From Cyanophora paradoxa CCMP329 (Eukaryota > Plantae > Glaucophyta), in the NCBI GenBank assembly GCA_004431415.1, contig QPMI01000280.1:1323-65322 (forward strand): DNA of 64,000 bases. The letters run 5' to 3'. A program made the translations under genes and the position numbers. Below the pieces are notes generated by a model. The model did not search any database. It was not told the DNA's origin and saw only the letters and a list, made by a program, of their open reading frames with translations. Shown here in pieces: positions 1 through 64,000 of this stretch (the first letter of the stretch is position 1; each line of letters starts with the position of its first letter).

Positions 1-3000
1 GCTAGCCTTAGGCAGATGACCCACCCACCAGCAAGTCAATCAGTCAAAGGCCCCAGGTTTCCCATCTGTGCGCTTCAAATCTCTCTGGAGGGATATGCAC
101 AAGGCAATAGCCTTAGGCAGATGACCCACCCACCAGCAAGTCACTCAGTCAAAGGCCCAGGTTTCTGATCCGCCACAAAATAACAGAAGGATGCACCCCA
201 AATCTCTCTGGGGGAATATGCACAAGGCGCTAGCCTTAGGCAGATGACCCACCACCAGCAAGTCACTCAGTCATAGGCCCCTGGTTTCTCATCTGCCAGA
301 AAATAGAAGATGGATGCGCTCCAAATCTCTCTGGGGGAATATGCACAAGGCGCTAGCCTTAGGAAGATTACCCTCCCAAAAGCAAGTCACTCAGTCGAAG
401 GCCCCAGGTTTCCGATCTGCAACAAAAAAGAAGAAAGATGCACCCCAAATCTCTCTGGGGGAATATGCACAAGGCGCTAGCAAGTCGCCAGAAAATACAA
501 GAAAGATGCACCCCAAATCTCTCTGGGGGAATATGCACAAGGCGCTAGCCTTAGGCAGATGACCCACCCACCAGCAAGTCAATCAGTCAAAGGCCCCAGG
601 TTTCCCATCTGTGCGCTTCAAATCTCTCTGGGGGATATGCACAAGGCAATAGCCTTAGGCAGATGACCCACCCACCAGCAAGTCACTCAGTCAAAGGCCC
701 CAGGTTTCTGATCCGCCACAAAATAAAAGAAGGATGCACCCCAAATCTCTCTGGGGGAATATGCACAAGGCGCTAGCCTTAGGCAGATGACCCACCCACC
801 AGCAAGTCACTCAGTTATAGGCCCCTGGTTTCTCATCTGCCAGAAAATAGAAGATGGATGCACTCCAAATCTCTCTGGGGGAATATGCACAAGGCGCTAG
901 CCTTAGGAAGATGACCCTCCCAAAAGCAAGTCACTCAGTCGAAGGCCCCAGGTTTCCGATCTGCAACAAAAAGAAGAAAGATGCACCCCAAATCTCTCTG
1001 GGGGAATATGCACAAGGCGCTAGCCTTAGGAAGATGACCCACCCACCAGCAAGTCACTCAGTCAAAGGCCCCAGGTTTCCAATCTGCCACAAAATAGAAG
1101 AAAGATGCACCCCAAATCTCTCTGGGGGAATATGCACAAGGCGCTAGCCTTAGGCAGATGACCCACCCACCAGCAAGTCACTCAGTCAAAGGCCCCAGGT
1201 TTCCAATCTGCCAAAAAGAAAAGAGAGATGCACCCCAAATTTCTCTGGGGGAATATGCACAAGGCGCTAGCCTTAGGAAGATGAACCCACCCACCAGCAA
1301 GTCACTCAGTCATAGGCCCCTGCTTTCTCATCTGCCAGAAAATAGAAGAAAGATGCACCCCAAATCTCTCTGGGGGAATATGCACAAGGCGCTACCCTTA
1401 GGAAGATGGCCTACCCACTGGCAAATCACTCAGTCGAAGGCCGCAGGTTTCTGATCTGTGACAAAAAGAAGAAAGATGCACCCCAAATCGAAGGCCCCAG
1501 GTTTCCGATCTGCCAAAAAGAGAAGAAAGATGCACCTCAAATTTCTCTGGGGGACGATGCACAAGGCGCTAGCCTTAGGCAGATGACCCACCCACCAGCA
1601 AGTCACTCAGTCGAAGGCCCCAGGTTTCCGATCTGCCACAAAATAGAAGAAACATGCACCCCAAATCTCTCTGGGGGAATATGCACAAGGCGCTAGCCTT
1701 AGGCAGATGACCCACCCACCAGCAAGTCAATCAGTCAAAGGCCCCAGGTTTCCCATCTGTGCGCTTCAAATCTCTCTGGGGGGATATGCACAAGGCAATA
1801 GCCTTAGGCAGATGACCCACCCACCAGCAAGTCACTCAGTCAAAGGCCCCAGGTTTCTCATCCGCCACAAAATAAAAGAAGGATGCACCCCAAATCTCTC
1901 TGGGGGAATATGCACAAGGCGCTAGCCTTAGGCAGATGACCCACCCACCAGCAAGTCACTCAGTCAAAGGCCCCAGGTTTCCGATCTGCCACAAAATAGA
2001 AGAAAAATGCACTCCAAATCTCTCTGGGGGAATATGCACAAGGCGCTAGCCTTAGGAAGATGACCCTCCCAAAAGCAAGTCACTCAGTCGAAGGCCCCAG
2101 GTTTCCGATCTGCAACAAAAAAGAAGAAAGATGCACCCCAAATCTCTCTGGGGGAATATGCACAAGGCGCTAGCCTTAGGCAGATGACCCACCCACCAGA
2201 AAGTCACTCAGTCCAAGGCCCCAGGTTTCTGATCCGCAACAAAATAGAAGAAATATGTACCCCAAATCCCTCTGGGGGAATATGCACAAGGCGCTAGCCT
2301 TAGGCAGAGGACCCACCAACCAGCAAGTCACTCAGTCCAACTCCACAGGTTTCCAATCTGCCACAAAATAGAAGCAACATGCACCCCAAATCTCTCTGGG
2401 GGAATATGCACAAGGCGCTAGCCGTAGGCAGATGACCCACCCACCAGCAAGTCACTCAGTCAAAGGCCCCAGGTTTCCGATCCGCCAAAAAGAGAAGAAA
2501 GATGCACCCCAAATTTCTCTGGGGGACGATGCACAAGGCGCTAGCCTTAGGCAGATGACCCACCCACCAGCAAGTCACTCAGTCATAGGCCCCTGCTTTC
2601 TCATCTGCCAGAAAATAGAAGAAAGATGCACCCCAAATCTCTCTGGGGGAATATGCAAAAGGCGCTAGCCTTGGGCAGATGACCCTCCCAGAAGCAAGAC
2701 ACTCAGTCAAAGGCCCCAGGTTTCCGATCTGCCACAAAATAGAAGAAGGATGCGCCCCAAATCTCTCTGGGGGAATATGCACAAGGCGCTAGCCGTAGGC
2801 AGAGGACCCAACCACCAGCAAGTCACTCAGTCCAACTCCGCAGGTTTCCGATCTGCCACAAAATAGAAGAAACATGCACCCCAAATCTCTCTGGGGGAAT
2901 ATGCACAAGGCGCTAGCCGTAGGCAGATGACCCACCCACCAGCAAGTCACTCAGTCGACGGCCCCAGGTTTCCGATCTGCCAAAAAGAGAAGAAAGATGC

Positions 3001-6000
3001 ACCCCAAATCTCTCTGGGGGAACATGCACAAGGCGCTAGCCTTAGGCAGATGACCCACCCACCAGCAAGTCACTCAGTCATAGGCCCCTGGTTTCTCATC
3101 TGCCAGAAAATAGAAGAAAGATGCACCCCAAATCTCTCTGGGGGAATATGCACAAGGCGCTAGCCTTGGGCAGATGACCCTCCCAAAAGCACGACACTCA
3201 GTCAAAGGCCCCAGGTTTCCGATCTGCCACAAAATAGAAGAAGGATACACTTCAAATCTCTCTGGGGGAATATGCACAAGGCGCTAGCCTTAGGCAGATG
3301 ACCCTCCCAAAAGCAAGACACTCAGTCAAAGGCCCCAGGTTTCCAATCTGCCAAAAATAGAAGAAAGATGCACCCCAAATCTCTCTGGGGGAATATGCAA
3401 AAGGCGCTAGCCTTAGGCAGATGACCCTCCCAAAAGCAAGTCACTCAGTCAGAGGCCCCAGGTTTCAGAAAGATGCACCCCAAATCTCTCTGGGGGAATA
3501 TGCACAAGGCGCTAGTCTTAGGCAGATGACCCACCCACCAGAAAGTCACTCAGTCGAAGGCCCCAGGTTTCCGATCCGCAACAAAATAGAAGAAAGATGT
3601 ACCCCAAATCCCTCTGGGGGAATATGCACAAGGCGCTAGCCTTAGGCAGAGGACTCCCCACCAGCAAGTCACTCAGTCCAACTCCGCAGGTTTCCGATCT
3701 GCCACAAAATAGAAGAAACATGCACCCCAAATCTCTCTGGGGGAATATGCACAAGGCGCTAGCCGTAGGCAGATGACCCACCCACCAGCAAGTCACTCAG
3801 TCGAAGGCCCCAGGTTTCCGATCTGCCAAAAAGAGAAGAAAGATGCACCCCAAATCTCTCTGGGGGAAGATGCACAAGGCGCTAGCCTTAGGCAGATGAC
3901 CCACCCACCAGCAAGTCACTCAGTCATAGGCCCCTGGTTTCTCATCTGCCAGAAAATAGAAGAAAGATGCACCCCAAATCTCTCTGGGGGAATATGCACA
4001 AGGCGCTAGCCTTGGGCAGATGACCCTCCCAAAAGCAAGACACTCAGTCAAAGGCCCCAGGTTTCCGATCTGCCACAAAATAGAAGAAAGATGCACTTCA
4101 AATCTCTCTGGGGGAATATGCACAAGGCGCTAGCCTTAGGCAGATGACCCTCCCAAAGCAAGTCACTCAGTCAGAGGCCCCAGGTTTCAGAAAGATGCAC
4201 CCCAAATCTCTCTGGGGGAATATGCACAAGGCGCTAGTCTTAGGCAGATGACCCACCCACCAGAAAGTCACTCAGTCGAAGGCCCCAGGTTTCCGATCCG
4301 CAACAAAATAGAAGAAAGATGTACCCCAAATCCCTCTGGGGGAATATGCACAAGGCGCTAGCCTTAGGCAGAGGACTCCCCACCAGCAAGTCACTCAGTC
4401 CAACTCCGCAGGTTTCCGATCTGCCACAAAATAGAAGAAACATGCACCCCAAATCTCTCTGGGGAATATGCACAAGGCACTAGCCGTAGGCAGATGACCC
4501 ACCCACCAGCAAGTCACTCAGTCGAAGGCCCCAGGTTTCCGATCTGCCAAAAAGAGAAGAAAGATGCACCCCAAATCTCTCTGGGGAAGATGCACAAGGC
4601 GCTAGCCTTAGGCAGATGACCCACCCACCAGCCAGTCACTCAGTCATAGGCCCCTGGTTTCTCATCTGCCAGAAAATAGAAGAAAGATGCACCCCAAATC
4701 TCTCTGGGGGAATATGCACAAGGCGCTAGCCTTGGGCAGATGACCCTCCCAAAAGCAAGACACTCAGTCAAAGGCCCCAGGTTTCCGATCTGCCACAAAA
4801 TAGAAGAAAGATGCACTTCAAATCTCTCTGGGGGAATATGCACAAGGCGCTAGCCTTAGGCAGATGACCCTCCCAAAAGCAAGTCACTCAGTCATAGGCC
4901 CCTGGTTTCTCATCTGCCAGAAAATAGAAGAAAGATGCACCCCAAATCTCTCTGGGGGAATATGCACAAGGCGCTAGTCTTAGGCAGATGACCCACCCAC
5001 CAGAAAGTCACTCAGTCGAAGGCCCCAGGTTTCCGATCCGCAACAAATTAGAAGAAAGATGTACCCCAAATCCCTCTGGGGGAATATGCACAAGGCGCTA
5101 GCCTTAGGCAGAGGACCCCCCACCAGCAAGTCACTCAGTCCAACTCCGCAGGTTTCCGATCTGCCACAAAATAGAAGAAACATGCACCCCAAATCTCTCT
5201 GGGGGAATATGCACAAGGCACTAGCCTTAGGCAGATGACCCTCCCACCAGCATATCACTCAGTCGTAGGCCCCAGGTTTCCGATCCGCAACAAATTAGAA
5301 GAAAGATGTACCCCAAATTCCTCTGGGGGAATATGCACAAGGCGCTAGCCTTAGGCAGAGGACTCCCCACCAGCAAGTCACTCAGTCCAACTCCGCAGGT
5401 TTCCGATCTGCCACAAAATAGAAGAAACATGCACCCCAAATCTCTCTGGGGGAATATGCACAAGGCACTAGCCGTAGGCAGATGACCCACCCACCAGCAA
5501 GTCACTCAGTCGAAGGCCCCAGGTTTCCGATCTGCCAAAAAGAGAAGAAAGATGCACCCAAATCTCTCTGGGGGAATATGCACAAGGCGCTAGCCTTAGG
5601 CAGATGACCCACCCACCAGCCAGTCACTCAGTCATAGGCCCCTGGTTTCTCATCTGCCAGAAAATAGAAGAAAGATGCACCCCAAATCTCTCTGGGGGAA
5701 TATGCACAAGGCGCTAGCCTTGGGCAGATGACCCTCCCAAAAGCAAGACACTCAGTCAAAGGCCCCAGGTTTCCGATCTGCCACAAAATAGAAGAAAGAT
5801 GCACTTCAAATCTCTCTGGGGGAATATGCACAAGGCGCTAGCCTTAGGCAGATGACCCTCCCAAAAGCAAGTCACTCAGTCATAGGCCCCTGGTTTCTCA
5901 TCTGCCAGAAAATAGAAGAAAGATGCACCCCAAATCTCTCTGGGGGAATATGCACAAGGCGCTAGTCTTAGGCAGATGACCCACCCACCAGAAAGTCACT

Positions 6001-6340
6001 CAGTCGAAGGCCCCAGGTTTCCGATCCGCAACAAATTAGAAGAAAGATGTACCCCAAATCCCTCTGGGGGAATATGCACAAGGCGCTAGCCTTAGGCAGA
6101 GGACCCCCCACCAGCAAGTCACTCAGTCCAACTCCGCAGGTTTCCGATCTGCCACAAAATAGAAGAAACATGCACCCCAAATCTCTCTGGGGGAATATGC
6201 ACAAGGCACTAGCCTTAGGCAGATGACCCACCCACCAGCAAGTCACTCAGTCATAGGCCCCTGGTTTCTCATCTGCCAGAAAATAGAAGAAAGATGCACC
6301 CCAAATCTCTCTGGGTGAATATGCACAAGGCGCTAGCCTT
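1..6340. repeat. Satellite A tandem array (~124-bp monomer, several variant monomers, local higher-order repeats)
   Basis: Head-to-tail copies of gctagccttaggcagatgacccacccaccagcaagtcactcagtcgaaggccccaggtttccgatctgccacaaaatagaagaaagatgcaccccaaatctctctgggggaatatgcacaaggc. Variant blocks recur at 988-bp spacing (shadow ORFs 4640/5628 and 4980/5968), equal to an 8-mer. Confidence 0.97.
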
Positions 6341-9174
6341 GGGGAACATGCACAAGGCGCTAGCCGTAGGCAGGTGCACCCTGCCCAGCAGAGGACCTGT
6401 GCGAGGCTCTGCCCATCCAAGTGGGATCTCCACCGAGTGTTTGGGGACTTGAATGTTTCCTGGGTTCACTCCCTCTTAGCCCTGGTCGGTTTGAATTCCC
6501 GTCAGGCCCACAATAGCAAGGTCAGGTGCACACAAAACAATCCAGGGGGAACATGCACAAGGCGCTAGCCTAGGCAGGTGCACCCTGCCCAGCAGAGGCC
6601 CTGTAAGAGGCTCTGCTCTTCCAAGTGGGATCCCCGCCAAGTGTTTGGGGACTTGAATGTTTCCTGGGTTCACTCCCTCTTAGCCCTGGTCGGTTTGTAT
6701 TCCTGTTTGGCCCACAACAGCAAGGTCAGGTGCACACAAAAACAATCCAGGTGGAACGTGCACAAGGCGCTAGCCTTAGGCAGGTGCACCCTGCCCAGCA
6801 GAGGCCCTGTAAGAGGCTCTGCCCTTCCAAGTGGGACCCCCGCCGAGCGTTTGGGGACTTGAATGTTTCCTGGGTTCACTCCCTCTTCGCCCTGGTCAGT
6901 TTGAATTCCCGTCTGGCCACAAAAGCAAGGTCAGGTGCACACAAAACCTTTCCAGGGGGAACATGCACAAGGTGCTAGCCTTAGGCAGGTGCACCCTGCC
7001 CAGCAGAGGCCCGGTACGAGGCTCTGCCCTTCCAAGTAAAATCCCCACCAAGTGTTTGGGGATTTGAATGTTTCCTGGGTTCACTCCCTCTTAGCGCTGG
7101 TCAGTTTGAATTCCCGTCTGGCCCACAAAAGCAAGGACCGGTGCACACAAAACCTTTCCAGGGGGAACATGCACAAGGCGCTAGCCTAAGGCTGGTGCAC
7201 CCTGCCCAGCAGAGGCCCTGTACGAGGCTCTGCCCTTCCAAGTGGGATCCCCGCCGAGTGTTTGGGGACTTGAATGTTTTCTGGGTTCACTCCCTCTTAG
7301 CGCTGGTCAGTTTGAATTCCCGTTGGGCCCACAATAGCAAGGTCAGGTGCACACAAAACCTTTCCAGGGGGAACATGCACAAGGCGCTAGCTGTAGGCAG
7401 GTGCACCCTGCCCAGCAGAGGCCCTGTAAGAGGCTCTGCCCTTCCAAGTGGGATCCCCGCCAAGTGTTTGGGGACTTGAATGTTTCCTGGGTTCACTCCC
7501 TCTTAGCGCTGGTCAGTTTGAATTCCCGTTGGGCCCATAACAGGGAGTCAGGTAGACACAAAACCTTTCTAGGGGGAACATGCACAAGGCGCTAGCCTTA
7601 GGCAGGTGCACCCTGCCCAGCAGAGGCCCTGTAAGAGGCTCTGCCCTTCCAAGTGGGATCCCTGCCAAGTGTTTGGGGACTTGAATGTTTCCTGGGTTCA
7701 CTCCCTCTTAGCCCTGGTCAGTTTGAATTCCCGTCGGGCCACAAAAGCAAGGTCAGGTGCACACAAAACCTTTCCAGGGGGAACATGCACAAGGTGCTAG
7801 CCTTAGGCAGGTGCACCCTGCCCAGCAGAGGCCCTGTACGAGGCTCTGCCCTTCCAAGTGGGATCCCCGCCGAGTGTTTGGGGACTTGAATGTTTCCTGG
7901 GTTCACTCCCTCTTAGCCCTGGTCAGTTTGAATTCCCGTCGGGCCCACAAAAGCAAGGTCAGGTGCTCACAAAAACATTCCAGGGGGAACATGCACAAGG
8001 CGCTAGCCTTAGGCTGGTGCACCCTGCCCAGCAAAGGCCCTGTACGAGGCTCTGCCCTTCCAAGTGGGATCCCCGCCGGGTGTTTGGGGACTTGAATGTT
8101 TTCTGGGTTCACTCCCTCTTAGCGCTGGTCAGTTTGAATTCCCGTTGGGCCCACAATAGCAAGGTCAGGTGCACACAAAACCTTTCCAGGGGGAACATGC
8201 ACAAGGCGCTAGCCGTAGGCAGGTGCAACCTGCCCAGCAGAGGCCCTGATCCTGAGTGACATTTGATCTTGTGTCCTTCCTTTTCCCGGGGCAAACCCTG
8301 ATACCCTCGGGCTGCCCGACAGGGAGCGGGCCGTCACGGGGATTCAGGCCCTTCCTATGTGGCGCCGTCGGGTGTCCACATAGGTTGGCTTTCCATTCTG
8401 CTGGCGCCCTGGGGGTGGTGGCCCAGGGTCCTGTACGTGGCTTCCACTCACTCCCCACGCTAGTGGGTCCCTGACGGGCCTTGCACGTCCCATTCGGGGC
8501 CTCTGCGGCTTTGTCATACCCAGTCTTGCTGGCGTGGATGTGTCTACTGCATTTCTCTCTCTCTCTCTTGTAAGATGCTCTGCCCTTCCAAGTGGGATCT
8601 CCACCGAGTGTTTGGGGACTTAAATGTTTCCTGGGTTCACTCCCTCTTAGCCCTGATCGGTTTGAATTCCCGTCAGGCCCACAATAGCAAGGTCAGGTGC
8701 ACACAAAAACAATCCAGGGGGATCATGCACAAGGCGCTAGCCTTAGGCAGGTGCACCCTGCCCAGCAGAGGCCCTGTAAGAGGCTCTGCTCTTCCAAGTG
8801 GGATCCCCGCCAAGTGTTTGGGGACTTGAATGTTTCCTGGGTTCACTCCCTCTTAGCCCTGATCGGTTTGTATTCCCGTCAGGCCCACAATAGCAAGGTC
8901 AGGTGCACACAAAAACAATCCAGGGGGATCATGCACAAGGCGCTAGCCTTAGGCAGGTGCACCCTGCCCAGCAGAGGCCCTGTAAGAGGCTCTGCTCTTC
9001 CAAGTGGGATCCCCGCCAAGTGTTTGGGGACTTGAATGTTTCCTGGGTTCACTCCCTCTTAGCCCTGGTCGGTTTGTATTCCTGTTTGGCCCACAACAGC
9101 AAGGTCAGGTGCACACAAAAACAATCCAGGTGGAACATGCACAAGGCGCTAGCCTTAGGCAGGTGCACCCTGCC
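6341..9174. repeat. Satellite B tandem array (~206-bp monomer), first block
   Basis: Repeats of ...gggggaacatgcacaaggcgctagccttaggcaggtgcaccctgcccagcagaggccctgtaagaggctctgcccttccaagtgggatcccc...; period 205-206 bp; interrupted at 8249-8570. Confidence 0.96.
8249..8570 (+). mobile_element. 322-bp structured insertion with a (TC)n tail in a SatB monomer; SINE-like element or 3' end of a truncated non-LTR retrotransposon
   Basis: The SatB consensus gaggccctg|taaga is split exactly by unique sequence ending in a (TC)n tract (~8554-8568). Several internal hairpins. At most a 2-bp (TG) duplication. Confidence 0.6.
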
Positions 9175-9687
9175 AGCTGAGCTTGGCGCGGTGTCTCCAA
9201 CAATTAAATCCGCGAATTCTTACGATTTACCGTAACAGCATCGAATCTAATCGAAAATCACCGTAAGGCTCAGTGTCACGATCGATTCATCTTCGATTCA
9301 TCTTCGATTCACTCGATTCATCTTCGATTCAATCGATTCAATTCAACTTTTTATGCGCGGCTTCTCCCACGATTCCGCACGATAGACAGTAAGGAGATCT
9401 ATTGTACAATCGATTCCGCAAGATAAGCGGCAATGTACAATAGATCTCGCACGATAAACAGTAACAATTCACGTTTTTTCGTGCGGTGTCTCCCACGATA
9501 ACAACACGCTTCAATAAAAATAAATCTTACGTCGGGTTTCGCCCTTCCCCCGTCGTTTTCGGTGCAGCAAATGGTTGCGCAACCATTTTTTTTGGTTGCG
9601 CAACCACCGCAACCAGGTCGCGCAACCACCGCAACCAGGTCGCGCAACCATTTTTTTTGGTTGCGCAACCACCCCGCAACCATTTTT
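9175..9687. repeat. Terminal, probably TIR, region of viral copy 1 with internal short repeats
   Basis: Starts AGCTGAGCT like the opposite end of copy 2 (30887). tcgattca(tct) repeats at ~9282-9345; TGGTTGCGCAACCA palindromes and cgcaacca repeats at ~9572-9683. Confidence 0.7.
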
Positions 9688-10757
9688 TTATGATCCCCCC
9701 CGCTTCGTTACGCCGCTCCTCAGATTGTACCGACGCCTCACGACCCTACTTCGATTGGGTCTGACGCCCTCCTTCGCGACCAACCGATTCACCTTATTCG
9801 TTTTCTTTACGCGTTCAATGCGCTTTTGCGACGGGATCTTTATGATCTCTTCCTTATTCACCTTCTGTAATTCTTGCTTCTTAAAGCGCCGCTTTACTTC
9901 CTTCTCGTCTCCGTCGTTATCTTCTAAAATCTTGAACCGGTTCCCATCCGACCTTCCCACTTTGTAGACCTTTTGACTAAAACGGGCGCCCTCTTTGTCG
10001 AAGGCACCCACGCGACCCTCCAAAACACGCACTGTGTCGCCCGGTTTCACGGGATTCGTTTCATTCGCCTTCACGTTGTCGTTGTGAACAGTATCCCGTA
10101 GATACACAAAAAGTTGTTTATCTACGTTTGCATACACGGCGTTCGGCGAATCATTCTTTAAGGAACTATGGGGGCTATTGTTATAAATCGATAGAACTTC
10201 GGGAACCATATCTATCCATTTCGTTGTCCCTTTCGAAGTCATCGACTTGCGTAGATACTGTTTAAAAGTGCGCGTAAATCTATCTATGATTCCAAGTTTA
10301 TTTCCTACGGTTATGTGTTCTTCTTTCGCGACATCTGTATACAACCTCACACCATTCGCATTACACCAATCTCTATACATCGCGCTACTGAATTCATTAT
10401 CACCTGAGAGTGCAGCAACCATACCCGCTTCCTGTTTGAATTTATTCAGAATATTCGGAATGTCTTCGTTGTTCTTAAAAGGATACACGAATGCCTTTCG
10501 ACTTAGAATGTCAACGAAACTGATCATCTTGTAAATACCATTGTTTGCTGTCTGATACCCTTTAAAAAACATAATGTCTACCTGAAATGAATTCGGTTTC
10601 GCGACGATTCTTAAAAATGTGGTGGGTTTTCGGGGTTTCTTAAAAATCTGATGCACTTCGGAATTTAAATATCGCTTTTCAATTCTTTTTCGTCAAATGT
10701 TACATTTTCGTTTATAAGTTTCTGTCGATACTTCTTGTAAGATAGAACGTTGTCCAT
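9688..10757 (-). CDS. rve-family (retroviral-like) integrase of the Polinton-like element; 1-nt frameshift near 10675
   Basis: Motifs FQVDIMFF, VDILSRKAFVYP, LSGDNEFS, LGIIDRFTRTFK, YNNSPHSSL and VKPGDTVRV. The real start is the ATG at 10757-10755 (MDNVLSYKKYRQKL), by comparison with copy 2 (MDTVLSYKKYRQKL). The track ORF 9688-10656 starts downstream of the frameshift. Confidence 0.88.
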
Positions 10758-13700
10758 TACTGAGCAGCACAGTTACACCTAATATGAGACAGGAAACAAT
10801 TTTTGGTTGTATGGGGCAATGCGTTATTCACTCGATCGATCGAGATTACATTAAGATCGAAATCCATACCACCATAGCAACGAAGGCAATGACCATATTG
10901 TTTTCCGTAGCGTTTTTTGAACCACTCCCAATTCACATAATCGTTTTCGTCAAATGGTCGGTTTGCCTTCTTATCCTGTTCCTTATACTGTTCAATGCGC
11001 TCATTGAACTTGCGCTTGTCAACGACATGTGTTGCCCACTCGAATCCATCATGGTAAATTTTGACCCGATTTAGTTCAGTAGTTCGTGTGACCGCTGTGT
11101 AAAACCATTCGCTCGAAACAAACGGTGCGCCCGCTTCGTAAATGACGACGTTCCCATTCTTGCACACAATAGTATCACCCTGAATGACGTGACAAGTGTA
11201 AGCGTAAGGGAGCGCGAAATAGCGCATTGCGGGCGGGTCTAACCTCACTTCCTCCTTCGTCGCGATGTCCTCGATGACGAATTCTGTGTCGTTAAACGCC
11301 TTAATCGTGTAGCTGAACCCATTGTGAATGGTTACGCCATTCTTCACGATCCTTTGCTTCGCGACAATTTCCACGCCTTTCGCGTAAATAGGAACATCTT
11401 CCCCGTGATTCATCCTGTGGATTTGTAGATTTACTTCCGCCGCTTTGCGGTTGGTGTAAACTATCGCGCGGTCATCCTTTCCCAATGCGTTCACCGTCTC
11501 AAACTTGTATTTATTAATTACATCGGGAACACTCAAACCGTTTTCGAAAAGATCACGGCGTATACACTCGACTGTATCGCGATCTTCCTGGGTCTTGTGG
11601 CGCTTGTTAACTTTCAGGACTAACTCGTTTCCGAAAAGATGCCGAAGAATATACGCGTAATACTCTTTCTGATTTACGGTCATCTCCTGTATCGGTGGGT
11701 TCTGAAAGGGGTCGCCGGTAGCCACGTAGACCTTGTCGGGGAACAGAACCCCCATAATGTGGGCGAGCGCCCCCAACTCGGGGACTGTGAACTGACAGAT
11801 TTCGTCAATGAAAATACCATCAAAGTCCGCCAAACCGGAAGCGTTCCCGCCTACGATCTCTTCCATGTTCGAATCGTCAACTTTGAGATGGAGCGCATCG
11901 TAAATAGTTTTGACATTCTTTATGCCTTTCAACTTCATGTCTCGAATGCGCTTGTTTGTCGGAACGATGAAAAGTGGATTTTGGAATTGCTTCGAATACT
12001 CCATCATCATGTGAGTTTTCCCCACTCCGGGAACAACGCCAAGAATAATCCATCTTTTCTGAGTCGCAAGAGTTAGACAAATCGCTGGTGTGTCGAATTC
12101 ATCAACTGCTGAGAAAGTGAAATAGTTCAACTTCTCTAATTTCACGAAGTCGTCCTGTCGCTCCAATTTGCCGTAGTGAATACGCCGCAAGTTTAGCACC
12201 TTGTCTTTGCCGATATACTTCTTGATGAAATTGGGGCAATGCTTTACACTGAACCCCCCGATGTTTTCGTAGGCGTGGCGGTCGAAACTAACGAGGGGGA
12301 TTGGGTCGCACGAGGTAGTGTAGACGCAATCGGTATTCACAGCAACAGGATTAATCCCTTTTGCACTGAGTTCTACGCACTTCTCGTATAGATTCATGCG
12401 CATTAGGGAATACATCAGGTTGTGGAACGGCATGAACCCATCGGTAAGATATCTTTCGGCTACTTGATTCACATAGTAGATACACGGTTCCGTAATCTCT
12501 TCCTCGCTAATGACGTAACAAGTTGGGTCATACGATGTTGGATCTTTACCAAACACGTAGAGCTTTACTTCTCCGCCATATTGCTTTTGGAATTCGATCG
12601 CATCGTCTCTCTTGTTGAAGATCGTGGTCTTTACTTTGTGGTTTTTCTGTTTCCCAATCTGTCCGATATTGGCGACAAGCATTTGCTTTTTATCGTTCGG
12701 GTCAAGATCACTTTGCATGATTTGCCGAATCACATCGCCCGAGAAATTCGGAACCAACTTAAATGGTCGGAGAACTCCCTTTATGGTAATGTCGTCTTTC
12801 AGAGCATCGTAGTGTTTTTTCAGAACCATTCCCGGAATGACATTGTAAGCCGAATCAATTAGCATGCGCTTGTGACGATCATACGTGTTAAGAAAATACG
12901 TCGATCCGTCGGGGTTCTTCATTGGTTTGAAAAACTTCGAGTGCAACTTCACGTAATAGAAATTGTAGTTTTCGATCTGATCCGCGGAAGTTACAGTCGT
13001 CTTTTTGAAGTAATCGAATTTACTAACGACAGGAACGAATTCGATCTGTTTCGCGATGATTGCGGGGTATGCCTTGCACACATCGTGTTCGTAAATGTTT
13101 TCGTTCCAATGGAGGTCATCCCGGGTTTCGGTATCTAAGTCGAAGAACCCACGAAGGGCGGTCTGTGACCCAAGGCGGAAGGCTGTCATGGTCTGATCGT
13201 TGTATGAACTCTTGTTTGCATTGTTCACGAGACTCAGATACATTTTCAGATTCAGCCGCTCGAACTTATCACGATACTCTGCGTCTTTGAATTTCACTTC
13301 GTAAGCGGTTTCCACATCTGTGTCGGAACCGGGTGGTGTGATCGTAATACTCTTTTCACCATACGTGAAATGAATGTGTGTGATCTTGCGCATTGGGGAA
13401 ATCCCCGCATGCACCTGGTAATTCACATCAACAATGAACTCTTTCAGAAGATCGTCGAGGTATCCACTGTAACAGATCGAAATTTTGCTCTGGTTCTTCA
13501 TCTCCTCCGAATTGATGATTTTCACGATATCCTCAGGAGTTGCCGCAAATTCGCGATGTTTTCTTTGCTTGACAATCTTGAATCGCGACCCCACCGAAAG
13601 ATTCGTGTCAGAATTCGACTTCGACCCATTGAAAGAGTGAGTTAGTGATTTCAGGTTATCGTTTAGTAGATACATGTGACCGTTTTCGATTTTCACGTAT

Positions 13701-14860
13701 GCAACCGATGGCGTGAGGTGTGTATTTCTCGTTTTCGGTTTGAAAGTGAGTTCGGGTATTTCGGTCTTATCGTCTTTATCGATCGTGACCATTCCGATGC
13801 GGTATGGTGTCAGAACCTTTTCTACGATTTCCTCAAAGGTGAAGCCCCAATCGTCCCCCTCTGTGGGTTCCCGACCCCGAATCATTTTAAATATTCCACT
13901 GTGTGTCCAATCGACCGATTTATACTTGCCTTTCGCTTGCGCTTTCTGAAACGCCTGTGCGAAATGCATCACAAGCACATCCGGAACACACCGACCCACT
14001 TTAAATCTATCACCCCTAATGAACAGTTCCCCCAAAGTTTTGGCTTTTGGGTTCGTCTCATTGCGCAAATACTTCGATATGATCATCGGGGCATGTTGCG
14101 TATCGCGTAGCGCTTGCTGTTGTCTCGGCGTATACGTTTGGTTGTCGGTGGTGATGATTCGTTCAATTGTGATGATCTCACCGTAAATGTCCTCTTGAAC
14201 AATCGTCAAGTATCGGAAGTCCTGGTTTTCCTGATTGAAGCGGACGATTTCGAACATGAATTGATGGATGTCTTCGACAGTTGTTAGAGCAGGGAAAGAA
14301 TTGAATGTGTTCGTTATTTTTTCGAGATTTGCAAGCAGCGCTTCTTTCGAACATTGGATTGCAAGAGGTTGATTACTACGGGTCTTTTTCAGATCCCGGT
14401 AATACAAACCGTTCGCTTGAATCACAACAGCGTTTGCGGGCAAATTCGCGATTTCGTCCTCTGCGACCTCTTTGTAAAGTCGAACATGCAGCGTGACCAT
14501 GTCGCCTGGCGAGTTCGCAATGAACTCGCCAAGATCGGTTTTCATCCGATTGAACGGATTCGTGTGTGTCTTTGTGTTTCTCTCTGGTCGCTGATTCACC
14601 AACTCCTGTGGAACATCAATACGACCCAAGCGGTTAATTTCGTCTTCTGTGTTTTGCTGAGCCTCACCTCTCGCAATGATATCATCAATTGAGTATTCGA
14701 TGTCGTTCAGTGCGCTTAGTCTCGGTCGTCTGACGAAGGCAAAGTGACCGAATGCGTTAAATTGCTCTTCATTCATAAACCCATTTCCAAGAGCATAACC
14801 AAGCTTCGAAAGAATACTCGCTCTCTTCTTAGCGGATTGGATACTAACTGCGCGAGGCAT
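10757..14860 (-). CDS. 1367-aa fusion: N-terminal region / OTU-like Cys protease / divergent family-B DNA polymerase / SF1 helicase / C-terminal HNH-like Zn domain
   Basis: PolB-like motifs HDVCKAYP (A), KQMLVANIGQIGK (B), VNTDCVY (C). SF1 motifs GVVPGVGKT, IFIDE, GDPFQNPP, YAYTCHVIQGDT, WFYTAVTR. C-terminus CLRC...SIDRVNNALPH...N...HIRCN. Uninterrupted ORF. Confidence 0.85.
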   Translation of the reverse strand: MPRAVSIQSAKKRASILSKLGYALGNGFMNEEQFNAFGHFAFVRRPRLSALNDIEYSIDDIIARGEAQQNTEDEINRLGRIDVPQELVNQRPERNTKTHTNPFNRMKTDLGEFIANSPGDMVTLHVRLYKEVAEDEIANLPANAVVIQANGLYYRDLKKTRSNQPLAIQCSKEALLANLEKITNTFNSFPALTTVEDIHQFMFEIVRFNQENQDFRYLTIVQEDIYGEIITIERIITTDNQTYTPRQQQALRDTQHAPMIISKYLRNETNPKAKTLGELFIRGDRFKVGRCVPDVLVMHFAQAFQKAQAKGKYKSVDWTHSGIFKMIRGREPTEGDDWGFTFEEIVEKVLTPYRIGMVTIDKDDKTEIPELTFKPKTRNTHLTPSVAYVKIENGHMYLLNDNLKSLTHSFNGSKSNSDTNLSVGSRFKIVKQRKHREFAATPEDIVKIINSEEMKNQSKISICYSGYLDDLLKEFIVDVNYQVHAGISPMRKITHIHFTYGEKSITITPPGSDTDVETAYEVKFKDAEYRDKFERLNLKMYLSLVNNANKSSYNDQTMTAFRLGSQTALRGFFDLDTETRDDLHWNENIYEHDVCKAYPAIIAKQIEFVPVVSKFDYFKKTTVTSADQIENYNFYYVKLHSKFFKPMKNPDGSTYFLNTYDRHKRMLIDSAYNVIPGMVLKKHYDALKDDITIKGVLRPFKLVPNFSGDVIRQIMQSDLDPNDKKQMLVANIGQIGKQKNHKVKTTIFNKRDDAIEFQKQYGGEVKLYVFGKDPTSYDPTCYVISEEEITEPCIYYVNQVAERYLTDGFMPFHNLMYSLMRMNLYEKCVELSAKGINPVAVNTDCVYTTSCDPIPLVSFDRHAYENIGGFSVKHCPNFIKKYIGKDKVLNLRRIHYGKLERQDDFVKLEKLNYFTFSAVDEFDTPAICLTLATQKRWIILGVVPGVGKTHMMMEYSKQFQNPLFIVPTNKRIRDMKLKGIKNVKTIYDALHLKVDDSNMEEIVGGNASGLADFDGIFIDEICQFTVPELGALAHIMGVLFPDKVYVATGDPFQNPPIQEMTVNQKEYYAYILRHLFGNELVLKVNKRHKTQEDRDTVECIRRDLFENGLSVPDVINKYKFETVNALGKDDRAIVYTNRKAAEVNLQIHRMNHGEDVPIYAKGVEIVAKQRIVKNGVTIHNGFSYTIKAFNDTEFVIEDIATKEEVRLDPPAMRYFALPYAYTCHVIQGDTIVCKNGNVVIYEAGAPFVSSEWFYTAVTRTTELNRVKIYHDGFEWATHVVDKRKFNERIEQYKEQDKKANRPFDENDYVNWEWFKKRYGKQYGHCLRCYGGMDFDLNVISIDRVNNALPHTTKNCFLSHIRCNCAAQ

Positions 14861-14899
14861 TTTGTTGGCGCTTTCCTTATTCTATACAAATAAATTTAT

Positions 14900-14934
14900 T
14901 CTTTAAGTGATTTTATTCTATGACGTCATTTTTT
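14900..14934 (-). promoter_or_regulatory. Putative viral promoter (AAAAAATGACGTCA ... ACTTAAAGA) of the polymerase-helicase gene
   Basis: The same bipartite motif occurs upstream of four genes: here, 15385-15441 (-), 45745-45800 (+) and 46247-46282 (+). Confidence 0.6.
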
Positions 14935-15062
14935 GACCGGCGCATTTTAGCGATCGGTCAAGCAAATAGGAAAAATAACAAAGGGTCGACCATCATACAA
15001 TGGTTCTAAAAATAATACAAACAAGATTTATTACGATTAAGCGCGGTTGCGCTCGCGCTGGG

Positions 15063-15086
15063 TTCTCAGGGCAAACGCGCTGAGAA
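15063..15086 (-). terminator. Conserved 3' hairpin after the small basic ORF
   Basis: TTCTCAG-10 nt-CTGAGAA about 10 nt past the stop codon; the same stem occurs at 46056-46079 in copy 2. Confidence 0.45.
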
Positions 15087-15095
15087 AAAACAAGA

Positions 15096-15350
15096 TCAGA
15101 AGTAGATCGAGGGGCGCCCCCGATTTGAGTGCGGAACCCCATAAAGGTATTTAATGTAACACACGGCGTTAGCGACGTACTGGCGTTGTGAACTATCGAC
15201 TATCTTCATCGCTCGGTAACACTCGTCGGTGTCGTATAATTCCTTCATTTGTTTCGACAGTCTGTTGCTGTACTTTTTAAGATATTCACGACCCTTTTCG
15301 GTCTTGCGGTAACGGTAAATTGCGCGCTTCTGTGCTTCGCTAATCGGCAT
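15096..15350 (-). CDS. Small basic viral protein (MPISEAQKRAIYRYRK...), unknown function
   Basis: Homologue in copy 2 at 45832-46048 (MTTSAAQKRANANYR...NAICFVKFLIGVPYNNVGRPSKYI); preceded by the shared promoter motif. Confidence 0.75.
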   Translation of the reverse strand: MPISEAQKRAIYRYRKTEKGREYLKKYSNRLSKQMKELYDTDECYRAMKIVDSSQRQYVANAVCYIKYLYGVPHSNRGRPSIYF

Positions 15351-15715
15351 CGTACTTTGTCCTCTTCTGATATATAACAAGAAATCTTTAAGTCCTTTTT
15401 GTTGTTGGTATATACTTGTCTTGAAAAGCCGTCATTTTTTTGCACCGTTTTGAAAGAAGATGCCGGAAAAATAAATCGAAGTGTCCCCGATTGTCTACTT
15501 GTCGGTCGCAAGTTTCCACGAATGAACCCCGTAGAACAGGTGATAAAAGCGCGATATACATGGATATCACTTCTTTCTACAACGCCACCCATAAAAATGA
15601 GTAAACGTGAGCCTACGCGAATGGATTGTTTACGTAGCGCTACATTTGAACAAGAAATTTTTTAACGGCAAAATGATCATTTACGCAAAAACGTCGGGCT
15701 ACGCAAAGGTCGGTT

Positions 15716-16172
15716 TTAAAACCTCCGGTAACCGGGGCGGATCCCAAGTTTTGCGAACCCCGAAAGCATGGGGGCGGCGGAGGGAACCGATGTAATGGGG
15801 TCGGCTTGCGAAGTGGCGACCCGAAGTAAACTCTTGTTCATTACCGGTAAATCGGTCTTGTTACTCTCCGCGTAATCGATGGTCTTAGCGATTAATTCAA
15901 TTGGCGTATTCTTCGCGGTTGTGATTGGATCGGGAAGAACGTCGAACGTCACATCCGGTTTCTTTTCGACCTTCTCTTTCGTGATCTGCTGTTCGAGAAT
16001 CTTGTTCTCTAACGCGGTCTCGTTCGCAATCCCCTGAACCATTTTTTTGGCGTCCTGGTATTTGACCGATTTAAGACCGCCCGTTTTCAAGCGGATAAAG
16101 TAACGATTGCGGTTATCCTTCTCCGAGTATGTCGAATAAAGTCGCTCGCCGCCATCATAAAGTCGCTCGCCG
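15716..16172 (-). pseudogene. 5'-truncated homologue of the viral gene at 44710-45456
   Basis: DGGERLYSTYSEKD.RNRYFIR...PMLSGFAKLG.RPGYRR is shared with 44710-45456. The first residues of the track ORF are read from satellite. Confidence 0.85.
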
Positions 16173-19100
16173 CCAAGTGGGACCCCCGGCGAGCGTTTGG
16201 GGACTTGAATGTTTCCTGGGTTCACTCCCTCTTAGCCCTGGTCAGTTTGAATTCCCGTCTGGCCCACAAAAGCAAGGACCGGTGCACACAAAACCTTTCC
16301 AGGGGGAACATGCACAAGGTGCTAGCCTTAGGCAGGTGCACCCTGCCCAGCAGAGGCCCGGTACGAGGGTCTGCCCTTCCAAGTGGGATCCCCACCGAGT
16401 GTTTGGGGACTTGAATGTTTCCTGGGTTCACTCCCTCTTAGCCCTGGTCGGTTTGAATTCCTGTTTGGCCCACAACAGCAAGGTCAGGTGCACACAAAAA
16501 CAATCCAGGTGGAACATGCACAAGGCGCTAGCCTTAGGCAGGTGCACCCTGCCCAGCAGAGGCCCTGTAAGAGGCTCTGCCCTTCCAAGTGGGACCCCCG
16601 CCGAGCATTTGGGGACTTGAATGTTTCCTGGGTTCACTCCCTCTTCGCCCTGGTCAGTTTGAATTCCCGTCTGGCCACAAAAGCAAGGTCAGGTGCTCAC
16701 ACAAACATTCCAGGGGGAACATGCACAAGGTGCTAGCCTTAGGCAGGTGCACCCTGCCCAGCAGAGGCCCTGTACGAGGCTCTGCCCTTCCAAGTGGGAT
16801 CCCCACCGAGTGTTTGGGGATTTGAATGTTTCCTGGGTTCACTCCCTCTTAGCGCTGGTCAGTTTGAATTCCCGTCTGGCCCACAAAAGCAAGGACCGGT
16901 GCACACAAAACCTTTCCAGGGGGAACATGCACAAGGCGCTAGCCTTAGGCAGGTGCACCCTGCCCAGCAGAGGACCTGTGCGAGGCTCTGCCCATCCAAG
17001 TGGGATCCCTGCCGAGTGTTTGGGGACTTGAATGTTTCCTGGGTTCACTCCCTCTTAGCCCTTGTCAGTTTGTATTCCTGTTTGGCCCACAACAGCAAGG
17101 TCAGGTGCACACAAAAACAATCCAGGTGGAACATGCACAAGGCGCTAGCCTTAGGCAGGTGCACCCTGCCCAGCAGAGGCCCTGTAAGAGGCTCTGCCCT
17201 TCCAAGTGGGACCCCCGCCGAGCATTTGGGGACTTGAATGTTTCCTGGTCTCACTCCCTCTTCGCCCTGGTCAGTTTGAATTCCCGTCTGGCCACAAAAG
17301 CAAGGTCAGGTGCTCACAAAAACATTCCAGGGGGAACATGCACAAGGTGCTAGCCTTAGGCAGGTGCACCCTGCCCAGCAGAGGCCCGGTACGAGGCTCT
17401 GCCCTTCCAAGTGGGACCCCCGGCGAGCGTTTGGGGACTTGAATGTTTCCTGGTTCACTCCCTCTTAGCCCTGGTCAGTTTGAATTCCCGTCTGGCCCAC
17501 AAAAGCAAGGACCGGTGCACACAAAACCTTTCCAGGGGGAACATGCACAAGGTGCTAGCCTTAGGCAGGTGCACCCTGCCCAGCAGAGGCCCGGTACGAG
17601 GGTCTGCCCTTCCAAGTGGGATCCCCACCGAGTGTTTGGGGACTTGAATGTTTCCTGGGTTCACTCCCTCTTAGCCCTGGTCGGTTTGAATTCCTGTTTG
17701 GCCCACAACAGCAAGGTCAGGTGCACACAAAAACAATCCAGGTGGAACATGCACAAGGCGCTAGCCTTAGGCAGGTGCACCCTGCCCAGCAGAGGCCCTG
17801 TAAGAGGCTCTGCCCTTCCAAGTGGGACCCCCGCCGAGCATTTGGGGACTTGAATGTTTCCTGGGTTCACTCCCTCTTCGCCCTGGTCAGTTTGAATTCC
17901 CGTCTGGCCACAAAAGCAAGGTCAGGTGCTCACACAAACATTCCAGGGGGAACATGCACAAGGTGCTAGCCTTAGGCAGGTGCACCCTGCCCAGCAGAGG
18001 CCCGGTACGAGGCTCTGCCCTTCCAAGTGGGATCCCCACCGAGTGTTTGGGGATTTGAATGTTTCCTGGGTTCACTCCCTCTTAGCGCTGGTCAGTTTGA
18101 ATTCCCGTCTGGCCCACAAAAGCAAGGACCGGTGCACACAAAACCTTTCCAGGGGGAACATGCACAAGGCGCTAGCCTTAGGCAGGTGCACCCTGCCCAG
18201 CAGAGGACCTGTGCGAGGCTCTGCCCATCCAAGTGGGATCCCTGCCGAGTGTTTGGGGACTTGAATGTTTCCTGGGTTCACTCCCTCTTAGCCCTTGTCA
18301 GTTTGTATTCCTGTTTGGCCCACAACAGCAAGGTCAGGTGCACACAAAAACAATCCAGGTGGAACATGCACAAGGCGCTAGCCTTAGGCAGGTGCACCCT
18401 GCCCAGCAGAGGCCCTGTAAGAGGCTCTGCCCTTCCAAGTGGGACCCCCGCCGAGCATTTGGGGACTTGAATGTTTCCTGGTCTCACTCCCTCTTCGCCC
18501 TGGTCAGTTTGAATTCCCGTCTGGCCACAAAAGCAAGGTCAGGTGCTCACAAAAACATTCCAGGGGGAACATGCACAAGGTGCTAGCCTTAGGCAGGTGC
18601 ACCCTGCCCAGCAGAGGCCCGGTACGAGGCTCTGCCCTTCCAAGTGGGACCCCCGGCGAGCGTTTGGGGACTTGAATGTTTCCTGGGTTCACTCCCTCTT
18701 AGCCCTGGTCAGTTTGAATTCCCGTCTGGCCCACAAAAGCAAGGACCGGTGCACACAAAACCTTTCCAGGGGGAACATGCACAAGGTGCTAGCCTTAGGC
18801 AGGTGCACCCTGCCCAGCAGAGGCCCGGTACGAGGCTCTGCCCTTCCAAGTGGGATCCCCACCGAGTGTTTGGGGACTTGAATGTTTCCTGGGTTCACTC
18901 CCTCTTAGCCCTGGTCGGTTTGAATTCCTGTTTGGCCCACAACAGCAAGGTCAGGTGCACACAAAAACAATCCAGGTGGAACATGCACAAGGCGCTAGCC
19001 TTAGGCAGGTGCACCCTGCCCAGCAGAGGCCCTGTAAGAGGCTCTGCCCTTCCAAGTGGGACCCCCGCCGAGCATTTGGGGACTTGAATGTTTCCTGGGT

Positions 19101-21208
19101 TCACTCCCTCTTCGCCCTGGTCAGTTTGAATTCCCGTCTGGCCACAAAAGCAAGGTCAGGTGCTCACACAAACATTCCAGGGGGAACATGCACAAGGTGC
19201 TAGCCTTAGGCAGGTGCACCCTGCCCAGCAGAGGCCCTGTACGAGGCTCTGCCCTTCCAAGTGGGATCCCACCGAGTGTTTGGGGATTTGAATGTTTCCT
19301 GGGTTCACTCCCTCTTAGCGCTGGTCAGTTTGAATTCCCGTCTGGCCCACAAAAGCAAGGACCGGTGCACACAAAACCTTTCCAGGGGGAACATGCACAA
19401 GGCGCTAGCCTTAGGCAGGTGCACCCTGCCCAGCAGAGGACCTGTGCGAGGCTCTGCCCATCCAAGTGGGATCCCTGCCGAGTGTTTGGGGACTTGAATG
19501 TTTCCTGGGTTCACTCCCTCTTAGCCCTTGTCAGTTTGTATTCCTGTTTGGCCCACAACAGCAAGGTCAGGTGCACACAAAAACAATCCAGGTGGAACAT
19601 GCACAAGGCGCTAGCCTTAGGCAGGTGCACCCTGCCCAGCAGAGGCCCTGTAAGAGGCTCTGCCCTTCCAAGTGGGACCCCCGCCGAGCATTTGGGGACT
19701 TGAATGTTTCCTGGTCTCACTCCCTCTTCGCCCTGGTCAGTTTGAATTCCCGTCTGGCCACAAAAGCAAGGTCAGGTGCTCACAAAAACATTCCAGGGGG
19801 AACATGCACAAGGTGCTAGCCTTAGGCAGGTGCACCCTGCCCAGCAGAGGCCCGGTACGAGGCTCTGCCCTTCCAAGTAAAATCCCCACCAAGTGTTTGG
19901 GGATTTGAATGTTTCCTGGGTTCACTCCCTCTTAGCGCTGGTCAGTTTGAATTCCCGTCTGGCCCACAAAAGCAAGGACCGGTGCACACAAAACCTTTCC
20001 AGGGGGAACATGCACAAGGCGCTAGCCTTAGGCAGGTGCACCCTGCCCAGCAGAGGACCTGTGCGAGGCTCTGCCCATCCAAGTGGGATCCCTGCCGAGT
20101 GTTTGGGGACTTGAATGTTTCCTGGGTTCACTCCCTCTTAGCCCTTGTCAGTTTGTATTCCTGTTTGGCCCACAACAGCAAGGTCAGGTGCACACAAAAA
20201 CAATCCAGGTGGAACATGCACAAGGCGCTAGCCTTAGGCAGGTGCACCCTGCCCAGCAGAGGCCCGGTACGAGGCTCTGCCCTTCCAAGTGGGACCCCCG
20301 GCGAGCGTTTGGGGACTTGAATGTTTCCTGGGTTCACTCCCTCTTAGCCCTGGTCAGTTTGAATTCCCGTCTGGCCCACAAAAGCAAGGACCGGTGCACA
20401 CAAAACCTTTCCAGGGGGAACATGCACAAGGTGCTAGCCTTAGGCAGGTGCACCCTGCCCAGCAGAGGCCCTGTACGAGGCTCTGCCCTTCCAAGTGGGA
20501 TCCCCACCGAGTGTTTGGGGACTTGAATGTTTCCTGGGTTCACTCCCTCTTAGCCCTGGTCGGTTTGAATTCCCGTCAGGCCCACAAAAGCAAGGTCAGG
20601 TGCACACAAAAACAATCCAGGGGGAACATGCACAAGGCGCTAGCCTAAGGCAGGTGCACCCTGCCCAGCAGAGGCCCTGTAAGAGGCTCTGCCCTTCCAA
20701 GTGGGAGCCCTCCCAGTGTTTGGGGACATGAATGTTTCCTGGGCTCACTCCCTCTTAGCGCTGGTCAGTTTGAATTCCTGTCGGGCCCACAAAAGCAAGG
20801 TCAGGTGCTCACAAAAACATTCCAGGGGGAACATGCACAAGGCGCTAGCCTTAGACAGGTGCACCCTGCCCAGCAGAGGCCCTGTAAGAGGCTCTGCTCT
20901 TCCAAGTGGGATCCCCGCCAAGTGTTTGGGGACTTGAATGTTTCCTGGGTTCACTCCCTCTTAGCCGTTGTCAGTTTGTATTCCTGTTTGGCCCACAACA
21001 GCAAGGTCAGGTGCACACAAAATCAATCCAGGTGGAACATGCACAAGGCGCTAGCCTTAGGCAGGTGCACCCTGCCCAGCAGAGGCCCTGTAAGAGGCTC
21101 TGCCCTTCCAAGTGGGACCCCCGCCGAGCGTTTGGGGACTTGAATGTTTCCTGAATTCACTCCTTCGTAGAATGTTTTCTGGGTTCACTCCTTCTTAGCC
21201 CTGGTCAG
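16173..21208. repeat. Satellite B array with a 6-monomer (~1233-bp) higher-order repeat
   Basis: Near-identical variant monomers recur at 16222/17455/18689 and 16428/17661/18895 (spacing 1233-1234 bp). Confidence 0.96.
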
Positions 21209-24200
21209 CCGCCCCAAGGTCACGAACTAGGACCATGTCGTCGATCTCAAAACGTGTCCTATCCTCTTTAGCATTCTCCGCCATAACTTCCTCCTTACTC
21301 TTTGCGAAAATACTGTCAACTCGCTGCTTGGCATCATTCAATCGAGAAAGCATATGTTCCGATTCGTGAGAAAGAGACAAATCATGAGGGAAGACCGCCT
21401 CGCGCCCGTAGACGAGAAAGAACGGCGATACGCCCATTGTCTTGTTTACGTGGCTTCGAATCGCGAACAATGCTGACGAAATATACTTATCCCAATCCGA
21501 GTGCTCGTCATTTATGTAATTATAAATAATATCTTTGAGAGTCTGGTTGAGCTGTTCAATTTTACCAGTCGCCTGAGGTCGGTATCCAGAGTTGAGCACA
21601 GATTTAATTCCAAACTTGCTACAAAGTCGTTTTGTGACTCCACTAGCAAATGCTCCACCTTGATCAGTGTAAATCATTTTTGGAAAAAAATCTCCTCATA
21701 AAGCATGATGCAAGTTGCTCGAGCTTCGCCATATCCAGTGTAGACACATATAGCTGTACATATAAAGCGATTTCCAGATCATGTCCAAAGTGTCCAGACA
21801 TAGACTGATCATGAGATTTCGACATCAACTCATGCTGTAAAAATTTAGGAATAACCACTCTCTGCTGCAGATTGGAAGGCTTGAAAACTAGAATCCCATT
21901 CTTGTCCAAGCCGAAAAACTTGGACGTGCGTAAAAGCTTTTCTTCGTGTGAGTTGTTGCCTTCCAAAATGTCAATCAGTGATCTACAGAACTCATCTTGG
22001 CGTTGGGCCTCGAACAATTCCTCGAACTTATCATCTCCAAATATCATCTCCAGATGCAAAATATCTAAAACATCTTCAGCACTATTGCTGATTTCGTGAG
22101 CCACTGGATAACGTGATGGGCCATCAGCCTTGTTCAATAGTCCTCTCCGATACTGAATGTCAATGTCATATTGCTGAATCAGAGCTGCCCATTGCGCAAG
22201 CTTTCCTTTTCCGGGTTTCAAAGAAAACAGCCATTCCAATGCCTTGCAGTCAGTGTAGAGAATCGATTTGGGGGCACCTTTGATGTAGTGACTCCGAGTA
22301 TTGAGACAATCGACAACAGCTGCACATTCAGCCTCCGAAGCTGCACATTCAGCCAGATTCAGCCTTTTCTCCTTTTTCTGCTATAGAAGTAAACTGGCAT
22401 GATTTTTCCATCCTTCTCCTGCGATAATATACCAGTTTCAAGAATGAAGCGCTTGTTGAAATCGGGGAAGTGGAGAACAGTCTTTTTCAATATCTCTTGC
22501 TTCATTTGCTCGAAGAGTTGCTGATGGTGGTCTGTCCACTTCCACTCAATATTCTTTTGAGTCAATTCATATAAATCAGATGTGATTTGCGAGAAATTCT
22601 GGACATTGTCCCTATAATAGTTGCAAGTGCCCAAGAAAGATCGCATCCGTTGGCTGTGGAAACTCCACAATTGCCTTCAACTTTGCTGGGTCGGGACTTC
22701 TTCCAGTTCCATCAACAATATGCCCAAGAAACTTCAAATCGTTTTGGAATATGTGACACTTGGTAGGTTTTAATTTCGCATGGTTCTTTCGCAGCCTGTT
22801 AAACACTTTCTGCAAATGGGTGCAATGCTCATCAAAAGACTTTGAGAAAGTAATCAAATCGTCAATAAACACAAGCACAAATATCCACAGAAAATTGTTC
22901 AACATTCCTTCCATTATAGACTGAAAAGTTGGGGGTGCATTAGTGAGCCCCATCGCCATCACTTTTAGCTGAAATAATCCAAATGGCGATTTGAATGCTG
23001 TCTTCTCTTTCTCTTGATCCTTCATCTTAACTTGCCAGAACCCACTTGAAAAGTCCATTGTGGAGAATCTTGGGAAGAGGATACACATTCTTCTTTGTTA
23101 TGGCATTCAACTTGCGATAATCAGTAACTAGCCGCATTTCATCTGTGCCTTGCTTTGTAACAAAGAATGCTGGTGCTGACGATGGACTCTGCGAAGGCTC
23201 AGCAATGTTTCTGGAAATTAAATCTTCCAATGTTGTTTTGAAAAGTGCTCTATCCTTAGGAGACCAGTGCATAGGCCTTGAGTTAATGGGAAGTGAAGAT
23301 CCAGTGTCGATGGAGTGCTCACCTGGTAAACAAGCCTTGGGATCAAAAACAAATTTTTCGACAAACACATCACAATTGTTCTGCAACAAAGACTCTATCC
23401 TTTCCTTCTGATCAGCTGTAGCTCCTCAAAATCCATAATCGATTTGCGACTTGATCTTATCAAAATACCCCTTGTCGAATGAAGGCAGAATTGTAGAGAC
23501 TTCAAAGGACATTCCAGGGGAACCTCTTTTTGACCAATTTCCAAAGACATGATCTCGCAGTCCGCTTTAGGCCACCATTCTCTACAGGTTAGCCCTTTGT
23601 TCAAAATTACAGGAAAATTAGAGGAAGAGTTGTACAAAATTCAAAATTCAAGTTGTACAAAATAGAGGAAGTGAGGCCATTCGAAACTTGTTGCACAGTG
23701 GAGAGTTGATAAATTCCAGGGACAATTTCGCATTCAGGAAAAACTATAACTCCTTCTCCATTACTATCTACTTGAAGTACTACCCTAACACCAGTGTTTT
23801 CAGGAATTTTAACATCTTCTGCAAGAGCGACATTTGACTCAGATTTGATTGTTCCAAGTGACAATGGGACTTGCAATGAGGGGTTCACAAAGGAGTGTAC
23901 ACTTCCTTTAGAATGGGAAATGTCGATCTTATTCTTTTGACAATAATCTCTTCCAAGAATCGCATCGTGGGAAAGCTTATCCATCACTACCACTGGTTCA
24001 ACAGTCTGCAAATTTCCTAACTCTATTCTCAATTTTGTTGATCCAACAGCGGGGACAATTTCCTTTGTAAAACCTGGAAGCTTGGGTGCAGCCTTTACAA
24101 CTTCAGGCTGCACTGGCAACTTGTTTAGCAATTTTTGTGAAGCCAAAGAAACGTCTGCTCCTGTGTCCAATGAGGCCCAGGTGGGAATTTCCTGTACCTT

Positions 24201-24400
24201 TACAGGTACTGCCCCTGCCCGGCCCTGCTCATGGACAGTTGGCTTTAGTGCTAGAATTTCCTTGGGGGTAAACACTATTTTGGACGTGGTGTACTGTGCC
24301 ATCCACTTTCCCTGCCTCTGCTCCCTTATTTAGCCCTGTCCTCTGGGCCTGTACCCTTGTACGCGTTGCCATCTGGTCCAGGGACCATCTTAGCACGCTC
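21209..24400 (-). mobile_element. pol: Decayed Ty3/gypsy LTR-retrotransposon pol region no. 1 (PR-RT-RNaseH-IN), frameshifted and internally deleted, no LTR seen
   Basis: PR ASLDTGADVS and DAILGRD; RT APAFFV, RLVTDYRKLN, MDFSSGFWQ, MAMGLTNAPPTFQ, VFIDD; RNaseH end ADGPSR; IN IYTDQGGAF, YRPQATGKIE, SPFFLVYGRE. Domain order is Ty3/gypsy. The right boundary is approximate. Confidence 0.92.
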
Positions 24401-24417
24401 AGAATAGCCCTAGCACT

Positions 24418-27400
24418 ATGACTAGCCTCGCTGCAGCTATGTCTAGTGCTATATTTGTGCCCTCTGTACTCAATCCTACCGAGACTCTGCTGCTCCGTCG
24501 CACTGGTGCTGCTCAGCCTCTTGCTATCGACCTGCCTGCTCAGGTCTGCACTGGGCGTGCTTCTCTTAGCCGCGCATGGGGGCTGCTGCAGGGATCCCGC
24601 CTGGAGCGGAGTCAGGAGCCGGACCCGCGCGGAGGGCAAATCAAGAGGCCCACCTCTACTGCACAGTATGGCGGACGCTACGCCGTGCTCGCAATAGACG
24701 GTGACGTGGAAATGGAGGACGGCGATGACTGGAGTGAAGACGAAGACTAGGAGGACGACGACGGCGAGGAGAATGGAGACGTTGACGGAGACAAAGATGG
24801 AGATGAGGACGAAGACGGAGATGTTGACGGCGACGACAAGCATGACATGGAGATCGACGACGAAGTCGCCCGTCCGCACAACGCCCACCAGCACAAGGCT
24901 CTGTGAAAGGACGAACAAGTCAGACGGGGGCGGAAAGGAGCTGTGTGCGAGGACGAAACGCAACAGGCTCAGTGCGAGGACGAACATCAGACCGTTCGAT
25001 CCCGTGCAGGACGCAAGGGTGCCCAACCCCTCACGGGCGGGGCGTCGCGTGTTCTGTGCGAGGACGAACGAAGGCCCGTGAGTGATCGGAAGGTTCAATC
25101 ACTACGAGCAACGCAAATCGCTGTACCTCGATCGGCGCACGCGGCCACCCTGCCCAAGGAAGGCGGGGCGGATGACGTGTCGATTGGAGGCGAGCGAAGG
25201 CCACAACGTGACCAGTGGAGCACCGTCGCGGAACGAGGCACGCTGAGCTCCAAGAGCGAATGCACAAGCCATGGCGCAGAAGCGACGGGGCGAGACTCCT
25301 CCTCGAGGACTCGGCCAGCGACCACTGTTGAATCACACCTGCAGCAACGGACCTCCACGAGGATCCAGCAGGTTGGTGGGCGCAAGACGGCAGCTGCGAC
25401 AGCGCCGGCGCCGCATCAGCACAGCGGACTGTACGGGAGCAAGCTACGAGCGCACCGTCAGAGCTCCGCGGCGATGCAGGAATCAGGAGAGGGGACAACT
25501 GGACGCAAGAGTCAGTCATCCTCCTGCGCGGCGCAGGACGTCGGGTCGCACCCGACGGAAGACGCCGCGAGGGCGGACAGTACCAGCTTCAGTTGTGCTC
25601 CTGGCTACGCGAAGACGTGGAGATCACAGCTGGCGGTGCCTGCACCGGCCAGCAACCTGTGGACGAACCCCACGGGTTCGATCATCTTCAAGCGTCAAGC
25701 CGAATGGAGGCGGGATTACCTCAAGCGGAAATCGGACGAGCTCACAGACGAGGAGAGCAAGTGTTCCACCACGAGCTCGCCCCAGTCCGACTTCAACCGC
25801 TCCTACCCGCTGGCCCCCCCCTTCTACGAGCGACGAGCGCGACGCGCGCGTACCGCCGAGACATCGAACGATCGACGCACGGGACGCGTCCCGGATGTTG
25901 CAGTCGACGACGATAGCGACAACGACAATGTTGAGGGTCTGGACGACCTTGACGGCATGACTCTGGCTGAGGAGCAAGAAACAATCATTGCCAATCATTG
26001 CGATTGAGCAAACGAACCGGAGTTCATGCGGAGATTCAGGCGAAACTCAACGGCAAGGGACCGTTGAAGGCACTCGTCGACACCAGGGCCGCGTTCTCGA
26101 TTATCTCGAGGCGCCTGGTGGAGAAGCTCGGCCTGCAGGAGAAAATCGACAAGAGCAGGAGAGGCGAGTTTGCGACGGCGGACGGCTCACCAGTCAACGT
26201 ATTAAACTCCATCGACATCGAGGTGACGCTGGGGACGCTCGCAAAATCAGTGCAAGAATTCTTCGTGTGGGAGAATTTGCCAACGCACATTATTCTTGGC
26301 GCCGACTACATCATGGACAATGCGTGGGCCATTGATCTGTCCGAGGGCATCATGAAAAACAAGTCGGGAGAGACAGTCAACATGGAGCCACGCGTACCAA
26401 GCGGCGTCGCGGTGATCGCGTCGGAGGACGTGAAGATCAAGGCTTGACACGAACACGATGTTCTGGTCAAGCTGGATCAAAAGGGCGATCAGCCGAAAAA
26501 TGGCACTCACGGCATGGTGGAAGAGCATCCGTGACTGTATCAGAAGACGAACCTCATGATGGCCGGGAACCTGACAACGTCCCACGACGGCGTCTGCATG
26601 GTGCGGGTGTTGAACTCGCAATATGCAAATCGTCGGATCAAGAAGGGCGCCGTGCTTGGTTACTGGACGCCGGAGGGTCCCGATCTGCAGACAATCAGCT
26701 CTGTTCACGAAGTCAGCGTGAAGAACGACCACACCAGGAAGGAGGAGACGGAGATCAAGAAGGAGGCGACAACACCGGCGGCGGCGAACGGGCCAACGGT
26801 GGCGTCGGTCGGCGAGACGCCGACAGCAACTCGACCTGCGACGCAGCGCAAGGAGTCATGCACCTGCGGGCAATGCGAGGAGTGCCGCACTCGGGAGGCG
26901 GACCCGGCGTGGCAAGCTCTTCGTGCAAGACTTGACGTCGGACATGAGGGTCTGAACACAGCCGTTGTCAGAGGCGTCTGCTCGGTGCTGTACGATTTCA
27001 GACACATGTTTGCATCCGAGTACAAGGTCGAGACGGGCAAGCTGCTGCCCCAAAAATACGCGCACCACATCGACATTCAAGGAGCACGTCCCATTCAGAT
27101 TCCGTTGCAGCGGAACAATGCTCACAAGAACAAGGTGATCTCGGAGCACGTCGAGCAGATGCTCAAGGACAACGTTGTCCGGCCATCCAAGTCACCGTGG
27201 GCATTCCCTGTCGTTCTGGCTAAGAAGAAGGACGGGACGTGGCGATTTTGCGTCGATTATCGTGAATTGAACGCGAAGACGAAGCCAGACGCGTACCCTC
27301 TTCCTCGTGTTGACGACATCTTGGACTCGCTCCAAGGCTCGGTCATCTTTTCGACCGTGGACATGATCAGCGGATACTGGCAATTGCCCCTTGACGAGGC

Positions 27401-30400
27401 GAGCAAAGAGAAGACAGCGTTTCTCACCAGTAACGGCCTCTACGAGTACAATGTGACCCCGTTTGGCCTGTCGAACAGCACGATGGACTGCATCTTAACG
27501 GGCCTCAAATGGATCCATTGCACGGTTTACCTCGATGACATCTGTATCATGTCTCGACGCGTCGAGGATCATGCGGCCGACCTGCGGCGAATCCTGCAGC
27601 GACTGGACGAGGCCAACTTCAGACTCAAGTCGACAAAGTGCTGATTTGCGAAGGCGGAGGTCAAACTTCTGGGCCACATCGTTGACAAGAACGGCATCCG
27701 AATGGACCCCAAGAAGATCGAGAAAATCGTGAAGTGGCCGGTGCCGACGAACCCGAAGCAGCTGCGAGCATTAGCCCTGCCAATTTCGGAAATCCGGGTC
27801 GGCGACCGAAATTCATGGTCACGTCCGGGTCACATCCGTCCCGCGTGTTCGCCCGCTACCTACCCGCCCTGAATCAATTCACGCACTCACCTCGACGATG
27901 ACGTCACGCGACTTTCCATCCACTCTCTCTCGTGGATCGAATCTCGAACTTGTACGCTGCAATCTCGAGAGCTGTCATGAATCAAATTCGACCCTAGCTC
28001 CCCTAAGACGATCGCTCTCCCGTGGACGTCGGCCGAAAATCGAATTTCTCACGCGGATCGATTCCAGTATTTATACCCGGTTCGATTGCGAAACTCCAAA
28101 AAGTGGGACCCGGTCCCGCCCGGTCCCGCGACGAAAGCGCGCCAGGAACACCCCAGAGCGGTACAGAATGAGAGCCGAGGGCGCGCGCACCGCTGCAAGC
28201 TCGATTTCGGGCGCCCTCAACGCTGCAGTGCAAAGACTCAGCCGAAACTTTGACCCAGCCGGTCCCACCCGGTCCCGCGACGCGCGCAATCGATGCATAC
28301 TGGCGTGCATAGACATAGCACGGCGTGCGCACGTGCACTCCAGCGACTCGCTTTTCGGAGCCGGAGCAGTGCAGGAAGGCACCCGGCGGCGAACTTCGGA
28401 AAATTCGATCCTGCACAGGCCCGGACATCTTTCCGCGCGCCCACGCCGCGGCGCATGCACGGAACAATAGTATAAGCATTTGAGATGTAGACAAATCCTT
28501 CCGGGCGCTTTGCAGATGCGCCGGGCCGCGAGGACCCAGCCGACCCCAAGAATTCGATCCTTGACAAACCTGCCCATCTTTCCGCGCGCCCTCGCATCCT
28601 CACGCATGCCCATCCGTACAGTATTCATTTGAGAGCTTTTCCAAGCTTTGCGCAAGCTCTCTGGGGGCGAAAGAGCACAAGAACCCAGCCGACGCCAAAT
28701 TTTCGATCCTGCACAGGCCTGCACATATTTCCGTGCGCCCTCGCCTCCGCAGCCCTCCACATTGATAGTATATGCATTCTAAGAGATTCGCAAGCTCTAC
28801 GCATGTGCATGCGCCTGGCCGCGGGAACCTCGCTCCTCCCCTTCATGAGGAGCTCGAGCGCTAGCTCGAGGTGAGATCGACCTAGGGGGGAAATATATAT
28901 ATATATATTTCCCCCCTAGATCTCACCTAGAGCTCGAGCTCCACCGACCAATATATATATTCCCCCCCAGATGTCACCTCGAGCTCGAGCTCCACCGACC
29001 AATATATGGCGGCGATGAATAAGGTGGCGGCGGGCCCGGGGGGGGGCTTCGAAAAAGCCCAACCTTTCGGACACGCAAGCTTAAGGGCCCACGGCTTATA
29101 TAATTATTCAGTTAGGCCCGGCTCGGCGGTGTACATGTACATGTAGAGGCGCGGCGAGGGGCTGCGACGGCCTGGGGCGGAAGCGCGGCGCGCAGCCGCC
29201 GGCTGCCCTGGCTGCCGGGCTCGCCGGGCGGAGCGCAGCCTCGGAGCACGGCGGCCTGGCGGCATGACTTGGTGGACGGGGCGGGGGCTCGCCAGGCGAA
29301 GCGGAGGCGCGCGGGGCGGCCGCCGGGCGCCGTGGCTCGCCGGGTGGCCATGGGGCGCAGCCTCGGAGCGCGGTGCCGGCGGGCTGGCGCTGCGGCGTGC
29401 CACGGTGGCTCAGCGGCTTGGTGGACGGAGTCGAGGCCCCACGGGCGGCGGCGAGGCTCTCACTGAGCCAGGGCGGGGCAGAGGCATGCAGGGTGGCGCA
29501 GGCAGCTCGCGGGGGGGCTCAGCCATGGCAGAGCAGAGGAGGCCCGGCACGGAGGCGGCGGATCCAGAGCAGCGTGCAGCCTACGGTGCAGGGCCAGGTC
29601 TACGCCTACCGAGCGCTGCAGCTGCCCGCTAAGCCTCATTGACGCTAAGACAGACAGGGAGGCTGAGGGAGCAGGCATGCATTGGCAGGGCTTACCACAC
29701 GTGAGTGTGGGCTTGTTCTACGGCTTCGGGTCATATTACAGGAGATTTATTAAAAACTTCGCAAAAATATGTGAACCTTTGACTGGCCTGCTTCGGTCTG
29801 GCATCGACTGGACCTGAGGAAAGGAGCAACAGTCAGCTTTCGAAGAGCTTCGACGGAAGTTGACGGAGGCACCTGTTCTCCGCTATCCGGATTTCGAGAA
29901 GAAATTCATCTTGCAGACCGACGCTTGCAAGTACGGACTCGGTGCAGTCCTGAAGCAGAAGGACGATCAGGGGAACGAATACATCGTCGCTTGCGCGAGC
30001 CGATCAACGGGCCGCCACGAGAAAAATTACAGTGTACCGGAACTGGAGGCGCTGGCAGTTGTCTGGGCCGTGACGGACGTGTACCGCCCGTACCTCGAGT
30101 TGCGGCCGTTCACTCTGCGGACGGATCACGAGCCGCTCAAGACGTTCCTCAAGCTGACTTACGAGCTGAACGGAGCAAAGGGTGGTCGGATCACTCGCTG
30201 GGTCATGAAACTGAGCAAGTTTCAGTTCGACGTGGAGTACATCAAGGGCAAGACAAACCTCGATGCCGATGCACTCTCACGACTCTGGATCCTCTACTAC
30301 GGTCAACGCGACGTTGGCACGCAGACGGAGGGTTCAACTGCGCAAATTCAGATCAGCGCTGTGCGGGAATTCAAGCAGACAGCGGCCGAGGAGAGGGCCC

Positions 30401-30886
30401 TTGCCTGCAAGATCATTGCCGCCCTGTGGGAGAAGCGGGCCGCGAAGACTGGCAAGAAGGCGAGCTCGCCGCCGACTCTCCAGCAGCTGGCGAAGGAGGC
30501 GCACATCGCCAAGCTCGCGGCCGGCGGCGGCGACAAGCGTGCAATCGAGCGCATCCTCTCGAAGGAGCAGCTGCGGGCGGAAGACCCGTCAGCGAAAACG
30601 GCACCTCCAGTCGTGGCGGCGACACGGATGTCGTACCTGTACGACCGCGGTGTCCGGAAGCTGCCGGCTCGGGAGCACGAGAAGATGGTGGAGGAGATTC
30701 GGGCCGCAGTAGCCCGTCTGCATTCGAAATCGAAGGTCAGCTGCCCTGGATTCGAGGCCACATGCAAACGAGTGGCAGCGCACTTGAAGAAGGACTTGTT
30801 CGGTGGCGACGTCATCAACCGCACCTGGTTCCATCGCATCGTCCGCGACGTGATTGGCAACTGCCGGATCTGCGTGGCGGCGCGCG
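24418..30886 (+). mobile_element. pol: Decayed Ty3/gypsy retrotransposon no. 2 (low-complexity upstream frame, PR, RT, RNaseH, start of IN), interrupted by two insertions
   Basis: PR ALVDTRAAFS and IILGADY (25998-26447); RT SPWAFPVVLAKKKDGTWRFCVDYRELN and VYLDD (26556-27770); RNaseH FILQTDACKYGLGAVL, ELEALAVVWA, TDHEPL, DADALSR (29860 onward); IN Zn-finger ...CRIC cut at 30886. In-frame stops are present. Confidence 0.92.
27772..29716 (+). mobile_element. Non-autonomous Helitron2/Helentron-type element inserted in gypsy no. 2 RT
   Basis: Asymmetric 12-bp inverted repeats AGCCCTGCCAAT (27773-27784) and ATTGGCAGGGCT (29681-29692), then hairpin CCACAC-gtga-GTGTGG (29695-29710) and CTTG. Inserted at T|T. 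Removal restores ...QLRA-FYGFGSYYRRFIKNF. About 27980-28840 is homologous to ~32592-33460. Confidence 0.85.
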
Positions 30887-31143
30887 AGCTGAGCTATACG
30901 CCATTACTCCGCACGTTTAAACTTCCGAGATCCAGCGTATCCAATCGGATTTATTACGATATTCAGTGTATCCAATCGATCTAATCGAGAAACTCAGTAT
31001 TCTCAGTATTGCAATCGACGAGATTCCCGATATCCTTCAATCGATAAAATCTAAACCATTCTCAGTCTGAAAATAAAAATAATCCGCTTCAATTCATGCA
31101 AAAAATGAAAGAGTTTAAAACTATTATCACATCGATCTACAAA

Positions 31144-31416
31144 ATGACCACCATTATACCAGATAACGTAAGAGAGATACTACAAGAGATTACAACAACT
31201 CCAAATGAAGAGCAAGCAAACGCAATTTTAGAGAGAACCGCTAAGAGTATTGGTTTAGATGTTAGCAAACTACCCAATAAATTTAAAAAAGAAATCATGA
31301 AAGACTTCTTTTCTTCCATGGAAACTATCGACACATCCAAATGCTCAAAAATATTAGAAAAACGACATGATGCAAACCATGCACGGGAGAAATTACGCAG
31401 AAAGCATGGTTTCTAA
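31144..31416 (+). CDS. Small hypothetical viral protein
   Basis: AT-rich ORF (track 31096-31416); likely start MTTIIPDNV at 31144, after an AAAAAATGA..GTTTAAAA promoter-like stretch. No recognisable motif. Confidence 0.5.
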   Translation: MTTIIPDNVREILQEITTTPNEEQANAILERTAKSIGLDVSKLPNKFKKEIMKDFFSSMETIDTSKCSKILEKRHDANHAREKLRRKHGF

Positions 31417-31453
31417 GTTTTAGCTTGATGCAAAAATTGATTGAATTTTAAGA

Positions 31454-31731
31454 ATGCTTAAAAAGAAGTAGTAGAAATCGAAATATCACAATGGGTTGGG
31501 AAAAGCGCAAAAGGGACGTTAAAGAATGTGGATGTCACACAGTATGTGAAGTTCATGACTTTTTTAACGATGAAAGGGAATCGTATCGCGTTTATTGCGA
31601 AAAGCACAAACCGAAAACCAAGTAGTCTTAAAGAGGGCATCGCGACGATTCCGAATCTTTTTTCAGAATCGAAAACGGAGCTGTTGGTGAAGAGTTACAG
31701 CAGTTTGTATGAATTTCGTCGAAATTTGTAG
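31454..31731 (+). pseudogene. Small hypothetical viral ORF with a 1-nt frameshift in an A-run
   Basis: The ATG at 31454 joins the open frame EVVEIEISQWVGKSAKGTLKNVDVTQYVKF... if one A is added; AAAATTGA lies just upstream (31433-31440). Confidence 0.4.
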
Positions 31732-31802
31732 TCGGCTTGTCGATTAAACGTCAAGCCGTATCAGGCTTGTCGTTTTTAAGTCAAGTCTCAATCGCATTTT
31801 CC

Positions 31803-31938
31803 GGTATCCCCCGTTTCGCCTTATGAATGGAACTTTCGCTTTTTAGGTATCCCCCGTTTCGCCTCTGACATCTTCCCCCCATCGTCCTGAAATCATCCCC
31901 CCATTGTCCTGAAATCATCCCCCCATCGTCCTGAAATG
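31803..31938. repeat. Short direct repeats between convergent viral genes
   Basis: ggtatcccccgtttcgcc x2 and ccccat(c/t)gtcctgaaat x3 (21-bp period). Confidence 0.7.
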
Positions 31939-32189
31939 TCCGAAATTCCCATAACATATATACCGCATATAATACACAACCTCCGACATATATACGTCAT
32001 AAATACCTAAAACCTCCGAATTCCCGGTTTGATCATACGGAATTTCCGGTGAAAAAAGTGTATATATATGTGCATATATACATCGTCGTTTCGCGTGTCG
32101 GCATCTTCAAAACCTCGTAACTCTTCACCAGATCATCACCTATTCAATCTAAAACCGTCGCCGGAATGCTCATTTAAAGCGCTTTACAA

Positions 32190-32591
32190 CTATACCGTAA
32201 TCGTAGTGGGTTCATTACTAATTCTTACTGATTCTCTCTTTTTTATCGCTCGTCTCTTAACAAACTTGCGAAACGCTTTCAAATCATCATCTGTTATTAT
32301 TGCACGGTCTGTGTATACTTTGATGTCATACCCTTGTAATCCAGTTATGACGGTCTGATAGTTGTAACCCCAAAGTCTTCTTGTCCAATCCACCATTATA
32401 TTCATCAAATGCACAATTAAACTCTTTTTCGTTCCCAAGAATATTGAAAAATACCACAAATTCCACGTTACGACGAATGGTAGTAGAAATAGAGCATATA
32501 CGTTGGACATTGAAAATAACCGTGATACCATAATGTCTTCCGCTCGTTACCAGTTTGGATAACACAGCCGAATTATGCATATCCAAATTAG
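32190..32591 (-). pseudogene. C-terminal remnant of an A32/FtsK-like genome-packaging ATPase
   Basis: LSKLVTSGRHYGITVIFNVQ...ISTTIRRNVEFVVFF matches the GRH-x-Q...IR.N signature of A32-like ATPases. The Walker A/B part is missing; frameshift near 32375. Confidence 0.8.
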
Positions 32592-35500
32592 ATCAATTTT
32601 TAACGTCCTGGCTCCCCTAAGACGACCGCTCTCCCGTGGGCGTCGTGCGAAATCGAATTTCCCTCTGCATCAATTCCGGTACTTAACCTCCGACAAACAC
32701 AGTCCAGGTCCGAAGGTGGGACCCGGTCCCGCCCGGTTCCGCGACGAAACTGCGCCAAGCACGCCCCAGAACGATACAGAATGCCGCGCGAGGGCGAGCG
32801 CATCGCCGCAAGCTCGATTTCGGGCGGCCTCGAGCTCGACGCTCCAGTGCGAAGAGTCGGCCGAAAATTTGATCCAGCCGGTCCCGCAACGTCCCGCGAC
32901 GCGCGCAATCGATGCGTACGGACGCGCATAGACATAGCAGGGCCTGCGCACCCCCGAAATCCGCTTTTCGGAGCCGGAATAGCGCACGAAGGCTCCGGCG
33001 GCAAAAATTCGATCCTGCACAGGCCCCGACATCTTTCCCCGCGCGCACGCCGCGGCGCATGCGCGGAACAATAGTATAAGTATTTGAGATGTAGACGAAG
33101 CATTCTGCACGCTTTGCAGGTGCGCTGGGCCGCGAGGACCCAGCCGACCCCAAAAATTCGATCCTGGGCGGACCTGTGCATCTTTCCGCGCGCCCTCGCG
33201 TGCTCACCCATGCCCATCGCTACCTAGTATTAATTTGAGATCTATACGAAGCCTTCCGCAATCTCTGTGGCGGGGACAGAGCACGAGAATCCAGCCGACC
33301 CTAAAAATCAGATCCTGGCCACGCCTGCACATCTTTCCGCGCGCCGTCGCCTCCGCGCCGCAGCCCTCCGCATTGATGCTATATGCATTCGAGATTCTGT
33401 TTAAGCGGTTCGCAAGCTCTGCGCATGCATATGCGCCTGGCTGCGAACCTCGCCCCTCCCGGGCCTCCGGATCCCCCCCAACAATTGCAATATATTAATA
33501 TGAAATTAATCTCCTCTCAATTGCAATCTGCTCCACCAGTTGAAACCAAGCATTACCGGTCCAACTCCTCCCCTAATTATAATAAGCTATCGGACCAGCC
33601 TGGCAGCATGGCCCGGCAGCCAGCCAGCTGTTCAGCCAGGCCGCTGGCAGTGCGCATGCGCCAAGCCTACCGTGCACGTGCCTACTCGCCAAGGAGCGCG
33701 TCGATCCGCTCCATGCGGCCAGGGCGCCCGGCCTCCCTCCGAACAACATTATATAATTATTCTCCGAGCGATGTAAATTAATGTGACTCCAGTAGACTAG
33801 AGGCTGTGGCCGGAAATTCACCAAAAACAAAACACTAGGCCTAGGCTGGGGAGTGCTTACTATTAAATATTCCTCCGAGGCTCGCCGGCGAGTCGCCGGT
33901 AGGCAGTACTTACTACCGCGGTAATTTGCTGCTGAGAATTCGAAGTCGCGCCATACAGTACCGTCTGAAATTACTTAAAAAGCTTCCCCGTACAATTGCA
34001 AGCCTCAAAGTTTTAAACCCGCGTTAATTTCGTACTGCGGTATTTCGGTCAGAGGACGCCCATTTTTGAAACCGCGTTAATTAACGCGCAGTAATTTAGT
34101 GCCCGACGGTATTTCAGACTAGCCGACTCGGGCACGACCAGCTATATATAGTGGACCGCCGGACCTGCCGCTGGCTGCCATGCAATGGCATGCATATCGC
34201 CAGCTTCCCAGCTTCCATGCATATCCCTACTGATTCGCCAGCTGGCCAGCTTCCAGCCAGACAGGTCAACGGTCAGACAGGTTAAAAAAAGATCTTGAGA
34301 ACGCGAAAAGGCCATTAACAGAAGATCTTGTCAAATCTTGAATAAAAAAAAGATCTACCGAAACCAAAACGGCGCCATTGCCCAATCCACCGTGCATGTA
34401 CATCGATACATATAGACGAATGGATGCACAGACTAACACAGTCATACACTACTAGTAGTGTAGAGCTTATGCTAGTGTTGATCGACACATAATCTACCTT
34501 CCAATTCACAAAAGATTTTGCGGATCTCACTGATTCAGATCTAGAGTCTTAGCTATAGCGAATCTCGAGATTCTCGACGTTCGCGACTCGGCGATGACCG
34601 CAAACGCTATAGCTATATATCTCGTACTGACTGCCACTACCAGGGCCCGGCGTTTCTCGCTGTTGCGGCACTACGTAGCGAGAAATTAAGGACGCGTAGC
34701 AGATATTGAAAAACCGCTAGAGGCAAGATCGGAAGCTCGGCGCTTGCGTGCAGCTCAAGCTTGCGTGTAGCTTACGCGGCTGAGGAAAACCGCGTAGCCC
34801 CGGAGCTCCCAGCGCCGCGATTGGCTGCCAGGCTGCTCGCGTAACGCGTAGCTTGCGGCTGTAGCTTAGGCGCGGAACCTTAATCTTCAAATTAGGGTTC
34901 CGCGCGTAAGCAAAATTGCTTACACTCCGTTACGAAATTACCTTTTCCTTGATATCGCTCTACGTAGCTTAATTCGTAAGCGCTACGTAAGGCCTTACGC
35001 GCAAGGCCGCCATACATTTTGGCGACAGCGAGAAACGGCCCTGCCAGGCCGAGCCTCGGAGGCTGGACCGTCGCACGCCGCACTGCGGCATTTCGAAAGC
35101 GCGAATTCGAAATGCCGCAGTGCCAGCAAGCCTAAGCCGCCAGCTCCAGTTCCCGGCGGCCAGACACTCGCACGCAGTGCCAGCCGACTCCCGCCTGCAG
35201 ATCTGGCCAGCAACAACGCTAGCTAGCTACGACTCTTGCACGCCACTGGGCCAGCCTGGCAGTGCTCGCGATCGTGCCACGGTGCCGCAGTGCTAGCCTA
35301 TAGTACCGTATACTAGCCTAGTAGCAACATCGACGCCAGAGCGCGCAAGCAGTAATTGCCAGGGAGCTTAAGCAGACAGTGCGTGGTCAGGCTGGCCATG
35401 GCTAGCGCCCGATCGGGGGCCTGGACAGCTACTAGACTATAGCTAGCTACGAATCTTGCACGTTACCCTAGTACTACGGTAGTGCTCGTGCTATAGCTAG

Positions 35501-38500
35501 TCTAGCATACGTACCTGCATGGCCGCCTCATCCCGCAAGCAGTAAGTGGCCAGATTAGCCTATACTAGCAAGATCGGCGCCGGATCGCGCGAGCAGTAAC
35601 TGCCAGGAAGCTTAAGCAGACAGTGCCATGTCAGGCTGGCTAGCACCCGATCATACGTACCTGCATGGCCGCCTGATCGCGCAAACAGTAAGTGTGACGA
35701 GCTTAACCAGACAATGCCAGATTAGGCTGGCTAGCTCGCCGGCTTCACACCAGAATTTACTATCGCCGCGCTGCGCAGACCGCGGTCAACGTCAATGTAC
35801 ACGCACGACTGCGTTGACAATTCACCCATACGTACACGTACATATACGTACGTGTTGACAGCGACTCCCTTGAACGTATATATATACGTTCAAGGGAGTT
35901 GATGTATATTTTTTTTTCAGGATAGCCCAATTCTTGGGCGGTGGTTTTATTCTCAGACCACTGACTTCAACGTATGCACTACTGGTTCGGAATGGGCCGA
36001 ACTCTGGGTCAGCTCATGACCTGTGGCCGGTACACAGGGATAGGCGCTTCGACGCTAACTCTAAGCGTTCAGTGTGGCCTTGGGGGAGAGCTTGGGCGGG
36101 GTGTCCTTCTTGGGCTCGCGTTGGCGGTACGTGGATCAGCGACTACGAGCACCCGAATGAGCTACTGCACGACGTAATTGACGCAATCGCAAAGAAGCGG
36201 AGTAAATTTCCGCAGTTTCTCGAAGCGCTGAAGGACGCTATCATCGACATGCTGTACAGTGTGTTAATTTCAATTCGATTATGTCCATTTCGCCATTAAT
36301 GCTCTCCGCAGCTCTGTACCAGCCGATGGTGCCATGCGATTGCTGCGGCGTCCGTGACTACATCGACGATCTCTACCCCGAGACGCACCCGAACATATTG
36401 AAGCCCCACGGGATCGACGACGCCGCGATGCGGCGCATTCAGGAGACGGAGGATTACATGCACAAGCTGGAAACCGGAACATCGAAACCGCGGAAACCGT
36501 TGCTGTGCGCAATGTGCCACAGACATCGCGCAGAGCAAGGTGTCGATATCTGTGGGCTTTCGAAAGAGGTCCGAGTCAGTCTCTACCACTCTCCAGTATG
36601 TTCACTGACTATCCCCGCACAGAACGGCATCCACCCGACACCACCGTCGGAAGATCTCACCCGGGAGGCAGCAGGCCTCACGTTTCCAGAGGCTGTCGAA
36701 TGCAGTCCTGCCGTGTCGTTCGTGAACATCGCAACCACGCGCATCGGTCGGCAGCAGGCCGCGCACCCGAAGGTCACCATGGTTTACTCGCAGCCCGCCG
36801 AGCTCGTTGAATCGATGAAGCCCCTCGCGCCGGGAGACGCTATGATGTACGTGAACATGGAGAAGCCGACGGCGCCCGGACACGACCGCAAGTTCACGAA
36901 CTTCTGGGAGTTCAGCACTTCCAAGGTGAGAAGCGTCATGAAGCTGCTCGTCGCGGCCGGCAACAAGTGGTACCAGAAATGCGGATTCGACAAGCTCGAC
37001 GACGCCTACTGGGAGAAGGCCACTGCCGACGCAGAGAACTGGAAAGCGGACCTCGCTGACGAAGAGCAGCACGACCGCACCCCTGCACCGCCGCGAGTCG
37101 CCCGCAAACGTGGACGCCAGCCTCACGTTCCCGGAACCGGAGAATCGGTGGACCTGACAGCAGTACCGCACGCGGCGACGGGAACCGAGTCAGCTACCAG
37201 CGACGAGGAGACCGAAGTTTCGGAAGAACCCGAAGTGCACGACGACGTTGGATACGAAATCGCCAGCTCCGGAGCCCGTCGCCTGTTGACCGACGTAGGA
37301 GATCCCGTGTTGAAGCAGTTCATGGAGTCGTCGTTGAAGCTCGCAATGACAGCACGTCCTCCTCTGCCAACGGCAAAGCCGGAGGTCGGGCCAACACGTG
37401 ACGCGTCAACAGCAAGGTCGACACGTGACACCGGATCCGAGGACGAAGCCGACGACGCGCCCAGATTCGCCCCTCCCGATCTCGTGGACCTCGACAAGCT
37501 CGCGCAGATCAACAACAAGGACGTCGACGAGTTCGTGCAGCTTGCACGTGCTACGGCGCACGACGTCGATACAGAGGCCGCAGTGTACAGCGACCCCACC
37601 GGATTCGACATGCCTCAACAGCCGGCAACGCCCGCAGTCGTGCAGTCCGAGTATCACCACAGGCTCGTCGACGTTGCCACAGCGTTCGGCGAAGATGTTG
37701 CCGAACGTACTCGCACGTTGCCGATCCTCGATCGCGTCCACTTAAATTTCAGCAAGGGTGCAGAGTACTGCACAGCCCCATTTCCATTTGCGTTTCCAGA
37801 CGGTGAGCACTGTGCACCGGCACCGTCGTCGATTTGTGATTTCGTGCAGACGGACATTGACCCTTTCTGAACGCAGGCCGGCACGGACGGATAGGCGACC
37901 CTGCAGACCCTCTCGATCAACGCAAAGTACCGCTGTCGATCAGCAAGTACAACAAGTGGTTCCTGCTGTCCGACAAGGCGCGCGCCCTTGTCGCCGACAT
38001 CGGATTCTTCTTCGTCCAGGCGACGGATTATCTCAACCTCAAGGCTTACCAGAAGAGCAACTGTGCAATTCAGAGTCTCGAGCTCGACAAGTTGGAGGCG
38101 GCCGGTCACCCGGTGACGGCCGTGCACGTCATGGACCACCTCACCACCGCCGTCGATGACCCCGACGTTACCGTAGACTTTGTTAAGCGCCACCTCGTCC
38201 GTGCGACGCTGAATGCGGTGAGTCCGCAGCACACCCTTGACAACAATTTGCACATTATTTCCTGACGCGCCCATCTCCAGGTGCCGGGATCGCACCAGCA
38301 TCTCGAGACCGGTCACGGCCAGCTCATTGCTGCCGCACAGACGTACGGCCCGCCGCAGATATGGTACACTATGAGCTTCAACGATCACGGTGACGCGAGT
38401 CTGTACAGAGCCATCGACCGCGAGAGGTTCCACAACCAGGCCGCAATCGATGCACTAAGCGCAAACGAGAAGGACGCGATCCTGAACTCGGAGTCCGGAA

Positions 38501-41500
38501 TCGTTGTCCGTCACTATCAGCGGCGCTGGAACGCGTTGATCGAGCTGATGTACTCCGAAGGCGCGAGGGCGATGTTCGGCGGTTACAAGATGACAGGTCA
38601 TTTCATCCGTCACGGCGAGCAGCAGCGGCGGACCTTGCATGGGCACCTCATCGGCTGGTGCGAAGGCATGCCTATGTACGACACGTGCGAGAAGCAGCAC
38701 ATGAAAGACTACCTCGAATTCTTTGACAGCATCGTCAAGGCGGAGATCCCTCGACCTCCAAAGCCCGACGACCCAGCCGTCCAGGACAACCTTCACGTGC
38801 CGGATGCCCTTCGACATGATTGGGCGACCGCGTTTCTCCGGAAGGTCATCCTCACGTTCAACATTCACCGACACAGCGGCACGTGCCGCATGACGAAGGC
38901 CAAGCAGGCACAGCACTATTCATCTTCCACGCACAAGCGTCACGAAGAGCTCTTCGCCGCTGCAGCGCAGTTCAAGCCGACTCAGGAGTACACGAACCCG
39001 TTGCTGGAAGGATGCCAGCCCATCCACGGCGCTTCCGACAAGGACGCCCAGGAACTTGCCGACCTTGTCAAGAAGCTGAACAACGCCTGGTGGAGGGCGA
39101 GGAAGTGGTGCCGCTTCGGACTGCCAGGCCGCGCGTCCCGATACGCGAGACTCATGTGCGTGCTCAAGTTCTGCGATGACGTGCCCCCGGTCGACGCCAG
39201 GTCGACGCCAGAGCTCAAGAACGCGCAACGCGGCGACAGGCTACTGGTGCCGATGCGACGCACAGTAGAAAACTTGTTTGTGGCGCTGTTCAACGAGTGG
39301 CTGTCCCGCATTGCGCACTCCAACCTCTTCTTCGATCTCGTCGCGGACTTCGAAGCGATGGGAGCGTACATGTTCAAGTACGCACTGAAGGTACGCCCGT
39401 GCTCACGCGTCCCTGGACAGACGTAGCACGTACTGAAGCTCATTGTGCGCCCGCAGGTCGAACCGCAAGCATTGGAGAGCATATACGCTGCGCTCGCAAA
39501 GGCGGGCGAGAAGGGAGGCACCCTACGGAGCGCGATGGCGAAAGCAATTCGGAAGTCGCTCTCGCACCGCGAACTCGGCCGGCCGGAGGCAGCTTTCCAT
39601 ATGCTCAACTACCCCATCTGGCACTCGTCGTTTCACGCCCGCACCGTTCCGTGCATCCCTCCGGACAAGCGGACAAGACGTTCGTACCAGCGCGGCTTCA
39701 TGCGACCGATCCGCAACCGCAATCCTGGCGAGACGAAAATATTCGTCAACAACGACATCGACTGGTACATGGAGAGGCCTGACGACCAGTTCTGGAACGT
39801 GATGCTGCTGTACAAGTTTCTGCAATGGTTTGCCGTCGTCGCCAAGAAAGACGGGATTCGAGGCGACAAGATCGACATGTCTCCCTTGGCAACAGCCACG
39901 TTGGAGACAGGACGAACCGAGCCGCATCACACCGACTCGCAACACGGTGGCGACGAGCCGGAGGATGACGAGGATGACGACGACGACCATCCTGACTCAG
40001 ACGCCCCGGAGTACCCTCAGCGCCAGATCGAACGCGAGCACCGCGAGGAGAAGGCACGGCAGGCCAAGACGTGGGTATTGGACCCGCTCTGGCAGCGATG
40101 GCTGCGTGAAGACGCTCTGTCGGACGAAGAGTGGCGACAACTACAGAAGACGCCACCGCTCGTGATCCCGGACGGAGAAAGGTGCATGCCGTGCTTCAAC
40201 ACCGCGAGCGGCAAGAAACAGCTACGGATGCGACGGCAACCCATGCCAGTTGTGATGCCGTTCAACGTCCACTCCGGCCAAGTTGCCAAGTACGCGCCGC
40301 TCCTCTTCTACCACCCGTTCCGCAACGAGTGGACGGACCTGCTCGACATGCCGGCTCGTGCGGAAGTCACTGACGCCATCCTCGCGGCGGCAATGACAAA
40401 AGCACGGAAGGCAACAATCACGCGCCACGCCTCGGCTGCAAGCGACAACATCCGCGTGCGCATGGAAGAGATCATCAGCCGGATCACCGACATTCCGAAC
40501 ATGACGGCGACGGGCGCAATCGTGACGGAACACGCGGAGCCCAGCACCATCAGAAACGCAGCGAGCGGCTTGGGAGCGGGACTGCCAGCGCCATCGTTTC
40601 AGCCTGCATCCGTTGAAACCGAACAGGCGGTCCTACGAGCGCATGGTGTCATTCCACCCTCCGCTGAAGCGGGGACCGGCGGACCGTCCGTTCAGGCGGC
40701 CCCACCGTCATCCCGAGCTCCACTCGTGTCGCCCGACAACCTGAAGCCCGAGCAACGCGAAATCTACGACAAGATGGTGAAATACTTCGAGCTCAGACGC
40801 AAAGCGGAAGCGCTGAAGGCAAGAGCTATGCGATACAGGCGCGATGCGGAGGGCGGTCAAGACGTGCCGGAGATTCTGAAGTGCTGGTACATGCCTGCAG
40901 GACCGCGCTTCTTCGTCACAGGAGGAGCGGGGTGCGGAAAGACCGTCCTACTGCGCTGCATCGAACACGCTGCAAACCAGTACAACGTTGGTGATGCGGG
41001 ACTGGAGGCCCTCCCTCACGGCCGCTGCACCGTTGCAGCACCGTTCGGTTCCGCAGGCTTCAACGCAGGTGGGGGGACCATGCACACGCGCTTCCACCTC
41101 CAAACGCACCTCTCCGGCAAGCGCGACCAGATCAAGCACAGCAGCTTCACAATCGACAAGCTGCGACTCGAGCTGCAGCAAACGTACGTCCTGCAGATCG
41201 ACGAAATCATGTCCTGCTGGACGAACATCTTCTACTCGTTCAAGACGGCCCTGGAGGACGCCATGTGCGGACGAGAAGCCGTCGGCGACCCGGAGACTGG
41301 CTTGGCGCCGCCACCTCTTCCGCAGTACCAGGTCGGACCCGACGGAAGGACGCCGGTGATGCAACGCTACCCATTCGGAGGCTTGGCAATCATCACGTAC
41401 GGGGACGCGGCCCAGGTGCCGCCGGTCATGTCGCAGTCGTTGTGGGAGACATTGTTGCCGGCACGGAAGGACATTACGATGCAGAATGACGTCAAGTGGC

Positions 41501-43697
41501 ACACGCCGAACCTGCACACCTTCCCCAGCTACTTCACGGCTCACGTCCTGCCCTCGTCGATGCGGCACCTGGCGGATCCAGAACTCGGCCAAATCCTCAA
41601 CTGGTTTCGAGACGGGGATCCGGACCACGTCGACGACGTCTACCACTACCTTCTCCGCCGGTGCCTGGACCTCAACAACGATCTCGGCGACGACAACGAG
41701 AATGCCATCCACAACACGCTGACCAAGAACCAAGACCCCACATGGGACGAAGCGTACCACATGTTCCTCACGAACAAACTCGCAGAGCAGCACAACGACG
41801 CGATGATCCGGCGGCACCACGCGCAGTACCGCGACCCTGTCCTAAAGATCGTCGCCAAGGACACCCATCCCCGCGAGCACATCAAGAAGTGCGAGACCGT
41901 GGACGCGTATGGCCAGATAATCCCATGCACGAACGAGCAAGGCAGCATCCCACACAAGGTCATGGTGACGCCCGGCATCAAGGTCATGCTCAGACAGAAC
42001 CGCGACACAGACGACGGCCTCCTCAACGGGGCCATCGGACTGATCGCAGGTTACAAATGGCGAGAGCACACGGAGACGCCCGACTACATCAGTCAGCACG
42101 CCGCAGACTTTACGCCCGACACGCCGCTCGTGCTCGAACACGCTGCGCCGGATCTCGTCCAGCACGCGCTCGACACTGCGGACCGTGCCCCCAAGCCCGA
42201 GCCGGAACCGGAACCGGAACCCGAACCCGAGCCAGGACCTTCGGACCGGAAGAAGAGCAAGCCAAAGGTCAGCAAGGACAACATCGTACGGGCCGCAGCG
42301 GCGGTGACGAGGCAGAAGAAACAGAGCATAGAGGCGAAGGTGGAGCACCTCCCGCATCCGCACCTCATGCCCCCGATGACGTACTACATCTACTTCCACG
42401 ATGACCGCGTCGGCCGGCGTGCAATCACGGAACGCTGCCAGCTCCCCGACGGTCGAATCGTCGATGCCGTCGAAATCAACGTCGAGCCCAGAAATGCCGG
42501 TGAGCCGCTGCATCTGTCATCACGATCGTCAACGGAGATCCGCTTCCCTCTCGAGATTGACTACCTTCTGCCGGTCCCATTGCGCAGACCACGAGGACGA
42601 AATCGCCGGCGGGGCAGGAGGCACGCACAACGTCAGGATAGGCCCGCCGTTCCGCGTCGCCTACGGCACGACGGTCTACAAGGCTCAAGGGCACACCCTG
42701 AAGCGTGCAATCGCCGACGTGCGGGGCATGAACAGCAGGGACTACACGCACCGACAGCAGCTGTACGTCATGCTCAGCCGCCCGCGCGAGGGAGCGCACT
42801 TCTTCATCGCGAACGCCTCGCTCCTGCAACGGTACGAGCTGCTGCACGTGATTCAGAACGTCAACCCCGACCTGCAAGCCGCCATCAAGGACCAGAAGGC
42901 CGAGAGCGCAGAATTCGCGCGGCTCCGGCAAGACGATCCGAAAACGCACGCAAGAATGTGGGGCCACAAGCTGCAGTATCTGCGCTGGATCGAGGACAGC
43001 ACCGCGCCGCACGGTCAGCGACTCGTCAACGCCGTCGCGATGGAATGCGAGCCAGGCGACTGGGGCCAAGTCGAACAGTTCCAGTGCGAGTTCGAAAAGG
43101 CGGAGGCCGAGTTCAAGAACAAGCGCTTCGTCGACACGATGCCGAAGCGCGTTTCCGCGGCGGCACGCAAGCGTTAAGTGCGTTACTTCATGCAGATCTA
43201 GATGCATTCTGATCATAACTCCCACTGACGTATTTTTGTGTGCAGAAAGAAATAACGCGGTGCATCTACGGGACCTGCATGCACGTGCAGCCAGACTGCC
43301 CGTCGATCATGCCCGCGTTTCTAGGTAGAATTTCGTCCAATTACATGTGTTTCTATACGTTCGCTCGCTCGGCCAGTTACACGCATCTGCATAACTCGGC
43401 CAGCTGCATGCATCTGCCACTTCCTCGTAGCTGCACGTTAATGATTGCGATCATGCCCTGGGCCGTCCCCCGTCCCTGTGCTTGCAGATTGAAAGTTCTT
43501 GTCCAATCAACTCCAATAAATATTACGTGTGTACTCGCTAGGCTGGACTCGCTCCTCAACTGTCTCGCTCCCTTGCGCGTACGGGCCAGCCCGGCGGCCC
43601 AGCTATATATACGCTAGCCAGCCAGCCAACTGTGACAGCCCTGACGGCGTCCTCGAGGCTTCGCCGTACTTAGTGCTCCGCAGGAGCACGGATCTTG
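32592..43697 (+). mobile_element. Helitron2/Helentron-type rolling-circle transposon, 5' end deleted, inserted in viral copy 2
   Basis: Contains the Rep-PIF1 gene. The 3' end CTTA-GTGCTCC-gca-GGAGCAC-ggat-CTTG|T parallels the non-autonomous element, and the left ~850 bp is homologous to it. Confidence 0.87.
35921..43177 (+). CDS. Intron-containing Helitron Rep (HUH)-PIF1 helicase gene; 5' exons uncertain
   Basis: Zn finger CDCC...CAMC and a DUF6570-like region (NGIHPTPP...KVRSVMKLL...NKWY). Rep motifs GPPQIWYTMSFND, EQQRRTLHGH, YMFKYALK. PIF1 motifs TGGAGCGKT, IDEI, GDAAQVPPV, LLNGAIG, AYGTTVYKAQG, QLYVMLSR. GT-AG introns at ~38218-38280, 39391-39456 and 42500-42586 join the track ORFs. Confidence 0.9.
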
Positions 43698-43774
43698 TAA
43701 GGGTCGTTCCAGTAAGCGCCATGTCTTATGTTTAAAATACGAAAAGAAATTTTTAATTTACATTATTAAACAGA

Positions 43775-44677
43775 ATGACGCGTTACTATCTTAATATTGA
43801 TTCCCGGGATCGGGATGATGGAACCCCCACAAACTATTCATACAAACTTCCCCATGCAATCCAAAATGTTAAAGCATGTCGTGTTACCAATTTCGAAATG
43901 TTCAATAACATTTACAATCTCAGCGAAAATGGAGCGCTCGTAACCTCTACACTCGATGGACAAGGAGCAACCAAAACTAAATCAAACACAATTTCAAAAG
44001 GGGCATACACAGCAGAGAGTTTGGTGAATTATCTAAATGCTCTACTGTTATCCCAGACATACAGTGCATCGGGAACTACATATACCCGTCATTTCAATGT
44101 GTCTTATGACTCTACCACAATGAAACTAAGGATTATTGGCGAAGCAACATTTACTATACGTTTCGGTAGTCGGATTTTAGCCAATTTCTTAGGTTTCCCG
44201 GATCCATCAATTAATGGCTCGGGTTTAGGTTATCCATCCACACCTCTTGGTTCACCCGTTACTGTTGGTGGTTTTACTTATAATCATTACCTCGACAGTG
44301 TCATACCACTCGATCTTCTGTTTAATTCTTACATCCTTCTACATGTCGATCCACTCAAAGGCAACTACGTAAGCAAGAATACCAGCGATGATAAAACCTT
44401 AGCTAAAATTGAGATTGACCAGACCGTAGGTAGTCTCCTAAAATATGATTCTACCAATAACTCTATGATCATTCATGAGCAAAACGGATTAGTGGAAGTT
44501 GAGACGCTTAAAGTGCGTTTGACGTATTGGAATGGTAACGAAACGGACATTACCACGGATTGGTCAATGACCTTAGAACTGATCACTGAAGATGAAAAGG
44601 ATCTAACGAAAGCAGCATTGAAAAACGTCGTTAGAGATTTGGAAAACGTCTATTTACCATTTGGTCGTAATATGTAA
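43775..44677 (+). CDS. Minor capsid protein (penton-like, single jelly-roll)
   Basis: N-terminus YLNIDSRDRD, then YILLHVD, LAKIEID and C-terminus LKVRLTYWNG...DWSMTLEL: the pattern I recall for pentons of PLVs, virophages and NCLDVs. Intact 300-aa ORF. Confidence 0.78.
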   Translation: MTRYYLNIDSRDRDDGTPTNYSYKLPHAIQNVKACRVTNFEMFNNIYNLSENGALVTSTLDGQGATKTKSNTISKGAYTAESLVNYLNALLLSQTYSASGTTYTRHFNVSYDSTTMKLRIIGEATFTIRFGSRILANFLGFPDPSINGSGLGYPSTPLGSPVTVGGFTYNHYLDSVIPLDLLFNSYILLHVDPLKGNYVSKNTSDDKTLAKIEIDQTVGSLLKYDSTNNSMIIHEQNGLVEVETLKVRLTYWNGNETDITTDWSMTLELITEDEKDLTKAALKNVVRDLENVYLPFGRNM

Positions 44678-44709
44678 TATTGCTGAATAATTTTGTGGGG
44701 TTATTTCAA

Positions 44710-45456
44710 ATGGCTCGTAAGACACAACCCAAGAATTTCTTAGCAAAACCCGTCGAACAAGCGGAACCGGAACGGAAGCATTACAAGAAATCGAAAGGAA
44801 CCGCAGCGTTTGGAACCGCTGATATCGAAAAGAATATTAATAATATGATTAATTCCCATGCTGTGGCGCCAGTAGACGACATTAACGATGGTAACGCCCT
44901 TGTTGAGCAAGTGCCGCTAAATCGTATGCCCGGTGCAAAGCGTGGGATCAAAAAGGGGCAGTTCAACAGTTCCACCGTTGATGCCGTTAACAAGAAGTCT
45001 ACTCTTCTTAAACTTCTCGATGGCGGTGAACGTCTGTATTCCACGTATTCGGAAAAAGACCACCGTAACCGTTACTTTATCAGAGCAACCACTGGTGGAC
45101 TGAAAACGATCACATACAAACACGCTAAAAGTCTCATTGAGGGAATCGCTGATGAGACACAAAAAGAGAAGAAGATAACAGAGCAACCGATAACCAAAGA
45201 GAAGGTAGACAAGAAACCAAATGTTACGTTTGATGTCCTACCGGATCCGATCAAAGAGGAGAAACACACACCGACGGAATTAATCGCTAAGACGATCGAT
45301 TACCAAGAATCCAATAAAACGGATTTACCAGTGCTTAACAAATCAATCCTCCGGGTTGCTACATCGCAATCCGACCCGCTTAACTCCATTCCAAATGCAG
45401 CGCCGATGCTTTCCGGATTCGCTAAATTGGGTCTCCGCCCAGGCTATCGCCGTTAA
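44710..45456 (+). CDS. Conserved basic viral protein of unknown function (possible virion core protein)
   Basis: ATG at 44710 (MARKTQPK...); the C-terminal part is strongly conserved with 15716-16172. Confidence 0.8.
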   Translation: MARKTQPKNFLAKPVEQAEPERKHYKKSKGTAAFGTADIEKNINNMINSHAVAPVDDINDGNALVEQVPLNRMPGAKRGIKKGQFNSSTVDAVNKKSTLLKLLDGGERLYSTYSEKDHRNRYFIRATTGGLKTITYKHAKSLIEGIADETQKEKKITEQPITKEKVDKKPNVTFDVLPDPIKEEKHTPTELIAKTIDYQESNKTDLPVLNKSILRVATSQSDPLNSIPNAAPMLSGFAKLGLRPGYRR

Positions 45457-45535
45457 GCGACGGCTCACGCATCATTCTCACGTTAAAATTTTCTTTTCAA
45501 AGAATAGCGCAATACCCTCCATTCCGAAAGTTTGC

Positions 45536-45710
45536 GCTCACGTTTACTTATTTTTATAAGTGGCGTTGTAGGAAAGTTGTGAAACATTCTATGTTTTTCA
45601 CTTTTTAATCACCTTTTCTACGGGGTTCATTCGTAGAATCGAGGAAGCGAAGACGGCACGCAAGCGAGCCTTAGCGATGCTCTTTCGGCTTATTTTTCCG
45701 GCATCTTCTT
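45536..45710 (+). other. Conserved non-coding viral segment with a hairpin (candidate ncRNA or cis-element)
   Basis: Blocks GCTCACGTTTACT, GTGGCGTTGTAG, TTCTACGGGGTTCATTCGT and TTATTTTTCCGGCATCTTCTT are shared with copy 1 (reverse complement of ~15453-15612); no shared ORF found. Confidence 0.55.
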
Positions 45711-45831
45711 ATTATCGATGCGCAGCGCTCCAATGCATAGGGGCAAAAAATGACAGCTTTTTAAAGCGGTCTTATATCAAAGAAGAAAACCACTTAAAGA
45801 TTTCTTGCTATATAGTAACAGTGATATACCA

Positions 45832-46048
45832 ATGACGACCAGCGCAGCCCAGAAGCGTGCGAATGCGAATTACCGGGCGACCGGTAAAGGTAAAATTGCC
45901 CTCCAAAAGAATAAGGACAAAATGCTATCGGTCGTTAAAGATCGTTCAAGCAAGCCACCGGGCATATTCCAATAATGCGATTTGTTTCGTGAAGTTCTTG
46001 ATTGGCGTTCCCTACAATAATGTGGGTCGCCCATCGAAATATATCTAA
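45832..46048 (+). pseudogene. Small basic viral protein, frameshifted homologue of 15096-15350
   Basis: The N-terminus (MTTSAAQKRANANYR) and C-terminus (NAICFVKFLIGVPYNNVGRPSKYI) lie in different frames. Confidence 0.75.
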
Positions 46049-48679
46049 GTCTTTTTTCTCAGCGCGCTTGCTCTGAGAAGACAAAACCGCGGTAAACGCG
46101 CTAAACACCATAAATACACCTTTGAGTTATTTTTAGGTCTCCATGCGTCTCGCTAAGCAAGCCTTGCGCCAGCGCTGATGGAGCCGCTACTTTTGTTATT
46201 TTTACATAACCCTCAAAATTCGCGATAATTGATTTTGTGGGTCGCCAAAAAATGACGTCAAGGTGAAAAAATGATTTAAGGATAATTTTCTTTGAATATA
46301 TTAAGAACGCCTAAGGATGCCTCGCGCTGTAAGTTATCGGAATGCTAAGATTCGTAAAGAAATTAGAGCGGTAAATGATTATGGATACGCGAGTGGGTTT
46401 CTGACTGAGGAACAGTATGATGCTTTCAATTACTTTGCCTTTCAGAAAAGACCAAGGGGGAATGGATTGAATGATATCTTATATTCGATTAACGATATCA
46501 TCGCACGCGGTGAAGCTCGACAGAATGCGGAAGACGAAATACGTCGTCTCGGGGCTATTGATGTCCCACAGGAACTTGTGAATCAGCGACCGGAGAGAAA
46601 CACGCAGTCTCACATGACCCGGTTCAATCGCATGATGAAGATTATCAGCGACAGTATCGAAAATTCAAACAGTGAAACGTTTTCGGTGATGTTTCTTCTC
46701 TATCGGGAAGTTACCGATGAAAACGAAAGAATACCCGAACGTCGTCGAATACCCGAAAGAGGGCGGTAAACGCTACTATACGCCAATGAAAGGGAGAAAG
46801 GATGAATCACTACATGGGATTACTTGCAATAAAGCCACACTCATTAGATCTCTTGCACTCTCAAAAGACATTTTCCGAAAGAAGCCATGTATCCGTGAGT
46901 ATGACATTAACGAATTCATCCTTATTAATTTGGAATCCGGACGTAATCAGGATCTAACATACCTTCGACATATATATAGTGATCAATACCCTTCCGTCTT
47001 AACAATCGAAAAGATCATACCAGACGGTCAAGCGAACATTATCCCGAAGGTGAATCAAATTCTACGCGAATACCAAGCCCCCATGATTTCATTCAAATAT
47101 CTCGGTTATGAAATCCCGACAAATGCTAAATCATTTGCAGAACTATTCGATAGAGACGGTATATATCAGTATCGTATTAAGGCGTGCGTTTTCGATGCGC
47201 TTGTTCTTGTTTTCGCTTCCGCTTTTGAGAAGGCAAAAAAACAAGGTCGTTATGGTTCTGTCCGTTGGGATCATGCCTATTTGTTTAAAATGGTGCATGG
47301 AAGAGATCCCGTGGATGGTGATGATTGGGGGTTATCATTAAACCAAATGATCGATAAGATATTGAAGCCTTACCGCATTTCGCTTGTCGTTGTTGACGAA
47401 ATGGACAAGATCGACCACGATTTATCTTATATTCCGATGGATTCTGAGGGAAAGCGAATAAGAAACAAGCGACTGTGTCCTTCCACTATGTATGTGAAGA
47501 TTCAAAATGGACACATGTATTTGCTGAATAAGAAGGTGGAAAGTCTCATACAGTCTTTCAATGGAACTAAACCGGTTGAAAAGAAACGCCCACTTTCTTG
47601 CAGATACAAGATTAACAAGAAGTTCAATCATAGCTATTTCGCACGCAATCCTGATGATATCGCGGTAATCCTCCATTCGAAGGCAGTCGAAGATAAGACA
47701 CTTATTCGTATCATGTATGGCGGCGAAGGTGGGCTTAATGCATTATACGCGTATTTCGTGGCGGTTCATAACTACATCCCCGATGCGAAGGTTTCCCTTC
47801 TAAGATCCGTTCAAGACATCAAATTTAAATACGGCGAAAAGGATGTATTGATAGTAGGGGTTTGCTCTGATGTGGATGTAGAAACGGCTTATAACATTCA
47901 GTTTGATAACGAAGAGCAACGCGACACGTTTTCGAAGTATAACCACAAATTCCGGTTATCTTTGATCAATTCCCAGCATAAGAGCTGTTACAATGAGAAC
48001 ACGCGAAATGCTTTCATCATTGGTTCCCAAAGTGCATTAATCGGACGCTTTGAGGATTCAGCAGAGATCGCGAAAGATTTAGCGGATGGTGTCCTAAAAG
48101 TAATCGAACATGACGCCATTAAATCTTACCCTTCTCATCTTAACAGTCTCGAAGAATTCCCAGTATTTAGCGAATTCGACGATTTCAAGCAGGTAACCGT
48201 GAATTCATCGGACGAAGTCGAACCTTACAGTTTCTACTATCTGACACTGAAAAAGGGAACCTACAAGATCAAGAAAGACACGAAAGGCAAAGAATACATT
48301 TCATATCAGTTTCCCAAGGTGAAACGTATTCTCGTAGATTCCCCATGTAATCTTCTACCCGGCTTTGTTCTAAAAGAGCATTTCGAAGATCTGAAAGACA
48401 TCGTGGACATTAAAAGCGTTCTCAGACCATAACGACCTGTCAAGAACAACGTTAAACACATGATTAAACAGATCTTAGAAAGCAATTCTTGTAAGAAGCA
48501 GATTCTTGTAAGTGTTATTCTTGTAAGTGTTATTGGAATGCTCGGTAAACAGAAAAACCAAAAGTTCAGAACTAAGACATTCTTTAACAAATCCGACGCT
48601 TATGATTACGCTAAGAAGCATGGCGGGGAGGTGAAGTTACTTTATTTGGGTAAGCAGGAACAGACCGAGGAGTTCTACG

Positions 48680-51600
48680 GTTTTTTTGGAAAGTCTGCTC
48701 CATTCGTACACACATGACAGCAGTCCCCCGCTCCGCGCCTACCGGATACTGGGAAAGCCAAGCTACACTGAGGAAAAGGGCGAGCTCGGTTCTATAGCTT
48801 GTTGTCGTAGTCGAGCTGATGCTGAAGCTGTAGCCGTCAGGTCGCCCCCAACACATAATATGCGCCGGTCCTCAAGTAGGAGGCGTAGGCATGCTGAGCT
48901 ACACGGTCCTAGATGCCCTCTTGCTGGTTCTAAAACATGGCCGCGGGTCGCTCGTGAAGGGGGGAGTTGAGAGAGGAGGTGGGGAGGGAGAGATGGGAGG
49001 GTAGGTTCAGGTTGTTGCGCTGGGTCTTGGATCGCGCCGCCCAAGTCCACGGGTGCGGCGGGGTGTTGGGAGCAGGGCGTCGCTGGCCGAACGTGAGGAG
49101 CCGAAGCTCCTAAACCTCGGCCTTACGGGCCCGCTGGGCCCTGCCGACGCCGCGTTCGAGTCTCCTCCAGCTGGGCCTCCTCCCGCTCCCGTCGCCGCCG
49201 TGGGGTCCTGAGCGGGCGCGTCCTTACCTATGCGCGCACCCTCGTCCTAGCCCGCCCCCCCCCCACTCCGAACCCCCCCCCCCCCTCTTCCTATCTATAT
49301 TGCAGGAGGACGAAGGCAAAAAACTTCCAAAAAGGCCTTCGCGTTCACATTAGGGGCTGAGCCCGGGGAGGAGAACATCAGTTCCAGGCTAGGGGCACAA
49401 CCCCATGAAATCTACTGTTGTAGACGTGAAAGTTCATTCGACTGAAAGAAAAGATTGTCCAAAGAAAGGAAGGATAGCTAGAGAAAGGGTCTCCTGCACA
49501 GGAGAGGAAAGGAGCTAGCTGCTCGATAGCTCCGGGCGGCCGTGAGCCGGAGCCTCCCGCCTTCGAGGCTACGCTGCCTGGTTGAGGTAGCGTTTGGCCG
49601 CCTTGTTGGCGGCGATCTCCGCGGCCTTCTGGGCGAGCCGGCGCTTGCTCTCGCGGCCGGTCTGCTGGCGCGGGGCTGGCGGGGCCGGCATCATGCCGGC
49701 GGCAGCGGCGGCGGCGGCGGCTTCGCGCTCAGCCGCACGGCGCTCGTTGCGACGCATCTGCGGGCAGCGGGGTCGGTCATTCCGAAGGAGACGGGCGGGC
49801 GCGCTGGGCTCGCCTCGGACGGAGACTGGTGCCGGTGGACCGGGCGTTGCATGTCGAGGAGGCTGAAGCGGCGGACCGCGCTGCTCGTGGTGCTGACGGA
49901 GGCGGCGGACACGACGGAGGCGCGGTCGTCGTCGTCGCTGTCGGTGTCAGCGTCGGCGTTGACGGCGGCGCGCGTGCGCGCAAGGTCCGTCCGGAAGGTG
50001 TCAGTGGCGGAGCGCGCGGCGGCCGCCCGAGCCGCTTCGGCGGCCGCTTTCGCCACCGCGGAGCCCACGGGCGCGCCGCAGACACGCACTGCCTTGGCGG
50101 CCGCGTAGTCGGCGGTCTTTTTGATGAAGTCGTCTTGCGCCTTGGGGCACTTCCCGGTTCGCCCAGGGGTGGCCGTACGGGTCGTCCATGATGCAGCACG
50201 CCTGTAACGGAGTGAGTGTGCGCGAGTTCGCGACGCATAGACGCGGCGGGGCGTCGCGCGTACCGAGGTACAGATGATGCCGAGAGGCTCGCCGGCGGGC
50301 GCCGGAATGAGACGGAAGCGGATGTCGAGCGGGTTGAGGCCGCCGACACGCCAGCGAGGCCGGGAGTTGCCCAGCGGGTGCGCAGCAAAGAAAGAAGAGT
50401 TGACGTAGCGCTCGAAGTCCGGGTTGCGGAGGACGAGGCGGAGGGCGAAGGGCGCCTGCGAGGTCGATTCGACGTAGAAGATCTCCCAGTGGTGGATGTT
50501 CTCCACGCCACAGTGGCGGAGAAAGTGCACGACCTGGGGGCGCGCCCGTCAGGCGTCGGCGTGGGTGCACGCGTACGCGGGCACGTGGGGCGGTGCGCGC
50601 ACCAGCGAGCCGTCCGGGCGGCGGCCCTTGGGGGCGGTCATTAGCAGCACGATGGCGTCCTTGGGGTACTCGCTGAGCGGGAACCGTTGTTCCCCGGTCG
50701 CCGTTACGTCACGGATGCAGACCTGATGCTCGCTTTCAAGGATCGCGTAGTCCTTCGACATTGCCAGGAGCACGTCCGCGTACTGCCCGAACAGATTCTC
50801 GTCAGCTTAAGAGACCGGGTGCGAGGTGTGGGCGCCATCAGGTGCGCACCTTGCGAGGCATGGCAGCGAAGAGGACGGGGCGGGCGTTGAGCCGCTCCTG
50901 GCGGTCTTGCGCGAAAGTCGAGGCCTCGTATCCGATGCCGAGGATCGCGTTCTGGACCTCCACCGGGTCCGGACGCGGGAGCTTCGCGGAGGTGAAGGCG
51001 TTGACGATGAACGACGTCACCTTTTCCTTGCACTCCTCATGGCGGATGTGCGTGTGCTGGTCCGTTTTCTTCTCGCCGCGGCCGTCTGCAAGAGAGGGGC
51101 GACGGCAGGGTAAGGCACGTGCGCGCAGGGCTCCGCAGCGCGGCGGGGCGTACAGAGAGGCGGCATGCCGTGGAACGCGAGTGTCGGGTTCTCGCGGTCC
51201 TCGATGAGAATAGTGGACTCGAAGTGAATCCTGAGCAAGGGTGGAGTGAGAGGCGGTGAGCGCGCGCACGGGTGCGAGCACGTGCACCGGTCATTGTTGA
51301 GGTCCCGAATGTCGAGCTCTCGCAGCTCCTCTATCGTCTTGTAAACGGCGGCCTTGTCGTCGAGCTGCCGCACGCAGAAGGCGAAGGTGTTGGACACCGG
51401 GTAGTTCTCCGTGACCACGACCTTGCTGGCAAGGCCGTGTAGCTTGAGCTGTTGCTCGAGGTGAAGCATGATCTCCCGCTTGGACGGGTCGCGGTTCTGG
51501 AAGTTGCAGCCGGGAATGAAAGGCTTGCACGCTTCCTTGTAGGCGAACAGTGCCGCATTGTAGGACTGGAGTCGGGACTCGGCTGTCTTGCCGTAGGGAA

Positions 51601-51951
51601 CAACTTCGGTGTAGCCGGCCTGTGCCGACGAGTTCGCCGGGTTTATCGGAGCTGGTAGTCCCGACGGCGGGGCCGGTCCATCGGTCATCATTTCGTCCGA
51701 GCTCGAGGAGCGCGAGTTCGTCGATGAGGAAGCAGGGCGAGGTGTCTGTCCGGGCACGCCTGGCTTGACGCCCAGCGAGCCGATGCCGGGAATCTGGGGA
51801 AAGTGTCGGCCGACCGTCGCAGCGGGCACCGCCGCGGTCCGGCACGCACCAGAGATGCAGTGGACATCGGGAGAGGCTCTGACGAGCAGCAGGGACGCCT
51901 ATGCGGCGCGACGACCTTGCGGTCGTGAACTTTCCGGGTACCGGAAAGTCC
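48680..51951 (-). mobile_element. 3.27-kb insertion with a 19-bp TSD and short poly(A); non-autonomous non-LTR-like element encoding one protein
   Basis: cagaccgaggagttctacg at 48661-48679 and 51952-51970; T7 at 48681-48687 (A-tail on the - strand). Removal restores ...QTEEFY-DEYEDPQ of the viral gene. Confidence 0.88.
49569..51867 (-). CDS. Seven-intron gene (~620 aa) for a putative ORF1p/gag-like nucleic-acid-binding protein; one 1-nt frameshift near 50166
   Basis: Introns at 51794-51849, 51231-51287, 51086-51153, 50783-50849, 50534-50602, 50202-50263 (GT-AG) and 49758-49813 (GC-AG) join the track ORFs in frame. Splicing creates a Cys/His knuckle CTSACC...H...C. The product call is tentative. 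Confidence 0.7.
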
Positions 51952-53747
51952 CAGACCGAGGAGTTCTACGACGAATACGAAGACCCACAGGTAATGTGTG
52001 ATGAGTTGGACATTAAGGTTCCGCACGTGTGGTATGTTATCAAAGTTGAGGATAAGTTACTTATCGATGGGTTCCTTCCAATTCAGTGTATGATTTATTC
52101 CATGCAGCGCATGCGTCTTTACGAAAAGTGCAAGGAATTAAAGGGGATTGTTGGAGCTATTAAGGTTGATGCGGTCTACGAACTAATCGATGAAGGCGAA
52201 AAAGTCGATTACATCACGCTCGACCGAACCAAATATGAGAATATTGGAAAGTTCACCAGCAAGCCCATTAATTCCAAGGATTACCACAAAAAGGTGTATC
52301 AGAACAAAGGGAAGAACTCAAACGGTAACATCCGATTTTGCAAGCCTGAGAGAATGAAGGATTTCGTCCAAACGCACACATGGGAATGCAAAACTTACAC
52401 TGTTGCGGATGAATTTAGCACCCAGTCCATCTGTGATTTGATGCATAACGGTAAGAATCGGATCGTGAAGGCTCTTTATCCGGGAGGCGGAAAATCGACC
52501 GCTTGTTTCGCAGTGACCAAAGCATTTCTCAAAAACCCCGCGTTCATTGTTCCTTTCAATAAGCGTGTTAAGGAATTGAAGACTGAAAATGGGTTTACGA
52601 ATGTGTTCACCATTCATGATGCTTTCAATCTCAGGGTAGATAACAACGATATGGACGATGTCGTAGGTATTAATGTGCGGAAGTTAGAGGCTCACGATTG
52701 TTTCGTAATTGATGAAGGGTATCAGTGGACTATTCCGCAACTTGCCGCGCTTAAACATGTTATGACGGTTGCGTCCCCGGAGAAGACATATATAATCAAT
52801 GGTGACCCTACACAGAATCCACCTATTCAGTTCCTAAGCGTGGATCGAACAGCTCTTTTCGTGTAAGTTGGAACTTCTAATAGACAAGCGCCATGTTTTG
52901 CCGGAGGATCGGGAAATGATCAAGGAGATGAAGAAAGACCTTATCGAAGGTGATATGGAGGTTTCCGCGATGATTCAGAAATATAAGTTTCAAGTTGTTC
53001 ACCCCGACGAATTGCAACCGGGCGATAAGATTATTACTTACACGAACCGGAAAGCCGCACAGATGAATGCTTTCATACACCGTAAAAAAATGGTAAAGAT
53101 GCTCCGACTCATTTCAAAGGTCTCGAAATCGTCGCAAGGCATCGAATCACCAAAGGGAAGACGGTAGACGGTGAGCGCGTTATGATCCATAATGGATTCT
53201 CGTATATTATCGAAAAGATCGACGAAACCACACTTACGATTTCGGATTACGCGGATCGAAACATAGTAATCACGCTTCCCTATGATTGCATTCAGAGCTT
53301 CTCGTTTCCGCATGCTAATACCTGTCACGTTGCGCAAGGCGACACCATTAAAAATTCTCGTGTTGCGATCTGTGAAACGAGTTCTCCTTACGTTAATAAA
53401 TATTGGTTTTGGGTAGCCATTACACGAACGCCGTATTTAAAAGACACGGTTATTTGCGTGGATGAAAGCGAAATATTCAATATGGGTGCGTTCAAAACCC
53501 GAATGCATCGATCTATTCAGGGATACAAGCAACAAGACCAGAAGGCAGAGCGACCTTATGATGAATCCCAGTATGTTACATACGAATGGATCAAGCAAAG
53601 GATGGGTAAACAATTTGGGTTCTGTTCAAGATGCTACCAAATCATGGATCTCGAAGAAGTTTCGGTAGATCGTGAAAATAACGCAGTCGCTCATGTGATA
53701 GGGAATATTTCCCTCTCTCATATTAGTTGTAACTGTGCCGCGCAGTA

Positions 53748-54476
53748 ATGGATACCGTCTTATCTTACAAGAAATACCGGCAGAAGTTGATAAATGAAGG
53801 TGTGAGTTTTGATGAAGCGAAATTAAAACAGCAGTTTGCAAATTCGGAATTACAACAAATTTTTAAAAAACCCCAGAAACCTTAAACGTTTTTAAGTATC
53901 GTAGCTAATCCCCGTTCATTCCAAGTAGATATTATGTTTTTTAGAGGATTCCAAACAGCAAACAGAGGAATGGGAGAGGCGCTTACGTTTATTGAAATTC
54001 TTAGTCGAAAAGCGTTTGTTTATCCTTTTAAAGACTCTTCCGAAATTCGCGATATATTAGATAGATTCAAACGGGATGCGGGAAGAGTTGTAGGATTGGC
54101 GGGAGATAATGAGTTTAGCAATGCAGTTTATCGGGAATGGTGCAGTGCGAATGGCGTAGAACTTTACACAGATGTAGCAAAAGACGACCATGTAACAGTT
54201 GGTAATAAGTTAGGTATCATAGATAGATTCACAAGGACTTTTAAGCAATATCTGAGAAAGGCGATGGTTGCAAAAAGGGACAAGTAAATGGCTCGATTTA
54301 GTAGGCGATGTTTTAAACACTTATAATACATCTCCTCATTCTTCTTTGAAGAACGACACACCAAACAACGTATACAGTAATGACCAAAAACAATTATACA
54401 TTTACCTACGTGACAAAGTGCATAATGAAAGATTGACACAGAAAGAAGTGGGAGACGTCAAACCGGGCGATACAGT
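53748..54476 (+). pseudogene. rve integrase of viral copy 2, two in-frame stops, 3'-truncated by SatA
   Basis: MDTVLSYKKYRQKL...FQVDIMFF...LAGDNEFS...LGIIDRFTRTFK...YNTSPHSSL...VKPGDTVR, then satellite. Confidence 0.9.
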
Positions 54477-57400
54477 TAGAAGAAAGATGCGCTTCACATC
54501 TCTCTGGGAGAATATGCACAAGGCGCTAGCCTTAGGCAGATTACTCTTCCAACCAGCAAGTCACGCAGTCAGAGGCTGCAGGTTTCCGATCTGCCAGAAA
54601 AAAGAAGAAGGATGCACTTCAAATCTCTCTGGGGGAATATGCACAAGGCGCTAGCCTTAGGCAGATTACTCTTCCAACCAGCAAGTCACCCAGTCAGAGG
54701 CCGCAGGTTTCCAATCTGCCAGAAAATAGAAGAAGGATGCACCCCAAATCTCTCTGGGGGAATATGCACAAGGCGCTAGCCTTAGGCGAATGACCCACCC
54801 ACCAGCAAGTCACTCAGTTGAAGGCCCCAGGTTTCCGATCTGCCACAAAATAGAAGAGAGAGATGCACCCCAAATCTCTCTGGGGGAATATGCACAAGGC
54901 GCTAGCCTTAGGCAGATGACCCACCCACCAGCAAGTCACTCAGTTGAAGGCCCCAGGTTTCTGATCCGCCACAAAATAGAAGAAAGATGCACTTCAAATC
55001 TCTCTGGGGGAATATGCACAAGGCGCTAGCCTTAGGCAGATGACCCACCCACCAGCAAGTCACTCAGTTGAAGGCCCCAGGTTTCCGATCTGCCAGAAAA
55101 TAGAAGAAAGATGCACCCCAAATCTCTCTGGGGGAATATGCACAAGGCGCTAGCCTTAGGCAGATGACCCACCCACCAGCAAGTCACTCAGTCGAAGGCC
55201 GCAGGTTTCCGATCTGCCACAAAATAGAAGAAAGATGCACCCCAAATCTCTCTGGGGGAATATGCACAAGGCTCTAGCCTTAGGCAAATGACCCACCCAC
55301 CAGCAAGTCACTCAGTCGAAGGCCCCAGGTTTCTGATCTGCCACAAAATAGAAGAAAGATGCACCCCAAATCTCTCTGGGGGAATATGCACAAGGCGCTA
55401 GCCTTAGGCAAATGACCCACCCACCAGCAAGTCACTCAGTCAGAGGCCCCAGGTTTCCGATCTGCCAGAAAATAGAAGAAGGATGCACTTCAAATCTCTC
55501 TGGGGGAATATGCACAAGGCGCTGGCCTTAGGCAGATGACCCACCCACCAGCAAGTCACTCAGTCGAAGGCCTCAGGTTTCCGATCTGCCACAAAATAGA
55601 AGAAAGATGCGCTTCACATCTCTCTGGGAGAATATGCACAAGGCGCTAGCCTTAGGCAGATTACTCTTCCAACCAGCAAGTCACCCAGTCAGAGGCTGCA
55701 GGTTTCCGATCTGCCAGAAAAAAGAAGAAGGATGCACTTCAAATCTCTCTGGGGGAATATGCACAAGGCGCTAGCCTTAGGCAGATTACTCTTCCAACCA
55801 GCAAGTCACCCAGTCAGAGGCCGCAGGTTTCCGATCTGCCAGAAAATAGAAGAAGGATGCACTTCAAATCTCTCTGGGGGAATATGCACAAGGCTCTAGC
55901 CTTAGGCGAATGACCCACCCACCAGCAAGTCACTCAGTTGAAGGCCCCAGGTTTCCGATCTGCCACAAAATAGAAGAAAGATGCACCCCAAATCTCTCTG
56001 GGGGAATATGCACAAGGCGCTGGCCTTAGGCAGATGACCCACCCACCAGCAAGTCACTCAGTTGAAGGCCCCAGGTTTCTGATCCGCCACAAAATAGAAG
56101 AAAGATGCACTTCAAATTTCTCTGGGGGAATATGCACAAGGCTCTAGCCTTAGGCAGATGACCCACCCACCAGCAAGTCACTCAGTTGAAGGCCCCAGGT
56201 TTCCGATCTGCCACAAAATAGAAGAAAGATGCACCCCAAATCTCTCTGGGGGAATATGCACAAGGCGCTAGCCTTAGGCAGATGACCCACCCACCAGCAA
56301 GTCACTCAGTCGAAGGCCCCAGGTTTCCGATCTGCCACAAAATAGAAGAAAGATGCACCCCAAATCTCTCTGGGGGAATATGCACAAGGCTCTAGCCTTA
56401 GGCAAATGACCCACCCACCAGCAAGTCACTCAGTCGAAGGCCCCAGGTTTCTGATCTGCCACAAAATAGAAGAAGGATGCACCCCAAATCTCTCTGGGGG
56501 AATATGCACCAGGCGCTAGCCTTAGGCGAATGACCCACCCACCAGCAAGTCACTCAGTCAGAGGCCCCAGGTTTCCGATCTGCCACAACATAGATGAAGA
56601 ATGCACCCCAAATCTCTCTGGGGGAATATGCACAAGGCGCTAGCCTTAGGCAGATTACTCTTCCAACCAGCAAGTCACTCAGTTGAAGGCCCCAGGTTTC
56701 CGATCTGCCACAAAATAGAAGAAAGATGCACCCCAAATCTCTCTGGGGGAATATGCACAAGGCGCTAGCCTTAGGCAGATGATCCACCCACCAGCAAGTC
56801 ACGCAGTCAGAGGCTGCAGGTTTCCGATCTGCCAGAAAATAGAAGAAGGATGCACTTCAAATCTCTCTGGGGGAATATGCACAAGGCGCTGGCCTTAGGC
56901 AGATTACTCTTCCAACCAGCAAGTCACCCAGTCAGAGGCCGCAGGTTTCCAATCTGCCAGAAAATAGAAGAAAGATGCACCCCAAATCTCTCTGGGGGAA
57001 TATGCACAAGGCTCTAGCCTTAGGCGAATGACCCACCCACCAGCAAGTCACTCAGTTGAAGGCCCCAGGTTTCCGATCTGCCACAAAATAGAAGAAAGAT
57101 GCACCCCAAATCTCTCTGGGGGAATATGCACAAGGCGCTAGCCTTAGGCAGATGACCCACCCACCAGCAAGTCACTCAGTTGAAGGCCCCAGGTTTCTGA
57201 TCTGCCACAAAATAGAACGCAGATGCACCCCAAATCTCTCTGGGGGAATATGCACAAGGCGCTAGCCTTAGGCAGATGACCCACCCACCAGCAAGTCACT
57301 CAGTTGAAGGCCCCAGGTTTCCGATCTGCCACAAAATAGAAGAAAGATGCACCCCAAATCTCTCTGGGGGAATATGCACAAGGCTCTAGCCTTTGGAAGA

Positions 57401-60400
57401 TGACCCACCAACCAGCAAGTCACTCAGTTGAAGGCCCCAGGTTTCCGATCTGCCAGAAAATAGAAGAAGGATGCACTTCAAATCTCTCTGGGGGAATATG
57501 CACAAGGCGCTAGCCTTAGGCAGATGACCCACCCACCAGCAAGTCACTCAGTCGAAGGCCCCAGGTTTCCGATCTGCCACAAAATAGAAGAAAGATGCAC
57601 CCCAAATCTCTCTGGGGGAATATGCACAAGGCGCTAGCCTTAGGCAGATGACCCACCCACCAGCAAGTCACTCAGTCAAAGGCCCCAGGTTTCCGATCTG
57701 CCACAAAATAGAAGAAAGATGCACCCCAAATCTCTCTGGGGGAATATGCACAAGGCGCTAGCCTTAGGCAGATGACCCACCCACCAGCAAGTCACTCAGT
57801 TGAAGGCCCCAGGTTTCGATCTGCCACAAAATAGAAGAAAGATGCACTTCAAATCTCTCTGGGGGAATATGCACAAGGCGCTAGCCTTAGGCAGATGACC
57901 CACCCACCAGCAAGTCACTCAGTGAAGGCCCCAGGTTTCCGATCTGCCACAAAATAGAAGAAAGATGCACCCCAAATCTCTCTGGGGAATATGCACAAGG
58001 CGCTAGCCTTAGGCAGATGACCACCCACCAGCAAGTCACTCAGCGAAGGCCCAGGTTTCCGATCTGCCACAAAATAGAAGAAAGATGCACCCAAATCTCT
58101 CTGGGGGAATATGCACAAGGCTCTAGCCTTAGGCAAATGACCCACCCACCAGCAAGTCACTCAGTCGAAGGCCCCAGGTTTCGATCTGCCACAAAATAGA
58201 AGAAAGATGCACCCCAAATCTCTCTGGGGGAATATGCACAAGGCGCTAGCCTTAGGCAAATGACCCACCCACCAGCAAGTCACTCAGTCAGAGGCCCCAG
58301 GTTTCCGATCTGCCACAAAATAGAAGAAGGATGCACCCCAAATCTCTCTGGGGGAATATGCACAAGGCGCTAGCCTTAGGCAGATACCCACCCACCAGCA
58401 AGTCACTCAGTCGAAGGCCCCAGGTTTCCGATCTGCCAGAAAATAGAAGAAAGATGCACCCCAAATCTCTCTGGGGAATATGCACAAGGGCTAGCCTTAG
58501 GCAGATGACCACCCACCAGCAAGTCACTCAGTCAAGGCTGCAGTTTCCGATCAGCCAAAAATAGAAGAAGATGCACTTCAAATCTCTCTGGGGGAATATG
58601 CACAAGGCGCTAGCCTTAGCAGATGACTCCCAACCAGCAAGTCACCAGTCAGAGGCCCAGGTTTCCATCTGCCAGAAAATAGAAGAAGATGCACTTCAAA
58701 TCTCTCTGGGGAATATGCACAAGGCTCTAGCCTTAGGCAATGACCCACCCACCAGCAAGTCACTCAGTGAAGGCCCCAGGTTTCCGATCTGCCACAAAAT
58801 AGAAGAGAGAGATGCACTTCAAATCTCTCTGGGGGAATATGCACAAGGCTCTAGCCTTAGGCGAATGACCCACCCACCAGCAAGTCATTCAGTTGAAGGC
58901 CCCAGGTTTCCGATCTGCCACAAAATAGAAGAAGAGATGCACCCCAAATCTCTCTGGGGAATATGCACAAGGCGCTGCCTTAGGCAGATGAACCACCCAC
59001 CAGCAAGTCACTCAGTGAAGGCCCCAGGTTTCTGATCTGCCAGAAAATAGAAGAAGGATGCACTTCAAATCTCTCTGGGGGAATATGCACAAGGCGCTAG
59101 CCTTAGGCAGATGACCCACCCACCAGCAAGTCACTCAGTCAGAGGCCCCAGGTTTCCGATCTGCCACAAAATAGAAGAAAGATGCACTTCAAATCTCTCT
59201 GGGCGAATATGCACAAGGCGCTAGCCTTAGGCAGATGATCCACCCACCAGCAAGTCACTCAGTCGAAGGCCGCAGGTTTCCGATCTGCCAGAAAATAGAA
59301 GAAGGATGCACCCCAAATCTCTCTGGGGAATATGCACAAGGCCTAGCCTTAGGCAATGACCCACCCACCAGCAAGTCACTCAGTCGAAGGCCCCAGGTTT
59401 CGATCTGCCACAAAATAGAAGAAAGATGCACCCCAAATCTCTCTGGGGAATATGCACCAGGCGCTAGCCTTAGGCAATGACCCACCCACCAGCAAGTCAC
59501 TCAGTCAAGGCCCCAGGTTTCCGATCTGCCACAAAATAGAAGAAGATGCACCCCAAATCTCTCTGGGGAATATGCACAAGGCGCTAGCCTTAGGCAGATG
59601 ACCCACCACCAGCAAGTCACTCAGTTGAAGGCCCCAGGTTTCCGATCTGCCAAAAATAGAAGAAAGATGCACCCAAATCTCTCTGGGGAATATGCACAAG
59701 GCGCTAGCCTTAGGCAGATGACCCACCCACCAGCAAGTCACTCAGTCAAGGCCCAGGTTTCCGATCTGCCAGAAAATAGAAGAAGATGCACTCAAATCTC
59801 TCTGGGGGAATATGCACAAGGCGCTAGCCTTAGGCAGATGACCCCCACCAGCAAGTCACTCAGTCAAGGCCCAGGTTTCCGATCTGCCACAAAATAGAAG
59901 AAGATGCACTCAAATCTCTCTGGGGAATATGCACAAGGCGCTAGCCTTAGGCAGATGACCCACCCACCAGCAAGTCACTCAGTCGAAGGCCCCAGGTTTC
60001 CGATCTGCCACAAAATAGAAGAAAGATGCACCCAAATCTCTCTGGGGAATATGCACAAGGCTCTAGCCTTAGGCAAATGCCCCACCCACCAGCAAGTCAC
60101 TCAGATGAAGGCCCCAGGTTTCCGATCTGCCACAAAATAGAAGAAAGATGCACCCCAAATCTCTCTGGGGGAATATGCACAAGGCGCTAGCCTTAGGCAG
60201 ATGACCCACCCACCAGCAAGTCACTCAGTCGAAGGCCCCAGGTTTCCGATCTGCCACAAAATAGAAGAAAGATGCACTTCAAATCTCTCTGGGGGAATAT
60301 GCACAAGGCGCTAGCCTTAGGCAGATGACCCACCCACCAGCAAGTCACTCAGTCGAAGGCCCCAGGTTTCCGATCTGCCACAAAATAGAAGAAAGATGCA

Positions 60401-63400
60401 CCCCAAATCTCTCTGGGGGAATATGCACAAGGCGCTAGCCTTAGGCAGATGACCCACCCACCAGCAAGTCACTCAGTCGAAGGCCCCAGGTTTCCGATCT
60501 GCCACAAAATAGAAGAAGGATGCACCCCAAATCTCTCTGGGGGAATATGCACAAGGCTCTAGCCTTAGGCAGATGACCCACCCACCAGCAAGTCACTCAG
60601 TCGAAGGCCCCAGGTTTCGGATCTGCCACAAAATAGAAGAAAGATGCACCCCAAATCTCTCTGGGGGAATATGCACAAGGCGCTAGCCTTAGGCAGATGA
60701 CCCACCCACCAGCAAGTCACTCAGTCGAAGGCCCCAGGTTTCCGATCTGCCACAAAATAGAAGAAAGATGCACCCCAAATCTCTCTGGGGGAATATGCAC
60801 AAGGCGCTAGCCTTAGGCAGATGACCCACCCACCAGCAAGTCACTCAGTCGAAGGCCCAGGTTTCCGATCTGCCACAAAATAGAAGAAAGATGCACTCAA
60901 ATCTCTCTGGGGAATATGCACAAGGCGCTAGCCTTAGGCAGATGACCCACCACCAGCAAGTCACTCAGTCAAGGCCCAGGTTTCCGATCTGCCAGAAAAT
61001 AGAAGAAGATGCACTTCAAATCTCTCTGGGGAATATGCACAAGGCGCTAGCCTTAGGCAGATGACCCACCACCAGCAAGTCACTCAGTCAAGGCCCAGGT
61101 TTCCGATCTGCCACAAAATAGAAGAAAGATGCACTCAAATCTCTCTGGGGAATATGCACAAGGCGCTAGCCTTAGGCAGATGACCCACCCACCAGCAAGT
61201 CACTCAGATGAAGGCCCCAGGTTTCCGATCCGCCACAAAATAGAAGAAAGATGCACCCCAAATCTCTCTGGGGAATATGCACAAGGCGCTAGCCTTAGGC
61301 AGATGACCCACCCACCAGCAAGTCACTCAGTGAAGGCCCCAGGTTTCGATCTGCCACAAAATAGAAGAAAGATGCACCCAAATCTCTCTGGGGAATATGC
61401 ACAAGGCCTAGCCTTAGGCAGATGACCCACCCACCAGCAAGTCACTCAGTTGAAGGCCCCAGGTTTCCGATCTGCCACAAAATAGAAGAAAGATGCACTC
61501 CAAATCTCTCTGGGGGAATATGCACAAGGCGCTAGCCTTAGGCAGATGACCCACCCACCAGCAAGTCACTCAGTCGAAGGCCCCAGGTTTCCGATCTGCC
61601 ACAAAATAGAAGAAAGATGCACTTCAAATCTCTCTGGGGGAATATGCACAAGGCGCTAGCCTTAGGCAGATGACCCACCCACCAGCAAGTCACTCAGTCG
61701 AAGGCCCCAGGTTTCGATCTGCCACAAAATAGAAGAAAGATGCACCCCAAATCTCTCTGGGGGAATATGCACAAGGCGCTAGCCTTAGGCAGATGACCCA
61801 CCCACCAGCAAGTCACTCAGTCAAAGGCCCCAGGTTTCCGATCTGCCACAAAATAGAAGAAGGATGCACCCAAATCTCTCTGGGGGAATATGCACAAGGC
61901 GCTAGCCTTAGGCAGATGACCCACCCACCAGCAAGTCACTCAGTCGAAGGCCCCAGGTTTCCGATCTGCCAGAAAATAGAAGAAGGATGCACTTCAAATC
62001 TCTCTGGGGGAATATGCACAAGGCGCTAGCCTTAGGCAGATGACCCACCCACCAGCAAGTCACTCAGTCGAAGGCCCCAGGTTTCCGATCTGCCAAAAAT
62101 AGAAGAAGGATGCACCCCAAATCTCTTTGGGGGAATATGCACAAGGCGCTAGCCTTAGGCAGATGACCCACCCACCAGCAAGTCACTCAGTCGAAGGCCC
62201 CAGGTTTCCGATCTGCCACAAAATAGAAGAAGGATGCACCCAAATCTCTCTGGGGGAATATGCACAAGGCTCTAGCCTTAGGCAGATGACCCACCACCAG
62301 CAAGTCACTCAGTCAAGGCCCAGGTTTCCGATCTGCCAAAAATAGAAGAAAGATGCACCCAAATCTCTCTGGGGAATATGCACAAGGCGCTAGCCTTAGG
62401 CAGATGACCCCACCAGCAAGTCACTCAGTCGAAGGCCCCAGGTTTCCGATCTGCCAGAAAATAGAAGAAGATGCACTTCAAATCTCTCTGGGGGAATATG
62501 CACAAGGCTCTAGCCTTAGGCAGATGACCCACCCACCAGCAAGTCACTCAGTTGAAGGCCCCAGGTTTCCGATCTGCCACAAAATAGAAGAAAGATGCAC
62601 CCCAAATCTCTCTGGGGGAATATGCACAAGGCGCTAGCCTTAGGCAGATGACCCACCCACCAGCAAGTCACTCAGTTGAAGGCCCCAGGTTTCGGATCTG
62701 CCACAAAATAGAAGAAAGATGCACTTCAAATCTCTCTGGGGGAATATGCACAAGGCTCTAGCCTTAGGCAGATGACCCACCCACCAGCAAGTCACTCAGT
62801 CGAAGGCCCCAGGTTTCCGATCTGCCACAAAATAGAAGAAAGATGCACCCAAATCTCTCTGGGGGAATATGCACAAGGCGCTAGCCTTAGGCAGATGACC
62901 CACCCACCAGCAAGTCACTCAGTCAAAGGCCCCAGGTTTCTGATCCCACAAAATAGAAGAAAGATGCACCCCAAATCTCTCTGGGGGAATATGCACAAGG
63001 CGCTAGCCTTAGGCAGATGACCCACCCACCAGCAAGTCACTCAGTCGAAGGCCCCAGGTTTCCGATCTGCCAGAAAATAGAAGAAAGATGCACCCAAATC
63101 TCTCTGGGGGAATATGCACAAGGCGCTAGCCTTAGGCAGATTACTCTTCCAACCAGCAAGTCACTCAGTCAGAGGCCCAGGTTTCCGATCTGCCAGAAAA
63201 TAGAAGAAGGATGCACTTCAAATCTCTCTGGGGGAATATGCACAAGGCGCTAGCCTTAGGCAGATGACCCACCCACCAGCAAGTCACTCAGTTGAAGGCC
63301 CCAGGTTTCCGATCTGCCACAAAATAGAAGAAAGATGCACCCCAAATCTCTCTGGGGGAATATGCACAAGGCGCTAGCCTTAGGCAGATGACCCACCCAC

Positions 63401-64000
63401 CAGCAAGTCACTCAGTTGAAGGCCCCAGGTTTCGATCTGCCACAAAATAGAAGAAAGATGCACTTCAAATCTCTCTGGGGGAATATGCACAAGGCGCTAG
63501 CCTTAGGCAGATGACCCACCCACCAGCAAGTCACTCAGTTGAAGGCCCCAGGTTTCCGATCTGCCAGAAAATAGAAGAAAGATGCACCCCAAATCTCTCT
63601 GGGGGAATATGCACAAGGCGCTAGCCTTAGGCAGATGACCCACCCACCAGCAAGTCACTCAGTCGAAGGCCCCAGGTTTCCGATCTGCCACAAAATAGAA
63701 GAAAGATGCACCCCAAATCTCTCTGGGGGAATATGCACAAGGCGCTAGCCTTAGGCAGATGACCCACCCACCAGCAAGTCACTCAGTGAAGGCCCCAGGT
63801 TTCCGATCTGCCAGAAAATAGAAGAAAGATGCACCCAAATCTCTCTGGGGAATATGCACCAGGCGCTAGCCTTAGGCGATGACCCACCCACCAGCAAGTC
63901 ACTCAGTCAAGGCCCCAGTTTCCGATCTGCCAGAAAATAGAAGAAGGATGCACTTCAAATCTCTCTGGGGAATATGCACAAGGCGCTGGCCTTAGGCAGA
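54477..64000. repeat. Satellite A tandem array (~124-bp monomer), running off the window end
   Basis: Same monomer and orientation as 1-6340 and more homogeneous. The variant gcttcacatc recurs at 54491 and 55611 (~9-mer). Confidence 0.97.

Follow-up and report, generated by a model that had tools for sequence, protein, structure and literature searches.

A gene-shaped insertion with seven introns and a 19-bp target-site duplication in Cyanophora paradoxa, possibly a non-autonomous retroposon

Textbooks give intron loss as the mark by which RNA-mediated copying is recognized, and genomic retrocopies are counted by it. Here we ask how a gene with seven introns came to lie inside another gene of the glaucophyte Cyanophora paradoxa, between two copies of a 19-bp target-site duplication (TSD) and with a run of seven A residues near its 3' end. 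The locus is part of a 64-kb stretch of DNA from strain CCMP329, which was analyzed as a whole and is called the window; all positions refer to it.

A discrete insertion in a helicase-like gene

The inserted unit covers 3,272 bp on the minus strand (48680..51951) and corresponds to gene g7484 of contig tig00001182, whose published model contains the translation of each exon as an exact substring. Its GC content is 65.5%, and with an observed/expected ratio of 1.15 its CpG is not decayed. The unit is flanked on the left (48661..48679) and on the right (51952..51970) by perfect direct repeats of 19 bp, both reading CAGACCGAGGAGTTCTACG. Only about 4e-5 such pairs are expected in 4.6 kb, and a chance repeat was rejected as the origin of the pair. 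The repeats coincide with the exact edges of an island of 62-74% GC in a background of 41-43% GC.

The sequence on either side of the unit belongs to a degenerate gene of an AT-rich element (46317..53745, plus strand), which encodes a helicase-like protein of ~1370 aa and is split by the insert. After in silico removal of the insert, the frame of the plus-strand ORF starting at 48460 is continuous across the empty site. Furthermore, an intact 1367-aa paralogue (10757-14860) is collinear with the target ORF on each side of the insert. The in-frame empty site and the collinear paralogue therefore identify a true insertion with target-site duplication; 48680-51951 is a discrete inserted unit and not a fragment of a host gene. 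The perfect 19-bp TSD reported in the initial annotation is thus borne out by its two copies, by the edges of the GC island and by the frame of the empty site. A captured fragment of a single-copy host gene, which would occupy a unique locus without a footprint, was rejected, because the TSD lies in an ORF of a transposable element (TE) and the family occupies four further loci.

Known eukaryotic cut-and-paste superfamilies have TSDs of 2-11 bp, while 19 bp falls within the range of LINEs and Penelope-like elements (PLEs). The long TSD of LINE-dependent retroposons (7-20 bp) is matched by the perfect 19 bp found here in one copy. The surroundings of the insertion are rich in satellite and TE sequences. 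Neither a second copy of the unit nor a tRNA was found within the 64-kb window, and searches of PHROGs and the PDB with the proteins of the AT-rich backbone gave nothing.

Exons, introns and ends of the unit

All features of the gene lie on the minus strand. Exon 1 (51850..51867; MSTASL), with its ATG at 51867, is an exact match to proteins P0007 and P0001. Exon 2 (51288..51793, 506 nt) is identical to P0001 in 166 of 168 aa, and exons 3 (51154..51230, 77 nt), 4 (50850..51085, 236 nt) and 5 (50603..50782, 180 nt) are as in the published model P0007. The same is true of introns 1 (51794..51849, 56 nt), 2 (51231..51287, 57 nt), 3 (51086..51153, 68 nt) and 4 (50783..50849, 67 nt, with a CTGAC branch motif), all of them GT-AG. 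Intron 5 (50534..50602, 69 nt, GT-AG) is also found in the genomic copy behind the model P0008. The last part of exon 6 (50264..50533, 270 nt) provides the first Cys of a Cys/His motif. It is followed by intron 6 (50202..50263, 62 nt, GT-AG), which the models P0001, P0008 and P0002 splice out and the published model of the window copy retains. Exon 7 continues with C-x7-H-x7-C and an Ala-rich, acidic tail, and exon 8 (49569..49757) adds 62 codons and a TAG; its basic, Ala-rich C-terminus is identical in P0002. The seven intron-like gaps of 56-69 nt have GT(G/A)CGY donors, CAG acceptors and branch motifs of the CTGAC/CTCAC type.

The initial annotation had proposed seven introns, and all were located, the first five exactly as in P0007; only the seventh was drawn differently. 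It had been given as a GC-AG intron of 56 nt (49758..49813), with exon 7 extending to 49814. The published models have a GT-AG intron of 83 nt (49758..49840), which limits exon 7 to 49841..50201. Both forms are in frame, and the GT-AG form (donor 49840) may be preferable to the GC-AG form (donor 49813). A processed retrocopy has no introns; in this unit seven of seven are present.

The exon lengths add up to 1864 nt, i.e., 1 mod 3. The initial annotation had assumed a 1-nt error in a C-run, whereas the actual break is a 2-nt gap (cgg^gaag) that falls between positions 50154 and 50153. At this site the intact copies read ...WANRWKCPK... (R-W-K-C) and the window copy is without the 2 nt. The published model keeps intron 6, so that the frameshift is hidden there. 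Because of this frameshift the window copy is dead, a pseudogene.

The unit begins with a 5' untranslated leader of 84 nt (51868..51951) and includes no upstream promoter region. Its first 25 nt (51927..51951) form a terminal hairpin, GGACTTTCCGG-TAC-CCGGAAAGTTC, with two inverted ACTTTCC copies in it. The fold has a dG of -17.1 kcal/mol (z -3.5), and none of 200 shuffles was equally stable. At the other end is a 3' non-coding region of 889 nt (48680..49568) with tracts of G10 and G13 (49252..49288), in agreement with the ~0.9-kb, G-tract-containing 3' region described initially. The tracts lie just downstream of a hairpin, CGAAGGC...GCCTTCG, with a U-rich loop (49311..49341). This hairpin shares 90.6% identity over 32 aligned positions with nucleotides 1485-1516 of L002, a contig from a distant relative (see below), where it has a similar spacing from the stop codon. 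These 32 nt are more strongly conserved than the coding sequence (35-39% identity between the proteins of the unit and L002). Contig L002 terminates at the point equivalent to the G-tracts.

The unit ends in ...GACTTTCCAAAAAAAC, with the terminus ACTTTCC-AAAAAAA-C (48680..48694). The A7, which is T7 on the plus strand at 48681-48687, had been taken for a tail. The run itself is there, but a C separates it from the duplication and makes the tail A7C. The motif also recurs inside the element: the loop of the conserved hairpin contains, with one mismatch and in opposite orientation, the complement of the terminus, TTTTTGGAAAGT. Because a C comes next and the A7 may be an encoded terminal motif, it is weak evidence for target-primed reverse transcription (TPRT). 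Of four ACTTTCC copies in all, three are located at most 25 nt from an end of the unit, and two of these form the terminal palindrome. The ends, GGAC...AAAC, have a motif of 7-8 nt in direct orientation in common. A repeat search of the unit found no terminal inverted repeats (TIRs), as had been claimed; the two ends do not match in inverted orientation, and terminal repeats do not exceed 8 nt. Rfam returned a sub-threshold miRNA match for 48400-52200 and no ribozyme, including no hammerhead. With its 84-nt leader, eight exons and long 3'UTR, the unit has the exact extent of one transcription unit. A Helitron, which makes no TSD and has 5'-TC...CTRR-3' ends, was rejected in view of the TSD and the GGAC...AAAC ends. 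Elsewhere in the 64-kb window there is a genuine Helitron.

An orphan protein in a young family

The protein predicted from the spliced mRNA, of 612 aa, has repeated beta-alpha-beta units and a basic helical tail, and its kin have invariant acidic residues. The Cys/His knuckle noticed earlier was confirmed as C-x4-C-x7-H-x5-7-C, a motif of non-canonical spacing that is conserved in all kin. Domain searches were done exon by exon, and database proteins P0001 and P0007 were used for whole-length analyses. Pfam matched no family to any exon or to the full-length database paralogues (P0001/P0003). In agreement with the initial annotation, which had seen no reverse transcriptase (RT), endonuclease or transposase, Pfam detected no RT (RVT), APE or RLE endonuclease, transposase, integrase or HUH domain in exons and paralogues, and no RVT in the ORFs of the 3' region either. 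An autonomous LINE or a simple deletion derivative of one was rejected, since there is no RT remnant and no APE or RLE endonuclease. A gene framed by a PLE was also rejected; there is no ORF for RT plus GIY-YIG, there are no pLTRs and there is no hammerhead ribozyme.

A PDB sequence search with exons 2-3 and 6-7 gave nothing meaningful. The N-terminus of P0002, which we took to be LINE-RT-like in appearance, received no support as such from the PDB search. AlphaFold2 models of P0001 (pLDDT 34.6) and, from a hand-built alignment, of residues 60-452 (pLDDT 45.6) were too poor to test the fold. With these low-confidence models Foldseek found no match in the PDB at E <= 0.001; its best non-significant matches, to RRM, ACT and ferredoxin-like folds of a generic sort, are not counted as evidence. 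By these searches the protein is an orphan.

The family is multi-copy. In addition to the window copy, four annotated C. paradoxa loci were found (contigs tig00020996, tig00000215, tig00001340 and tig00000451), which makes five. The window copy was viewed at the DNA level and the other C. paradoxa copies as protein models. P0001, P0008 and P0002 have 97-98% exon amino-acid identity to the unit, the fourth locus 53%. As these three are so similar and CpG is not depleted, the family seems to be young in C. paradoxa. The model P0008 reads through introns 5 and 7, so this genomic copy retains both. The check for other copies that had been proposed initially thus yielded four more annotated loci, at least one of which keeps introns 5 and 7. 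In P0008 only 5 of 297 exon codons are changed, compared with 7 of 50 intron 'codons' (Fisher p = 4e-4). The far better conservation of exon codons indicates that the protein was under selection while the copies diverged. The short models P0002 and P0008 keep the C-terminus and have no N-terminus; this is suggestive of 5'-truncated copies, as far as Augustus models, which are fallible, can be trusted.

More distant kin with 31-39% identity occur on three Logan contigs, which have intron positions and the 3'UTR hairpin in common with the unit. Two of these contigs, L002 and L003, are 98.9% identical; L003 contains the homologue of intron 5 (63 nt, GT..AG), and L002 lacks precisely these 63 nt. 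This exact absence and the conserved positions in kin show genuine spliceosomal introns, which can be spliced out of the RNA. No relatives were found in metagenome and viral collections with protein alignment A2 as query. A metagenome scan with the hairpin as a DNA pattern gave no match for the L002-spaced form; the window hairpin is spaced differently. A homologous-protein search with P0004 returned only P0004 itself, and literature searches found no description of the family or of SRR31724264-66.

Possible routes of dispersal

The best explanation, which we favor tentatively, is that the unit is a non-autonomous element inserted by TPRT of unspliced RNA. It would belong to a family of gene-shaped mobile units in C. 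paradoxa that is small and young. A LINE-type element would supply reverse transcriptase and endonuclease and nick the plus strand after ...TTCTACG, an unspliced family transcript would be copied from its 3' end (...ACUUUCCAAAAAAAC), and a second nick 19 bp away would produce the duplication. The spliced mRNA would be translated into the 612-aa orphan protein, which may bind the RNA of the family; signals in cis would be provided by the terminal ACTTTCC motifs and by the hairpin conserved in the 3'UTR. TPRT is supported by the 19-bp TSD, the clean empty site, the transcript-like borders and the 3' A-run, and also by a family that is multi-copy and young, by two short models that look 5'-truncated, by genuine introns that are removable from RNA, by the selection on the protein and by the strongly conserved 3'UTR hairpin. 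LINEs account for 2.47% of the C. paradoxa genome (PMC6704402), and Penelope elements are a precedent for the RT-mediated dispersal of intron-containing genes (PMC3846280). No RT partner was found in the window, where only a Ty3/gypsy-type RT and a Helitron are present. The unit resembles LINE-dependent retroposons (SINE, SVA, processed pseudogenes) in its long TSD, 3' A-run and transcript-like borders, in encoding neither RT nor endonuclease and in its multiple copies, some decayed and possibly 5'-truncated. Unlike these, its family retains introns in more than one copy, all seven in the window copy, and its A7 is followed by a C. To our knowledge there is no mechanism by which LINE-type retrotransposition would systematically use unspliced RNA with seven efficient-looking introns. 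A DNA-level mechanism would retain introns without special pleading, which counts against TPRT. It also speaks against TPRT that nothing in the seven short introns, the GC of 65-68% or the short UTRs sets the unit apart from the usual genes of C. paradoxa, which on average contain 9.2 introns of 86 bp and have 67.6% GC (PMC6704402).

The initial annotation had proposed a non-autonomous element mobilised in trans. What stands of this is a discrete, multi-copy insert with real introns and without RT, endonuclease, transposase or TIRs; the precedents named for it, HAL1 and Penelope, are only analogies, as the features that define either are not present. Like ORF1-only HAL1, the unit keeps one protein gene, but its protein has no detectable similarity to any LINE ORF1p or other known family (Pfam and PDB sequence searches), and the models are too poor for a comparison of folds. 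With PLEs the unit has in common the RT-type footprint, retained spliceosomal introns and host-like gene content (PMC3846280), while it carries no RT/GIY-YIG gene, pLTRs or hammerhead ribozyme. Mobilisation in trans by a PLE is the least probable of the explanations considered here. Copying of intron-containing host genes by Penelope machinery, with TSDs, is documented (PMC3846280), and a variable TSD length is compatible with it; the reported cases, however, are framed by pLTRs, and in the unit terminal repeats reach at most 8 nt, with no hammerhead ribozyme and no notable Rfam match. Nor do we know of any PLE in C. paradoxa.

It is unlikely, although not strongly so, that we are dealing with an ordinary glaucophyte multigene family, of which the window copy would be an occasional by-product, created by a LINE RT that switched template in the nucleus to nascent unspliced pre-mRNA or by repair capture of a gene-sized DNA piece. 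In GC content, intron number and size, splice motifs and its annotation as g7484 the unit is like ordinary nuclear genes of C. paradoxa, and its architecture and composition are typical of them (PMC6704402). The family is also old, with intron positions conserved in kin of 31-39% identity, and with five loci it has few copies among the annotated genes. In the template-switch variant, the distal 0.6 kb past the G-tracts would be a LINE tail or 3' transduced flank. The similarity to the 3'UTR of L002 stops just before the G-tracts, where that contig ends; a transcript of the gene that ends near 49295, with other material making up the 615 nt beyond it, is compatible with this comparison. The unit differs from ordinary genes, however, in its TSD within a TE ORF and satellite DNA, its dispersed near-identical paralogues and its orphan protein. 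Several dispersed copies of 97-98% identity, with introns kept wherever visible, speak against a one-off accident, repair capture yields no 19-bp TSD, and the satellite- and TE-rich insertion site and the decay by frameshift are TE-like behavior. Rather more unlikely is an undescribed DNA transposon, whose unrecognized transposase would bind ACTTTCC at both ends and cut with a 19-bp stagger; introns would be kept because there is no RNA intermediate. Introns in transposase genes are normal in eukaryotic DNA transposons, and the unit resembles P, hAT, CACTA and MULE elements in consisting mostly of one multi-intron gene with a short motif at both ends. The clustering of ACTTTCC near the ends and in the terminal palindrome, the internal inverted recurrence of the motif that includes A7, and a protein conserved under selection with a zinc-knuckle-like motif and invariant acidic residues also fit a transposon. 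Yet the usual TIRs are missing, Pfam detects no transposase, integrase or HUH domain, and the TSD is about twice as long as that of any known superfamily, so that none in eukaryotes fits; secondary structure and the non-significant fold matches resemble RRM/ferredoxin-type folds and not an RNase H fold. We regard as very improbable a retroposon that moves via plus-strand RNA, antisense to the gene, with its promoter in the 0.9-kb 'gene 3'UTR'. The RT would recognize a perfect 9-bp hairpin (51929-51949), 2 nt from the plus-strand 3' end, and the introns would survive because an antisense transcript cannot be spliced. A terminal stem-loop at this end is in keeping with stringent-type LINEs, which recognize 3' stem-loops, and the retention of seven introns would require no escape from splicing. 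But the plus-strand fold of the hairpin is unexceptional (z -1.6), what survives in the two copies that look truncated is the 3' end of the gene, which is the 5' end of such an RNA and so the wrong one for 5' truncation, and T7 would have no role at the 5' end of the intermediate.

Within the favored TPRT of unspliced RNA, it is possible, although doubtful, that the unit represents a new kind of retroposon. Its own unspliced transcript would be mobilised by a borrowed RT, and the spliced one would give a lineage-specific RNA-binding protein to mark or protect that RNA; the 5'-terminal hairpin, the 3'UTR hairpin and the terminal ACTTTCC-A7 would be the cis signals, and the origin of the family would be early enough for glaucophytes to have it in common.

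Unclassified repeats make up 11.5% of the C. paradoxa genome (PMC6704402). If the family moves via RNA, a clean TPRT-type footprint would be compatible with seven introns in several copies. Intron retention would then extend beyond PLEs, and some 'ordinary' multigene families of intron-rich protists would be disguised retroposons. If it moves as DNA, it would encode an unrecognized transposase with unusually long staggered cuts. By either route, a mobile-element family would have been characterized in a glaucophyte.

Borders and surroundings of the insertion

An island of 3,272 bp, with 62-74% GC against 41-43% in the surrounding DNA, is flanked by perfectly matching direct repeats of 19 bp (48661-48679 and 51952-51970); the chance expectation for such repeats is ~4e-5. 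Removal of the insert and one repeat copy leaves a plus-strand ORF, which runs from 48460 and is in frame at 51971, and both flanks align collinearly with an intact 1367-aa paralogue of the target gene (10757-14860). The repeat at the island borders, the continuity of the ORF and the collinearity with the paralogue therefore identify a genuine insertion with a target-site duplication (TSD). The long TSD of the initial annotation is thus confirmed, both by the perfect repeat and by the in-frame empty site; of its other features, the long G-tracts (G13 and G10), a 3' non-coding part of 0.9 kb and the A7 were found as well. On the minus strand the unit starts with GGACTTTCCGG and finishes with GACTTTCCAAAAAAAC. 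Its CpG o/e of 1.15 and the perfect TSD mark it as young. The last base of the duplication and the start of the unit form GGGACTTTCC (51942-51952, minus strand), which matches the classical NF-kappaB site consensus; in an algal genome the match is almost certainly fortuitous.

The target is a helicase-like gene, which upstream of the insertion shows a frame change near 46740-46770 (within 46736-46774) and an in-frame stop (48430-48432); it was probably degenerate already before the insertion. It belongs to an AT-rich element (41-45% GC, CpG o/e 1.3-1.5), of which two inverted, diverged copies with ~40% aa identity are present (9200-16170, minus; 43500-54476, plus). The ~1370-aa protein of this element has a weak SF1-helicase (AAA_19/AAA_30) signature and the ORF at 9688-10656 is weakly rve-integrase-like; its proteins found no match in PHROGs or PDB, or in Pfam above threshold. 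The composition of the element looks foreign or virus-like. An ORF for a retroviral-type aspartyl protease (23607-24302, minus) is located inside another AT-rich segment (21500-24300); it may be part of the same element family or of a separate LTR element.

The AT-rich pair is nested with other mobile elements between satellite arrays. These are pieces of Ty3/gypsy-type retroelements inserted into AT-rich DNA (24300-31000; RVT_1 26556-27644, RT_RNaseH 29860-30984) and a GC-rich Helitron (36000-43300), in which Helitron_like_N (38281-39426) precedes an ORF of 1255 aa (39445-43212) that carries a PIF1 helicase domain. The 124-bp satellite (1-6340, 54477-64000) and the 206-bp satellite (6341-9181, 16173-21170) have a segment of ~40-50 nt in common. 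Sampled stretches of both are strongly depleted in CpG (o/e 0.28-0.29), while the inserted elements are not; the arrays look like (peri)centromeric, heterochromatin-like DNA of C. paradoxa.

Gene structure and relatives

The candidate gene begins with an ATG at 51867 (minus strand) and has eight exons. Its seven introns (56, 57, 68, 67, 69, 62 and 56 nt in order) have GT(G/A)CGY donors, CAG acceptors and branch motifs of the CTGAC/CTCAC type. The model was placed by coordinate arithmetic; exons were queried singly and whole-length work was done on database proteins. Every exon translation is an exact substring of P0007, the 632-aa EukProt model of the window copy (EP00741 Cyanophora paradoxa, tig00001182_g7484.t1), and the window is part of the nuclear genome of this glaucophyte. 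Introns 1-5 of the initial annotation are exactly those of the published model; its intron 7 is not, because published models use a GT donor at 49840 (83 nt) instead of the GC donor at 49813. The latter would retain nine residues, VHRHQSPSE, which resemble VQPQHKPKS at the same place in L001, a Logan contig encoding distant kin. The exon total of 1864 nt implies one frameshift, which had been attributed to a 1-nt error in a C-run. The lesion is instead a 2-nt gap at 50154/50153, as shown by the intact paralogues, in which WANRWKCPK stands at the position of cgg^gaag in the window copy. The annotators' model masks this frameshift via a retained intron 6.

A full HMMER scan with exons 6-7 as query (1.84 billion representatives) recovered five proteins, and a follow-up search two more. 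The other C. paradoxa copies, known here from protein models, are P0001 (612 aa, intact), P0003 (493 aa, 53% identity), P0008 (376 aa) and P0002 (232 aa); the last two keep the C-terminus and are missing the N-terminus. In comparisons of single exons, the translated window copy agrees with P0001 at 585/600 positions and with P0008 at 292/297. The P0008 model includes introns 5 and 7 as read-through sequence, which means that both are present in a second genomic copy. The read-through 'codons' differ from the window copy at 7 of 50 positions and the exon codons at 5 of 297 (Fisher p = 4e-4); the protein was therefore under selection while the copies diverged.

In P0002 (tig00001340_g8290) an unrelated N-terminal segment (residues 1-52, ...LRPKRLTDTEIIFLTHVVIMPRITYGL...) is fused to family sequence, which comprises the final six residues of exon 6 plus exons 7-8. 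We take this segment to resemble what follows the RT domain in LINE ORF2 proteins, a likeness for which Pfam and PDB searches gave no support; if it holds, P0002 would suggest a 5'-truncated copy within a LINE.

The contigs L001-L003 (runs SRR31724264-66; 65-67% GC) encode kin at 31-39% identity, with intron positions matching introns 1, 2, 4, 5 and 6 of the window gene and likewise with GTGCG donors. L002 and L003, from different sequencing runs, are 98.9% identical. The intron 5 homologue (63-nt GTGCGC...CTGAC...CAG) is present in L003 (627-689) and exactly absent from L002 (at 302), where intron 6 is still found. Be the contigs genomic or transcript-derived, this intron is precisely removable at its GT..AG borders.

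Protein and terminal signals

Judged from sequence, the protein has a disordered N-terminus and repeated beta-alpha-beta units, together with an acidic stretch and a basic Ala-rich helical tail; a conserved C-x4-C-x7-H-x5-7-C motif is split by intron 6. Exons and database paralogues matched no Pfam family, and PDB held no sequence relative. AlphaFold, run twice with shallow alignments, reached pLDDT values of 34.6 and 45.6, and Foldseek returned nothing at E <= 0.001. That the protein is RNP- or ORF1-like is a reasonable conjecture.

The first 25 nt of the unit form an 11-bp hairpin (dG -17.1 kcal/mol, z -3.5). A 3'UTR hairpin (49311-49341) is 90.6% identical to L002 over 32 aligned positions and is about as far from the stop codon as its counterpart there, although the proteins share only 35-39% identity; the 3'UTR similarity, and contig L002 itself, stop at the G-tracts of the window copy. 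These observations, like the two that follow, are post-hoc and made on a single copy. The unit contains four copies of ACTTTCC, of which three lie within 25 nt of an end. TTTTTGGAARGT, when one mismatch is tolerated, has just two occurrences in the 64-kb window, once as the complement of the unit's 3' terminus including A7 and once, in opposite orientation, inside the loop of the conserved 3'UTR hairpin. Because the terminal motif recurs inside the unit, A7 may be encoded instead of added.

Mode of insertion

The unit is mobile or mobilised and multi-copy, and by every test applied it is non-autonomous. The 19-bp duplication and the coincidence of the borders with a transcription unit point to target-primed reverse transcription (TPRT), by which the unit would have inserted and which we tentatively prefer. 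Three points speak against TPRT: the tail supports it weakly, the 64-kb window showed no RT partner, and we know of no mechanism in LINE-type retrotransposition for keeping seven introns in several copies. An RNA intermediate antisense to the gene seems quite improbable; a DNA transposon encoding an unrecognised transposase is rather unlikely.

The sole documented precedent comes from Penelope elements: they spread genes that contain introns and are framed by pLTRs (PMC3846280). It is structurally inapplicable because terminal repeats and a ribozyme were searched for at the unit and neither was found; Penelope help in trans is given very little credence. A normal C. paradoxa gene has 9.2 introns of 86 bp and 67.6% GC (PMC6704402), and the unit has this same architecture. 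Occasional copying of a host gene family, which may have yielded a LINE template-switch chimera whose distal 615 nt are foreign, is unlikely but retains some weight.

What the initial annotation saw holds, apart from two details (the frameshift lesion and, possibly, the donor of intron 7); its interpretation is supported in part. The family most likely represents a non-autonomous TPRT-type element and, less likely, something further from the known kinds.
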